Of a DNA stretch of 64,000 bases, positions 1-64,000 are shown piece after piece. How positions within the stretch are numbered: the first letter of the stretch is position 1; the number at the start of each line of letters is the position of its first letter. This stretch comes from Selaginella moellendorffii (Eukaryota > Plantae > Lycopodiophyta), in the NCBI RefSeq assembly GCF_000143415.4, contig NW_003314262.1, positions 5,738,304-5,802,303 on the forward strand. The letters run 5' to 3'. The notes below the pieces were generated by a model, which was not told where the DNA came from, did not search any database, and saw nothing but the letters and a program-made list of their open reading frames with translations. A program made the translations under genes and the position numbers.

Positions 1-1113
1 CGGCAGGGAATTCAAGCGGGGGATAGTGTGGATCGGCCGCGCGGTGTGGAAGAAATCCAAGCTCTCGATCACTGCATGCTGGTCGCCTCGCTCTTTCTCG
101 AATTCTTCCTCCTCGTCGTCGTCGATTCCATACCATCGGCTAGAGATCTTCCCCCACGCCACTGCTCACGCGCCCAAGCCCTCCCAGCCGTCGGATGATG
201 TGCACGAATCGTGCGGCCTCAAAGTCGCGTATGGAGAGGACACTGTGGTGGTCAAGGTTGGCATTGTGGGAGACTGCCAAACTGGAAAAACAAGCCTCAT
301 GGTAAGTTCTCTTCTCAGACGATTTTCTTGTTCTTTTCAGGTGTTTGATACTGTTCTTTCCAGCAAAACTATGTAGTCGGAGATAGAAGCAATGGAGACG
401 AGAGCATTTTCGGCGTGAATGCGATGGACAAAGTTCTTGACATCCATGTCGCCAAGATCGCGCTCAGCATTTGGGAGCTCGGAGGTAAGCAAGAGATTTG
501 AAGCTCACTTTCTAGAACTTGGAATTCGATAGATGAAATCTTTCAGGCTACAAGAAGTCGATGGTACCAGCTGTTTGCAATGACGCAGCAGCGATTTTGA
601 TCCTTTTCGACCTCACTAGACGCACCACTCTCCACAGGTACCTTTGGAACTTAAATCTCTCGAGAGTTTCTCGCAAGTTTGATGATCCAATGTTTTGATT
701 CTACAGTGTAAAGCAGTGGTTTATGCTTGCCCGACAATGTAACCAGGTAAAGCTTATAAACACTCGCCAGAGATGATCCGGGTAAAACTTTAATTGCTTT
801 TGCAGGGCGCAATTCCAGTTCTAGTTGGCACCAAGTTCGACCAGTTCATAAAAATGCCAGAAGGCTTGAAGTCTCTCATAACTAAGCAGGTAAAAATCAC
901 CAAGCTTTTATAGCCGAGATCGATTTTTTTTTGTTTTTTCAATGGTAGGCACGGCTGTACGCTCAAGCAATGGGCGCGCCACTGCTCTTCACCAGCACTC
1001 CTTACAACATCAATGTACATAAGGTTTTCAAGATCGTTCTTGCGAGGATTTTTGACTTGCCTTGTAACATATCCAGAAATCTCACGCCTGGAGAGCCCCT
1101 AGTTGTGTACTAG
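1..1113 (+). CDS. SPG1: Septum-promoting GTP-binding protein (Spg1/Tem1-like small GTPase), 6 exons; 5' end probably outside the window
   Basis: P-loop VKVGIVGDCQTGKTS, then spliced exons IWELGG, AAAILILFDLTRRTTL, PVLVGTKFD, YNINVHKVFKIVLARIFDLPCNISRNLTPGEPLVVY* (stop 1111-1113). GT-AG introns start at 302 and 485; the frame is open back to the window start. Confidence 0.9.
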
Positions 1114-1163
1114 GTAGCCTCCTGACAAGATTTTGATCCCTATTCAACCATACATTGTTTTAT

Positions 1164-1196
1164 AGTCAATTTTGTTGACCATTCGACTTTAGTCAA
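1164..1196. promoter_or_regulatory. W-box (TTGACY) cluster upstream of the Gnk2-like gene
   Basis: AGTCAA 1164-1169, TTGACC 1175-1180, AGTCAA 1191-1196; a further AGTCAA at 1467-1472. Confidence 0.5.
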
Positions 1197-1326
1197 CGTA
1201 ATTGAGCTTTGTTGATCTTAGTTAGTCTCAGTTTAGAATTAGTAGCACGACCGTCACCATAAATTAAGCTTCTAGTCATTGATGGAGTTGATCTTTGTTA
1301 GTTCGTTCCAAAGTTGTGATTGTCAT

Positions 1327-1411
1327 TTTCGCTGGAAGATAGAATTGGAGCTTCTGCCGCATTTCAACCCTAGAAATGCGGCAGAAGCTCCAATTTTATC
1401 TTCCAGCGAAA
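1327..1411. repeat. 39-bp near-perfect inverted repeat with a 7-nt loop
   Basis: Arm 1327-1365 TTTCGCTGGAAGATAGAATTGGAGCTTCTGCCGCATTTC pairs with 1373-1411 with a single G-T pair; loop AACCCTA. Confidence 0.95.
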
Positions 1412-1493
1412 GTCACACCACTAATTAACCATTGCCGCCTTCCAAATTTGCGGGCTGGCTCATAAAAGTCAAGTCGAAACATCCAGTGCCAAG

Positions 1494-1500
1494 TATAAAT
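1494..1500 (+). promoter_or_regulatory. TATA box of the Gnk2-like gene
   Basis: TATAAAT about 70 nt upstream of the ATG at 1567. Confidence 0.6.
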
Positions 1501-1566
1501 ACTGTGCCACACACACACAATATAACTCAGTGTTCTCTCCACTAACAGCCACTAAGAGTGATAGCA

Positions 1567-1995
1567 ATGGCTTCTAGCACCAAATCTGCGTCGCTGCTTC
1601 TCCTCCTCGCCCTCTTCATCGCGATTCACCACTGCGGCGCCCAGCTCACGGATTGCCCCAGCGACACCAGCCCCAACGTGGTCTACTACAACACCCGGAA
1701 CACCCAGCCGGGCAGCGCCTTCCAGAGAAATCTCTCCAACGTCTACCGCCGGATCATCAATGGCGCCACATTCCGCCAGGGATCGATCTCCTACAACGCC
1801 GGCGTCGACCCAGATCGCGTCTACGGCTTCTCGGCGTGCTTCGGCGGATTCACGGCGCCCGGCGATTGCGTCCAGTGCCTGGTCGACATCAGGGCGAATT
1901 TCGATAGCGTGGCGCCGCTCGCTGTTGGCGCGCGTATGTGCTCCAAGAACGGCGAGAGGACGTGCTACATGCGTTACGAGAACTACAGCTTCTAG
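1567..1995 (+). CDS. Secreted single-domain DUF26/Ginkbilobin-2-like cysteine-rich protein, intronless
   Basis: Signal peptide (LLLLLALFIAIHHCGA), GSAFQRNL, VYGFSAC...DCVQC, AVGAR and terminal CYMRYENYSF align to Gnk2. Confidence 0.9.
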   Translation: MASSTKSASLLLLLALFIAIHHCGAQLTDCPSDTSPNVVYYNTRNTQPGSAFQRNLSNVYRRIINGATFRQGSISYNAGVDPDRVYGFSACFGGFTAPGDCVQCLVDIRANFDSVAPLAVGARMCSKNGERTCYMRYENYSF

Positions 1996-2054
1996 CCTCT
2001 CTCGGCTCGAGGAGCCCAAAATTTTAAATAAGAAGGAATATGCTTAAAGTGTTC

Positions 2055-2091
2055 TTGACCGGTTGACTCAGTCAAAAGGATGGTCAGTCAA
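2055..2091. promoter_or_regulatory. Dense W-box cluster including a palindromic double W-box
   Basis: TTGACC 2055-2060, TTGACT-C-AGTCAA 2063-2075, AGTCAA 2086-2091. Confidence 0.55.
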
Positions 2092-2212
2092 ACAGTGGTG
2101 TACCGTTACGCGGTGCGATCGGGGCCGCCCGTTTGCGAGGGAAATCCAATCGTTTCTCCTTCCAAGCGAGGGAGATTTAGGGTATTTCAAGAATGCTGTG
2201 TGGCGCCGGGCT

Positions 2213-4442
2213 ATGGAGTCCTCCACCGCCGTCGGGCCGGCTGGATTGTCGCTCACATCGGCGGACAGGCTTCGCATCTATCGTAAGTGTTTCCATGACC
2301 TGGACGAGCATCTCGCGCAACTCCACCAGGAAGGATTGGGCCCAAGCGATGCCGAGTTTGTGGCGCTCCAGGCCGAGATTCGCTGCTTGGAGGAGCTTAT
2401 AATGCTCTTCACGGACATCACGTCGATTTTGCCCTCGATCGCGCCCAAATCGTAAGTGGTGCTTCCGCCCAGTCAGTTTGTTTTGTTTCGGAGTTACTTG
2501 GAATGCTGGCGACTAAAGGTTGCTTTCTTTCTCGCTTCAGAGTAACTGGAGATGGATTTGATCCTTCCTTACCGAGTGTTGACGGGTTGAATCTGTCACT
2601 AGTTACAGATATCTTGATGCTAAGCGCGACTTCCCCGTGGACAGTTTTTGTGGCCGAGCGTTCCCAGGTGATCGATTTCTCAAAAGTTTTACTCATCACT
2701 TTCGTGTTCAGTGGCAAATTTGCTATGTCTCACCGAGCGTGAAGCGCGCGTTTGGTTGGAAGGCTTCTGAGCTTTTGGGAGTTCCTGCTTGGGATGGTTG
2801 TCACACGGAGGACATTCCGACTTTGCAGCGTGTAAGCTCCTTTTTTTTCATTTCATCCTTTTAACACAAGGAATTTCTACATGCTAAGGTATTGCAGATG
2901 CTGCTGTTGAAAGAATGTGCAACAACTGGAACTTCTTTAGTGTATAGAAGGCTTAGAAAGGATCGTTCGTATGCTACTGTTCAAGCGACTGGCCGTGCTG
3001 TTGGAACCAGGTAGTTCCTTTCTGACTGCCTCGGCTTGTTCAGAAAAACTGTTTGTCCTCGCTTTTCAGGTGGTATGCCTGGGTGGAACAAGACATCATC
3101 AACAACAACGCATTGGTAAGGCTGGACTAATTCAGGAAGTTAACTGAATGGGCTTGGTCTTTGCAGAATGGAACTCCTCAGGCACTCGACGTTCTATCAG
3201 ATCTTCCTCTGTCCTTGCCAGCAAGCAAGTCTAGCACTAAAACAAGATCAGCAGACTCCGAAGGTGGTCCAAGTATTCGCTCCCGGAAGCTTTCTAGCAC
3301 CCAAAGGCCCACGTTAGAAGCCGAAGGAAATACACGAGGATGGAACAGCACCGCTCGTCCTGCTTCTCCGCTGGCATTATTGCCCGGTTTGGAAAGACAA
3401 ACCAGGCCTTCAAAGAGCAGAGGGAACGGTGAGAATGCTGAAGCGCACAGCGCAAGCCAACATTCCTTGGAACCCGATAACATGGCTGATGAAAGCCAAG
3501 TCATGCTCAAGGTACCTTGTTCATCTTCTAGTAGGTGTTGAGACTGACTTAAGTTTTCCTTAGTCTCAGGGAATGAATTTGCCCACCTCATCTCATCTCA
3601 GCTTCTCAGGGTCTGTATTCCTAAGCCGGCTGTTATCGTGTATCACGAGTCGTTTGTCGAACTTATTTCTTATCTAGATCCGAAACACAGCCCGTGGAGA
3701 AACTGAAAAGAGGAAAGGCAGTACACGACGAGGGTGGAGCATCAAAGCCAAAGGTTCCAGGTACTCCCTCCCAAGTAGCTGCTTCTTCGAGGCCCGCTAG
3801 TGCACAACAAATTAACGAAGAGGTTGATCTTCTTTGGGGAAAAAAGGTGACATTCTTTCTACATTTAAGTTTAGAGCCAACCAAGTCAGTGTTTTTAATT
3901 GCAGATTTTGCTGGTTGAGGATGACCGAGTTAATAGAACTATAGCACAGAGGCTTCTGGAGAATCTCAAGTGTAACGTGAAAGTAGCGTGCAATGGGAAG
4001 GAGGCCTTGGATATATTACAAGAGGGAGCACCAGTGAAGGCGGAGGATATTGAGGAAGGAAAGGAGATACCTCCGCAATTCGATCTCGTCTTGATGGATT
4101 TGCTAATGCCAGTGATGGACGGAACAAAAGCGGTGAGTGCTAGCGCTTTCTCTTCTCAAGTTTGTGAGCTCACAGCGATTCTACAGGTTCAATACTTTCG
4201 GGATTGGGAGGCCGAGCAAGAACCCCCGAGAAAGAGGATGGTGATTTTTGCGCTTACATCAAACGTTAGCGGTACGAAGAAATTTTCGTTTTCTCCTTTC
4301 GAGTTCCAAGGATCTCTCCTTTTTTTCTTCCTGGTTTTTAGATGGCGATATGGTGAAGTGCGCGATAAGTGGCTTTGATGAGTTTGTGAGCAAGCCATTG
4401 ACGATCGACAAGCTCATGGATCGTCTCCAGCCCAAGCACTGA
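2213..4442 (+). CDS. PAS domain + C-terminal response-regulator receiver protein with no histidine kinase domain (~534 aa, 11 exons)
   Basis: Exons 2213-2451, 2541-2667, 2712-2831, 2889-3010, 3070-3115, 3167-3511, 3564-3610, 3678-3822, 3905-4132, 4187-4271, 4342-4442 join in frame (1605 nt). PAS: ICYVSPSVKRAFGWKASELLG...CHTEDI...YRRLRKDRSYATV. REC: ILLVEDDRVN, FDLVLMDLLMPVMDG, IFALTSN, GFDEFVSKPL. Confidence 0.85.
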
Positions 4443-4565
4443 GCCCTTTGTACAGTCACAATTCATTCGATTCAAACGAATAAGCGAATCTTCCATTTTC
4501 AAAATGGGTATCTTTCAAACCGCTCTAGGGCTTTTGGATAGGGTTTTTGGCGAGAGGGCGGAGCT

Positions 4566-7500
4566 ATGGGCGTCGAGAACTATCATGTGATCGAGCTCGT
4601 CGGCGAGGGATCGTTCGGGAAGGTCTACAAGGGAAGGCGCAAGTTCACTGGCCAGGTTCATTTTGGTTTTCTTGCTTGCCCCTGATCGATCGATCGACCA
4701 GACTGTCGCCATGAAATTTATTCTCAAGCACGGCAAGAGCGACAAGGACATCGAGAATTTGCGGCAAGAGATTGAGGTAGAGTGCGTGTTCCGAGAGATT
4801 TCTTCTTTTCTAAGAAGATTTTACTTCAGATTTTGCGGCAACTAAAGCACGAGAACATTATAGAAATGCTGGATGCATTTGAAAGCCCACAGGAGTTTTG
4901 TGTCGTGACAGAATTTGCACAGGCAAGTGTAACATTTTCTTTTTGTTTCTGGTGTATTTTTTCATTTTTCTTTTCTAGTGTGTGGTTACTCACATTTTTA
5001 TCATTGTTCTTTCTAGGGAGAATTGTTTGAGATTCTTGAAGACGACAAGTGCCTCCCCGAAGCTCAAGTCCAGGCGATAGCAAAGCAACTGGTATGTATG
5101 TTAAGCCATCTTTTCTTTTCTTGAATACGTATCGTAGGTTCGAGCACTACACTACCTTCATTCTCATCGCATTATCCACCGGGATATGAAGCCACAAAAC
5201 ATACTGATCGGTGCCGGTGGCATCGTAAAGGTACATTTCTGGTTTGTGAACTTTTCTGAATGTCATTTTTTGCTGAAATCAGCTCTGCGATTTTGGATTT
5301 GCGAGGGCAATGTCTTGCAACACAATGGTTCTTCGCTCGATCAAAGGTTGTCTTTTAGAGTTCTATACATTCATGAAACCGTGACGCTATTACAGGAACG
5401 CCACTGTACATGGCTCCCGAGCTTGTTCGTGAGCAGCCTTACAACCACACGGCAGATTTATGGTCTCTTGGTGTGATATTGTAAGTTTTCCTTTTATGTC
5501 TGTTTTAATTTAATGCACATTGTCATAAAACAGGTATGAACTCTATGTTGGCCAGCCTCCTTTCTATACTAACTCCGTATACACGCTTATTCGCCATATA
5601 GTAAAGGTAATTGTTGCGATTTTGTTATAAGTTTATCTATCGCTGTCGAGCAGGATCCAGTCAAATATCCTGATACTATTAGCTCGAACTTTAAGAGTTT
5701 CTTGAAAGGGCTCCTTAACAAGGTTCGTTCTTGTACCGGGTTACCCACAGGATCTGACAAAGCGTGCGTAGGTTTCTGAAAGTAGACTGACATGGCCAGC
5801 TTTGTTGGATCACCCTTTTGTTCGGGAGACATCTGATGAAATAGCAGCACGAGTAAGACATTGCTAAAAGAGCTCAGAGTTGACAAATGTGATGCAGGAA
5901 GCAAGAGCTGCGACTGCATTCGAAAGAGGGTGTGACGCTGCCTGGAAAGGCGAGGCTAATATTGTGCTAGCTTCACCTGCTAATGTACTCGATCGTGCAC
6001 CCCTGGGAACACCAGGTATGATGTCTGCGTCAGATGCAGTCGCTTTAACTCTGCAAACAGACAAGGTGGAGCCAGCTCCTACCGAAAGACCAGAATCAGT
6101 GCCGTGTCCATCTGATGACAATATTAGTCAGGCGTGCACAGCTCCTCTCGATAATGCTGGTAAGGCTACTGTCGGTATAACAAATTTTCATTGTCCTTTT
6201 GCAGAAGTTTCCGTGCTTGATAAGCTAGAAGCTTCTTCTCGCACTGCCAAAGGTGCGAATGCTATTTGCCAGGACCGAGGTGCTTTCGCTCACGTTTTAC
6301 ATCCTTTTCGAAATTTTAATAGTAAAGGAACTGCAGCGAGGTACGGGACTAGTACAACTATGGGAGCTTAACACGTTACTGTTGTTGCATAGTGACCAAG
6401 CCAGTGCGGGGGCTAATCAAGCATTGCGTGTCTTGTGGAATTTACTCGGCGCAGGAGCCGTATCACAAAGAGCAGCCGTAGAAGACGCCATACCGGCGAT
6501 CCTTGGTCTTTCTAGAGCTACTTTGGGATCGAATATTTCAGACCATGCAGCCTTGCTTACAAAGGTTAAGTTTTCTATTGCGTTTCATTGTATGTATTTG
6601 TAACAACGTTTTCAGGGGCTGGGCGTTTTAGGCAAGCTTATGGAAATTGGTGCCAATAAAATGGAAAGTTCTTACCTACACCACAGTGTTGCACTCTTGC
6701 GACTTTATCCTCAAGTAAGTTATTCAGCAATATATGTATTTAAAATTGAACCACACAAAATTTGCAGGCTGTTTCATATCAACATGACTCGTCCGGACGT
6801 GTACTCTTCGAGTCGACTGCGTGTGTCGCTCAACTCCTTATGCGAATTACATCGGGCCTTTCCAAATTCTTTGGTTCTGCACAAGACGTCAAAGGAGACG
6901 TTCAAATCATGACGCAGATTGTGGGACAGGCTCGATCCCTTTCCATCGCCGATCATCTTTGCTCTTGCCTCAATGTCACGGGGTCGAACCTTATGTCTAG
7001 TTTATGGACGTCTTCACCTGCTGCCGGAGAAGCATGCAAGGCAATGTGGGCCTTGACTCTCGGCCTAAATCTTTTGACTGGTAAAGAAACTCACCCCCAA
7101 GGTTTTCCACTTGCAGTTCTGAGAGGCTGGACAGAAGCCAAGAACGACAGTAATAAGTTGTCCGATGGCGTCATGGAAGTGGTGACCGACAGCATCTGTA
7201 AACTTAAAGGTGTTCAGGCTGGCCTCTGTCATTCGCTCCTTCATGGCTCAGAGTCCACGTTGTCTTCTACACTCCAGGTGCGTTGATCTTTTCCCGTGAT
7301 ATTTGGTTTTTGCTTATGTGTTGTTTGTTTCAGATTCTCTTAAGGTGCTGCATAATTTCGCCAATTGTCTGTGAAGTTCTTGCTGGTATCTCAGCTAAAG
7401 ATCGCGCTTCGAATCAAGCTCCAGGTGGTGGTGACGGCACTGTGGTCGCTGCCATATTCAGGATGGTATCTGTGCATTTGGCGAGTAGTCAGGAAGGTGG

Positions 7501-9635
7501 CAACAAAGGTTCTGGTATTGACGGTCTTCTCTCGTATGCTTCTTTCACACTTGCGGCTATTGCTCAAGGATTGGCAGCACAAGGAAGACTGAGCTTGTCA
7601 TCGATGCTTACAACGTCAGTTCCTAAACAGCGGGCAAGACTGGGAGCGCTGACACAGCTGGCTTCATTAGAGCAGGGTGCAGCAGCTCTACGGCAACCTC
7701 GCTCAGCTGCTGCATTTTTGGCACTGGCAGCGATCCTTATGCTGGAACAAAACGCGGATAATTCCTCCGTGACCTCGGATGCAACGTTATCGCTCGTTTC
7801 CTTGAAGGAAATTAGCTGCCATGGTTTGGAAAGCTCTCCGTGCACCATGGGCCTTCTAAGCCATGTTGACGACAGGGGAGTATGGAAAAAGAACGGTGGT
7901 ATGCTAACCAGTTGGCATGGAATGAGGGACGGGTACGTGGGAGTTTTACTTTCAAGGCTTAGTTGTGGGGGAACCTTCGGTTCCGAGCAGGCTTGCACGG
8001 CAGGACTTCACCTGATTCTTATATCTCTATTAGGAAGCTCTCCAAAGACAACGAATGACTGCTCGGAAAGTGAAGCCTTCGAAGGTGGCGCAGGATTATC
8101 TCCCTCTGGGGTCTTATATTCAATTTCAGCTCTCGCTCTCTGTTTACCTGGAGGTGCATATCGTGATATATTACTTCGAAAGGAGTCGCTTCTCACGTTA
8201 CTGAGCTTGCTTTCGAAGCGGCACTTAATGCAGCTGCAAGTTTGGGAAGGATACAATGGGGGCAGTACCGGTCTTACGGAAGTTGTACACAGGGTCTTAG
8301 ATATCCTGGAGTTCTCATTTTCATCACAGAGCAGTCATGGATCGCCACGCAGTTCTACAACTTCCTCCTCTGCGGTGGCAAATTCCCCTAGCAAAGCCAA
8401 CGAAACCGATCTTGGCAAACTTATTAGCGCCAACATGTCTTTGTACTGGCAACTTCTGCACGAGGTATGGGTTGGAGATGTATAGCTGGTTTTTGCTAAT
8501 ACGTTTCGACAGTGTCGCGCCGCATCACCTTTGGTGAGATGCCTGGAGTTTCTTAGCATGAACGACATGATAAGACCTGTTGCATTTGTGTCCAGAATGG
8601 TTCAAAGCTCCAGGCTTCTAGCCATTGACATTGTGAAAGAAGGTTTACTTTCTCCACTTTTGATGGCGAAGATGCTAGATCCTTCAAGTCCGAAGGACGT
8701 TGTCCTCGACGTCTTGATGACAGTTTCAAATCTTGCGCGAATGTCTAAGGTTCGATAATCGTTTCCCGAGTCTTATGTCGTGCTTATGTTGCCGTTCCAG
8801 GACTTCTACGAGCCGATTGGAGAGGCTTGCATTTGGGACTCTTTTAAGACTTATCTGGTTCATGGGGATTCAAACGTTCGTGCCAGGTGTTGCAGTGCTC
8901 TGGGCAACATGTGCAGGCATACACCTTATTTCTACGAGGCTTTGGTAAGGTTTCCAAATTCGCGTTGGCAGTTTGCTAATTATTTTACAGGTCTCATACG
9001 ACCTTATCAAGCTGTTAATAGACAGGTGCGCAGACCCCGATCGCCATACAAGAAAGTTTGCATGCTTTGCAGTAAGCTCATTCCCAGTTGTGTTCTCAGC
9101 TTACATGTTCCCTTGCCTAGGTTGGGAATGCCGCTTACCACAATGATCAACTGTATGAGCAACTACGACGCGCAATCCCGCATCTCACTAATCTTCTACT
9201 AGGAAACGAGGAAGACAAAACCAAAGCCAATGCCGCAGGCGCTCTCAGCAACCTAGTCCGTAATTCGAGCAAGCTTTGTGAGGATATTATTTCTCAAGGC
9301 GCAATGAAGGTAGGAATGTCTTTTTTTTTTCTTTTAAGATGCTTAAGACTGCAGACTGTGATTCCCAGGCTCTGATTCAAGTAATAGCTGATTGCTCGTC
9401 CGTAGCTCTGTCATCGGGAACGAAAGAAATCAATGCCGAGTCTCCACTGAAGATTGCCTTATTCTCAGTGGGGAATATGTGCATACATGCTCCGTGCAGG
9501 CAATATCTTCGGTCTTTAGAACTTTTCCGCGTCCTTCTGCAACTCAAGAACTCTACAGATTCCACCATCATTAAGTACCTCAACAGAATTATGTGCAAAT
9601 TTCCAGACATCTCTGCGCAGCAGACTCGATCTTAA
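4566..9635 (+). CDS. TIO: FUSED-type Ser/Thr kinase TWO-IN-ONE with C-terminal ARM/HEAT repeats, multi-exon
   Basis: [88 protein letters not shown]; C-terminal [43 protein letters not shown]. One GC-AG intron (4923-5016). Confidence 0.95.
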
Positions 9636-10052
9636 GACTTTCTTTGATCTATATGAGAGGTCTGGGAATGCTTACTGTACTGAAAGCTGCTCTTAGTTCA
9701 GATATCAGATATTCGGGTGATATCAGTATTTTTGACAACATATCTATATATATGGTTTTCCCGATGCAAAAGATGCGTCCCAATTATTTTCGAAGTGAAG
9801 CAATGTCGGTCGTTCAATTGAAAGACCAAAGCTTTTACCTTTTCCCTTTGGTATAGCGATTTTTCTGTTTTTTCTGCGGCGAAGAAAGAAACTATACTTA
9901 TCTACGTCACCGGAGCTTGGACATTATATTCATCTCCACAATTGTGTCTCACAATTGGATGGATTTGGATCCTCCACCTTCATAATTTGGAGAATTCTTC
10001 GTCCAAGTTGTTATTGTACCGGTAAGATGCAGTCGCGATGATCACTGGTACA

Positions 10053-12644
10053 ATGCAGAGAGCCATGGGGGTGGTGCCGAGTTCGAGGCTTGCAGAAATC
10101 ATACGGAATGAACTCACGCAAAAAAAGCTTTGCAGTAGTTTCACGCAGGTTGCACGGGACAGGTCGGCTTCCTTTCTTCTCTCTTGGTATAAAGATAAAT
10201 GCAAAGTCGGCAACATAGCACCTCGGTTCGTTTACTTTCGTTCTCGTTCTTGCTGTAAGTTTTTGCATACATGTCTGTTGTTTTGAGCGAGATCTTTTGA
10301 ATGCAGGTTGCGGCTAGCAGAAACGAAGGATGTTGAGTTTTAAGAGGCCTGTTTTGTTGGCTGGAAGACTGTTCAGGAACTCGCACTCGACAAATGGCTA
10401 GAATTGTTGTCTTTTAGTAACGAACTTTGGCTCAAGGTTGTGAACAGGTGATCTGTCATTCCTCGACTCTGTCGACCATTACTTCAACAAAGCTGCAGAG
10501 ATATCATCCGTGGACAAGGGATTGCTGGCATTCATCAAGGTAGACATGATATATGGTTGCTGTTGAATAATGGTTTCCTCTTTTTTTTTTAGGCCTGTAA
10601 CAGCATTATCAAGTTCCACGTTCCCTTGAAGCGCGCTTGTGGGAAACTGGAGCTTATTGAAGGTTACAGAGCTCAGCATTCGCATCACAGGCTTCCAGGT
10701 TTTCAATCAATATCTGGCTAGAAGGTGTTTGAGTATTTCCGTTGTTTTCAGTGAAGGGAGGGATACGACTGGGACCAAATGTAGATGCCAACGAGACTAT
10801 GGCTCTTGCGGCGTTAATGACTTACAAGTGCGCAGTAGTCAATGTTCCGTTTGGAGGTGCCAAAGGCAGCGTCAGGATAGGTAGGTTGTCTGCTAATAGT
10901 CGCTTTAAGTCCTACAGTGTTTTCTGAATTTGGAAGATCCCTCCAAGTACACTTCTACAGAGAAGGAAGCAATTTTAAGGCGTTATACTGTCGAGCTTGT
11001 CAGAAGAAATTACATGGGTCCTGCAATAGTATGATCTGTCCTTCAGTTCCTCCTTCTAAAGAAACTTCTATGTCTTCAGGATGTTCCAGCTCCGGACTAC
11101 GGAACGGGTTCGCTGGAGATGGCATGGATTAAGGTGGGCTTCGCTTTCTACTTTCTGTCATGGATTAAAGTCCTTTTGGATTCTGTAGGACACATACAGT
11201 TTCTTAAGGCACACTGACATAAATGCTTCGGGGTGCGTGACCGGAAAACCAATATCAGAGGTGATCACTTGGATTTTCGTTGTTCTTCTAAACTTCTAAT
11301 CTTCTAGGGGGGAATACAAGGAAGGCAGGAAGCTACGGGACTCGGTGCATTTTTTGTTTTGAGAGAGTTCTTTAATGACGAGGTAGCTTTTGATTTTTCA
11401 ATCAACAATATAACAGCTCCTGGCATTTGCCACAGGATCTTGTACGCAAAGTCGGACTTACTCGAGGTGTAAAAGACAAAACTTTTATTGTTCAGGGTTT
11501 GGGAAACGTTGGTCTTCATGCAAGCGAGGTAAATCGCTAGCTTAAAAGTATACCTGTGCATAAAGGTTTTTCTTTTAGTTTATACACAAGGCTGGAGGTC
11601 GAATAATCGCCATAGCTGAACGCCACGGAGGACTTGTTGACGAGACTGGCAAAGGTCTGGATATTGAAGTTGTTAAAAGTTATCACAAGAAAAACGGTAC
11701 CTTGAATGGATTGCCCAACGTCAAAAACGTAAGTAAAGCACTTTATCTTTCCATCACGTTTCTTACTGTCTGATAGATTACCGACACTGAGAAAATTTTG
11801 GAGCTCCCGTGCGACGTGCTGATACCGGCGGCCTTAGAGTCCCAGATTCATTCCGGGAATGCTGATCGTATCAAGGTGCATTGCATTCGAGAAAGGTTCT
11901 TTTTCATTTTCCAACGCACCCTTGTTTCTCTGTTGCAGGCTAAAGTGATAGCAGAAGCTGCAAATGGACCTCTCACGCCTGCCGCAGACAAGATTCTCGA
12001 AGGCAAAGGCGTCGTTATTCTCCCGGATTTGCTCGTGAATGCGGTATCTGGGTACTTAACGGCGGTGAATTCTCGGAACATGACAAACGCTCCTGCAGGG
12101 TGGAGTCACTGTCTCTTACTTCGAGTGGCTAAAGAACCTGAATCATATTGAATTTGGACGCATGACTCGAAGAATGGAAGAGCATGGGAAGAGAGTAAGC
12201 TTCTATTAATCCTCTCTATTGTTTATCGTCCGAACTTAAGCCGGATTGATACAGGTTCTTCTCAGTGCCTTGGAAAACCAATATGGTAACGGACATAAAA
12301 TCCCGACGAGCCTGCGGGACGAATTATCGAGGGGGTAAGTTCTCAGTCATCCTGTTTTCCTCGTTTCTTAGTTTTTTTTTTTTTTTTTTTCATTTATTGC
12401 GAGCAGCAACACGGAAGTGGACTTCGTCCATTCCGGCTTGGAAGAAACGATGGTCACCGGCTGGGAAAATGTGAAGAAAACAGCACAAGAGAAGGTTAGA
12501 AATACACTCTTCCAGGATTTCTAGCTGAGAACTTCTTTCGTTCTCTCTGTTCTCTCGCAGGGCTGTAGTTTTCGCAAGGCTGCGTATCTGGTAGCAATCG
12601 AGAGAATCGCGAAGAGCATTGGAGACCAAGGGATATTTCCCTGA
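10053..12644 (+). CDS. GDH: NAD(P)-glutamate dehydrogenase, metazoan GLUD1-like type with antenna-like insert; probable mitochondrial presequence; first exons uncertain
   Basis: [115 protein letters not shown]; stop TGA 12642-12644. Confidence 0.93.
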
Positions 12645-12726
12645 GAAGAGAATTTCAAATTTAAAAAAACCGGATATTCCTCTTTTCTGGCTCTCTAGGG
12701 TTTAGCTAGGGCTCTTGGCGACGGCG

Positions 12727-14789
12727 ATGGAGGAGGCGCGGAGGAGGGCGCGGAGGCTGGAGTTGCCGAAATGCCGTGTCTTTGCCTCCGACACAGCGAG
12801 AGGCGGCCGGATCGGCGACGATTTCGGCGCCGATGATCGATTGCTCTATCTGGATTCCTACTCCAAGGAGCGGCTCATCGGTTTCTTGCAAGATGCCGTG
12901 CTGGAGCACCGCTGGGGTGAGGCATCCGGGGTTTGTAGCGCATTGCTTCGCTCGCTATCGCTGTGGTCCAGAAGCCACAAGGACACAAGGCAACTATTCA
13001 CGGTATTTGTGTGCGTTTGTGTGTTTTGTGCAAACTTTGTGTTACTTTGTTCTTCCATTCCAGATGGCTCTAGAAATTCTCGAGAAAATAGAACCCGATG
13101 AGGACAATCACACCCGATACAGGAAGCTTTTTAGTCTCATGTACAGTCAACAGCCACAAACTAGACACCTCGAGGGAAAAGTAAGTGCTTTTCTTCTTTC
13201 TTCCTTTTCTCATGAAAAATGTCCAGAGACTTCAAGGCGAAGTGGAATTCCACCTAGCAATTTATCTCTTGAGTGTAGGGGACTGGGAAGGTGCTTATAA
13301 CACTTTAAGAACGTAACTTCTTCGTGCTCTTGGCTTTCGTTTCCCCACGCAAACTAAAACTTTTCTTGATTGGGATCACAGAATAGCGGATGGTGCTTTG
13401 CGTGACGATCCGGGAGTGAACTTAACGTATGGCCAGGTACTGCATCATTTGTGGTACGAGCAAGTATGTGAAGAAGCAGGGATTAAAGACGTGAGCGAAG
13501 GTGCTGGTTCGTTTGGGGATTGGCAGCCAGAAACTCGAAGTGGCGATGAAGCTAAGGCCGTCGGAGAGGAAGAGTTAGTCAGAGACGTAGACGACGCAAG
13601 CGAAGAATCGAAAAACTCCACCTTAGCCGAAGTAACCAGGGACAAGCCGTTGAACAGAAAGCGGAAGAACTCGGAGGCTTCTGAGGATGATGATTTCTGG
13701 CCAAATGCTAGAGTCGAAATACAGCCAAGTAAGTGTTTCCTTTGTATTGACTCGTGGGGATATGGCTTCTAACTGGCGTTTCAGTTATGGATAGGAGATT
13801 GTTTCCTGTGCAAATTCCATACGAGCAGCCCAATGTTGAGTATATAGTTCCTTTATCACCTCGTTCGAAGGAATTTTACGATAAAGCCGTTGAACACTTA
13901 CAACGTGCGATTGCGTCGGCACCAGAAATGCTAGCAGCGTTGATTTGCCTCGTGCAAGTTCGTAGTAATTTTTCTTTTCACTATTTTTATGTTTATTTGT
14001 TCGTTTTTGCAGTTGTTACTTGCGACTGGCGATGTTGAGGGTGCTAATAAGGAGATCCAAATATGCTACCAGGCTACAAGGCATATCATACCATTAAGGT
14101 ATGGATCTAAGCACTTGTCGTGACTATTTGTCACTTGCCTTTAACAGCTTACGAATACTTCTGCTCGAGTCGCTCTCCGAGAAGGACTGGAATAGAATGG
14201 CTCAGTGCTACGAGGAGATACTGAGCCATAACCCGTCGTCCGTGGATGCCATCACTGGTTTAATCGGCTTGCAGGAGAAAGGTTGACTTCCATATCCGAA
14301 GTATTTGTAGCTGACAGTCGCTAGTATTACAGGTGAATATGCTACTGAATTGCTTATCAAAGCTATTGCCACCCATCTGGACGTGGAGCCTGGCTCAGTT
14401 CATGTTTGGCGTAAGCTTGCCGATTGCTTTATCGAGATCAGCTCACATATCAACAACGACGTGGGAGATATATCGGCTGAGGAGCTTGTTTCTGTGTTCC
14501 TGGACAGAAATTGGTGGATAACCAAGCACTTCCCTGAAAACTTAATAGCGGCCGACGAATCCGGTATGCTGGTTTCATTCTTCGATCCAACTTAAGTCTC
14601 AAACTTACAGCAAAGCGGTGGAAGATGGTTACCTACAAAGCTGCCTGCGCTGCTCATATATTTGGATCTTCTTTTTCGTATGTGACGAAGGCAACATATA
14701 TCTTGAAAGAGCTCGACAAGAAGCGTTTTCTGGGCAAGTTAACATCACACCAAGAGCAGTCCTTGAACTTGCTAGCAGAAGGTGCTTGA
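12727..14789 (+). CDS. TAF1A/Rrn11-like RNA polymerase I TBP-associated factor (TPR-like helical protein), multi-exon
   Basis: LQDAVLEHRWGEASGVCSALL, NLTYGQVLHHLWYE, EMLAALICLVQLLL, IATHLDV...VWRKLADCF, RNWWITKHF and YKAACAAHIFG resemble the plant TAF1_subA family; stop 14787-14789. Confidence 0.7.
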
Positions 14790-15315
14790 ATCCACTCCCT
14801 CAATCTTTTGAAGATGCAACGCAAAGCACCGTTCCTCATGGAATCCAGCGGCATGAAATGGTAAGTTTTATCTAAAGACATGCTTTTTCGTTTTTATTGA
14901 AATGACTTCCGAGCTACGAAGCATATAGTACCAATGTCTGCTCTGACAAAAATATGGTCTGGTATGGACTTCGCTTGTTTCTTCGACACTGGAATTTACA
15001 TTAACTTGCAGAGAACATCCTGGCTAAGTTGTACTAAGTTCTCGAAGAGCTCAACAAGTAACGTTCTTTTCGGGCATCGCACGCACCGAGAGAGCACTCT
15101 TTATACTTACTGGGGCTTATGATTCATTCTTTCCGTGGCCAACTAACGGGACCGCAAACAAACAACAAGACTGTTACACTTCGTTTAGCAACGCTCTCGA
15201 TCAACTCAACGTCTCACTCTGCTCGTTACAAGCCAAGCTTATGGAACACAACAGCGTTCGCTTACACAAAACTTAATCATCCAACTTCCAAGACACGAAG
15301 TCAATGTGACAATAA

Positions 15316-16082
15316 ATGGCAACTCCAGAACAAGCAGCTCCCTCTCGTGAATCGTAGATGGTAAGTTCCCACTCCTTTTTCTATTGACTAGAGAGAACGA
15401 GGACACGGGTCTCACTCACTCCTACTTTATTTTTTCTTTCTCCGCAGGAGCTGGAGCAGCAAGAATTCTGGATAAAGCCGCGCGCTCCACACTGTCCGAG
15501 AGATCGATCACTTTAAAATCCCGTGGTGTGACAGTTTGATTCAGCTCAAAGATAGCTCTCCTTGATCCACGAAGAAAAGAGAGAGTAAGCTTCTTCACTA
15601 CCAAGCAATCCAGCCAGAGAGGCCTCTGACCATTTCTATCTTTTTTTTTATACTTTACCAGGTACTTCTCACATGGTTGAATCACCTGGGGACGAGAATG
15701 ATGCCGGGGATATTCGCGGCCGTGACCCTGTTCACACCGCGACAGTTTAGAGCTTTTTTGGAGCCAGGTAATTATCCTCTTCTCGTTTGCTCGCTTGCTA
15801 CATCGCAGCTATGGAGATTTAATGGCGCTGGCGCTTGGTTCTTGCTAGGGTTTGGGCGTTTCTTGCTGCTTCTTTCGCAATCTCGGGCGTTTTCTCGGTT
15901 GCGATGGCGCGATCGAGGCGCTGCTGCTGGAGGTGGACCGTCGACGGCGTGCTACTTTGATCGATCGCAGCGCAGCAGAGGTATGCGGCTTCTTGCTTTC
16001 CTCTTTTTTCTCTGGCCTGCGAGAATGTAGCTTGGTATTTCGACCTGCATTCTCACGATTGTGTGTGTAGATGGGTCCTTGA
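15316..16082 (+). other. Putative multi-intron 5' leader with several uORFs upstream of the RLK gene
   Basis: GT-AG intron-like segments with pyrimidine tracts at 15361-15447, 15585-15661, 15768-15808 and 15981-16070; no long spliced ORF. Confidence 0.45.
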
Positions 16083-18224
16083 TGCTGCCGACGATGACCA
16101 TGGCGTGGTTCCTTCTTTCGCTTTGTCTGGGATCGATGCTAGCGCATTCCAGTGGCGCTGCTGGGATTCGTTTCCACAGTAGACGAGCCCTGCAAGCGCC
16201 GGATTCTGCGTTGCTGGCTCCCTATCAGGATATTGATCCTCGATCCTGGGCCCCTTTTCTTCCACCTCCAGTAGCTCCTTCTCCCAGTGAAGACCCACAG
16301 TCGTTCCAATCACCGGTTTCTTATTCTCCTCCATCTCCAGCATTCCCAGTTGCTACATCACCTTTGCAAAAGCCTGCTGCGGTGGTTCTTCCCGCTTGGC
16401 TAGCGACTGCAGCTCCAAGTCCTCATTCACCAGGTACGTTTTCTCCGAGGAAAAACAAGGAAACTTGAAGAATTGAGCTTGTTCTTCCTGTGCAGGGCCT
16501 TTGCTTGCAAAGCATGAGCTTGACGAAGATCAGGGGCTGCCAAAGCTCACCAAAGGCATGCTGCTTACAGTTGTTCTCGTCCCAACTCTGCTCGGGGGCT
16601 CAATCCTGTTCTCGACTTTCGTTGCATGGATGTGCCACCGGCCTCCATCTCTGAGGCATTCGCCGGCTGGTAGCCAACGCAGTGACGGATACTCGTCCGG
16701 TACGTCGGTACTCGCTGGTTGCGGTTTTGTAACTGAGCTATTCTTTTGTAGGTGGTTCCGGACGAGGCCCGTTTGCACCGTGGCTGTGGGGACGTAGTTT
16801 CAATGCCCCTCGAAAGGAACTCGCTCATTCTTTCGAGTTTCCTTTGCTCCAGGCAGCAACTAGCAATTTCGGTACTGCCAACTTGTTAGGAGAGGGCGGC
16901 TCTGGACGCGTTTACAAGGCACGACTAGACGACGACTGTTTTGCGGCAGTTAAATTATTGTTTAGCGAGGGGAAACAAGCGGAACAAGGATTCCAGGTTG
17001 GTTTTTCTAGATATTGAAGCAAGACTAGACATTTATCTTCTTGGGTGCTGTTTTTCCAGGCTGAGGTTGAACTCTTGAGTGGGATTCGCCATCCGAATCT
17101 CGTCTCCTTGCTAGGATTTTCCAGCCACGGAGATCAGCGGCTTCTGGTGTACGAGTATATGCAGAATGGATCTTTGCAAGATCAACTCCATGGTACGTTA
17201 ACCAGGTTATTGTCCAAATAGCTTACACGCTTTTATCCATTTTCAAGGTCCTCTAAAGGGATCGATTCTTTCGTGGCACCTGAGAATGAAAATCGCACTT
17301 GACTCGGCAAGGTAACTTGGATAAAGTTTTTGTGGTTTTCTGAAGCTCATAGTCAATGTCATTTGCAGAGGTTTGGAACACTTGCACGAGCACTGCAACC
17401 CTCTTGTAATCCATCGGGATTTTAAATCGTCCAACATCCTTTTGGACGCAAGCTTTAATGCCAAAGTTCGGATGAAACATGTGACTTGAATCGGAATTAA
17501 GCTTTTCTTCATTCTTTACACAGGTTGCGGACTTTGGGCTTGCACTGTCTGCTCCAACTGGAATCAGGCAGGACGAGATCGTTCGGGGAACTCTTGGCTA
17601 TGTTGCCCCGGAATACATCCTGAATGGTAACAAAACATATCCATTGTGCAACACTAGCTCACTGCGGAAAACTTTTGTGCAGGGAGCCTCACGGAGAAAA
17701 GTGATGTGTATGCATTCGGAGTTGTTCTTCTGGAGCTTATAACTGGGAGAAAGCCGATCGATCCATCCATGCCAACGGGATCTGAGTCGCTAGTTACTTG
17801 GGTATGTTGAATCCTTGTCTTGAGCCTTTTGGTTCTGAGAGGTTTCTCTTACTCTAGGTTCTGCCGCTCTTGGGGGATCGAGCATCGTTGCCAACGGTGA
17901 TAGATCCTGTTCTCCAAGGAACCGTGGATACAAAGCATCTCCATCAGGTGAGAAACTTTGTCGAAGGTTGTCTGAAGGTTGTCTGATGGCCTGCTTGTGT
18001 AAATTTTCCAGGTTGCTGCAGTAGCAATGCTGTGTGTGCAAGCAGAGCCGAGTTATAGGCCACTCATTGCGGATGTTGTGAATTCCTTGATCCCGCTCGT
18101 TCCGATTGAGCTGGGAGGGACATTGCGTGTTGCAGAGACGGTGCTCGAGAACAAGTCATTTGCGGCATTGCAATGGAACGTATCCTCCAATGACTCCATT
18201 GTATATGGGGAGGATGCTTACTAA
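16082..18224 (+). CDS. Receptor-like kinase with short Pro/Ser-rich ectodomain, one transmembrane helix and a Ser/Thr kinase domain, multi-exon
   Basis: Signal peptide, PPPVAPSPS ectodomain, [112 protein letters not shown]. Confidence 0.92.
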
Positions 18225-20229
18225 CGTTTGTGTATGTTTAACTCTTTCGTATTTGAATTATTATTATTACCATTGAGACTAAGTAATTTCTCAGAGAAAT
18301 GATCCTCGTCACTTGTTCTCTAACTAAAGGGACAATCAAAACCAGAAGATAATATTAGTTAAAAAACCTGAGAGACAATAACACGGTTGAAGTTCTCCAT
18401 TTAAATTCTTGACACAGAAATTCAATGGTATTGCTCTGGAGATTGGTGGAGATCAATTTATAAGCTATGCACGATCTGGTTGTCAACATCTTCTTTGCAG
18501 ATTGCAATCCCTGGATATTAGTAAAAGAGTTGAATAGTGAGGAAGATTATTTTCTTGAGTGCATGTTGCAACCAAGATTTTTGAGCAATTAAGAAAAAGA
18601 AAGTAGTACCTCATCATTTATTTTTTGTTAACTCTAATAAACTTCACATTATGAAAAAATAAAAACTTATTTTTTTAATAAAAAATAAAAGAGATTAATT
18701 TATTTATCGTGTAATAAATGCCTGTAACAATGTAATAGGGCTATACACTTGCCAGATGTCAAACTAAAGTAATTTTATATTCCACATGAATATACTATAT
18801 ATCACCTCACATTTGGCAAGAAACTATGCAACGTCCATAGATCACACTACCTCTCCAATGCAATACAACATGTAATTACTCATTACTATATAAGTACAAC
18901 CAAGCAATTAGATGCAATTGATAGTGATCATTGATCTTCTGCGATGAGGACGGCCTAGCCGGCAGCACGAGCCCATTCTCGGAGAATCGAGACACGCCCG
19001 GCATGGAGAGAAGCTGTGGCCAAGGTCAAGTTAAATTTTCTAATTTTGGAATTATAGGTGACATATTATTACTAGAATAGTATGTAGGGAATTGCTTAAC
19101 TATACTATATAATCTTAACAAGATTGAAGTGTATAGTAAAATAAGATTAAAGTGTACATCAATCATCAAAGTATGTATAGTATGTATAAGCTCAGAACTA
19201 ATTTTGTTTGATTTCTTAAGGGTATTAAAGGAGTGAGTAATAGTTTGTTTTATTTATTTCTATAAAAATGTAAAGCATGTGATTTCGACCATGGTGTATA
19301 TGATAGCCATGAAGTAAAACTTAACCCTTGGACATATGTAATTGAGTGGGTTATGAGTTTTAGGGCCTTCTATAAAGAGTGCCAATATCAAGCCTAATAT
19401 ATAAAATAAAGTAAATGAAATATAACACTATCACATGTTTCCACATATACACAAATAATATTTACCTCAAGAATAAGTAAAATATTACACCCTCAAAGTT
19501 ATCCTTTTCTATCTGACATAGACATTAGCTAATCTTGTAAAGTATTTCTAAGAGATTCCATATATAAATTCAAATATAGGTTGGTAATTACAAATTCCCA
19601 TTTATATATGTATTAAAAAAAATTATTTTTCATTGAGCACTACTATTAAGAAAACCAACCATTTCTTGAATAAATAAAACATTTATATTTATAAACATAT
19701 TTTATAATTTATAAACACAAGATTAATCTTATTATATATATCAACCCATGAAATGGTAAAATAAACTAGAATATACTAATAATTATTTAAGAAATGTTAT
19801 AAATAAATTATAAATAAAAAATTAATTTAAATGAATAACAACTGGTTAGATGGTAGAATATCCTAGAATACCCAAGCATATTCTATGTATATTCACTACC
19901 ACTTACAAATTGAATATTATACTCTTACAGTAGAGAGAATAAAGTAGAGTGTAAAGTTGGTTCTGAGTGGAAAAGTATTCTTAATAAGGGAACCTTGAAG
20001 AAGATTGCACCCAACACACAATGATCCCAAGCATAGAAGAGTGTTAAGCAAACATAAAAACACAGAGTTTCAAAACATCTCTAGCACTCCAAGCTTCTTG
20101 GCCGCTCCAAAACCAGCCTCCATATGCCACCAGCCCCTCTTGGGTGCTGCAGGGCCTAAGGTCATCACATAACAACATATCTTTCCTGATTTAAAATATC
20201 AAACTTAAAATTAAATCAAGTGCTAGTGA

Positions 20230-22011
20230 CTAAATACTAAACCCTCTCATTGCTGCCCGAGTGCCAATGGAGGAATCATAATACATGGCACATGCACCCA
20301 GCAAGCACTCCCACTCCAGTGCTTCGTCCTCAAAGGGCATATTGAGGATCAAGTCCTCAGCAGCAGCCAGGAAACCAGCTCGCCCAAGCAGATCAACCAT
20401 ACAAAAGAAGTGTTGCCTTGTTGGTGAAACTCCATAGTCCATAGCCATTGAGACCAAGCAACACCTCCCAGCATATAATCCCCCCGCACGGCTACAAGCA
20501 ATGAGAAACGAAGCCACACATGAATCATTGGGTGTTACGCAGTGAGCAGCCATTGAACTTAAGGTGAGATCTATTTTGTTTTGTGATAGCTCTCCTTGAG
20601 CATAGCAGGATAGCAGTGCTGACCAAGAGCCAGAGTCTGGATCTGGAATGGTGTCGAAAACACTCTTAGCTTTGAGCGGATGCCCGTTTTGGGCATATGC
20701 ATATATCAATGCGTTCCAACAGGGGGTGTCCCTGTAGAGCGTTCTAGCAAATATTCCCAGCGATTCTTGGATATGCCAGTTTTGGGCATATGCAGCAAAC
20801 ATGGTAGTGCATGAAAAACAGTCCCACTCGGGCATTTGGTCAAATACATACTTAGTGTACTCGAGATCCCGTGCATAGGCATAACCTGATAGGATAGATG
20901 TCCATGACGCTAGGTTTTTCCGAGGCATGTTATGGAACTTCTCTTGTGCTTTCTCTATTTTTCCGTCTTGAGAAAGAAGAGAAAGTTTCAAGTTGCATGA
21001 TACAATATCCAGACACGGCATTTGCCCAAGCATGGCATCCACTTGTCGGGTTTCTCCATGTTGAGCATATGCTAACAACATTACGTTGCAAGCCAGAGTG
21101 TCCAGCTCTGGGATTCTCTGGAATATCTCTATAGCTTCTCTAAGATTTCCACCATGGGCGTTAGCTTTTAGCATAGCAGTCCAAGATAACAAGTTTCTGT
21201 ATGGCATCTCATCAAATATTTGCTTCGAGAGCTCAACGCTTCCTCCCTCGGCATATGCTGCGAGAAGAGCAGTTGAGCAGACCACATCCCACTGTGGCAT
21301 CTTATCATAGATTTCTTTGGCACCATCTAGGCTATTAGCTTCCAAAAATGCAGCCACAAGTACCGTCCAGCTCACCAGGTTCCTCTCCGGCATCTCTAAA
21401 AACACCTTAAACGAGTCGCAGAGATTCCCTACATGGGAATATGCCAAGAGCATTGCATTCCACGACGCAAGATTCCTCTCAGGCATCTGGAGGAATATGT
21501 TTCGAGACTCTACAACCAGTCCGGCCTGAGCATATGCGCCAAGCATTGCTGTCCAGGCAATGAGGTCATAAACAGGCATAGAATCAAACAGCACCTTGGC
21601 ATCTAGCAGATGCCCTTTATCGGCACAAGCCGAAACCATGGTAGTCCAGCTCACAAGATCCCTCGCTGGCACGTTTGCAACAGAAGTTCTAGATTCCCGC
21701 AGATGCCCATCTGCGGCATTTGCTGACATCGACAGATTCCAAGGCATTTGGTCGAAGAGCTCCCGGGCTTCTGCGACATGGCCATTTCGTATGTACGCAG
21801 AGAGCATGAGATTCCATGAGTAAGTGTCCTTGGCGGCAATGTGGTCGAACACGTGGCGCGCATCCAGAGGGCTGCCGTACCTTCCGTAGAGCTGGATGAG
21901 CTTGTTGAGGAGGAAAGTGTCATTCTGGAAGGCTCCGGAGATTGATGCGTGGATGTCAGTAGCATCAGCGAGGCTCTTACAACAATGGATTGCCTCAAGC
22001 CATCTATTCAT
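20230..22011 (-). CDS. PLS-class pentatricopeptide repeat protein with tandem short motifs, ending in a partial E domain (no DYW)
   Basis: Single exon with repeated MPERNLVSW-type ~31-aa motifs; HFFCMVDLLGRAG...LILNMPFE...WECLLGAC; likely start M at 22011. Confidence 0.88.
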   Translation of the reverse strand: MNRWLEAIHCCKSLADATDIHASISGAFQNDTFLLNKLIQLYGRYGSPLDARHVFDHIAAKDTYSWNLMLSAYIRNGHVAEARELFDQMPWNLSMSANAADGHLRESRTSVANVPARDLVSWTTMVSACADKGHLLDAKVLFDSMPVYDLIAWTAMLGAYAQAGLVVESRNIFLQMPERNLASWNAMLLAYSHVGNLCDSFKVFLEMPERNLVSWTVLVAAFLEANSLDGAKEIYDKMPQWDVVCSTALLAAYAEGGSVELSKQIFDEMPYRNLLSWTAMLKANAHGGNLREAIEIFQRIPELDTLACNVMLLAYAQHGETRQVDAMLGQMPCLDIVSCNLKLSLLSQDGKIEKAQEKFHNMPRKNLASWTSILSGYAYARDLEYTKYVFDQMPEWDCFSCTTMFAAYAQNWHIQESLGIFARTLYRDTPCWNALIYAYAQNGHPLKAKSVFDTIPDPDSGSWSALLSCYAQGELSQNKIDLTLSSMAAHCVTPNDSCVASFLIACSRAGGLYAGRCCLVSMAMDYGVSPTRQHFFCMVDLLGRAGFLAAAEDLILNMPFEDEALEWECLLGACAMYYDSSIGTRAAMRGFSI

Positions 22012-22442
22012 AAGGTAACAAGGAAAAAGATGCGAGAGAATATCCCAAGGTCGTTTAGGGCAACCATTCCAAAAGGGTGAAAAAGGTGAAAGGAAAAAAA
22101 TAACGAATTCTTTCTTCCGGGCTTTCCGCCGGTCAGAGCAAATCCCACGGTCCAAAGTGGGACGCCAGGGGCCAATGGAAGCCGCCCGATGGGGCCATCT
22201 ACGGCTGATATTGCGCCTGCCACGACGCTCGGGCGCTCCCAGACCTAGCCCCGGCCCCGGCGCGGTTTAGGTTCGGCACCGAAGCTTCCCCGCCTTCTTC
22301 TCGCCAAAACAATGAGCCGGCATGGAATGGACTTGGTGCCGGTGTCTCTTTTCGCTAACCCTTTGCTCCTCATTCTTTTGATGCGCGCCTCCATCGTGTG
22401 CCGCCGCGCCTAGGGAAGGAAGTAAGCGAGCGATCCAGCGCT

Positions 22443-22466
22443 CGATCGATCGATCGATCGATCGAT
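22443..22466. repeat. (CGAT)n self-complementary microsatellite in the shared PPR/YTH promoter region
   Basis: cgatcgatcgatcgatcgatcgat. Confidence 0.9.
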
Positions 22467-22590
22467 GCCAGCGGCCTAGGGCGCCCGCGCCGCCGCGGTT
22501 TGTTTGATGCGCTTGTTCGTTGCAGAGGAGGAGAATCGGCGCGCTTCTTCGTGAATTCTGGCGCCGCATTGCGAGGTCTTCCCACGGATT

Positions 22591-24513
22591 ATGGGACCGG
22601 TTCCTACGCCCGAGGATCGTAAGTGCTCATTCTCTTTCTCTCGGATTTTCTCGTCTTGACGGTGGAAATTTTGCTTGTAGAAGTGAACGATCTGCTCCAG
22701 AACCTCAAGGTCGAGCCCCGGGGGAAGAAATCGGAGTTTCCAGAGGTAGGCCGACGATTCCCCGCCACGTTTTCTACATTCGTCTCTCTTTGTAACTCTG
22801 GGCAGCTCTACGCGGGCCAGGACGGCAATATTTCGGACAGTAGCGGCGACGCGTCAGTGTCTAGTGGTGATTTTCTTAGCAACACTCACGAAGTTAATCC
22901 GGATTCGAGCATTTTTTATTCCACAAATGGCTATGCTGCTCAAGGGGGTATGGATCGAGATCCGTGTACCATAAAGCACACGTTTTGATCGTTTCCTTTG
23001 TTTTGATATATCCAGGGACGACGGACTGGGAGGAGTATCCTCGTTACGTTGGCCTTAACGGGCTAGATCCGGTAAGCTTGTCAAGAAATCTACTTTGTTT
23101 TCCATTGGGAGTTTTGGAGCTCAATTGTGTGTGGTCTTGCTTGCAGGCCTTGTATAACCCCGAGAGCCTTGTTCTAAGTTATGGCTATGCTTCGCAACCA
23201 TACGGCCAGTACTCCCCAGCTCCGTTTTACGCCGATGGTCAGCTCTACGGACAGTCCGCTTTTCATTTTCCTGCTCCGGTGTACCACGGTCAGTATCACT
23301 TCGTAGAGGTGGATCCCTTGAAGAATGATGGATCAACAGGTGCTATTCCGACGAAGAATGTGCAACGACCGGTTGCAGTGATGGGGCCCTACATACATTA
23401 TCCCATGCCTGTGCATAATTCCAGGCAGGATGGCCGTGGAGGTTTCGAAGGGCTGCGAGCTACAGCTCCTCCTTGGGTTGACGCAAGAAGCTCTTCTCAT
23501 CAGAGGTCAAGCAACAAAACGCAGGTAAGCTTTCAAAAAGTTATGGCTTTTTTAAGTTACCAAAATTTGGTTTTTAATTTTTCACAGCAAGAGCCAGCCC
23601 CGGCTCAGAAGCCTGGGGAGTTGGGAACAGGTTTTCCACCTTTGACAAGGTCGGCTCTCAACTCTATTGGACCAGGCAAAGGAAAACGGGGCAATGTAGA
23701 TGGTAGGCCGGTAGGGAAAGGAGGAGATAGTGTCGAGGCCGAGCACAACAGGGCACCAAGGGCCTCAAAAGGAAAGCCTCAACGAATATATCCTGAGCTG
23801 CAGAAGAAAGGATCAGGTGGAGAAGGTGGCGAGAATTTTGTGGTATCAAAGGAGCAGTACAATAAGCCCGACTTTTCCACGTCCTACAGCAACGCGAAGT
23901 TTTTCATAATCAAGTCGTATAGCGAAGACGATGTACATAAGAGCATCAAGTACGGTGTGTGGGCGAGTACTCCAAATGGAAACAAGAGGCTGGACGCGGC
24001 ATATAAGGAAGCGGCCGGAGAATTTCCTATTTTCCTCTTTTTTTCGGTGAGGTTCCATAGCTTTGTTGCTTACCTGGACATCCTGAAAACGCCTCTTTTC
24101 AGGTTAACGGGAGCGGGCAATTTTGCGGGGTAGCTGAAATGAGCGGACCAATGGACTTTCTCCGGAGCGTCGATTTTTGGCAACAAGACAAGTGGACTGG
24201 ACGGTTCTCAGTAAAGTGGCATTTCATCAAGGATATCACTAATGGCCACTTCCGGCACATAATTCTAGAGAACAACGACAACAAGCCCGTCACGAACAGC
24301 AGAGACACTCAAGAGGTAATCTAAATGTAGCTTCTCAAATGGAAGAACCGCCAGTACTAACTTCCATTCCACACCACAGGTCCAACTCGATCAGGGACTT
24401 GAAATGCTGAGGATTTTCAAGAACTACAACTCAAGCACGTCAATTCTGGACGATTTCCAGTACTACGAGAACCGGCAGATACTAATGCAGGAGAAGAGAT
24501 CACGGAGCTCACA

Positions 24514-24544
<31 letters not shown>

Positions 24545-24832
24545 GTGCCCTCTCCTTTTTGTGATTGACGCGCACTAATTTGGATTTAGGATGGCGCGAC
24601 GCTCTTGAGCAAAAGTACGGCGGACGTGGTTGGCGCAGAGAATCTTACCGACAAGACGAGTGCCTCCACCAGCACAGAGAATCTTACAGACAATAAGTTG
24701 GCTTCCACGAGCGCGGAAGGCAACGCTACTACTACCACTGCTGCCAGTGCTTCTGCGGCGATGCAACGAAAGTCCTACCTCCATAGCCTGGCAGGAGAGA
24801 AAGACGCGGCGGCCAATGCGATTCCAGTCTAG
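22591..24832 (+). CDS. ECT: YTH-domain m6A reader (ECT/YTHDF family), multi-exon
   Basis: N-terminus [31 protein letters not shown]-rich region; YTH: [80 protein letters not shown]. Confidence 0.93.
24518..24544 (+). repeat. (CAG)9 coding polyglutamine tract in the YTH gene
   Basis: Nine CAG units directly before a splice donor. Confidence 0.9.
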
Positions 24833-25198
24833 GCGAGCAACTTTTGATGCGGCAGTGAAGTAGGCTGCTCTACTGCCACACTCGCTGGTTTGTGTTGCGA
24901 TGCCGCCCTCTTGATGCGAGAAGTTCCACCAGGGAAGATTTGGAGCTGGTTTGTTCTTTCTTCTTTTTTTTTCTTCCTTTTTTTTTTTTCACTTTCTTCG
25001 GTTTTTTTCGTCGTTTCTTTTTTGTTTGGCTGCGAAGCAGGCCTACACGACAAGGCCTTGGAAAATGTTTTTGAGAATAAGGCTCTGGGGGAAAAAATAA
25101 AGAAAAAAACAAAAGAAGATTTTGCAAGGACGGACCCTTGTTATCATTGGAAAAATTGGAAGACCATAAAATAATTGACGATGATTTCGCCACCTTGT

Positions 25199-26514
25199 TT
25201 ATAACGTGACCAGCTTTTGAAGATTGAATGGCGCTACTGCTCCCGAGCCTCCTCTCCACAAATAGTTGGAGAAAAATCTATAGCCCTGTTCCGTGGGATG
25301 GAGGTCCCAGAAGAGATACTTGGAAGGATCTTGGCAAAGAAACTGCTTAAACGGCTTGTCTGGAGGAACAGGCATGCCACAGGCTACCTCTGCGTGGAAC
25401 TCTCCAGCTCCACAGCAGTTCTGCCTCGTCTCGATGAATCCTATAGGATAGAAAACCTTGGAAGGACGTAAAGAGGAGCTTGGCTTACCATATTTGCTTG
25501 CATTTCTTATCATGTCCATGTAAATCTCATATGACTTCACGGTGATGATCTTCGCGTCTGGCAGCTCTGCTCGCAATTGTGCTAGCATCTCGTTGAGTTT
25601 GTAATTGAAGCTCTTCGCCATGTAGTTCAAGGGGAGGTAGCATCCTTGCTTTTTCAACTCTGAGCTGACAAAATGTCTCGACAGCGGCGTGCATCCCAAA
25701 GGTCCCAGTTCAGAGATTGCAAATTTTCGAGCACCTGCGTCATACAGTGCCTGTGCCCAATAGAAAAAAGGAAGTGATACCTACTTTTCTTTGAAAGAGA
25801 TTTTTCTTCTTACCTTGAAGCTTCTGTTGTAAAGAAGTATCAGGAAGTTCACATAGTATTTTGGAGGAACCTGTTGGAACCTGGAATCCGAAAAGTAAGT
25901 AGTGATAATGTCGTTACTACCAATATTGATGTGAATGATGGACTTCGCAATTTTCTCGTTTACTGCTGCAGCCGGTTGCCCTGCCTTCCATTTTGAAACC
26001 AAGCTATAGAATTGGTTGATCTGCTGGGTGTACGAAATGATATTCTAGAGAAGAAAAGGTGACGCAGAAAACGAAGGAAAAAGGAAAGAACACGTTATAC
26101 CCTATCTTCATTTGTAATAACGAGAAGTCCTGCGCCGGAGGACGCAAAATTTGCACCAAAAGCGTGGCTTGCATTTCCATCCAGATACGGTGGCACCAAT
26201 GGTAAATTTAAAAACCAAGCTGCACCAACAGCAACAATTTCAGTAACTAAACTTCCCGGCCAGAAGAACTTACCCAGAAAATCCGACGGGATCAAACCAT
26301 TGGAATAACGTCCGTTTGGATGATGAAAGTGCGTTTCACCAAACGGTGGAATATCTGCTATAAGAGTTGAGTTGGGAACGAAATAATTGGTTCCAACATC
26401 AACCAGTGAATCTCCAAAGATAAAAAGCGCAGGGACCAGAGGTGTTGCCAAGCACAGCGCTGGTAAGAAATAGACTACTGCTAGCAAGAAATACAATTCA
26501 CCAAAGAAATTCAT
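25199..26514 (-). CDS. GDSL esterase/lipase, secreted, 5 exons
   Basis: Signal peptide, LFIFGDSLVDVG, GRYSNG, GANFASSGAG, IGSND, GARKF...LGPLGCTP, CCGAG, YLFWDLHPTE. Confidence 0.92.
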
Positions 26515-26730
26515 TGCTTACCGTCAGACTTCTCGAGACACCTCGAGCTTGAGCCTCCATTGCCTTGTCGTTTTCCATATGGGTGGCTGAACCAATGCTC
26601 TGCTAGCTGTCTCCAAACTTGTCTTCGCTAATGTAAAGCTTACGTACCGTATGCTAATCTGACCCTTCAAGATCTTCGTCGTCTCTCAATATAAATAAAA
26701 TACGATATCGATATTAAACTCCCGAGTTTT

Positions 26731-29700
26731 TCAAAGTGAAAGTCTCGAGAGGTAAGCCAAAGTGTAAGGACTTGTAGACTTACCAAACAAGGTACAGAAA
26801 TCCGGCAGCAGCTTCAGTGTCTTTGCTGCGTCAGGAGTCAAAACATTCAGGTCCGTCCTGAGCTTGAGCAGCTCCTTGCTGCTCTTCTCGGCAGAGATTC
26901 CCTTTTGCCAGACCAACTCAATATTGAATACGTGAGGGCCATTTTTACCGCTCGCAAACTGGAGCACATGAACCCCGTCTATTCCAGCGATGTCGTCCTT
27001 CGGCACCAGCATCTCTTTCGTACCTGTACACAATCGCATTAATCTCGCAGAAAACCGACTGAGCAGGATGAAAGTGTTTTACCCGTTTCGTCGGTGATTA
27101 TGTCCACATGAAGAGCTTGAATCCTGTCAGTGTCGATAGAAAGAGACCACCGATTGGAAGACATCGTCTTTAAGAGGACAGATGTAGTTCTCTGGTCGCC
27201 GACAGTATGATCGCTGAGGATCGTCAGGTTCGGACGGCCTTGCCATAAATCCTCGTCCAGATCACTCGGCTTTTCACAGCCTTTCCTAACGCCGAAGGTC
27301 ACAAAATCTGGTCTCTCGGTACCACCGCACGTGAAGCCGCTCTCAGCAAGAGACTGGACTTCTTTCCCAAGCCCACCAGGAGTCGTAAATGACACTGAAA
27401 TATACGACTCGGAGGATAGCTTGTCCATGTTCGCTTCAATCACATGAACAACCTGCAGGAGCAAAATTAGAAAGAGAACACAAAAATGAAAATAAATCTT
27501 ACATATGTGCCTCTGGCGACGTCCTTTGTAAATGCGGGCACCAATTCATACGACACCACCGACAATGATACAAGAAAAATAAATATTGTTGACAATGAAA
27601 TCCATACTCCGGCACCTGAGCGGACAAAAGGATCTGTAAACAAAACGTTACATATCGTAGAAATTACCTCTATGAATGTAAGGCATCAAATAGCTCAACG
27701 AGAGACATAGTATTGCCGAAATCATGACGGCTATCACGGCATTTCCTACCCACGGAGGTCCACCACCTGGATGTCTGCAGATACAAAGCCATGTCGTCAA
27801 GAAAACCCGGAAAAGTTTTTACAAACCTGTCAAACCGAACAAGGTTGCTAATCAGCACGTTTGGCAAGCTGAGGAAAATATCGGAGGTCAAAACTATAGG
27901 CACGGGTAGGCCCAGCAGCAACGTCCACGAGCTTAATTGCCTTGGAGCTTGGTGCTTTGACAGTGAAGATTCTTTCAAACCATCTGTATTGTGAAAACTA
28001 CCAGTAAGTATATGAAAACTTATCAAAGAAAACGGACTTACAGGCTATTGACGGTATAACTAGCCAAGCCATTGCAATATACGAAGACCCGGCATTAGCC
28101 CACACTCCGAGTCCAAAAACTAAAAGCCACATCAAGAATACGGCCTTGAACATAAACTTCTCGGTTTCCGCAGTCACACTCGCGCTGTTTGGAATAGAAC
28201 GAACCAAGTAAGAACGCAGTAATTTATAACCGAGTGTATGGCCAATAACACCACCGAAAACTGCCGGAGCACCAAACAGGCCCACTGCCAATATCGGATG
28301 AGCTAGATAAGGGACGGAGTATGTGCATAGACGTGGAAGTAGTGCAGCCACTGCCACAGCAGATGATAGAGAAAATATCCAAAACAGTATCACCCCAAAA
28401 GCAGCGAGTAATAGCGCTGGTAAAGAGAACTGGTCGGCTCGAATCATCGATCCGACAAAGAGTAGCAGTGATTGGATAAGGACGGACGAGTAGAGAAGCT
28501 TTGCAAAATCTCGTGTAAAGGTGACCATATATTGTCCCTGTTGTCAGAAAGCCAATATAAACAACAAAAATCACAAAAGAGACATACCAAGACGTCAAAG
28601 TAGACCATTTCTAGCTTTGAGCTTTGACTCGTTCCAAGATGAGCAAGCTCAGGAGACGAAGCAACCTCCACAAGGAAGGGTAGAATATTATCTCCCAGGT
28701 GTTGCAATGATCCAGCTCGAACAAGTTTAAATGCATCATTCTGCGAAAACCAATGTTAGTTAGAATTGTAAGACCAACCCTCAAACCTGTTTACCTGAGT
28801 GTGATAGACAGCCCCATTCTCGACATATGCAAAGTCGAGGCCAGATAATCCAGCTATTTCCCTGTAGACTTGAAAATCTGTTGCAGATTTGATGAGTCCT
28901 GCTTGAAAAACATCCTGCCGCCATAGGTAAATACAAATAAAAAACATTCTTTGCATGCCTAGAACTTACTTGAGCAACTATGTTGGCAGACGGACGCCGA
29001 GCAGTCTGAGCAAAAACGTCCACAAGCCATTTGTCCGGTCCAGCCTTCGAGAAATCGACTACATTTGTTTTTAAACATGAGAAATGTAAACTACCTGAAA
29101 CAATTTAGACTTTCCCCCTGCTCCCATGGCTTCCAGATCTATAAAAGCTCTGATCGATGAATTCCAATGGTGCTGCAAAAGAACAAAAACATGAAATAAG
29201 CTTTTTAGAAAACAAGACGTCTCACCTGAGTGATAAAGCTGTGAGCACCATCAAGGCCCTCCTCTTCTCCGGCATTGAACAAGAATACCACTGAATGCTT
29301 AAATCCTTGAGCTATGTTGGACAGCGCTCGAACAAGCTCCAACATAGAAGATACGCAGGAGCCGCAATCCCCTCCTCCGCTTCTAGAGTTCCAACTTAGA
29401 ATCTTTCTCTGTCTAGAACTTTAAACTGAAGTTCGCAAAAAGCACTTACGATGTGAAGACCGTGTCGACATGAGAGGACACAAGAATGGCATTGTCTTCG
29501 GCATCGTCCGAGTGCTTGGAGCTCAATCGAACGAGTACGTGACTCAAGTCGGCATAAGCAAGAGTCTTTCCTTTGAAAAGCCCTCCTTGCAAACGATTTC
29601 TTCCAGGCTTCGCACGAAAACGCTCGATCTCCATAAAAACCCGTGAATTCGCTTTGCTCTTGATGGACTCCAGGACACGAACTATATACTGCCACACGAT

Positions 29701-30069
29701 CGATCAATCTTTGCATAGGAGAAACAACAACAAGAGATTGCATACCTCCAAAGCGTGGTCGAGATTTTCAGAGCCAACAGGCTTGGGCCCAAAGCTCGTG
29801 AGAACTTTCAAATGCCCCATGGCGCGCTCTTCGGAAAAACCGAGCTTCCCAGCTTCCTCGGCGAGCAGCGGCCTCGGGAGCCGAATGCTCTGAACGTAAT
29901 GCACCGCGAGTCCGAGAATCACCATCCCGACGACGCCCCACACACAGACCTGCGCTGAAGCTGGATCCTGCCGCCGCGCCGGTGAATCAGCCGTTTCCCT
30001 ATCGCTTGATTCGATCGCACCGGCGCTCGATCCGCCCGCCGCCTTCCTCGCGCGCAACGACGAAGCCAT
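26731..30069 (-). CDS. ERMP1: ER metallopeptidase 1-like, peptidase family M28, multi-pass membrane protein, multi-exon
   Basis: GFSEERAMGHL, ILVSSHVDTV, GDCGSCVSSMLE, LFNAGEEEGLDGAHSF, DLEAMGAGG, SATDFQVY, GLDFAY...YHT, MQHLGDNIL, followed by several hydrophobic helices. Confidence 0.92.
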
Positions 30070-30083
30070 AGCCAAGCTCTCAA

Positions 30084-30165
30084 AAACCCTAAAATTCAAA
30101 ATACTTTAGCCTTCCAAAACCCTATACCTCTATAAAAGAACTCGGGGATTTCCATTCTAGGGTTT
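30084..30165. promoter_or_regulatory. 96-bp bidirectional promoter with telo-boxes and a TATA box
   Basis: AAACCCTA 30084-30091, TATAAAAG 30131-30138, TAGGGTTT 30158-30165 directly before the ATG at 30166. Confidence 0.6.
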
Positions 30166-30525
30166 ATGGATTATCCACTTGCTACTGGGCACGTCAAGAA
30201 CAAAGTCTTGAGCATCCTGGATAGTGCTGTGCAACTCAACCTGGTGAGGAAAGGAATCAATGAAGTTCTCAAGACTTTGGAGCGAGGACAAACAGGTTTC
30301 GTCGTTTTAGCATCCGATACAGAGCCGCTGGAGATCGTTTCGAGTGTGATAACCGAAGCAACCATGAAGAACCTTAGCTATGTATTCGTTCCCTCAAAGC
30401 TGGAATTGGGACGCATATGTGGAATAGCCAGACCGGTGAGCGCTGTGATTGTAACGAGCTCCAAGGGCGATGTGGATGCTCACACTCGCGAGTTTGAAGA
30501 TGCGATTGCCACCCTTTTGATTTAA
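30166..30525 (+). CDS. Divergent intronless SNU13/15.5K-like L7Ae-family K-turn-binding protein
   Basis: YPLA, VRKGINEVLKTLERG, VVLASDTEPLEI, YVFVPSKLELGRICGIARPV and C-terminal IATLLI are colinear with Snu13. Confidence 0.8.
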   Translation: MDYPLATGHVKNKVLSILDSAVQLNLVRKGINEVLKTLERGQTGFVVLASDTEPLEIVSSVITEATMKNLSYVFVPSKLELGRICGIARPVSAVIVTSSKGDVDAHTREFEDAIATLLI

Positions 30526-30612
30526 ATCTACCTTTGATAAGAAAATGGAAGTTCTCTTCCAATTTTAGGGCTCTTAAAGAACCCTAAAAATACTAGTCTA
30601 GAGTTTAGGGTT

Positions 30613-33600
30613 CTACACCACATCTATCAGTGACTTCTTCCGGTCGATCTGATCGTCGCTATCTCCCGCGGAAGAGAGGCTGGGATCCACATCCTTGAGC
30701 ATCCGCACAACCTCGCGCATCGAGGGGCGATTGGCGGGCACCTCGCTGGTGCAGTGGAGCGCGATCTTGAGCACCAGCATCATGTCTCTCGGGCTGGCGC
30801 CCACGATCCTGGGATCAAACACCTTGATCACGTCGTCCCTGGATTGGATCTTGGCGCACACCCATCGCACGATGTCCATGCCATCGTCGCCAAACCCAGC
30901 GTCCACTGGTCTCCTCCCAGTGAGGAGCTCGAGCAGCACAACTCCATAGCTGTAGATATCGCTCTTCTCGTTCACCTTGAGCTTGTGCGCGTACTCTGCA
31001 AGGAAAACAAGGATTCTATCACTTTGATCGATCGAAGAAAGCAAGGGTCGAGAGACCAACCTGGAGCGATGTAGCCCAAAGATCCTGGAAGCGATGAAAC
31101 GGAGTATCCGCCACCATTTTCCCCGCTGGATGATCCCTCGAGCAGCCTCGCCAGCCCAAAGTCCGCCAGCAATCCATCAAAATCCTCGCTCAAAAGAATG
31201 TTGTTTGACTTCACGTCCCGGTGGAGTATCTGCGGTACACAGTCGTGGTGTAGATACGCCAGCCCGTGCGCGGCGCCAAGTGCCGCGCGGTACCGCGCGG
31301 ACCAGTCCAACACCCCGCCTTTTTTACTGTGGAGAAGATCGCCCAAGCTCCCATTGGGCATGTAGTCGTAAACCAAGACGTTGGTCTCGCCATTGGAGCA
31401 GCAGCACAGCAACCGGACGATGTTTACGTGACGGATCCGTCCCAGGCTTTCGATCTCGGCCTGGAATCCATAGTCCCAGCCGCTGCTGCTCGTCGTGTCT
31501 TTGCCACCGCTCGACGACCATAGCTTCTTCACGGCCAGGCACTGCCCATTCTTCAAGCTCGCCTTGTAAACTTTCCCAGCTCCGCCACACCCGATCACAT
31601 TGTCTTCGTCCAGGCTCGCCAAGACATCCTCCTGGCTGAAATCCAGCTTCTGGAACGGCGTCAAGCTCCACTCGAGCGCCTCTCCGCGTCCTCCAAACCT
31701 TTGATCCTGCTCCTCCCGGTGGACGAGCGCTTTGTACTTCCGGTAGAACCAACACGACGCCGCCAAAGACACCACCGCCGCGGAGGCGAGCACCACTCCA
31801 GCGATCAAAGCCATCACTCCCGGACTCCTCTTGCTCCTCTGAGTCTGATCGGCCTCCATGCCCGAGGAGGCCGAGCAAGGAGAGCCCGAGGTGGTGACGC
31901 ACAGCCCCGGGTTGCCGATGAAGCTCGAGCCAAACACCGCGCTGTTCACGTCAAACGGTACGGACCCAGTCAACCGGTTGTACGACACGTTGAAGTGCGT
32001 GAACTCGGCCAGCCGGAGCTTGCCGAGCTCGGGCGGGATCCTGCCGCTCAGCTGGTTCTCGGATAGATCCAGCGATATGAGATTGGAGAGCTCGCCAACT
32101 TCGCCTGGGATGGATCCCGAGAGGGAGTTCCTGGCGAGGCTGAGGTACTGCAGGCGCTTGAGCTCGCCGATCTCGCCAGGGATCGGCCCCTGGAGCTTGT
32201 TTCCATCCAGGAAGAGATACGTCAGGCTCAAGCACTGGGCGATCTCGCTGGGGATGCTTCCGGTGAGCTGGTTGCCGCTGGCGTTGAGCTGGTTGAGGCT
32301 CCGGAGCCGGCCCATCGATCTGGGCAGCTCGCCACCCAGCTGGTTCCCAAAGATCCTCAGCATTTCCAGCCTCTCGGACTTGGCAATGGCCGGATCGATC
32401 GCGCCCTCGAGCTGGTTGTCCGAGATATCGAGGATGACCATGAGTGGCTTCCCCCACAGCCCCGGCGGTACCGCCCCGGAGAGAGAGTTCCCGAAGATTC
32501 TTACCCGGATGAGCGACTCGCACGACCCCAGCTCCGGCGGTATACCGCCCGAGAAGCTGTTCTGGAAGAGCATGAGCCGCCACAGCCGGCCACCGCGGCA
32601 GAGATTCCTGGGGATTTCTCCCGAGAGATTGTTGGAGGAGACGTCGAAGATCTGGAGGCTGGAGAGGCTGCCCATGTCCGGCGGCAGCTTCCCGGTGAGC
32701 CGGTTTTGAAACAGTCCGACGTCGTACAGCGCGGTAAGGTTGGCGATGCCGCGCGGTACCGCCCCGGTCAGCGAGTTGTTCCACAGGTGGATGAGCGCCA
32801 GGCCGCGGATGGACGCGATCTCCTCCGGTATGCTCCCGCTGAGAGAATTGCTGCTGAGGTCTAGATCCGTGAGAGAGGTCAGCCCCGCGATCTCCCGCGG
32901 TATACCGCCCGTGAGGAGATTGTTGTAGAGCTCGAGCTTGGTCAGCTTGGGGAGGCCCAGGATCGCTACTGGAATGTCTCCCGACAGGCTGTTGTACGTG
33001 AGCTCCAGGAAATCGAGCTTGCGGAGATCGCCCAGCCAGGAAGGAATTCGCCCCGAGAGGCCGCATCCGCCACACTTGAGCGACTGGAGAGTGGAGAGGT
33101 TCCGCAGAGATTCTGGGAGCTCGGGGCCGAGATTGTTGTACGAGAGCGTGAGATTCGTGAGGGAGGAGAGCTCACCGATCGAAGATGGCAGCGGCCCCTC
33201 GAGCTTGCAGCTCCAGAGGAGCAATCGCTGGAGATTCTTGAGGCCGCCCAGCTCCTCGGGGATGGTTCCAGTGAAGGGATCGAAGGAGAGATCGAGGTGC
33301 TGGAGCAGCGACAGCGCGGAGAGATTGGCCGGGAGAGCTCCGCCCATGGATGGATTCCTCTGGAGCTCCAGCGAGACGAGATTCTTGCAGCTGAGAATCC
33401 ACGCCGGGAATCCCCCGGAGAAGGAGTTGTCATACGCGGCGAAGGAGGAGAGATTGGAGAGCCCCGAGCAGTCGAAGAGGCCATCGATGCTGCCGCTTAG
33501 ATTCCTCGATCCGATGTTGATGCCCACCACGATTCCAGTGACGCATTCCACGCCCTCCCAGCCGCACGGGGATTTGTCCGAGCTCTTCCAGCTCGCCAGC

Positions 33601-33785
33601 CGATCGTAGCGATCCACGATCCCACTCTTGAGCGCGAGCATTGCCACGACTTGATCCGACCCATCACCCAAAACCACGGCAAAGATCGCGAAGCACGATC
33701 CCAGCACCGCGGCGAGGATCTGGCACGACATCCTCGCGCCCGATCGGCGAGACCCACGCGCAAGAACACGGTCAGCGGCGCTCAT
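30613..33785 (-). CDS. LRR-RLK subfamily XI (HAESA/HSL-like), 2 exons, intron 30996-31060
   Basis: LRRNT PCGWEGVEC, ~21 LRRs with an RVR motif, GNPGLC, TM, WSLTPFQKLDF, DNVIGCGGAGKVYK, AVKKLW, HRDVKSNNILL, GYIAP|EYAHKLKVNEKSDIYSYG; alternative start at 33731. Confidence 0.93.
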
Positions 33786-35608
33786 CCATTTGATTCACAG
33801 CAGATGCCCGGCCTGGGCATTTTGACCGGTGATCTTTTCTCTTGTGGGTCGAGCGATCCCACCCAACCTCTTTAAAAATCCTGCGCAGATTGATCACGAC
33901 TACGATGTGATTCCCGGCGCAGATTTTCAAAAATTTGGAGACGCAGACGCCTCTTTTCCTTTCCACCCTTTTCTCTCTGCAAGAAAGATAGCAACAGCGA
34001 GGGGTCGCCTCACAAACAGCTGCAGCGCTCGAACGGGACCCTCTCGCGAAAAAAGGAAAAAAAAAAAAAACTCGCTCCACAAAAGATGAAACCGACTTGG
34101 CTTCTTCGTCGTCTCTTACGAAACCAATGCTATCTCATCAGCCACAAATCGGCTACAATTTCCTGGAGGATCTTCCCAATTATCACCACTGGTACTCTCT
34201 CTAAGTAGCTCCATAGCTAGCCTCGTCTATCTACAACTTCATCAACTCCGGAAGATCTTATACCACATCACCCAAAAGATCAATCCATTCGGCGTCATTA
34301 GATCTGTCTCCATCCAGCCTACGGAAGCTCATCCCAAATGCAAGCGATCCCGCCCCGAAAAGGAGCAGTGAAAGCAACAGCCATCGCTCGATCGCATTTT
34401 TTTGAAGGGAATCTCAGGTTAGATTACCGCTGGACTAATCAACTCCGGCACCAGTAGTTGTTCCTCGATTACACGCAAATTCCTGGTGTGGTGTCCCTCC
34501 AAAGTCCCAATTAAACAGCATACCCAAAGTGCTCCGTGCTGTGCATGTTGTTCCCCGTGTTGCGCGAACAATGATTCAAAATCGTCGTGTATGGTGTCTG
34601 TTTGGAGGAATATAAAAATAAGAAAGAGTCGGAGCGAATCCTTCCAGAATCGAAACTCCGCTTTGCCATTTGTTCGGTTGCGTTGATCCTAGTTGAGTCA
34701 GAGTTGGAGTTTTTTATTTAAGGGCTTGGTCAAAGCTTGTGCAGGTCTGCTAAGCTACAGAGAGCCTTTGGACGTTTCCCTTGTTTGGTTTGTTTGGCTG
34801 CTAGCTCCGGTATAGATTTGTTTTGACAAAGAGAAATTTTGTTCGTAAGACAAAGCTTACTTAATAGGAATGTTATTTCGATCGTAAGGGATTTGAAGTT
34901 AAAGATGTGAATGGGCTAACTTTGTATCAACAAGAATTATACACTTACATCCAGTATTTCTGTATGGTCTCTTTTGTCGAAAGAAAGTTGTCATATACGG
35001 TTTTCTTGTTGGAGGCATCAGCGTCGTCTGTTCCACAATGATAAATCAACTGGTGCTAATATTTTTCTCTGGATTGTAGGCAATACAACCCATGGGTCCT
35101 GACGATTGGTATGACGGGGTTCAAGTTCAAATTTGTTCAAATTCAGTTTGTTCAAATTCATCGTGGTCTACAGCACGAGGTCTTTGCTTTACATCTGTTC
35201 TTGTGTTTTGGAAAGCACAAGCGATTGTACTCGTGGGATCGAACGCTGCAAATGTTTTTGCGGGGCTGGTTCATGTCTACATGTTGCAGTCTCCACATGA
35301 AATCCTAGGAGGTGGTTGCGATGGTTGGGCATGTATATGAACGTGCCAGTGGATAAGGACAAACAGCATGCTGTGCGACAAGAGAAGGTCATTGAAGCTT
35401 TTGAGGGAGTTTGCCGATGCAACAGGGAATACTTTGCCGAATATCTGAAGAGTCTCAAGGAACTCAATGAGGAGTAAGAGTTTAGCAATTAGTTCCATTG
35501 CCTCCAATCTTCTTTACAATCTTATGCCATCAGCTCAATGTTAGTCTTCTGGATGATCCTGCCGCTCTTTTCGCTGATGCTCGTGAGCATTCCTTCTCGA
35601 ATGATCCG
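33488..35608 (+). repeat. Segment A of a diverged ~2-kb duplication (copy B at 51588-53488)
   Basis: Long colinear similarity, e.g. the ORF MWCPSKVPIKQHTQSAPCCACC occurs at both 34486 and 52498. Confidence 0.92.
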
Positions 35609-35930
35609 GATCTTGATTGTTGAAGGAATTGGGTCGAGTTGAGTATCATATATATACTGAAGAGAAAAATGTGTCTGCGTTTTAGCATAGTCCACTTTGG
35701 CCAAGAGTTCTTCGAGATTCTTCCTGTCAAGTCCTGGTCTTTGTAAAGCTGTTGATCTCCAGAGAACGTCGTAACAAGTCAATCGTAATTTGTGTAATGA
35801 AGCTGGCGACCAAGGCCTGGTGTATCCTGGATGTGATCCCTTCTTGCGAGAGCTCCATGGAAGGCCTTGTTGGATGATTAGGTTGGACTTTTCTCAGAGT
35901 CTATGCTCAAGATCTCCATGATCTCCATGA
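35522..35930 (-). pseudogene. Frameshifted coding-like relic of an unknown gene
   Basis: Coding-like ORF fragment (LEELLAKVDYAK...SEKSGRIIQKTNIELMA*) with frameshifts upstream; a short decayed counterpart lies near 53430-53488. No family recognised. Confidence 0.3.
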
Positions 35931-36802
35931 TGGAGCTAAATCACCTTTTCAGCAACTTGCACTTTTTTATTTCTTGGCTGCATCACAGCGCCCTTTAAAG
36001 ATGAGCTTGTGTAGAATTTGGGAGAAATTTCCTCTTGCAAAAGCAGGACAGGAACAAGGAGAGAAGCTCAAACCTTCTTGAGAGATGCCTCCAGTGTCGG
36101 AGAGAAGAAGATAAAGACTTAACTAGTTAGTTGAAAGTGAAGAGACACAAACACACACGAGGAAAGAACTCTATATCTCAATTGTGCTTAACATCAAGTG
36201 GTTGATCCAAGCTTGAATCTAAACTGGAATTGTGCCTAGTTAGTTTAAGATGATGAACATATAGAGTTGATGTACAAAAAACTCATCAGAAAACTTGGTT
36301 CTTAGTCTTAACTTTGCTTACACACACTCTTGCTCATTATTATGGCTTCAATATTGCTATTAACATGTGGTTTTGGCTGTGAATTACCAGGCTCCCACTT
36401 CTGCTACTATTAGGCACTTGAATCTCCATAAATATCCTTCCCCTTATAAAGAATTGTTATGACCTAATTCTTGTTGAAATTTTTTAATCTCTCAATTTCC
36501 CACTGGCCTAATACTTTAATACAACACCTCCACAAAAACCTCAAGCATTGCAAAAGGGATTGCAATCGAGAGGTTCATCATCCTCCTTATCAATGATAAG
36601 TGGTCAACAAATACCATGCCCAAGATCAAGGAACTAATTGCTTCAATACCACTTTATATCTCAATTGTGTATGGATGGGTATATATAAACTATTGTTACA
36701 TGGATATAACTACACTCTAGTGTCAATGTTTTCTCTCTATATTTAACCTCTCTAATGAATGTTTGATGAAGAAGGTCAATCAAACTAATGAGCTTTAACC
36801 AG

Positions 36803-37031
36803 TAGCTGAGATTGAGGAGGCGCCATGTCATCATCAGAAATGTGGTTCGAGACTCAGGAATCGTATGGGAAATCATAGAGTCAGGAATAGGGAAGTGTCT
36901 TGAAAGTCAGAAATAGGGAAGTGTCTTGAGAGTTAGGAATAGGGAAGTGTCTCGAGAGTCAAGAATGTGGTCTGTGGGTTAGGAATCTGGTGAGAGTCAG
37001 GAATGTGGCAAGAATTAAGGGATTTCTGACA
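36803..37031 (-). repeat. 3' LTR of the outer chromovirus (truncated on the left), with 26-bp tandem repeats
   Basis: Matches 49543-49771; about three units of GAGTCAGGAATAGGGAAGTGTCTTGA. Confidence 0.85.
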
Positions 37032-37042
37032 ATACCCCCTCC

Positions 37043-38139
37043 TCAAGAATGAGTGGAATGAGGACATGAATGAGAACGAAGAAGAGGATGAAATGGGCGG
37101 CGAGGGATGGGAGATGGAGAATGAAAGAAATGAGGATTGGGACGAGAAAGATAGTGGTAGTGGAAGTCCTGAGCAAAGTCAAGAGAATGAATTAAGTTGT
37201 CCACAGGTCCCCAAGTGTGTTCCTCAAGTCCATAACCTTTCCAGTCTACCAAATAGTAGAGTTTAGATTGTGAGATCTTGGAATCAAGGATGTTCTAAAC
37301 CTCGTACTCAAACCCATTTTCGAGCTACGCTGGTGGAGGCAAAGAAATAACCCAATTTGGAATAGGACTAGGAATATAAGGCTCAAGGAGAGAGGAGTGA
37401 AAAACGGGGTGAATTTGATATGAAGAGGGAAGTGCAAGGTGATAAGTGACAGGATTAATGATAGCAGTGATAGGGAAAGGACCAAGGCATTTGAAATTGA
37501 GTTTGGGACATGGTCTGGTGGTTGAGATATTTCACCTGAGGAGCCAGACTTTATCCCCGATATTGTAAGGTGGACAATCTTGATGATGGACATTGGCAAA
37601 TGTTTTGTGAGATTCTTGAGCACGATAGAGGTAAAAGGAGATGGAGTTGTGGATTTCCTGGAGGTTGGAGATAAATGCCTCAGAGCGGGAATTTGAATGA
37701 GAGGATTTGGATGCAGAAGGAAGTGAGAGATTGAATCAGAAATTTCAGCTAAAGTTTGCAAAGAAGGGGGAAACTTGAAAGGAGGAGTGAACAGACTTGT
37801 TATAGGAGAACTCAGCAAGGGGAAGGATATCGAACCAGTCATCCTGATGATAGTTGATAAAGCACCTCAGGAATTGTTCCAACATTTGAATCGTTCGCTC
37901 AAACTGTCCATTAGTTTGAGGATGATATGCCGAAGAAAGGTTAGCCTTCACTCCAAGCAGTTGCAAGAACCATTGCCAAAAATGAGAGATGAATTGAGGT
38001 CCCCAATCCGAAACCACATTTGCAAGAATCCCATGAAGTTGGAAAATTTCCCTAAATACCAGTTTTGCCATGTCCTCACCCGAAAACTCCTTGGTACATG
38101 GCAGGAAGTGCACCGTCTTTGTGAAGTGATCCACCAAAA
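37043..38139 (-). pseudogene. Integrase core/C-terminus and chromodomain of the outer element
   Basis: VDHFTKTVHFLP, VVSDWGPQFISHFW, LSSAYHPQTNGQFER, YLVDWKGYGLEEHTWGPVDNL. Confidence 0.9.
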
Positions 38140-39216
38140 TGTAAGCGACTAAATTTTCCATTCTACTTTAGTCACTTAACCACACCTCTGACCACTTGGA
38201 GGAGTCTCATTCACAACCTCCATAAGTGCAATCCAGGACTTGGGACTTGCTAGCCCCGAGAATGGCATCCATGCCACTCAACATTTGCACTTGGTCCAAG
38301 TGCTCCATGTGTCCGATCCCATGACCGACACTCAAAGGTACCACCGACATAGCAGCCCGTTACGCTAAGGCCATGCCCAATCACCTTTGCCACACTGGTA
38401 GTCCAATACCACTTGCATCACAGTCTTGGCTCTCCAAGACTAGGCAAACCATCCGTGAGTGGTCATCTCAGATCCACTCCTTAGCATCCTTAGGATGCCC
38501 ACCGACAAGGGGAATAGCCTTCCCCAATATCCCTCTGTCAGTCCCCACTAAGTCCCTTTCTGCCCCTGGTCGTGTTTGCCAACACTGCCACTGGATCGAG
38601 ACCCACAGGCCCGACCACTAAGTCCCACAGTCCTCTGGGTCTTCCTCACCACACGACTGTGTCCTTGGTCACTACCCCAGAGGACTACTCCTCTTCCTTT
38701 CCACAGTCTGGGCCTTTGGGACAACATCTCGGAACACCGTGGCCTTACGCGAGCCACCTGGGTACTCTCCTCGCCTTCTGCCCTTGGGTGCTCTAGCCAT
38801 GGGCTTAGAGCGGGTTCCGTTGAGCCACACCAGGTATCCAAGTAGGTAGTGCCACCCACACTTGGGCTGGGAGCATCGGCCAGTCGATCTCCCGGGGGAA
38901 CTACAGCCGGCTTTTGAACACTTCACCAAGCTACCCCGCTTGTCGGTCCGTGTTCACTCTAGTCTTGGACTTCCCAGTGGGCAGCTCATCACCCAACACT
39001 GGGTCCGGCCTTCCTGGGCCAAACTGGCCTTTCCTGGCCAAACTGGCTCCACTGCAGTCCTCCCCCTACTATACTTTTGGAGCTCACCAAACCCCCCAGG
39101 GTCTGGGAGACGAACGCTTTGGGCTTTCACCCTCTCGGACTCGGACTCGGACTCGGACTCGGACTCGGACTCAGACTCGGACTCGGGCTCGGGCTCGGTC
39201 TCGTTCTCGGTCCTGA

Positions 39217-39254
<38 letters not shown>

Positions 39255-39778
39255 CCGGTCTCGGTCTCGACTTCGGACTCCATCTCGGACTCCATCTCGG
39301 ACTCCATCTCGGGTCCATCTCGGACTCCATCTCAGGTCCATCTCGGACTCCATCTCGGACTCCATTTCAGGTCCATCTCGGGTCCACCTCGGACTCCATC
39401 TCGAACTCCATTTCGGGTCCATCTCGGGTCCACCTCGGACTCCACTTCGGACTCCAACTCGATTCCATCTTGGACTCCACTTCGGACTCCAACTCGAGTC
39501 CATCTCGGACTCCACTTTGGACTCCAACTTGGGTCCATCTCAGACACTTCCACGTGTCATGTGTTGGTCCTTTTTGGGTCCCTTTTTGGAGCCTCACTTT
39601 TTGCTCGCTTCGTGCTCGTTCCTCGAGCACTTCTTTGGGAGTTCCACTCCCGCTCTTGACTTTTCAAGTCGAAGCTTTTGGTCCAAACGTGTTACGCTCG
39701 TTTGGCTCTCGCTTCAGCCACTACCGCGTGGCACCCTTCCCGACTCCACTTTGGGGCCTAGGGATTTTGTGTCTCACA
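38140..39778 (-). repeat. 3' LTR of the nested element (1639 bp)
   Basis: Near-identical to 43965-45648. Confidence 0.95.
39135..39545 (+). repeat. (TCGGAC)n and CTCGGACTCCAT-type tandem array in the 3' LTR
   Basis: Hexamer run followed by degenerate 12- and 24-mer units. Confidence 0.95.
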
Positions 39779-40779
39779 ACTCCACCACCCATAGACGAAG
39801 TTCGATGTCCTCATCGAACGGTAAACCATTTTGTAAAGTAACACTCGCATGTGTTACCATTTCCATCCTTGGCACCTAGCCAATATTTGTCAATGGTTTG
39901 ACATTGAAGGCTCACCATGCCTTTTGCATATGCCTCAATGGTTTGACACCAAAGGCTCACAATGCCTTGCCTATCCTCTAAGGAGGGTAGTCTCTCCAAC
40001 TTAGAGATTGATTGGACCAGATGTAGTGGTTCTCTCCTTTTATTGGTTTAGTTCTCGCTAAACCTCTTAGAGACCCTTCTCTAAGTCAATCCCACTACTC
40101 CTTCTTGAGTAGTCTCAATTTCCATCTATGGAATGTTTGCACCTTGGAACTTTTACTCTTTTGACTTTTGGAAGTCAATTTCCTAGGTGTCTCCAACACC
40201 TTGCATTGCACAGATTGTGCAACTCCACTTCCCTATCCTAAGAAGTTCATTACTTGAGGGCACCATCATCCTCTCTTCTATTTCGTGCCACCTTAGGCAT
40301 TAAGTTCTATTTATCACACTTTGTGCTAGGGTTGTCCATCGCCCTATCATTTGGCTACCTTACCACTCCCTCCCTTGGAGCTTCCACTTTCGCCAAATCG
40401 GAGTAATTCGGAATCCATCCTTGGAAACACACTTCCTTTTCCGCAATTTGTTAGCGTCCAACACATTAGTGTTCCTCGCCTAACTTTGTCACTTGGATTC
40501 CTTCCCAGGGATTCCACGGCCCTATCTTGGCCACTCATCTTTTGCTCCTATCCGTTGATTGTTGCACCAAGCAACATCGAATCTCTACCTCCCTCCTTGA
40601 GGTATTCTTTTGATTCCATAGCAAAGGCTCTGCTTTGCCAAGACTAGGGTGTTCACCCCTAGTAAGTCTCTTTTAGCATCTTCTGCTGTGGGCTCTATCC
40701 TCAGCCCAACTTTGTGACCCTCTCATGGGTCTCTTTAGAGATTACTTTCCTTGGACACACTATGCCATCGCAATGACAT

Positions 40780-43730
40780 AGCTCATTTCCCTAAGGTGCT
40801 TTTCCCACTTGGTCACCTTGACCAAGCCACACCATCATCAATAGTTCAAATCAACACTTTGAACTAGGAACCTTATTCCTTAACCCAAACAAGGACCTTG
40901 TCCTTATTTAGCCACAAGATCACCTAGTGATCTCACCTCGGCACCTTAACAGGTTTGCCAATAGGTACTAGGTCTTCCAGACCTTTAACTTGTTAACTAC
41001 GACCCCGGGGGCATCCCCCACACTTGGCGGTGCGCCCAAGCTAGCCCTTCCGGCCAAGGGTCCATAGCAACTGAGATTAGGTGTCCCCATCTCACTCACC
41101 ACGTCCTTGGTGCCACTTGCACCAAAGCGTTCAAGTTAGATATGCCGAGCTTTCACACTAAGCAATCTAACCGTGCATCACGACTCCGAGGCATCCCTCG
41201 CTTGGCGGTGTGCCCAAACCAGTCTCCCCACTGAGAGTCCATGACCACCGAAATATGAGTGTCCTCATATTCCAAACCATCACTACGCTCTAGTGATTTG
41301 GGACTCGAACCCAAGCACTAGAGGGTCGGGACTCGAACCCAACCTCCGTATATGCATCTACGGACGGCATCACACAAGATGCCTGGCGTGACTCCCCACG
41401 CCGGTGCACCAACTTATTTTTAAAGCGCGCTACAGATCACAGCTTAGGAACCTAGTTCCTCCACACTGCCAAGTCCTCTCACTTGACATGTCTGTGATCA
41501 TGCATGGACTCCTCCATGCTCGGCCCCATGGCCCACCCTTTTTGAAGTTATCACCTTCAACTAGGGTATTTGTTCCCCCGACGTGCCAATCTCGCTTGGC
41601 AAGTCCTCCAACCACTATAACATGGTTCCTGCATAAGCGTGAAAGTCCTTGACCATCGACTTTCGTTCAAAGCCCTCTCTTGAACACTTGGAAACTACTT
41701 CCCTAACCTTGATAGCCTTGCCTCATGGCAAGCTTCAAGACCACGCTTCTGCTGTGCCATTCTGATTTCGCGCGTTCCATGAACCATTTACACTTGGCCT
41801 TTCTAGGTACTAAGCTACCTAGAATCGTCTTTGGGAACTTTGAAGGGACCCTGTCCCTCAGCTTGCTAAGGCCTCCCTTTTTGCAAGCCTTCAAAATGCC
41901 ACATAGTCTAACATGGACAATTCCATATTTTAGACTCTCCATGGCATCACGGTTGCTAGCGGCAACACCCTCGAGCCCCCACTTGATTCTCCACTCCCAG
42001 CTGGCATAACTAACCTTGGTTATGCCCTTTGATTCCTATGGTTCAGTTCTATCCCCTTACTTCTTGCTTTTTGGCTTCACACCTTTCTTTTGGTCATTCT
42101 CCTCCAGACTAGGAGGATAGCTTTGCACTTTCTATCACGCTTTAGCAAGTATTCTTAGGGATGAACCTACCCAATAGCCTAGGGAGTGGTTCCTCAATCT
42201 GGGTATGCTCACCTTATAATCCCACACACTGGGATTACATTGTTGCTTATGGGCCTTTACATGCCCATCACTAGCCTTGCCAAAATTCCATTTTTGGCTT
42301 TGTCCAACTCGGGTAGATAGTCTTCTCCTGTCTCCGCAACCTTGGACATTTGGATAGCACCTTCTATCCATCATTCGCTAGGGACTTAGTCCCTTGGGCT
42401 TTATCCATTGCCCTCGCGACATCAAACACCACCTTCTGGTGTTCTAGAGTGTCCGGGTGTCCCAATGATGGCTTTCTTGACAATGAGTATTTCCTTTTAT
42501 GACATTGACTTACTATATCGCAACACAAGCAACTTATCCCCCGTAAGGGTATATCCAACTTCCTTATGCTATTAAGAAGTCTTGGGTAGCTACCTTCTAC
42601 CCGTTTAACCAGTTATTTTGCACCTCTTGCTTAGTTGCCTCATAGTTGTCAAGTCCTACAACTCATTGCTTGGTGCTTTCACACCTCCATCATTATCTGG
42701 GTCACCACACTCCAACTGCATGCTCTGCAGCTTAGGCTATGCCATTCCCATTTCCATTGGGATTCCTTTGGCAAGGGGTTCTCATGAACCCACCAACAAA
42801 GCCTCAAGGTATCACACCTTGGCACATTTGGTGTCTCCACACCATCGGCTCCACGAGCCTACTTCTATGACATTTCCCTTTCGTGTCTAAGTCTTTGCCA
42901 AGACCAACACCGCTCTTTCTTATGCCAACCATCCGTTAGCACTGCCCCATAGAGGTCACACACAACTTTATGTCAAAGTTGTTTTCTTCTGGGAACACCT
43001 TTCCCATAACTTTAGCATGGCACATTTTGCCATCGATGAGATACCCTTTGTTCTCATCCTTGGATCCTATGATCCCCCCCCCATCCTTGGTGGGGTACAA
43101 CACACCTCAGTCCAAATGCTTCCATCAGTCCTTTTAGGACCATCCCTTGACTCTACTTGAGTCATCCAGCAGTTTTGGACTTGGTTAATCCACAGACCCG
43201 TAAGGTCCTACTTGTGAGGCACTAGCTCACTGGAATACACTTCTTGCATTCCTGTCCTACTCAAAAGGACTATTTTCACAAGTGTTACTCCGACACTTGA
43301 TTTTGTTCTCTGGGGGCAACTTTTGCCCCTTAGCACTATTTGTCCATGCGATGAGAATACCACTCATCTCTAGGTACACCCCCCAACTCCTTGGGTTGTT
43401 CCAGCATTTATTAAAGGTAGCCCCGGCTACCATTTCAAGGACTTGAGTCCTCTTCCGTATTTGACTTTCCACGGTCATTACCTTTGGTCTCACATTTATG
43501 AGCACCAACCTCAACTATATGAGGATAATCTTGTGACTCCTTTATTGTTTTGGAGTCTCTATCTTTCCCGTGATCCCAACTTTAGTTGTTTACCACAACA
43601 ACCTTAGCCAATTTGCTGAGACAAATGCTCATCCAGATCACATCCTCAACTCAATGAGTGTCGCGACAGGTAACTTTCGATACCCGAAGTCACATTCGCA
43701 CTTTTGATACCCGAAGTCACATTCGCGACA
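40780..43730 (-). ncRNA. Putative structured non-coding RNA domain (dense stem-loop array) in the nested element
   Basis: Dozens of 5-9-bp perfect hairpins, often adjacent; compensatory changes between duplicated modules; expression not shown. Confidence 0.5.
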
Positions 43731-43949
43731 ATGAGGAAAACCTTGCACTGTTCCTAAGATCCCAAAGTCGTTCCATTATTGGCCCTTTTCTATCTACCAC
43801 CGCATCTACAAGTTCACACATGAACTGTAATGGAGAGCCATGTCTTCCCGACTTGCTACTCCTCAAGGATAGGCCCACTCCTCGGACCTTCCGATGCCAA
43901 CACTAGTGGTGATATACTTGAGCACCAATAAAAGTCGAACTAAGGAACG

Positions 43950-43961
43950 GCTCTGATACCA
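43950..43961 (-). promoter_or_regulatory. Primer-binding site complementary to the tRNA-iMet 3' end
   Basis: Plus-strand gctctgatacca reads TGGTATCAGAGC on the minus strand, 3 nt inside the 5' LTR end. Confidence 0.95.
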
Positions 43962-43964
43962 AAT

Positions 43965-45081
43965 TGTAAGCGACTAAATTTTCCATTCTACTTTAGTCAC
44001 TTAACCACACCTCTGACCACTTGGAGGAGTCTCATTCACAACCTCCATAAGTCCAATCCAGGACTTGGGACTTGCTAGCCCCGAGAATGGCATCCATGCC
44101 ACTCAACATTTGCACTTGGTCCAAGTGCTCCACATGTCCGATCCCATGACCGACACTCAAAGGTACCACCGACATAGCAGCCCGTTACGCTAAGGCCATG
44201 CCCAATCACCTTTGCCACACTAGTAGTCCAATACCACTTGCATCACAGTCTTGGCTCTCCAAGACTAGGCAAACCATCCGTGAGTGGTCATCTCAGATCC
44301 ACTCCTTAGCATCCTTAGGATGCCCACCGACAAGGGGAATAGCCTTCCCCAATATCCCTCTGTCAGTCCCCACTAAGTCCCATTCTGCCCCTGGTCGTGT
44401 TTGCCAACACTGCCACTGCCCACAAGCCCGACCACTAAGTCCCACAGTCCTCTGGGACTTCCTCACCACACGACTGTGTCCTTGGTCACTACCCCAGAGG
44501 ATTGCTTCTCTTCCTTTCCACAGTCTGGGCCTTTGGGACAACATTTCGGAACACCGTGGCCTTACGCGAGCCACCTGGGTACTCTCCTCACCTTCTGCCC
44601 TTGGGTGCTCTAGCCATGGGCTTAGAGCGGGTTCCGTTGAGCCACACCAGGTATCCAAGTAGGTAGTGCCACCCACACTTGGGCTGGGAGCATCGGCCAG
44701 TCGATCTCCCGGGGGAACTACAGCCGGCTCTTGAACACTTCACCAAGCTACCCCGCTTGTCGGTCCGTGTTCACTCTAGTCTTGGACTTCCCAGTGGGCA
44801 GCTCATCACCCAACACTGGGTCCGGCCTTCCTGGGCCAAACTGGCCTTTCCTGGCCAAACTGGCTCCACTGCAGTCCTCCCCCTACTATACTTTTGGAGC
44901 TCACCAAACCCCCCAGGGTCTGGGAGACGAACGCTTTGGGCTTTCACCCTCTCAGACTCGAACTCGGACTCGGACTCGGACTCGGACTCGGACTCGGACT
45001 CGGACTCGGACTCAGACTCGGACTCGGACTCGGACTCGGACTCCGACTCGGACTCGGCCTCGGTCTCGTTCTCGGTCCTGA

Positions 45082-45113
<32 letters not shown>

Positions 45114-45648
45114 CCGGTCTCGGTCTCGACTTCGGACTCCATCTCGGACTCCATCTCGGACTCCATCTCGGGTCCATCTCGGACTCCATCTCGGGTCCAT
45201 CTCGGACTCCATCTCGGGTCCATCTCGGACTCCATTTCGGGTCCATCTCGGGTCCACCTCGAACTCCATCTCGGACTCCATTTCGGGTCCATCTCGGGTC
45301 CACCTCGAACTCCACTTCGGACTCCAACTCGAGTCCATCTCGGACTCCACTTCGGACTCCAACTCGAGTCCATCTCGGACTCCACTTTGGACTCCAACTT
45401 GGGTCCATCTCGGACACTTCCACGTGTTATGTGTTGGTCCTTTTTGGGTCCCTTTTTGGAGCCTCGCTTTTTGCTCGCTTCGTGCTCGTTCCTCGAGCAC
45501 TTCTTTGGGAGTTCCACTCCCGCTCTTGACTTTTCAAGTCGGAGCTTTTGGTCCAAACGTGTTACGCTCGTTTAGCTCTCGCTTCAGCCACTACCACGTG
45601 GCACCCTTCCCGGCTCCACTTTGGGGCCTAGGGATTTTGTGTCTCACA
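43965..45648 (-). repeat. 5' LTR of the nested element (1684 bp)
   Basis: Near-identical to 38140-39778, with a longer hexamer array. Confidence 0.95.
44952..45415 (+). repeat. (TCGGAC)n and 12-mer tandem array in the 5' LTR
   Basis: About 18 hexamers at 44952-45059, followed by 12- and 24-mer units. Confidence 0.95.
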
Positions 45649-45653
45649 CAAAA

Positions 45654-48600
45654 CTAAAATGCTGTTGAAGCCTCCAGAACTCGGAAGATCACTCAAGAAA
45701 TCCATGGAGATGATTCCCAAGGACCTGAAGGGACCGGGAGGGAATGAAATAAACCTGAAGGAAGGTGGCGAGGTACTTTATTTTGGGCGCAAGTGTCACA
45801 GGAGGTAACAAAAGCTTTGATGTAATCGTCCATGTGAGGCCACCAAAAGTCCTGTGCAACCAACTTATAGGTTTTCGCAATACCGAAGTGACTAGCAGTC
45901 GAGCTATCGTGGCACGCCATTAGGACCAACTTGCAAGCATCACCTTTAGGAACGTAAAGCTGCTCCCCACAATATAACAAGCCATCTAAGAACTCAAACT
46001 CGTCAAATCGCCGGCAATTGGGAGTCATTGGGTGTCCATGCTAAAGATGGGGAAAAATGTCGCTGGCGAGGTCGTCAGATTGAAGATCATTCTGATCACA
46101 TCCATCAAGGAGGAGTCTTGAGAGGCCAAGGAAATTGCCATAACTTGAAACCGATTAGGATCAAGGATAACCTGATCCAATTGATCAAAGTTAGGATTAC
46201 CAAGTTTGAGACTAAGATAGGAGCGCTTTGAAAGAGCATCATAAAGGCCTTGAAGCTTTTCAGGTCTGTACTTTATAACAAAGTCAAACCAACTTAGGAA
46301 TTGTGCCCACTTTGCCTGACGATGACTCAAAACTTGGGAAGTGGTAAAGTACTCGAGATTTTTGTGATCTGTTCAAACCGTTGTTTGATGGCTCGCCCCC
46401 TCCAAGAAACGATGCCACTCTCCAAAGGAATTCACGATGGCAAGGAGCTCTTTGTCATGGATTTCGTAATTGATCTCCGCAGGCTGCAATTTCCGAGAAT
46501 GGAAAGTAACCGGATGAAATTCCTAATCTGCTCCGAGTTGAGACAGCACAACACCAATGGCAAAGTCAAAGGCATCCGCCTCGATGAAGAAAGATTGTGA
46601 GGGATCAGTGTGGATCAAGATGGGAGTAGAACTAAAGGCCGCCTTGAGTATGTCAAAGGCCTGCTGGGCAGTAGCAGACCAAGAGAAGAGAACATCCTTG
46701 CGAGTGAGATGCATAAGAGGAAGGACAATGTCAGAGTAGTGATCAATGAATTTGTGGTAGAAGTTGGCGAAGCCAAGGAAAACCTGAACATCCGACATTG
46801 ATTGTGGAGGCTCTCATTCGAGAATAGTCTTGACTTTGGCAGGATCCATCGTGATACCCTCAGGAGTGACAATATACCTAAGGAACTCCACAGACTCTTG
46901 ATTGAAGGAACATTTCTCAAGCTTCGCGTATAGGCTGTGTTCCCGCAGCTTCGCTAGCACCTTGCACACATGCTCGTCGTGCTCCTCTTGAGTTTTTGAG
47001 TAGATGAGGATGTCATCAAGATAGACGATCACCATCTAAGAAACTCCCAAAAGACATCGTTCGCCATGTGTTGAAAAACTACTGGAGCATTTGTCAAGCC
47101 AAACGGCATGACAGTGTACTCGAAGTAGCCATAGCGGGTTCGGAACATAGTTTTCCATTCATTGCTATGCCGGATCCGGATCAGGTTGTATGCTCCACGG
47201 AGGTCGATCTTGGTGAAGAAGCGGGCACCGCCGAGGTGTTCTAACAGGTTCGAGATCAGGGGCAGCGAATAATGGTTCCGAACAGTCACCTTGTTCAAAC
47301 TTCAGTAGTTGATGGCTAGCCGCAAACTCCCATCCTTCTTCTTGACAAAGAAGATAAATGCTCCAGCCAAGGACTGCGAATGTTGAATATACCCTGAGGC
47401 AAGGTTCTCGTCCACATACTCTTTAAGGGCCTTAAGCTTAGATGGGGATAACCTGTAGATAGGCCCCCACGGAGGTGATGCTCCTTCCTGTAAATCAATG
47501 GGACAGTCGTAAGGCCGATGAACAAGCAGTACATTAGTTTTTTTCTTGTCAAACACATCCCCAAAATCATGATACTTCTCAGGAAGACTGACAAGAGAAA
47601 CATGCAAAGCAAAAAAGAAAATAGGTTCTTCATGAAGGAGTTCTTTCATAGTGATTGTGGAGATAGGAGGAGGTGTACGACTGAATGGAATGATGAGATG
47701 AGGATACTATCCAATGTAAAATGGAAGAGAGGGAAAAGACGAGGGTGAAAACTTCATAAAGTCAGAAATAGAACCCTGATTTGAGTTTAGGGAACTTTTC
47801 CTGATTCAGACTTGATAAACAACAGGGAAAGACGTGGGAAATGGTGACGTGGGAGAGATGAGCTGTAATTCCTTCCAACAGATCTGAGACTGGTGCAGTT
47901 GGAACCAAGGAAGGCCGAACACCACAGAGTAGGACTTGCTGTTGATGATGTTAAAGGCGATATCAGTGACAGTAGACCTGATGTGTACTTGAATGGGCAA
48001 CGTTTCCCTAAGTCTAGAAGATGGAGTGCCTGCTGATACCTTCAACCCTTAGATCCTGTATGGTAGGAGAAAGAGGAATGTGATATCGGGCAACAAAGTC
48101 TGTGTCCATGAAGTAGGAAGTTGCACCCAAGTCCAATAGCACCAAAGCCTTGAGTTCTAATTGTCCGGTGAAAGAAAGGAGACATGGGATGCGGAAGTTG
48201 TAGGAATTGGTGGAGGCTTTGATGAAAGGTGGTGAGGAGCTTGATAAAGAAGAAAATTGAATTTTATTTGGGGAGTCCAAACAGACAGCTCCTACTCTGT
48301 TTAGACAGGGTTGTTTCCCGATTGCAACAGAGGTGGACCTTGAGGCAGAGTGAACTCGAGTAGTCGAGGAGGCTTCTTGGGACACACAGTTCCTTTGTGA
48401 TTAGGATCAACACAGTAGAGGCAAAAATTATGAGATACTTGACATTGCTTCTCAACAGGACTCAACTTCCCTCTGATGAGTCAAGGAGTACCAGAAATAT
48501 CTATCGGGACCGGAGCAGTAGGTTCAGGAGTATACCCCGAAGACTCAAGCTGGGATTCCTGAGTCTAGGACAAGAAAATGGCAGCACGGCGACTTTCCTG

Positions 48601-49263
48601 ACGATGTTCAAAGAGACGATTGTCACATTTAACAGCTTTGTTGATGGCATCTGACAGGTCCGTGGGATCCTCCATGGTGAGCAAAAAATCCTTGACACCA
48701 TTGTTGAGGCCGAAACGAAATTGATCAATCAGGGCTTGTTCATCCCACTGAGTGTCCAAGGCAAGGAGTTGGAACTCTATAGCATAGATTGAGGCAGGAT
48801 GAGACCCCTAAGAGAGACATCTCATTTTTGTGGTAGCAGCCCAAACCCAATCTGTCTCACCAAAACATGTTTCAAATTTCTCTTTGAACAACTGAACATC
48901 CATTAGCTTCGAAACCACAACCCCTTTTATGCTCTTCTCCAGAAGAGGAGAAAACCATGACAAAGATGCACCTTCAAGCAACATCCCAATCATGCCAATT
49001 TAAGACTTGGGAGTGGGGTACCGCTGATGTTGAAGTGTGAAGATCAGCTCTATCTAGTTTAGAAATCCGCGAAGCTCCAAATGCTTGCTTGAAACTTTCA
49101 TCAGGAAACTCACTTTCAGTTCAGGAACTTTGCTTGATCCTTGAGCCGAAAGTGAAGCAAGCTCTTGTTGCATGTGAAGAAGGGTCGCCTTCAGCTTAGT
49201 ATTCTCAGACTGGATTTTTGCAAAGACTTCAGCAAAGAAATCAGAATGGCTTGGAGACTCCAT
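45654..49263 (-). pseudogene. gag-protease-RT-RNaseH-integrase N-terminus of the outer element (disrupted)
   Basis: gag WDEQALIDQFRFGL; protease LLDLGAT; [45 protein letters not shown]; RNaseH EADAFDFAIGVVLSQ; integrase zinc finger CHDS..ASHFG...CDTC. Confidence 0.93.
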
Positions 49264-49542
49264 CGGCAAAAAAGAAAGAAAAGGGGGAAAAAGGCAAAGG
49301 CAGTCAAACAATCAAACGAGCTAAAGCAGAAAAAAAAAAACACAATCTAAATCAAACTATCAAGACCCCCAATAAGATCAAGATTGGAAAATGCAGAGGA
49401 CAAAGAGAAAAACTAGTGGAAACAAAAAAGAGGCCTTAGACTGGCGTTGATTTAAGATTGTGGAGAAATGGAACAAGGCTAACCTATATATATTATAGAT
49501 TAATGAAGCTCCACCACTCTTGGATCGAGGACGGCCTAAATA

Positions 49543-49771
49543 TAGCTGAGGTTGAGGAGGCACTACATCATTATCAGGAATGTGGTTCGAGATTCAGCAA
49601 TCGTACGGGAAATCAGAAAGTCAAGAATAAGGAAGTATCTCAAGAGTCAGGAATAGGGAAGTGTTTTGAGAGTTAGGAATAAGGAAGTGTCTCGAGAGTC
49701 AGGAATATGGTTTGTGGGTCAAGAATCCGGTGAGAGTCAAAAATGTGGCATGAATTGAGGGATTCCTGACA
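49543..49771 (-). repeat. 5' LTR of the outer chromovirus (alignable part; inner boundary not resolved)
   Basis: Matches 36803-37031 with many transitions. Confidence 0.85.
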
Positions 49772-51587
49772 CAAGCCATACATTATATCTAAATTTTAAG
49801 GTTTATAATTCTAAAACGGAGAGTAAGAAAAGTCTTATGCTCTATATATCTATTTATCTTTGATTGAAGACCACATAAAACAAAGCATTATATGAGAGGA
49901 TTAATTATGAAGCCAACATTTATATTCTGATTAAATATTCTTGCAATTTATCCCTATAGCAAATATAAAGTTATTACTATCTAAAAATATAGATACTTGT
50001 TGTATGATAACAATAGGAAAAGGATCTATCAATTTAATATAACATTCTATGAAAATGATGATAAGATGAAAAATTTTAGTTAATGGGTTGCATAAAGTGA
50101 TTAGTAAACATATATGAATTGGATGTTAAGATGAGAAATTTATTAGTTAATAAGCATTGACTCACAAATGCCAAGAGAAATTGTTATTAAAATCCTTTGT
50201 TTTCTTCTAGTGAATTATAGTTATGTAAGGACATATATAATAAGATAATCTGAAAACTCACATAATTTCAAACTTAATTTATATAAAGCTCCTTTTTGTA
50301 TGATGAAATTTGTATAATTATAAATAATATTTATAAATAAGAAATTACTAATTCAAGCTTCAAAAACCTTTAATTATAATATAGATATGTTTTAAATTTT
50401 GTTTAGGACATTATATTCATCTTTATTCATCTTTTTAAAAGTAAAATTTCCACTATTAATATTATGTAGTTTAATTTTTAATATAATGTTACTTTTTTAA
50501 CTCATATCTAAATATATAAATGTATAAATATATAAATTTATTTAAATTATTAATTATGTTAATAGATAAATTATTATCCAAAAGCCAATCCATTTTATTT
50601 AATAACTTACAAAAACAAAATAAAACTATATTTTTGGATAACAGTGCTTTCTGTTTGTGTTTCTAACTACTACACCCTTAAGAAGAAATATTATATTCAT
50701 GACAATTTTAGTTGAGTAATAATTTCATACACTACAGTAAAACTTTTAACCCTAGGATCTCTTGTTAAAACACAATTAATTAATTGAATAATGCTTTTAA
50801 TATAGTACTATTTTCCCTTGATAAAAATATCAAAGTTCCATGCAAGCTATTTTATATTAATAGATAAAGTAGTATTTATCCAATTATTCCTTATAATATT
50901 ATGTCAACCAATCAAAAGTCATTTTTATTTAAATCAAAACTATAACCCTTTTCCAATTTAAATTTCTTTTGATTTAAAAATATGGTATAAGTAAATTAAT
51001 AAAAATTATTATTTTATTTATTTAAAAATGTAAATTTTGTTTTAACTTTATTTTTTATTGGTACTACTTAATTACATCAAGATGCATATTAGATATACCC
51101 TAATTAGCATTAATTTTTGTGATTGAAGTGTATTATTTCTAGATTTATAACTTACTATTATTTACAAAAAATAAAAAAGGTGAGAAAATATTTAAAGAAT
51201 TAACATCTATATTATATAAAGGATATAGAAAAAGAACTTTTAAAAATTTTGTTATTGTTATTTAATTGTTTTATACTTTTCTAAATTGTCCATATTAATA
51301 TATTTTTATCTTTCATAAATTTTATTAGCAACAGTGACTTTTGCTCTTAAAGATTTAATCAGCTATATAATATTACATTTCAAGTAATTAATATTTTTTT
51401 AATTTTTCATCCATTATTTTTTCTTTTTTTCTTTTTTTTTTTTGGCAACCTTCAATCCCATTAGATAATTTCATAGTCGCATTGAGAAAGATTTAATAAT
51501 TAACTTCATGCTATTAGTTTTTATCATATGATAAAATTCATTACTCTTGCACTATTATAAATAATATTCGTAAACATGAATTACCCC

Positions 51588-51819
51588 TGCTGCCGCTTTG
51601 ATTCCTCAATCAAAACGACAATCCACCAGTGTCATATTCCACACAGCCACACAGGGAATCTTCTGAGCTCTTCTAGCAATCCACGATTCCACTCTTGAGT
51701 GCGAGCATTGCCCCGACTTGATCCGATCCATCAAAACCACGGCAAAGAAAACAGAGCACGATCCCAGCACCGCGGCGAGGATCTGGCACGAGGAAGAATA
51801 CGGTCAGCGGCGCGCTCAT
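51588..51819 (-). pseudogene. Truncated relic of the LRR-RLK XI 5' end
   Basis: Matches 33488-33785 (start-codon context, QILAAVLGSC, AMLALKSGIVD) with deletions; no further LRRs. Confidence 0.85.
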
Positions 51820-53488
51820 CCATTTGATTCACAGCAGATGCCCGGCTTGGGCATTTTGACCAGTGATCTTTTTTCTTGTGGGTCGAGCAATCCCAAACCT
51901 CTTTAAAAATCCTACGCAGATTGATCACGACTACGATGTGATTCCCGGCGCAGATATTCAAAAATTTGGAGACGCAGACGCCTCTTTTCCTTTCCACCCT
52001 TTTCTCTCTGCAAGCAGCAGCGAGGAGTCGCTTCACAGACAGCTGCAGCGCTCGAACGGGACCCTCTTGCAAAAAAAGGAAAGAAAAAGAAAACTCGCTC
52101 CATGAAAGATGAAAGAAACTTGGCTTCTTCTTCGTCTCTCACGAAACCAATGTTACCTAGGCTATCACATCAGCTCAGCCACAAATCAGCTACAATTTCT
52201 TGGAGGATCTTCCCAATTATCACCATTGGTACTCTCTAAGTAGCTCCATAGCTAGCCTCGTCTATCTACAACTTCGAAAGATCTATACCACATCACCCAA
52301 AAGATCAATCCATTCGGCGTCATTAGATCTGTCTCCATCCAGCTACCAAGCTCATCCCAAATGCAAGCGATCCCGCCCCAAAAAAGAGCAGTGAAAGCAA
52401 CAGCCATCGATCGATCGCATTTTTTTAAGGGAATCTCATCTTAGAACTAATCAACTCCGGCACCCGTAGTTCTTCCTCGATTACACGCAAATTCCTGGTG
52501 TGGTGTCCCTCCAAAGTCCCAATTAAACAACATACCCAAAGTGCTCCGTGCTGTGCATGTTGTTCCCCGTGTTGCGCAAACAATGATTCAAAATCGTTGT
52601 GTATGGTGTCTGTTTGGAGGAATATAAAAATAAGAAAGAGTCGGAGGGAATCCTTCCAGAATCGAGAGTCCGCTTTGCCTTGCGTTGATCCTAGTTGAGT
52701 CAGAGTTGGAGTTTTTTATTTAAGAGCTTGGTCAAAGCTTGTGCAGGTGTGCTAAGCTACAGAGCCTTTGGACGTTTCCCTTGTTTGGTTTCCTTGGCTG
52801 CTAGCTCCGGTATAGATTTGGATAAATTCCGTTCAGTCTCTAGAAAAAAATAAGAAACTGTTTTCAACAAGAATTATACACTTACATCCAGTATTTCTGT
52901 CTGTTCTCTTTTGTCGAAAGAAAGTTGTCATATACGGTTCTCTTGTTGGAGGCATCAGCGTTGTCCCACAATGATAAATCAACTGGTGCTAATATTTTTC
53001 TCTAGACTGTTTAAGGCGGCAATGTATGACGGTGTCGGTTTGTTCAAATTCATCGTGGTCTACATCACGAGGTCTTTGCTTTACATTCTTGTGTTTTGGC
53101 CATCGCTGCTCCACCGTTTGGATTGCCCTCATGGGATCAAACGCTGCAATTGTCTACGCGGGTTGTCTACACGGGGCTGGTTCATGTCTACATGCTACAG
53201 TCTCCCCATGAAACCTAATCGTTTATCACCAGAAGCAAGCTGTGCGACAAGAGAAGGCCATTGAAGCTTTGAGGGAGTGTGGTGAGGCAACAGGTTACTT
53301 TACCGTAAAATCTGAAGAGCCTCAAGAAACTTGAAAATCAAGGACTACTATGAAAGAATGATTATTTATCTTACTTTTAATTCCAAGATGAATGGATGGA
53401 ATGAATATTAATTCCTTCTTCACGATCTTACGACTATTAGTCTTCTGGATGATTTCGCTGAAGCTCGCATTCTTTCTCAAGTGATCCT
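51588..53488 (+). repeat. Segment B: diverged direct copy of 33488-35608
   Basis: Colinear with segment A, with many small deletions. Confidence 0.9.
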
Positions 53489-56400
53489 CTAGGAGTGACC
53501 TTTTCTTGTCTTTAAAGATCTAGACTATGCATTGCTAGGTGAGTTCTCTTGTAACACTACACTAAACTGCGGGGATTGATGTCTTGTAACCATAAGCATG
53601 GCAGGCTGATTGCAAGGAACATGAATGATTTACATGTGGTTCCATATGGGGTAATGAAGCAAGGATCACTATTGCAATCCCATTGTATGCATCACTGAAA
53701 ACAATACTGTGATCCATGTGTTGGTTATATTTTTCTTTGATTATCAACTACCTTGGAGAATGGGATTAGCGTACCACCAACATACATCTAAGCGGTTTAC
53801 AGAAAATTGCATGATCCATCGCTGCTCCGAGCTTACACTGCGTGGACAACTGGGAATGGGGTGTAACATGATTATGACAGTAGACAAGGCTTCCTGGCAA
53901 ACGGGTGAGTTCAAATGGAGAAAAGTTTATGGAAAAAATTTCATCCACATATAAAAAATAATTTATGCTCTAATTTCCATATAATGGATTTTTAATAGTC
54001 AGTATAAACATATAAAAAATATTATAAAACACTGGAATTATTTAAATAACTTTATGTGCAATTATTATTCAACTGTGGAAATAGTAATATGTTAAAAAAA
54101 ACATTTTTGTGTATTGTAAGTAGCAAAACTTGGTTTCTTTAATCAGTTTTTCTAATTATTTAAAAACTAGAATACTAATTGCATTAGAAAAAACTTCAGG
54201 TAATAAATATTAAAAGGCCTAATAATAGAAAGTATGTGAACTTTTAAAAATATATGTAAGATAAATTAGTAAAGCTTTATAAAAAATATTAATGAGTAAT
54301 ATTTAAACTATGAACATATAAAGATAAGTACTTTGTTTTAGATGCAAGCATGCAATAATTGTAAAATAGAAAACTTCAGTTGATAAACAATGCAAAGCAT
54401 ATAAAATTTTTAATTTTCTAAGCTAGATATTTTTTATAATTAGCATATTTTAAAAAATAAATTATGTATTAAAATAAATAAATTTTAGCTTAATACAGAT
54501 AAATATGAAAATTTTGTTTTATAATTATTATGGATATTATCAGTTATAATTTATACTAGAATAATCTAGAAGTGAAAAAAAAATGAGATTTGGCAAATGA
54601 TTTCAATCCTAAATGAGTTAACTAAAGTTGTAGATAAAAATAATATTGTTATAAGATTCATGATTTCCAAAGTGTTAAGATTTTTTTTTAATTATTATTA
54701 TATGATCTTTGTACAGATTCTTTCACTACTACCCCTACTAGCAAGATCTTAGCTCTACTAGGATATTTGAATGTTTTATGATTTAAATTATTCCTTGGTT
54801 ATGGTGGCTTTACAAAGTGGTGAGTTGTGAGATGGATAATGATGAAGCACTAAACTATTTTATTTAAGCTTGTTAATGAAAGGCTTGAGTTGCAATTCTT
54901 AATTCTTTTCCAAAGAACCTTGTTATTGAATTTTTTAGAGCTTGCTTAGACTCTTTAATATGTAACAATCTTTTGGTTTGTATTTAATCTTTTTCTTCTT
55001 TCATGAGTGCATATTTAGTCCTATTGTAATGTGTTAGTCCTAGTTCAATTCTAACATTATTTTTGTATTTGAGAAAAAGAGTTGATTGTCAATAGAAGAT
55101 TAAGCTTACTATAAAGAAAAATAGACATACAAAGGCCTAACCAATAGCAATAGGGGAATTTGATAGCTCATAGCTAGCAATTTTCTTCAAAGAGAAAAGT
55201 TTATCATATTCAATAGTGACTTTTTCCTACTATATTATGTGAATTAAAACACATATGCACTATTAAGAGTTCTAAAGTGCCAATCCCACCAATAGGAAGA
55301 GAGCAACTCTAGGCCCACAAGGTTGTCTTGGAGACAAATAGTCAATTTTGTAATTGTCAAAAAATGAATTCATCCATCAGATAATTATCAAAAAAAGCTG
55401 ATGTATTATTAGCTTAGATGAGTGGGTATTTATGATTGCATTATTTGATAAATGGATATACAGTGAAAGTATTTTTCTTCTTGCAAGTTTCTTATAACTG
55501 CAAGATAAATTATATAACTATTTTAATAGTATGCATAAGATTAGAATGGAATCCACATACTATAGGGGTCAAGACCAAGTATGTAAGACCTAAATTTCTC
55601 TGTGTCTTGGTATTTTTTGAACTTGCTGTAAATCTTGAAATTAAATATCTTCAAACGGATACATCAATATGCAAAAAGAATGTAAAATAATTCTCATCTT
55701 ATATTATAGTTAGTTCCTTGGTTGGCAATCCTATGATTTCTTATCTAGCCTTTTGAAATGCAACAATCTACATGTGACTGCTATTATCCTTATGCACACC
55801 TTTAAAGCATACTTGAACTCCATCTATATTATCTCAAGATTGCAAGAGCTATAGAACTAGCCATCTACTATTTAAATAGCCTTTTGCCACATTATCATTC
55901 ATTCATAAGATTGATATATGCTTAGTGTGGCATATAGGTTTGTGAAAACAAAATATGATCATGCACTTGGGCATTTAGATTATATTCTAAGTACTCTTTG
56001 GCTTGTATAGATAGAAGTAATATCAAGTTACATTGGTGTAAGTTAAGCTCATATATCCAATAACAACTATAGCCAGTAGTAATCACTTGTTCATCCAATA
56101 ACTTCATATTTACTAGTGGCCAACAAGAGGAATTTATATTTCCAAGATTCAATAAGGTATTATTGCCATCATTGGAAAACATAGAACTTAGACCACTAGG
56201 TGATCTAAGGTAAGAAAGTATGACCACCACAATTCCTATAAGTCTGTTGCATGGTTGAAGTTTGTTAATAATAACATTATTCATAACCCAAAGAATTGAA
56301 AAACAAGGTAAGGAACAGTGGTCAAGAGGCATTGGAGATATTAGAGCTCTAATGAAAAAGAGGCCAAAGTTTTCATTTTCTATTTGTAGGAAATTTTGAT

Positions 56401-58936
56401 ATCTGATAGATATTCTAACAATTTCCTCAAAAGACTTTATTTACTAGCTCATACCTAGTTGAAAACTTATACCCTTGAAACTTAAATGCATTGTTCATTA
56501 TCTCAAGTCCCTTTAATTCCATATACTTATGATCAAGGCACTTATAAAATTGCTTAGTCCTTGATTCCTAGATAAAGGAAACATCCATCAATATCTATAG
56601 AAAAATGGCAAAAGTAACCTTTAGCTCTAGAATGAAAATTTATTTTTTCTTTTGAATAGAAGAATTAATGTAAAAGTGTTGTAAATATGATTAAAAGTAT
56701 CAAAAGTTATTTGTTAATGAGTCCTTTTGGAATTTTTTCTTTATTACTATGATGGTAGAAAGTTGGTATTGTTGGACTCTTTATCAGCTTCACCTAAACT
56801 AATTGAGAACATAGTCTTCACATGTGCATTTAGCTAGAAGAATATAAAGGCAAAATTCCTAAGTGTTATTAATCAAGTATATATGACTTGATTAGAAAAA
56901 CTTATTTGTTAACTTGTACTTGCTATATTACCATATCTGCTAAACACCCTTGCTATCATGCCTTATATGCTAGTTCCATTCAATCTCATTAGCTATTTAT
57001 GGAAAGTGTTTAGATTTGTTAGTAAAGCATCTATGGAATATAAGAATTGTTCTGAATACAATAAAATTTACAACATTCTTATTCTAATTTTACACATAAG
57101 AAAGACAAATTTGATAGTGAGTTACTGGTCTTCATCTCACTTCTAAAATAAGAGTTCATTTATCTAGTATCACAACTAATTGGAGAGCTTCTTTGTTGCA
57201 ATAGCTTTGGAATTTAAAAGCTTTAATAATGGCAATAGAGGACAATTACTAAGATGTGAGGATCTAGTCCCATGCTAAAGGATCCTATTGTAAACTTAAT
57301 CTAGTATGATAGCATCAAAGAATTTAGCATTGCCATAGCCCATGAATATCATGGATTTTGGTGTCTATCTTATTGGAATGAAATCCCAGGTAGAATTCTT
57401 TTGAATTCACTAATAGAATTCCAGAGTAGAATCCAATTGAATCAAATTGTGACTCTGTAATGTTTATCGTTAGCATAAATAGACACAAGAACAATAGATT
57501 ATGCTAGAATTCTTCAGCTATGCTTGTATCTATAACCTTCAAAGTAAATCCCATATCCCTCTATCATATTTCATTTCACTATATATCCATGATATTTGTG
57601 CTATTGCACTAGATTGAGTTTGCATAGGACTAGATCCTCACTTTGTCCTCCATTGGCACTATGAAATTGTAATAATATTTAACTCTTATATATAGCAAAA
57701 GTATTTTGTAAATAAACAAACACTTCTCTTCTCTTCCTATATTGTAATAACACTACACTGGACAAAAGCACATAATAATATATTACCAGCTTCGTCATGA
57801 GCTCAATTGTTGTCCAATTGCCTAAACTAAGGAATAGCTACAAAGTTTTATTTGTAATGTATAAGTGGAACTGGTTCACTTAAAGAGATGCTAAAGTTCT
57901 CTTGAGTGCTCTAATTTGATTTTGGAAAGTCACTGACTTTTGTGTATGACAACTTACCAATTCGTTAGATTTGGATTTTAAAAAAATTTATGCCTAACAA
58001 ATGACAAGGCTTATTAAAAGTTGGCAAAAGCTTAATTCACTTACCAAAAAAGTTCTAAGTCTTTTGTGCTAATTAATATTTCTAACATCTCACTATACTC
58101 AATCTTTCCCATGCCCAACATGTTGCTTGAATCACATAATTCTCTATAGAATGGCACTATAAAAAAATGAGGAAAAGATAGTATATAAAAAATATAAAAA
58201 AATGAAAGCCAAATGTGTAAAGTTTACCTATCAACAGCGATTTAGTGATGAGATCATTCAAAAGGAAGATCCTTAGTATCCCTCAATCCTTGAGCTATAT
58301 TCAATCGACCCAATTAGTTTATTTACAAAGCATAAAGCTAAAGAAAATATAAAAAATACACATTTTGTATCATTGAAGACTTATATGGTAATAGATAGCC
58401 AGCTAGAAGAAATCCCAATCAACATGGTTCTCCTGGATTGGTAGCAACTGACCTTGGGTGAAAAGCTATTGCAATAAGTAGGCTAAATGATGGCTTTAAA
58501 AAGAAGTGTCAAGAAGGACATCATATGATTGTAAAAATTTATCTAAAGGCTTACTTACCATGATGTTTGTCTTTGCCAATGGCCTCAATCACCAAAAAAG
58601 AGCCTTCCTTAAAACAAAGTAGAAGAAGAGCACTCGTGGAAAATTTTAATTAGCCAAACATGATGAAGGTTTTTTTGGGCTTCTCACTTGCTGCTAATCA
58701 CTATACCAATGCCATGATGGTGTTTGATTAGCAATTTAATAGTAAACTTTGTTTTTTGAAGCCCAAATATAAAATCACAACTTGCATCATAACCAAACAC
58801 AGATTTTGCTTAGAGAGAAAGAGGGAGGTAGGTTGGGGGGGGGGGGGGGGGGGGAGGCCTTTTTTTGGGGTTTAAAAAATAAAGGCCTTTTTCAAAAACA
58901 AAAAAAAACCGAAGCCTTTTTCCCCCCCCAAAAAAT

Positions 58937-59036
58937 NNNNNNNNNNNNNNNNNNNNNNNNNNNNNNNNNNNNNNNNNNNNNNNNNNNNNNNNNNNNNNNN
59001 NNNNNNNNNNNNNNNNNNNNNNNNNNNNNNNNNNNN
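58937..59036. other. Assembly gap (100 N) with a low-quality left flank
   Basis: N run preceded by homopolymer-rich sequence at 58830-58936. Confidence 0.99.
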
Positions 59037-61230
59037 CAGAAGCTCACCCATGGGCTTAGAAAAAAGACATCCACTTTTTCCAAAAGTTCGACTAAACTTG
59101 TAACACTTACTATTATGTGCTAACACATAATTTACCATATATGAAGCCCCTACTATGTGGACATGCTTCGCACCAACTAACTAGCTTTCTCTGCAAATGT
59201 AGTCCAAAGCAATAGTCCTTTCTACTTGCTTACCTAGGGGAGAGAGTAATCTTATTATTTTATTGCCCTAAGCATCTATATATATTAAAAAGAAGAGCTT
59301 GGCCTCCCACAATTGTCCCATCCCAAACCTAAAAGCCATGGTGAGGCCAGCCAGAGTTAGTAGCTATGGTTTTCGGAAATATTGGCTTAGTATTATGGTG
59401 GCCAATGGGTGGCATGCACATGTGGCTAGGAAGGGAAGAGTACATGGTGATAGCTATTACACCATGCAATTCTAAGATTCCATGGCTGCTTTGCTCACAG
59501 TGCGTGAGTAGCACCACATGCAAGGCTAGTACACTAGTGACTTCCTAGTCAGGAACTTTCTAGGGCTTTATTGCTTGTTGGTGGTTATTGGACAGACAGG
59601 CAATTACCACTTATCACATCCACCTTTGCAATCCAATGATGCAATAATGGCAACAAGTGAGTGGTCTTTTTTTTCTCATCTAGGCTAACTTGATTTCTAC
59701 AGCCACAACTTCCACTGCTAGAATCAATTGAAATTTCATGCTTGTACATCCAGATGTATGGAATCAGAGACTTGAATCATTTCAAGCTCATGATGATAAA
59801 TTACACAAATGCTCTATTGATTAGCTAGTAGTCTCTACAATTCATTACAAGAGATTGGAAGCCTTGCAACAAGGATTAGATCACAAACTTTACCAGCTTA
59901 TGGGACAACCTAACTTGGCTTGGCACAACTTAGCTAACAACAAGTTGGTGTGATAAAGGAGAGAAATGGACTATATATCACATTATTTCTCAGGGTTTGA
60001 TCTTCCCTTGATTCTTGGTACTCTTATGCAATTAAGAATTGTGTCCAATCTGTGCTATATGGGGTGCTAGGATTCAAATTCTCTTTATGTTGGATGCCAC
60101 AATGGCACATATGGATGTCTTGGTGGTCAATCAAAACTGTGCCAAGAGGCACATACCAATCGCTTAGGGAATTTGAAGATCAGAAAGAAAGTATTATGGA
60201 ATTTTATAATCATTTTTTAGCTGTATGCAGAATTATGCATTACAAATCCATTGAGAAGCAAAATGCTTACATGTTTTTTAGTGTAGAAGTGCTCTTTGAT
60301 GCTTTGATACAACTTGATATAATATATGTTTTGTAATGCACTGGACATTAGCAAGCAATCCAAGGGGATTGAATTTCAGATTTTTCTCTAAGCCCTTAGG
60401 TTTGGAATTTACAACAGATTTTGTGTTGAAATGTTGCATGTTTTCATTGCAAGCTATTTTCATTTTCATCCATTTTATTAAAGCTTCTGATTTTATTTCC
60501 AGCTTTTCTAAAACTTCTCTTTAGAGCACATTTAGTTCTCTAGACAATTTTAGCCACACGATCAACATTTTCAATGACTTTTAATATCCAATTAATATAT
60601 GCCATATAAGCATTTGTTGATGTTCTCTCTTTGGTGATTTAATCTCTTCCTGTTTGTCACAACTTTCCTCCACTACATTTTCTTGTTCAATTTCACTATA
60701 ACGTCCACTCTAGTACTTATACATTGAAATTGTATAACTGTTGTAAAAGAGAGGCATAGTTGGATTTGTAGATTGCATGGTGGAGGTCTTTCTAAATTTG
60801 CTATTATCAAACCTATCAACTAGATCACTATACAAAGAAGATGGATCTATAAACTGAGAAAATACTGTATTTTTACCTGATTGTTGAAAGTTTTTTATTA
60901 GAAGAGTAAAGGGATGACCTAGATAAAGCACAAATATCACTTAGAAAGAAGACAAGCAGACAAGTGTAAGAAAGAAGACAAGCAGATGGCAAAAAGGTGG
61001 GATTTGATATTTTAAGGTTTTATCATGTGTTTTTACCATCTTTACATTTATAGCCATTTATCACAACAATTAGATATTGTTAAAAAATACTGTTTGTGGT
61101 TACAAAAATAACAACCACACATTTTAAGTCTTGGGTAGAGACTCTGGTGCAAGAAAATCAAACAAAACTTTCATACCAACCAAAGAATCCAATTTAGAAA
61201 AAAAAAGACTTCTCTGGAACACCACTCCCT

Positions 61231-62700
61231 CTATTTGGGGCTCGTTTTTGCCCACCACGAGCTCCCATGGGCCCTGAACTTTCTCTCTGTCCACCAGTGA
61301 GCTCTAGCATCTACTAGAATATTTAGTTTTAACTTTTTTCTAATATATTTACGGTTTAATACTAATACAGAACTATAATTAAATCTCAAGTCATGTCGCT
61401 TTAAGATCACTTCCATGACTGCAGCCCATCCAAGTATTTTCAGTGACACACGTGTGCTCTCGATCAGCACCTTTGCGGTGGCATTGGCAGGGAGCCAGAG
61501 GCTCACAAGCCGTTATCCTGCCGTGTCCTCCCTGCAATACACTTCTCAGTCTCGCTCTAGCAAATCTTCTCAAAGATCGCAGGTTCTTGATCACCACCAC
61601 GTGGATCTCTCAGCACTTTGAACTTCGCAAGCTCTTCCTTGATCGACCACTCAAGTGACCTCTTGCCTTGAGATCATCTCTGTTGAAAACTTTCAACCTG
61701 CTCTAACGTTTGAGGAACTGATAAGTAGTGAATTCCAATCCTAGGAGCCAGAGGAAAATTGACGAAGAAAATCTGGCCGGAAGCCATGCAAGTAAAACTC
61801 ACGTTGACCTTTCTAGCACAAGCTTAAAGTTTCTCCAAGCTCCTATACATAGCATAACTCTGGAGCCAAACTCCTCTCGCTCTAGTTGCCAATTCCAGAG
61901 CAGCTGTAGTGCTTGGCCCCACCCTTGTGATCACCCAGCTTCACCTTGACCTCTTGAGAACCTGGCTTAAGATCTTAGCCTCGCCAAGAACAAGAGAATA
62001 AGCATTGTATTCCCGGAAGACAAGCAAATGCGGTTTAAGCTCCTCTACAGAAACTCCACGGATCTGTTGGAAAAAGAAAGAGCTAAACGAAATGAAGAAA
62101 ATGAAAAGAAAGAAGCTTACCTTTGCCAGCCATTGAGAACTCCCATGAGAGCTAGAACGTAGATTTAACACGTTCTCTGCTTCCTCAAGCTCACTCAAGA
62201 CCAATCACTCTCGGGAATGACCAGTTTCTTCGGCTACGAGCGTTTCTGGGGTGTGCATGTTAACTAGCGTGATCCTACGGGCTAAAGTTGAACACGTGAA
62301 TGGTGGCAAGTGCAACAAAAGCTTTTTAACATTCATTGATTTTCCTGGCGGTAGTATCAAAACATCAATTAAGTTACAGGAGTTTATAGAGAATTCTACC
62401 TCACTCTGCTCGTTTTTGTCCCTGCTATCAAGGGAGACAGAGGCTCTAATTTGTCTGTAGGGAAATCCATCAGCTCACACTACTTGTTTTTCTCTCTGCT
62501 ATCTCGGCCAAGGAACCATGATGTGGAGGGTGTCAAGAAAGAGCTGAAGAATATTCCTGGAGTCTCAACCAATGAGTTCTGGTCCATAACTTCCAGCATT
62601 TTTAAGGGGTGGATGATTTTGAACTGCTCCTGGCAATTTTTTGTGTGCGATGCTCCACACACCAAGAGTGGGCAAACGAATCTTGAAATATTCATTGATT
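61231..62700 (-). pseudogene. Decayed intron-containing gene fragment of unknown family
   Basis: Coding-like composition, a clean GT-AG intron near 62065-62120, a related motif twice (RSSSHGSSQWLAK and RAHGSSWWAK), and in-frame stops. Confidence 0.3.
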
Positions 62701-62799
62701 TAACATCAATCTTCTAATCTTGGTCTTAATAAATTCGGAAAGAGAAAAAAAGAAAGAAGCCTCTATTCAAGCACTCTCTAAACTGTCGAGTTGTTCGTG

Positions 62800-63283
62800 C
62801 TTTTCAAGCTCTTCAGATTTCCAGTAAAGTATTCCCTGTTGCCTTGGCAAACTCCCTCAAAGCTTCAATGGCATTCTCTTGTCGCACAGCAAACAGCTTG
62901 TCGATATCCCCGGACAATCGCACCATTGCCAAACCATCGCAACATCCTCCTAAAATTTCACGTGGAGACTCCAACATGTAGACATCACCCACAAGTACAA
63001 CTTGCCATCCCTGCGGTGGAGTAGCGGCCGCCAGAGCAGAAGAACCAGCAAAAGCCTCGTGTTGTAGACGATGCTAAACTTGAACAAACCGACCCCGCCG
63101 TACCAATCGTCAGGAACAAATTGCATTGCCGCAGTGAAAATCCAGACCGTCAGTGGAATCAGCACCCACGAGTCTGTGCTCGTTGTGGAACAGATACCAC
63201 TGATGCCTCCAACAAGAAAACCATATCTGACAACGTTCTTTCGACCAAACAGACAATACAGAAGCACAATGAGAATGTAAGAA
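62800..63283 (-). repeat. Third, inverted and more diverged copy of the 34940-35470 sub-segment
   Basis: Shared translation PDDWY.GV.LFKF.IVY.TR and MSTC.SLH, plus shared DNA GAGGGAGTTTGCC...CAACAGGGAATACTTT. Confidence 0.85.
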
Positions 63284-64000
63284 ACCTATGCTTCCTGCCG
63301 ATATATGGTAGCTACATAAAACCCATATGCAGTGAAGCAGTGATCACAAGGTTCATAAAAAATTGGTGCATTATAATCCAGTGGCGACTAAGATCCCAGG
63401 ACCAAGATTATGCTTTGGGCTCCTAGAAATTCCCGTTTGCACATTTTTAAAATCTTGACCGTTGGTCGGCAGCTCATCCAACGGCGATTAGTACGCTTCA
63501 CCAGCTAAAGATGGTAGCAAATAATAGTGTCCTAGTCAGCAGTCATTTTTATATAGGCTGGTAAAAATTGGAATCCGAAAAAAAAAAGCCGGATGCAAAA
63601 GGCAAGATTTCAAAAAATAGAAGTTTGATCACCTCTGACGTTTCCAGCTTTTGCGTAGTTCTTCGTTGTGAATGCCAGTGTAGAAATCGCCTCGTGGTGA
63701 TTATGATATCGCCATCCTGTTGGTGATCTTGAGCAGATCAAGTCAGTTTTCGACAATCAACAGGACACTGCAATATCCTCAATGTAGCTGCCCATGGTCC
63801 ACATTTCCTGTAACACGTTAATCGTATGACTGGACATTACAAATAACTGGAAGTGACATCAGCTTACACTGCCCCTGATGCTGCAAATCAAGAGCTCACA
63901 AACTGCTGTCAAAGAAAAAACAAAACAAAACAAAACAATGTGAACGAGCAGCAAAGCACTTCAAGCTGTCACCTAGAAGGGAAGTCACGCGTTGTTCGTT

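What the first reader, a model, noticed from the sequence alone, without database searches (positions are those of the whole stretch)
2213..4442. PAS-linker-receiver protein: a two-component signalling architecture with no kinase
Seen: an intact 11-exon ORF with an N-terminal helical segment, one PAS domain, ~180 aa of Ser/Pro-rich linker and a C-terminal receiver. The receiver keeps the acidic pocket (EDD), phospho-Asp (LMDLLMP), Thr and Lys-Pro, and resembles hybrid-kinase or type-C receivers. No H-box, HATPase, Myb/GARP or CCT domain is visible. Established: land-plant response regulators fall into types A, B, C and pseudo-RRs, and the PAS proteins known in non-seed-plant phosphorelays are histidine kinases. 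Inference: a possibly undescribed sensor-gated response regulator or phosphate sink.
Basis: partly seen in the sequence, partly recalled or inferred. Interest (0 to 1): 0.8.

Follow-up and report, generated by a model that had tools for sequence, protein, structure and literature searches.

The report
Kinase-less PAS–receiver protein of non-seed plants
This Selaginella gene is real, spliced and expressed, and it encodes a sensor-type PAS domain tied by a floppy linker to an intact phosphorelay receiver with no kinase; the same protein occurs from streptophyte algae to mosses and lycophytes, was not found in seed plants, and I found no study of it.

Summary
An 11-exon gene at 2213-4442 (+) encodes 539 aa. 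All ten introns appear in transcript contigs from three studies, and one contig carries all ten junctions. The product is letter-identical to Selaginella moellendorffii XP_024540218.1, which RefSeq auto-names a "histidine kinase".

Domains:
- a predicted two-helix N-terminal hairpin with no Pfam family;
- one PAS_3 domain;
- a disordered linker of about 190 aa;
- a C-terminal receiver with all catalytic residues (E407, D408, D467, T502, K524).

No kinase core is detectable, either by Pfam or by profile-profile comparison.

It is not a decaying kinase. The same architecture is conserved in Diphasiastrum, Physcomitrium, Ceratodon, Sphagnum, Klebsormidium, Spirogloea and probably Closterium, and the gene tree follows the species tree. 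No seed-plant, fern, liverwort or hornwort member turned up. The receiver is of the hybrid-kinase type. The PAS is of the PAS_3/PAS_11 subtype that ARNT also carries.

Most likely function (inferred): an HPt-fed response regulator or phosphate sink whose PAS and helical module senses a signal or binds partners.

No paper in the searchable library describes it. I rate it a new variant of a known kind, of moderate interest.

The parts
2174..2212 (+). 5' UTR. Transcript contigs begin at 2174, 2187 (directly after adapter sequence) and 2196. An out-of-frame upstream ATG lies at 2193-2195.
   Evidence: tables 7 and 8; the upstream ORF runs 69 codons and overlaps the main ATG.
2213..2451 (+). Exon 1 (aa 1-79 plus 2 nt). 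It holds the start codon and the conserved helical hairpin: helix 1 aa 16-39 (RLRxYRxCFHELD block) and helix 2 aa 46-75 (LQAEIRCLEELIMLFT block), about 2258-2437.
   Evidence: No Pfam family matches this part.
2581..3094 (+). PAS domain (aa ~94-208), spread over exons 2-5 (2541-2667, 2712-2831, 2898-3010, 3070-3115). It contains an invariant C152-H153-x-x-D156 and several invariant Trp residues.
   Evidence: Pfam PAS_3 at 32-34 bits against a cut-off of 25.6. Exons 3 and 4 match adjacent parts of the PAS_3 profile. The model shows the canonical PAS order of strands and helices.
3095..3825 (+). Disordered linker rich in Ser, Ala and Pro (aa ~209-395; end of exon 5, exons 6 and 7, most of exon 8). 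It includes a conserved basic-Ser motif, RKLS at aa 255-258 (3284-3295).
   Evidence: pLDDT is below 50 throughout. There is no Pfam hit, and nothing in the linker aligns to kinase cores.
3564..3569 (+). Six bases (TCTCAG) that an alternative acceptor can skip. RefSeq isoform X2 (537 aa) lacks aa 331-332.
   Evidence: The junction seen in RNA is the X1 form.
3841..4427 (+). Receiver (REC) domain, aa ~401-535, covering the end of exon 8 and exons 9-11. The acidic pocket is E407/D408, the phospho-acceptor is D467 (codon 4097-4099), and T502, F521 and K524-P525 are present. An insertion of about 20 aa lies between helix 2 and strand 3.
   Evidence: Pfam Response_reg at 66.1 bits against a cut-off of 30.2. 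The (beta-alpha)5 fold is modelled at pLDDT 70-91. Invariant columns are, residues.
4440..4442 (+). Stop codon TGA. The 3' UTR runs to about 4471-4518.
   Evidence: contig ends and depth.

Best explanation
The gene encodes a soluble, kinase-less member of the His-Asp phosphorelay. It has a phospho-accepting receiver of the hybrid-kinase type, joined by a long disordered tether to an N-terminal module made of a two-helix hairpin and one PAS domain.

Shown here:
- the gene is real and transcribed as one unit;
- both folded modules and every catalytic receiver residue are conserved from Klebsormidium to lycophytes;
- no kinase core is present.

Inferred:
- Asp467 is phosphorylated by HPt proteins (or in trans by a hybrid kinase), as for other eukaryotic receivers of this type.
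- The PAS and hairpin module then does one of two things. It may sense a ligand or partner and so control access to, or the lifetime of, the phospho-Asp; this would make the protein a signal-gated phosphate sink or competitor for HPt~P, like type-C regulators. Or it may be the output, with dimerisation or partner binding switched by phosphorylation.

I favour the 'PAS-conditioned phospho-acceptor acting through protein-protein contacts' reading. No DNA-binding or enzymatic domain exists to serve as an output.
For: Gene and transcript. Identity to the RefSeq protein. Domains above Pfam cut-offs, and none other above its cut-off.

Catalytic residues E407, D408, D467, T502 and K524-P525 are invariant in 8 full-length members. 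The receiver is modelled with confidence as (beta-alpha)5.

By sequence, the closest solved receivers are all eukaryotic hybrid-kinase receivers that exchange phosphate with HPt proteins: 8phn, AHK5 (4euk, which I recall as the AHK5-AHP1 complex), AHK4, SLN1, CKI1 and ETR1. There is 43% identity to the terminal receiver of PAS-HisKA-HATPase-REC hybrids.

Family members with the same two Pfam domains and nothing else occur in two lycophytes, three moss genera, Klebsormidium and Spirogloea. The gene tree is congruent with the species tree. A Physcomitrium transcript contig encodes the full 549-aa orthologue.

No transmembrane-like segment is present.
Against: No biochemical or genetic datum exists, so phosphotransfer, its partner and its direction are all inferred.

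The structural models of the PAS and hairpin are low confidence (pLDDT about 56). No ligand pocket or dimer interface can therefore be read.

With a tether of 94-435 aa, it is not evident how the PAS and the receiver communicate.

Expression in the one raw RNA run is low.

Confidence: 0.62

Rival explanations
1. It is the decaying remnant of a PAS-containing hybrid histidine kinase. On this view the linker is what is left of the DHp and ATPase core, and the protein is on its way to loss, or acts only as a pseudo-kinase.
For: The receiver sits at the C-terminus as in hybrid kinases and is of hybrid-kinase type. The best non-family hits are PAS_3-HisKA-HATPase-REC proteins. An origin by deletion of a kinase core, long ago, is therefore plausible.
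Against: No HisKA or HATPase_c signal appears at E <= 0.1 in five members. hhalign of the family against such hybrids aligns the receiver only. Linker length and sequence vary freely. PAS, hairpin and receiver are strongly conserved across streptophytes, with a species-like gene tree. Five of the six differences between the two Selaginella haplotypes lie in the linker and none touches a catalytic residue. The gene is expressed and correctly spliced. If a kinase core was lost, that happened before Klebsormidium and land plants diverged, and the product has been maintained since.
Confidence: 0.06
2. It is a phosphorylation-switched partner-binding or transcription-related protein of the HLH-PAS kind. 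The N-terminal hairpin would act like a helix-loop-helix dimerisation element, and the ARNT-like PAS would pair with another PAS protein, under control of the receiver.
For: Among solved structures the family profile hits animal bHLH-PAS and PER proteins almost exclusively: 50 of 51 hits, with ARNT at E 2.2e-14. ARNT2 is the best single-sequence hit. ARNT chains top the Foldseek list and the ESM Atlas structural neighbours. A two-helix element precedes the PAS, as in bHLH-PAS proteins.
Against: No Pfam HLH match appears in any of 11 N-termini, even at E <= 10. There is no basic region ahead of helix 1. In the HMMER alignment, family helix 2 falls on ARNT helix 1, not hairpin on hairpin. There is one PAS, not two. 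Foldseek superpositions over helices plus PAS have rmsd 13-17 A and TM about 0.36, on a low-confidence model. PAS domains of metagenomic multi-PAS kinases score as high or higher with the same profile: 41.9 bits against 33.8 for ARNT PAS-A. The link is therefore to a PAS subtype, not to animal proteins as such.
Confidence: 0.1
3. It is an annotation artefact, with two neighbouring genes (a PAS protein and a single-domain response regulator) read as one.
For: In Closterium the PAS part and a family-type receiver are annotated as separate proteins. Some Sphagnum models hold the receiver only.
Against: One 1642-nt transcript contig carries all ten junctions from the 5' UTR into the last exon, and two further studies show the same junctions. 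Transcript contigs from a moss (L002) and from an unnamed sample (L003) each encode the whole PAS-to-REC protein in one ORF. The fused architecture recurs in 8 or more species.
Confidence: 0.02

Closest known systems
Type-C response regulators of land plants (ARR22/ARR24 type)
   Same: The receiver resembles those of hybrid kinases. There is no DNA-binding output. The proposed action is by taking phosphate from HPt proteins. The type-C description is from my own knowledge; the hybrid-kinase likeness of this receiver is.
   Different: Type-C proteins are receiver-only and short. This protein carries a conserved helical hairpin, a PAS domain and a long tether N-terminal to the receiver, and it is missing from seed plants. 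No tree with type-C sequences was built here.
PHK1/PHK2, the PAS-containing histidine kinases of Physcomitrium (PMC6137987)
   Same: Both are PAS plus receiver proteins of the phosphorelay, and the phyletic range is similar: bryophytes, lycophytes and Klebsormidium, but not seed plants. The PHK range is as reported in PMC6137987; this family's range is.
   Different: PHKs have a HisKA/HATPase core, which this family lacks. No PHK appeared among the named best hits. The two were not compared directly, so a pathway link is speculation.
Bacterial-type hybrid kinases PAS_3-HisKA-HATPase_c-REC, mostly from metagenomes
   Same: These are the best non-family matches. Receiver identity is 38-46% (43% in hhalign, E 8.5e-32), and the PAS is the same Pfam subtype.
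   Different: They carry the kinase core, and often HPt and extra receivers. They lack the N-terminal hairpin. Whole-protein profile scores drop from 248 bits or more (family) to 139 bits or less.
Receiver domains of eukaryotic hybrid kinases with solved structures (AHK5 4euk, AHK4/CRE1 7p8c, SLN1 2r25/1oxb, CKI1 3mm4, ETR1 1dcf)
   Same: These are the closest solved relatives of the receiver, at E 1.5e-16 to 9e-7. They share the 'EDxxVN' helix-1 motif and the 'MPVMDG' loop.
   Different: Those receivers are part of kinases. This one stands without a kinase and has an insertion of about 20 aa before strand 3.
PAS-A and PAS-B of animal bHLH-PAS proteins (ARNT, BMAL1, HIF, AHR, PER)
   Same: These are the closest solved relatives of the PAS, and both ARNT PAS repeats match the profile. 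The PAS_3/PAS_11 subtype and the 'HPDD' motif are shared.
   Different: No bHLH is present, there is a single PAS, and a receiver replaces a transactivation region. The likeness is not exclusive, because bacterial-type PAS domains score as well.

Membership tests
Response regulator receiver (CheY-like, PF00072) | Profile match above the curated cut-off | tested here: met
   66.1 bits against a cut-off of 30.2, aa 403-535.
Response regulator receiver (CheY-like, PF00072) | Acidic pocket, phospho-acceptor Asp, conserved Thr/Ser and Lys | tested here: met
   E407, D408, D467, T502 and K524-P525 are present and invariant in 8 members.
Response regulator receiver (CheY-like, PF00072) | (beta-alpha)5 fold | tested here: met
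   Five strands alternate with five helices at aa 402-535, at pLDDT mostly 70-91.
Response regulator receiver (CheY-like, PF00072) | Is phosphorylated on the Asp by an HPt protein or kinase | not testable with these tools
   This needs a phosphotransfer assay.
PAS fold (PF08447 PAS_3) | Profile match above the curated cut-off | tested here: met
   32.0-34.2 bits against a cut-off of 25.6 for the Selaginella protein. All 11 members match, with a best E of 2.7e-11.
PAS fold (PF08447 PAS_3) | Five-stranded sheet with the helices between strands B and G | tested here: inconclusive
   The model has the canonical order: strands at 114-119 and 124-128, four helices, then strands at 175-181, 187-197 and 200-207. 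However, pLDDT is only about 50-66. PAS-only PDB matches superpose at rmsd 3-5 A.
Hybrid histidine kinase (the name RefSeq gives it) | HisKA/DHp domain with an H-box | tested here: not met
   No HisKA at E <= 0.1 in five members. hhalign against real hybrids aligns only the receiver. The conserved His28 in helix 1 is Lys in Klebsormidium.
Hybrid histidine kinase (the name RefSeq gives it) | HATPase_c catalytic domain | tested here: not met
   No HATPase_c hit, and the linker is modelled as disordered.
Type-A response regulator | N-terminal receiver with only a short C-terminal tail | tested here: not met
   The receiver is C-terminal and is preceded by about 400 aa that include a PAS.
Type-B response regulator | GARP/Myb DNA-binding domain after the receiver | tested here: not met
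   No Myb/GARP hit, and the protein ends 4 aa after the receiver.
Type-C response regulator | Receiver-only protein | tested here: not met
   A conserved PAS and hairpin are present.
Type-C response regulator | Receiver groups with hybrid-kinase receivers | tested here: inconclusive
   The closest solved and database relatives are hybrid-kinase receivers. No tree including type-C sequences could be built.
Pseudo-response regulator (PRR) | Phospho-acceptor Asp replaced, and a CCT domain at the C-terminus | tested here: not met
   D467 is kept and there is no CCT hit.
bHLH-PAS transcription factor | Basic helix-loop-helix (PF00010) before two PAS repeats | tested here: not met
   No HLH hit in 11 N-termini at E <= 10, and only one PAS.

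The most novel reading that the evidence does not exclude
The family is a fifth, so far unnamed class of plant response regulator. In this reading it is a PAS-conditioned phospho-acceptor present in the streptophyte ancestor and lost in the line to seed plants. It would couple a PAS-sensed cue (light, redox, a metabolite or a partner protein) to phosphate flux through the HPt pool. It may be the missing downstream or feedback partner of the PAS-histidine kinases (PHK1/2), which show the same phyletic range.
Probability: 0.25. Interest if true: 0.7.

Novelty: new variant of a known kind. Interest (0 to 1): 0.55.

Why it matters
Plant two-component signalling is taught with four receiver classes (A, B, C and pseudo) and with PAS domains only on kinases and photoreceptors.

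A conserved, expressed PAS-plus-receiver protein without a kinase would add a component to the phosphorelay of non-seed plants. It runs from Klebsormidium to lycophytes and was not found in seed plants. It would also offer a handle on how that network was simplified on the way to seed plants.

It is directly testable in Physcomitrium, where an orthologue (XP_024375476.1) exists and gene targeting is routine.

On the practical side, the RefSeq names 'probable histidine kinase 1' and 'hybrid signal transduction histidine kinase B-like' are wrong for this protein. They could inflate kinase counts in comparative studies.

Tried and rejected
1. DHp/H-box reading of helix 1 ('FHELD' resembles 'HELR'). 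Rejected: the His is Lys in Klebsormidium, there is no HisKA hit, and the domain order is wrong.

2. HLH reading of the hairpin. Not supported.

3. An exclusive animal (ARNT) kinship of the PAS. Weakened: metagenomic kinase PAS domains score equally or better with the same profile.

4. A kinase remnant in the linker. Nothing found.

5. Full-length AF2 model. Mean pLDDT was 50.7, and only the receiver and the helices are usable. A domain-only model of aa 1-215 reached pLDDT 55.8, so the Foldseek ranks and Atlas neighbours are leads only.

6. Word search with the PAS region alone. It returned only family members plus one metagenomic kinase, which says little about distant PAS kin.

7. Earlier notes of this scan. 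Nothing on this gene.

8. Literature. Five searches, including accession numbers, and three papers read in part; no mention of the family was found. Ishida et al. 2010 (Biosci Biotechnol Biochem 74:2542) did not come up in these searches and I did not read it. It classifies the moss genes and could mention the family.

9. I did not type the spliced protein into any tool. I reached it through an exon reference (window:3905-4270, which reads through the in-frame intron 9), and then used the stored ids.

10. One call failed on a frame error and was corrected.

11. No tree with plant type-A, B, C or PRR receivers was built, because no references to those sequences were available.
Full report
**1. 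The observation**

Reading the region and translating it in three frames gave an 11-exon model on the + strand:
- exons 2213-2451, 2541-2667, 2712-2831, 2898-3010, 3070-3115, 3167-3511, 3564-3610, 3678-3846, 3905-4132, 4187-4271 and 4342-4442;
- ten GT..AG introns of 44-89 nt;
- a 1620-nt CDS encoding 539 aa.

Public runs were laid on 1900-4800. Every one of the ten junctions is present in transcript contigs from three different studies (X1, X5, X6). One 1642-nt contig of X1 starts at 2187, directly after adapter sequence, and carries all ten junctions into the last exon. Stranded raw RNA reads (X24) show six of the junctions, and their orientation fits an RNA of the + strand. Depth in that run is low, about 1-4x, against about 45x over the 3' end of the upstream gene.

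PAS and receiver are therefore on one mRNA, and no upstream exon could add a kinase. The upstream neighbour (1567-1995) is a separate Stress-antifung/DUF26 gene. The downstream neighbour (from about 4566) is a protein kinase gene with its own contigs.

**2. Identity**

I did not type the spliced protein. An exhaustive HMMER search used a stop-free reference covering exon 9, the in-frame intron 9 and exon 10. It returned a 539-aa protein at 100% identity.

My model is letter-identical to P0267 = XP_024540218.1 of Selaginella moellendorffii. It differs at six residues from the other haplotype's XP_024525639.1. Five of those lie in the linker, one near the C-terminal end, and none touches a catalytic residue.

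RefSeq's automatic names are 'hybrid signal transduction histidine kinase B-like' and 'probable histidine kinase 1'. A 537-aa isoform uses an acceptor 6 nt downstream at exon 7.

**3. Domains**

Pfam on exon pieces and on the whole protein gives:
- PAS_3 at 32 bits (cut-off 25.6), aa 126-197;
- Response_reg at 66 bits (cut-off 30.2), aa 403-535;
- beyond a weak, sub-threshold PAS_11 match, nothing else at E <= 0.1: no HisKA, HATPase_c, Hpt, Myb or CCT.

The receiver has E407-D408, D467, T502, F521 and K524-P525. AlphaFold models it as a regular (beta-alpha)5 domain at pLDDT 70-91, with an insertion of about 20 aa before strand 3.

The N-terminus is predicted as two long helices (16-39 and 46-75, pLDDT 60-83) that match no Pfam family. 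The PAS model has the canonical order of elements but low confidence.

Residues ~209-395 are modelled as disordered and are 81% small, polar or charged residues. No window is hydrophobic enough for a membrane span.

**4. A conserved family, not a relic**

Word-index searches with the protein and with a family profile found the same small set, all annotated with PAS_3 plus Response_reg and nothing else:
- Diphasiastrum complanatum;
- Physcomitrium patens;
- Ceratodon purpureus;
- Sphagnum species;
- Klebsormidium nitens (GAQ91844.1, named 'CheY-homologous receiver domain and PAS domain-containing protein');
- Spirogloea muscicola (three copies);
- an unnamed transcript (SRR8128905).

Closterium has the PAS part and a family-type receiver annotated as separate proteins. 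A Physcomitrium transcript contig encodes the whole 549-aa orthologue.

Profile scores fall from 248 bits or more in the family to 139 bits or less in the next hits. Those next hits are bacterial-type PAS-HisKA-HATPase-REC hybrids. In the exhaustive search of 1.84 billion representatives, receivers above 54% identity all belong to this family or are short exon-sized pieces of it (fragments without a taxon label). The next are at 47% or less. No seed-plant, fern, liverwort or hornwort protein appeared.

The alignments show three conserved blocks: the hairpin, the PAS and the receiver. Between them lies a linker of about 94-435 aa with almost no conservation, apart from an R-[RK]-x-S motif 45-50 aa after the PAS in most members.

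A maximum-likelihood tree separates lycophytes plus mosses from the algal sequences, and it recovers Selaginella with Diphasiastrum and Sphagnum with the other mosses. That is the pattern of vertical descent.

**5. Is the linker a dead kinase?**

- Five members have no HisKA or HATPase signal.
- hhalign of the family alignment against six real PAS-kinase-receiver hybrids aligns the receiver only (E 8.5e-32, 43% identity) and nothing in the linker.
- The conserved His28 in helix 1 ('FHELD') briefly suggested an H-box. It is Lys in Klebsormidium, and the element lies before the PAS, not after it.

An origin by ancient loss of a kinase core remains possible. 'Decaying' does not fit a protein maintained since before Klebsormidium and land plants diverged.

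**6. What the two domains resemble**

Receiver. By sequence, the closest solved structures are receivers of eukaryotic hybrid kinases: 8phn, AHK5 (4euk), AHK4, SLN1, SSK1, CKI1 and ETR1, at E from 1e-16 to 1e-6.

PAS. The single sequence hits ARNT2, CYCLE, ARNT and BMAL1. The family profile hits 51 PDB sequences, of which 50 are animal bHLH-PAS or PER proteins (ARNT at E 2.2e-14, with both PAS-A and PAS-B matching) and one is bacterial. ARNT also tops Foldseek and the Atlas structural neighbours.

I tested whether this means a special animal link or an HLH-PAS architecture. It does not hold:
- No HLH match appears in any N-terminus.
- The alignment puts family helix 2 on ARNT helix 1, not hairpin on hairpin.
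- The superpositions are poor (rmsd 13-17 A) and rest on a weak model.
- The same profile scores PAS domains of metagenomic multi-PAS kinases at 41.9, 30.4 and 27.5 bits, against 33.8 for ARNT PAS-A.

The PAS therefore belongs to the PAS_3/PAS_11 subtype shared by those groups.

**7. Mechanism**

Shown: a soluble protein with an intact, conserved phospho-acceptor receiver and a conserved hairpin-plus-PAS module, but no kinase, DNA-binding or enzymatic domain.

Inferred from what is established for eukaryotic phosphorelays:
- Asp467 receives phosphate from HPt proteins, and that transfer is reversible.
- The protein then acts through protein contacts. It may be a PAS-conditioned sink or competitor for HPt~P, as proposed for type-C regulators. 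Or it may be a regulator whose PAS and hairpin pairing is switched by phosphorylation.

I cannot tell which of these applies. I put about 0.6 on the general reading.

**8. Known or new**

Five literature searches, including the accession numbers, and partial reading of three papers on plant and eukaryotic two-component systems found PAS only on kinases and no mention of this family. PMC6137987 reports that the PAS-kinases PHK1/2 have a similar phyletic range, which makes a shared pathway worth testing.

The library is incomplete. The 2010 classification of moss two-component genes by Ishida et al. did not come up in these searches and I did not read it.

PAS-plus-receiver proteins are, to my knowledge, common in bacteria, and these sequences are already in public databases with domain labels. 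I therefore rate this a new variant of a known kind: an unrecognised class of plant phosphorelay protein. It is not categorically new.

Noticed in passing
window 2193-2399: An ATG at 2193, 20 nt upstream of the main start and out of frame with it, opens a 69-codon ORF that overlaps the start of the coding region. Transcript contigs begin at 2174, 2187 and 2196, so some mRNAs would carry it and some would not. It could damp translation of the main ORF.
   Followed up: partly
window 3284-3295 (aa 255-258, RKLS) and the same place in relatives: A basic-Ser motif, R-[RK]-x-S, is the only recurrent element in the otherwise unconserved linker. It lies about 45-50 aa after the PAS in Selaginella, Diphasiastrum, Physcomitrium, Ceratodon, Klebsormidium, and loosely in Sphagnum and Spirogloea. 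In the two mosses it reads RRxSxP, which looks like a 14-3-3 site. It is a possible kinase site, but could be chance in a Ser/Arg-rich stretch.
   Followed up: partly
window 4133-4186: Intron 9 is 54 nt, in frame and free of stop codons. If retained, it would insert 18 aa between strand 3/helix 3 and the rest of the receiver. No retained form was seen in the runs laid.
   Followed up: partly
window 3564-3569: A tandem acceptor (TCTCAG) gives the RefSeq isoform X2, which lacks two residues (SQ, aa 331-332) in the linker.
   Followed up: partly
window 1567-1995: A single-exon gene encodes a 142-aa secreted-looking Cys-rich protein of the Stress-antifung (DUF26) family. It was read about 45x deep at its 3' end in the raw RNA run, far above the PAS-receiver gene. 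Allelic differences appear at 1946, 1969, 1996 and 2005.
   Followed up: partly
window from about 4530 (ATG near 4566) onward: A multi-exon Ser/Thr protein kinase gene starts less than 130 nt after the stop of the PAS-receiver gene. The three genes are packed with intergenic gaps of about 100 nt.
   Followed up: no
Closterium proteins P0159/P0160 (PAS part) and P0009 (receiver part): In Closterium the family's PAS part and a family-type receiver are annotated as separate proteins in different strains. The PAS carries long Gly-rich N-terminal and internal insertions. This is either a split gene model or a real fission.
   Followed up: no
P0012 (Mesostigma viride, 3187 aa): A giant Mesostigma protein carries a receiver 46% identical to this one. 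It is among the closest non-family receivers. Its architecture was not examined.
   Followed up: no
RefSeq names of P0001, P0267 and P0151: Automatic names call these kinase-less proteins 'probable histidine kinase 1' and 'hybrid signal transduction histidine kinase B-like' or 'F-like'. UniRef also labels the Klebsormidium protein 'histidine kinase'. Such names could mislead counts of kinases.
   Followed up: yes

Follow-up and report, generated by a model that had tools for sequence, protein, structure and literature searches.

A GLUD-type glutamate dehydrogenase gene with a short antenna-like insert in the spikemoss Selaginella moellendorffii

The antenna of glutamate dehydrogenase (GDH) is stated to be unique to animal GDH and to have appeared first in ciliates (PMC11050691). 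For the ciliates, the same paper cites Allen et al. 2004 and names the GDH of Tetrahymena as the earliest one with an antenna. Plant and other GDHs are stated to lack the antenna (PMC7326016, PMC1716157). The GDH1-3 type of seed plants, which shares a plant host with the gene described here, has the role of mitochondrial NAD(H)-GDH (PMC7326016).

The window, a 64-kb stretch of the genome of the spikemoss S. moellendorffii, carries on its + strand a GLUD-type GDH gene of 17 exons. Both NCBI and UniProt already list the gene, and its family is well known. We consider it quite probable that it encodes a GLUD-type, probably mitochondrial paralog with a short antenna and without the animal purine sites, and that it is a vertically inherited streptophyte gene lost toward the seed plants.

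Gene structure, expression and family placement

The features of the gene are listed in Table 1. The CDS joined from the ATG at 10330 has no internal stop, encodes 493 amino acids and ends at the stop TGA 12642-12644. The first-pass annotation had placed the gene at 10053-12644. Its end was borne out, but its coding start was not. Two upstream ATGs, at 10038 and 10053, lie within the 5′ UTR exon and belong to an upstream ORF, not to the GDH start. Because RNA is spliced from 10254 to 10307, which closes the upstream frame at TAG 10314-10316, the CDS start was moved from 10053 to 10330. A structure that begins at ATG 10053 or 10038 and splices 10254 straight to 10448, as the NCBI model does, was rejected, since the RNA contigs join 10254 to 10307 and a stop is then in frame. 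The N-terminus of the public model of this gene is probably wrong.

Table 1. Features of the GDH gene, in window positions
Feature	Position	Strand	Encoded part	Remarks
5′ UTR exon	10001..10254	+		5′ limit approximate; X1 RNA contig begins at 10001; joint 10254->10307 GT..AG
Exon 2	10307..10396	+		CDS start ATG 10330; joints from RNA and translation
Coding exons 3-8	10448-10539, 10593-10698, 10752-10880, 10937-11028, 11080-11133, 11189-11260	+	Substrate-binding and dimerisation domain with the catalytic lysines (10448..11260)	Splice joints, open frame; Pfam PF02812
Exons 9-13 and start of exon 14	11308-11382, 11436-11528, 11579-11728, 11777-11875, 11939-12043, 12099-12146	+	NAD(P)-binding domain up to FEWLKNLNH (11308..12146)	Splice joints; Pfam PF00208; exon-level PDB matches
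Antenna-like insert	12147-12194, 12255-12334, 12407 (first base of exon 16)	+	I395-G437	Alignment with orthologs and human GDH; AF2
Remainder of exon 16 (to 12494) and exon 17 (12561-12644)	12408..12644	+	Pivot helix and C-terminal helix, ending ...GIFP	RNA joint 12494->12561

The 16 introns are 47-72 nt long, which agrees with the short host-style introns first noted and is typical of this genome. All are GT..AG except one GC..AG intron (10397-10447); the X4 contig has it spliced out, and the X1 contig still carries it. As a separate observation, the X1 strain carries an A>T change at 10053. Splice joints were confirmed by RNA contigs from two studies and by raw stranded RNA reads from a third, in which the first mates were antisense, as expected for + strand RNA. 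Depth in the raw reads was low, about 1-4x over 12% of each of two runs. The joint 12334->12407 is missing from the RNA joint table because the adjoining poly-T (12361-12401) was skipped in the read comparison; this joint rests on the NCBI model (P0178) and on a gap-free ortholog alignment.

Residues 24-493 are identical to the NCBI protein named [quoted passage not shown] (P0178). Exon 2 encodes a 22-residue N-terminal peptide with four Lys/Arg and zero acidic residues, which looks like a mitochondrial presequence. The N-termini of the Selaginella paralog and of the Closterium protein have the same basic stretch, followed by GDxxFL. The spikemoss GDH is probably targeted to mitochondria.

P0178 matched Pfam PF02812 (1e-47) and PF00208 (7.5e-60), the N-terminal dimerisation/substrate domain and the Rossmann-type coenzyme domain of the ELFV superfamily. 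The catalytic and substrate-binding residues K94, K118, K130 and D172 (human numbering) are all kept in the window protein. The similarity scores were 455 bits to human and bovine GDH, 306 to Thermotoga GDH, and 260 and 258 to Arabidopsis GDH1 and GDH2. The joined spliced translation served for local alignments and for the trees. The antenna exon alone scored 2.4e-9 against GLUD1 and 0.04 against Arabidopsis GDH1. The seed-plant GDH1-3 type measures about 411 amino acids and has no insert; the spikemoss protein, at its presumed mature size, has 470 amino acids, with the insert. The GLUD1-like motifs on which the initial assignment had relied are all present in the translation (segments of 19, 17, 14 and 11 residues, the first across an exon junction, and DKTFIVQG), and the protein is indeed GLUD-like and not of the GDH1-3 type.

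Selaginella has two paralogs of this kind, the other of which (P0161) is 68% identical to the window protein. The window copy is the faster-evolving of the pair, with a branch of 0.67-0.88 vs 0.21-0.23. At columns conserved to at least 90% it deviates only four times, while 13 other members scored 0-14. Given the long branch and the replacements D123 -> N and Y497 -> I, its properties may differ from the family norm.

Taxonomic distribution and descent

Homologs were searched with Closterium, animal and fern queries and with P0178 or exon stretches. Orthologs were found in Chlorokybus, Mesostigma, Chara, Closterium and Spirogloea (Zygnematophyceae), and in mosses, liverworts, lycophytes and ferns. 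The Closterium entry (P0004) came from a search of 1.84 billion representatives with the stretch 11777-12043, which otherwise returned mostly fragments. No seed-plant protein was present among the 120 matches listed per search of 5.8 billion proteins, including the search with the fern query; gymnosperms are thinly represented among the named proteins.

In a tree sampled without ciliates and without the GDH1-3 type of seed plants, the branching inside the streptophyte clade agrees with the species tree (starred support values 99 and 100/99; land plants 100, also starred). The window copy and the divergent Diphasiastrum protein P0177, which may be orthologs dating from a duplication common to lycophytes, fall in a polytomy. 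Because the clade is species-tree-like and no seed-plant match was listed, an old vertical gene with loss in seed plants is favoured, which was one of the two origins first proposed, an ancient paralog lost in seed plants. On this view the gene descends vertically from the ancestor of the streptophytes and disappeared on the way to the seed plants, which would keep only the antenna-less GDH1-3 type.

The source of the gene before that ancestor could differ. Streptophytes might have acquired it in a separate ancient transfer from a Bacteroidota-like bacterium, instead of inheriting the mitochondrial GDH that early eukaryotes passed on to animals, fungi and amoebozoa as well. The bacterial members are 52-55% identical to the fern protein, level with the non-plant eukaryotes, and the branch joining all eukaryotes apart from bacteria has an SH-aLRT of only 91, and the backbone was drawn open. 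The tree nevertheless places streptophytes within the eukaryotic group and outside the bacterial group, and we regard such a transfer as unlikely. Whatever its source, the gene predates the divergence of Chlorokybus and Mesostigma, and within plants it is an old vertical gene.

The short antenna and the regulatory sites

The 43-residue segment after NLNH that had been singled out as an antenna corresponds to residues 395-437 of the 493-residue model. It aligns to the human antenna with 8 fewer residues (43 vs about 51 in animals). The spacing from FEW to SGL is 57 in the window protein; all non-animal members fall at 55-57 and animals at 65, against about 14 read off the alignment for short GDHs; GDHs of 416-423 amino acids have no insert there. 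The AF2 model of the spikemoss GDH has a pLDDT of 96 and a pTM of 0.92, and the insert block a pLDDT of 88-95. In the model, residues R402-Y420 of the insert form the ascending helix and, beyond a loop, T428-S435 form the short descending one (379-397 and 405-412 in AF2 numbering). VIA-align superposed 463-468 of the 470 model residues on animal GDH, insert included, at an rmsd of 1.7-2.6 A, and 405-415 residues on plant and archaeal short GDHs. Foldseek TMq was 0.93-0.94 to animal GDH vs 0.82 to Arabidopsis GDH. The insert therefore stands at the antenna position and is predicted to fold as the antenna helix-loop-helix, as had been supposed. Two structures considered as plant antenna GDHs, PDB 8QF0 and 8S3G, both proved to be worm GDH; 8S38 is Medicago GDH2.

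The label "animal-type", under which the gene was first described, is a misnomer. The same short insert was found in chytrids, a dictyostelid, a red alga and many bacteria, e.g. Bacteroidota. Uninterrupted bacterial ORFs with the insert came from Sphingobacteriales, Chitinophagales, Saprospiraceae and Limisphaerales, and the model of a bacterial member shows the same helix-loop-helix, with animal GDH as the best structural match. Neither the length of the insert nor its motifs (FGRM.RR.EE ... G..E.D.V.SGLEETM) change from bacteria to ferns, as would be expected of a part under functional constraint.

The short antenna would stand on the coenzyme domain, its helix-loop-helix immediately preceding the pivot helix. 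If it works as in animal GDH, it most likely couples the three subunits of a trimer in their domain closure. A three-subunit antenna bundle in the spikemoss enzyme is inferred from the fold of the monomer. Alternatively, the insert may be a mere surface hairpin of the coenzyme domain that forms no inter-subunit antenna, or the window copy may be a fast-evolving gene drifting to loss of function. A complex predicted from three copies of P0178 residues 278-543, that is, the coenzyme domain and antenna only, gave a score of 0.00, which speaks neither for nor against the bundle. The insert is shorter than the mammalian antenna, and the window copy has its long branch and its changes at D123 and Y497. 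Set against this are the superposition of the predicted insert on the animal antenna and the conservation just described, and the window gene is intact, spliced and expressed, with a number of deviations inside the range of the other members. We consider either version rather improbable.

The first-pass annotation had also considered allosteric regulation. The human residues H213, S217, R221, H262, R265, Y266, R269, K293, E296 and H454 correspond to Q, E, L, H, E, F, K, E, K and H in the window protein. Seven of these ten GTP-site positions are thus replaced and R269 is K, so that only H262 and H454 are kept; the full set of GTP-binding residues occurs in the animal rows of the alignment only. 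The ADP-binding R463, which contacts the beta-phosphate (R519 of the bovine precursor), is T in the window protein, and outside animals position 463 is not R in any member of the antenna-bearing clade. D123 (D179), which contacts the ADP-ribose in bovine GDH, is N, and Y497 is I. The leucine-site residues R151 and D185 are kept. The roles of the residues of the ADP and leucine sites follow PMC9570180. Because the GTP site and the ADP arginine are missing, mammalian-style purine control of the spikemoss GDH appears unlikely. Regulation by hydrophobic amino acids seems more plausible than regulation by purine nucleotides, since the leucine-binding residues of bovine and Thermus GDH are kept.

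These differences also bear on the second origin first proposed, an old gene transfer, here from an animal or ciliate into Selaginella or early land plants. Among solved structures, animal GDH has the top sequence and fold similarity, and published papers assign the antenna to animals and ciliates only (PMC11050691, PMC7326016). However, orthologs occur in all non-seed streptophyte lineages and track the species tree. Animals branch apart from them, in a clade with a long stem of 1.06, and have a longer antenna and a GTP site of their own; forcing streptophytes and animals into one clade cost a delta lnL of 30 (p-AU 0.038). The introns are of the host kind, and no ciliate sequence was identified among the proteins fetched. 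A transfer from animals has no support in these data, and the whole scenario is very improbable. That a non-plant organism contaminated the assembly, for which only the resemblance to animal GDH would speak, is hardly credible, as had been concluded before, since PPR, DUF26/Stress-antifung and receiver-domain ORFs neighbour the gene on the same stretch, the database copy is placed on a 6.18-Mb contig, and spliced RNA was present in same-species runs from three studies.

In our main reading, the family and the short antenna predate animals and ciliates. Both are present in other eukaryotes, in Bacteroidota and in other bacterial phyla. The animal GTP site and the ADP-binding arginine would be later animal additions. 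On the sequences compared, animals may merely have lengthened a short antenna by 8-10 residues and added these sites. With some reserve, we lean towards the view that the antenna is an ancestral feature of a large clade of bacteria and eukaryotes, that the short form lacking GTP and ADP sites, which non-seed plants and Bacteroidota keep, is the original one, lengthened later in animals, where the nucleotide sites arose around it, and that its first role was not purine control. The antenna could, for example, have coupled the closure of subunits or responded to amino acids or acyl-CoA.

The account of the evolution of GDH allostery changes once a short antenna is present in every sampled non-seed streptophyte lineage as well as in other eukaryotes and bacteria. 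In the literature searched, which had subscription journals outside its coverage, no description was found of an antenna-bearing GDH in Selaginella, bryophytes, streptophyte algae, Dictyostelium or Bacteroidetes. If our reading is true, the spikemoss, moss and liverwort enzymes are natural test cases of the ancestral antenna role, and non-seed plant nitrogen metabolism has a second, unstudied GDH route. Physcomitrium and Marchantia, with one or two copies, and the bacterial enzymes offer tractable systems for the function of an antenna that has neither GTP nor ADP sites. That non-seed plants have a further kind of GDH, lost by seed plants, matters when nitrogen and carbon metabolism are compared among land plants.

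Comparison with known glutamate dehydrogenases

The Tetrahymena enzyme is, like that of the spikemoss, a non-animal GDH with an antenna. It is reportedly not regulated by GTP, which would fit the missing GTP site in the spikemoss protein.

The seed-plant enzymes Arabidopsis GDH1 (6YEH) and GDH2 (8OWM) and Medicago GDH2 (8S38) belong to the same enzyme superfamily and have the core fold in common with the spikemoss model (Z 58-59, rmsd 1.4-1.5 A over 410-412 residues). They form a different subfamily, with 258-260 bits and 37-39% identity, and have no counterpart to roughly 55 extra residues of the model.

The bacterial short-antenna GDHs of Sphingobacteriales (P0211), Pontibacter (P0235) and Rhodothermaceae (P0197) are 50-54% identical to the spikemoss protein. 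Their insert is 2 residues shorter, with the same motifs and the same predicted helix-loop-helix. Like the spikemoss protein, they lack the animal GTP site and R463 and end in ...GIFP; unlike it, they are intronless and have no presequence. No studies of these enzymes were found in the literature searched.

Mammalian GLUD1/GLUD2 (PDB 1L1F, 8AR7, 6G2U) are 44-47% identical to the spikemoss protein, at the 455 bits given above. They have in common with the spikemoss model the two-domain fold and the insert before the pivot helix, and the catalytic residues, R151, D185, H454 and a basic N-terminal presequence are found in both. The spikemoss antenna differs from the mammalian one by about one turn off the ascending helix and four residues off the descending part. 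The spikemoss protein is also shorter by about 19 residues where animals have the N-terminal helix region, has T for R463, N for D123 and replaced GTP-site residues, and ends in GIFP where the mammalian enzymes have GVTFT.

Gene structure and start of the reading frame

Three-frame translation of positions 10000-12700 revealed a split glutamate dehydrogenase (GDH) gene on the + strand. All of the motifs quoted in the first-pass annotation, and the 43-residue segment after NLNH (the insert), were found in this translation. RNA evidence on 9500-12900 came from contigs X1 and X4 (two studies) and from the raw stranded RNA-seq runs X21 and X22 (a third study). Fourteen GT..AG joints from the RNA match the exon borders read from the frames. 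The first mates in X21 and X22 lie on the minus strand only, as a standard stranded library should give when the transcript is on the + strand. The joint 12334->12407 is missing from the RNA joint table, in which the poly-T run 12361-12401 is skipped; it is backed by the public model and by a gap-free ortholog alignment.

Features at the 5' end of the GDH gene and in its neighbourhood
Feature	Position	Strand	Remark
DUF26/Stress-antifung domain ORF	1558-1995	+	neighbour of GDH gene
Response-regulator receiver domain ORF	3899-4378	+	neighbour of GDH gene
5' exon	~10001-10254	+	joined to 10307 in RNA
Start-codon exon	10307-10396	+	in RNA contigs; contains ATG 10330
Intron	10397-10447	+	GC..AG; removed in X4 (10396 joined to 10448), kept in X1 contig
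641-aa PPR protein ORF	20230-22155	-	neighbour of GDH gene

The first-pass annotation was right about the gene and its motifs but not about the start, which it had put at 10053. An ORF from 10053 (or 10038) runs into TAG 10314-10316 once the start-codon exon is included, and since the RNA contigs include this exon, the coding start moves to 10330. The upstream ATGs open an upstream ORF ending at that TAG, and the GDH frame beginning at ATG 10330 encodes 493 residues. The first 22 residues are basic, with no acidic residue, and are followed by a 10-residue segment; a basic stretch and then GDxxFL are also present at the N-termini of the Selaginella paralog and the Closterium ortholog. The strain of one study carries A>T at 10053.

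The GC..AG intron sits directly 3' of the start-codon exon. If it is retained, the frame would end after 23 residues, two codons inside the intron. Because it is retained in one study's contig and removed in another's, with an early stop on retention, its splicing may be regulated or inefficient.

The gene, itself unstudied, is already catalogued and belongs to a known kind of enzyme: P0178, the NCBI protein [quoted passage not shown], is identical to our model over residues 24-493, and the N-terminus is the sole difference. In the public model translation begins at ATG 10038, and 10254 is spliced straight to 10448 past the start-codon exon, a joint not shown by any of the four RNA runs (X1, X4, X21, X22). 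This database match and the plant-type neighbours exclude contamination as the source of the gene, which had earlier been called unlikely. Elsewhere in the window, 18001-20000 and 50001-58000 are composition outliers (GC 0.26-0.31), and 38001-46000 shows a strongly negative GC skew (-0.20 to -0.27).

Family placement and the modelled insert

The stop-free stretch 11777-12043, which reads through one in-frame intron, was used as entry query against representative proteins and matched mostly fragments and P0004, a Closterium protein. A word search with P0004 gave the family members including P0178, and all later searches took P0178, whole or as residues 74-543, as reference; exon references were used against PDB. 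P0178 carries two ELFV dehydrogenase domains. Against all PDB sequences its bit scores were 450-456 for human and bovine GDH and 423 for worm GDH, compared with 300-306 for Thermotoga GDH and 258-261 for Arabidopsis GDH1 and GDH2 and Medicago GDH2. The exon with FEWLKNLNH and the start of the insert matched GLUD1 at 2.4e-9, the alignment running 11 residues into the antenna, and Arabidopsis GDH1 at 0.04 only. By these scores the protein does not group with plant GDH1-3, in line with the first reading of its motifs.

The insert aligns with the human antenna throughout, with four small gaps totalling 8 residues. In the AlphaFold2 model of P0178 (91 family members; pLDDT 96, pTM 0.92) it forms two helices, of 19 and then 8 residues, joined by a loop, and the long pivot helix comes next. 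Foldseek TMq was 0.93-0.94 for animal GDH versus 0.82 for Arabidopsis GDH. On animal chains VIA-align placed 463-468 of the 470 residues (rmsd 1.7-2.6 A), whereas on plant, archaeal and bacterial short GDHs it placed only 405-415; the extra ~55 residues are thus predicted to superpose on the solved antenna, and the segment models as the antenna helix pair suspected from its position. Three antennas may intertwine in a trimer; a prediction with three copies of the coenzyme domain plus antenna spoke neither for nor against this.

Distribution of the insert and ancestry of the gene

In the alignment of all matches the insert is present in every clade member, alongside GDHs of 416-423 residues that lack it. 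It occurs in bacteria (Rhodothermaceae, Sphingobacteriales, Chitinophagales, Pontibacter, KSB1) and in the non-plant eukaryotes Batrachochytrium, Furculomyces, Polysphondylium and the red alga Rhodosorus. FEW-to-SGL spacing is 65 in 96 of 98 animal proteins; it drops to 57 in most streptophytes and to 55 in bacteria and most eukaryotes. Among species-representative bacterial genomes, contigs of Sphingobacteriales, Chitinophagales, Saprospiraceae and Limisphaerales carried uninterrupted ORFs of 465-477 codons. The protein searches gave further matches in a Pontibacter isolate and in Gemmatimonadetes and Acidobacteriota, the latter two on long MAG contigs. The short antenna-like insert is carried by bacterial GDHs of 467-478 aa (P0197, P0211, P0235, P0250, P0393, P0394) that share 46-48% identity with human GDH; their sources are Bacteroidota, Rhodothermaceae, KSB1, Gemmatimonadetes, Acidobacteriota and Limisphaerales. 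The Sphingobacteriales protein models with the same helix-loop-helix at lower confidence (block pLDDT 68-90), and in structure it is closest to the GDHs of human and cattle (TMq 0.91-0.92, identity 46-48%). No solved structure of these bacterial enzymes was found in the PDB copy searched, and no paper on the plant or bacterial short antenna was found in the literature searched, which has most subscription journals outside it. The insert is not animal-specific. The antenna exists in plants and bacteria and probably predates animals and ciliates, a testable point of wider interest.

The best matches came from Closterium, Spirogloea, Chara, Chlorokybus, Mesostigma, Ceratodon, Physcomitrium, Sphagnum, Marchantia, Riccia, Diphasiastrum, Selaginella (two genes), Adiantum and Ceratopteris. 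A second search, in databases including NCBI nr and UniRef, used a fern protein, the query likeliest to reach seed-plant orthologs. Its 33 best matches were the same streptophyte set; the bacteria and other eukaryotes that followed did not exceed 57% identity, and no seed plant was among the matches listed.

An old gene transfer had been one of two origins suggested for the gene, the other being an ancient paralog lost in seed plants. The main tree, of 73 sequences with short GDHs as root, unites the streptophytes in a single clade (support 99): Chlorokybus and Mesostigma are basal, the streptophyte algae come next, and land plants (100) follow. A careful tree focused on the streptophytes agrees, with 100/99 both for streptophytes and for land plants. 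Animals stand apart as a clade with a long stem (1.06), and in the main tree they lie inside a group (99) of 21 rows that takes in a chytrid, a kickxellomycete fungus, a dictyostelid and unnamed sequences. A constraint that put streptophytes and animals together in a single clade lowered the log-likelihood by 30 units (p-AU 0.038). On these trees and searches the gene is not a transfer from animals but an ancient streptophyte gene, passed down vertically and absent from seed plants among the matches listed, which agrees with the second of the suggested origins.

The terminal branch of the window copy is 0.67-0.88, versus 0.21-0.23 in the paralog, and its placement within land plants is a polytomy. 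Among columns conserved to 90% or more it deviates at only 4 (range 0-14 in 13 other members scored). Being intact and expressed, the copy looks functional. Selaginella (P0161, P0178) and Diphasiastrum (P0160, P0177) each have one slow-evolving and one fast-evolving copy.

Residues of allosteric control

Allosteric residues were mapped with frog GDH as ruler, human mature numbering being checked against the 1L1F alignment. Only animals have the complete GTP-site set H213, S217, R221, R265, Y266, R269, K293 and E296; in the window protein these positions read Q, E, L, E, F, K, E and K. Bovine R519 (= R463) binds the ADP beta-phosphate (PMC9570180). R463 is T in the window protein and is Arg in no non-animal member of the antenna-bearing clade. 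H454 is kept, and is W or Y in most plant orthologs; D123, a ribose contact, is N in the window copy, alone among plants. R151 and D185, the leucine-binding residues of bovine and Thermus GDH, are kept throughout the clade. The first-pass annotation had considered allosteric regulation possible. With the GTP-site residues and R463 replaced, mammalian-type purine-nucleotide control appears unlikely; the retained leucine-site residues make activation by amino acids possible. The C-terminus of the window protein ends in aromatic-Pro (..GIFP), as PMC9570180 describes for the Thermus enzyme.
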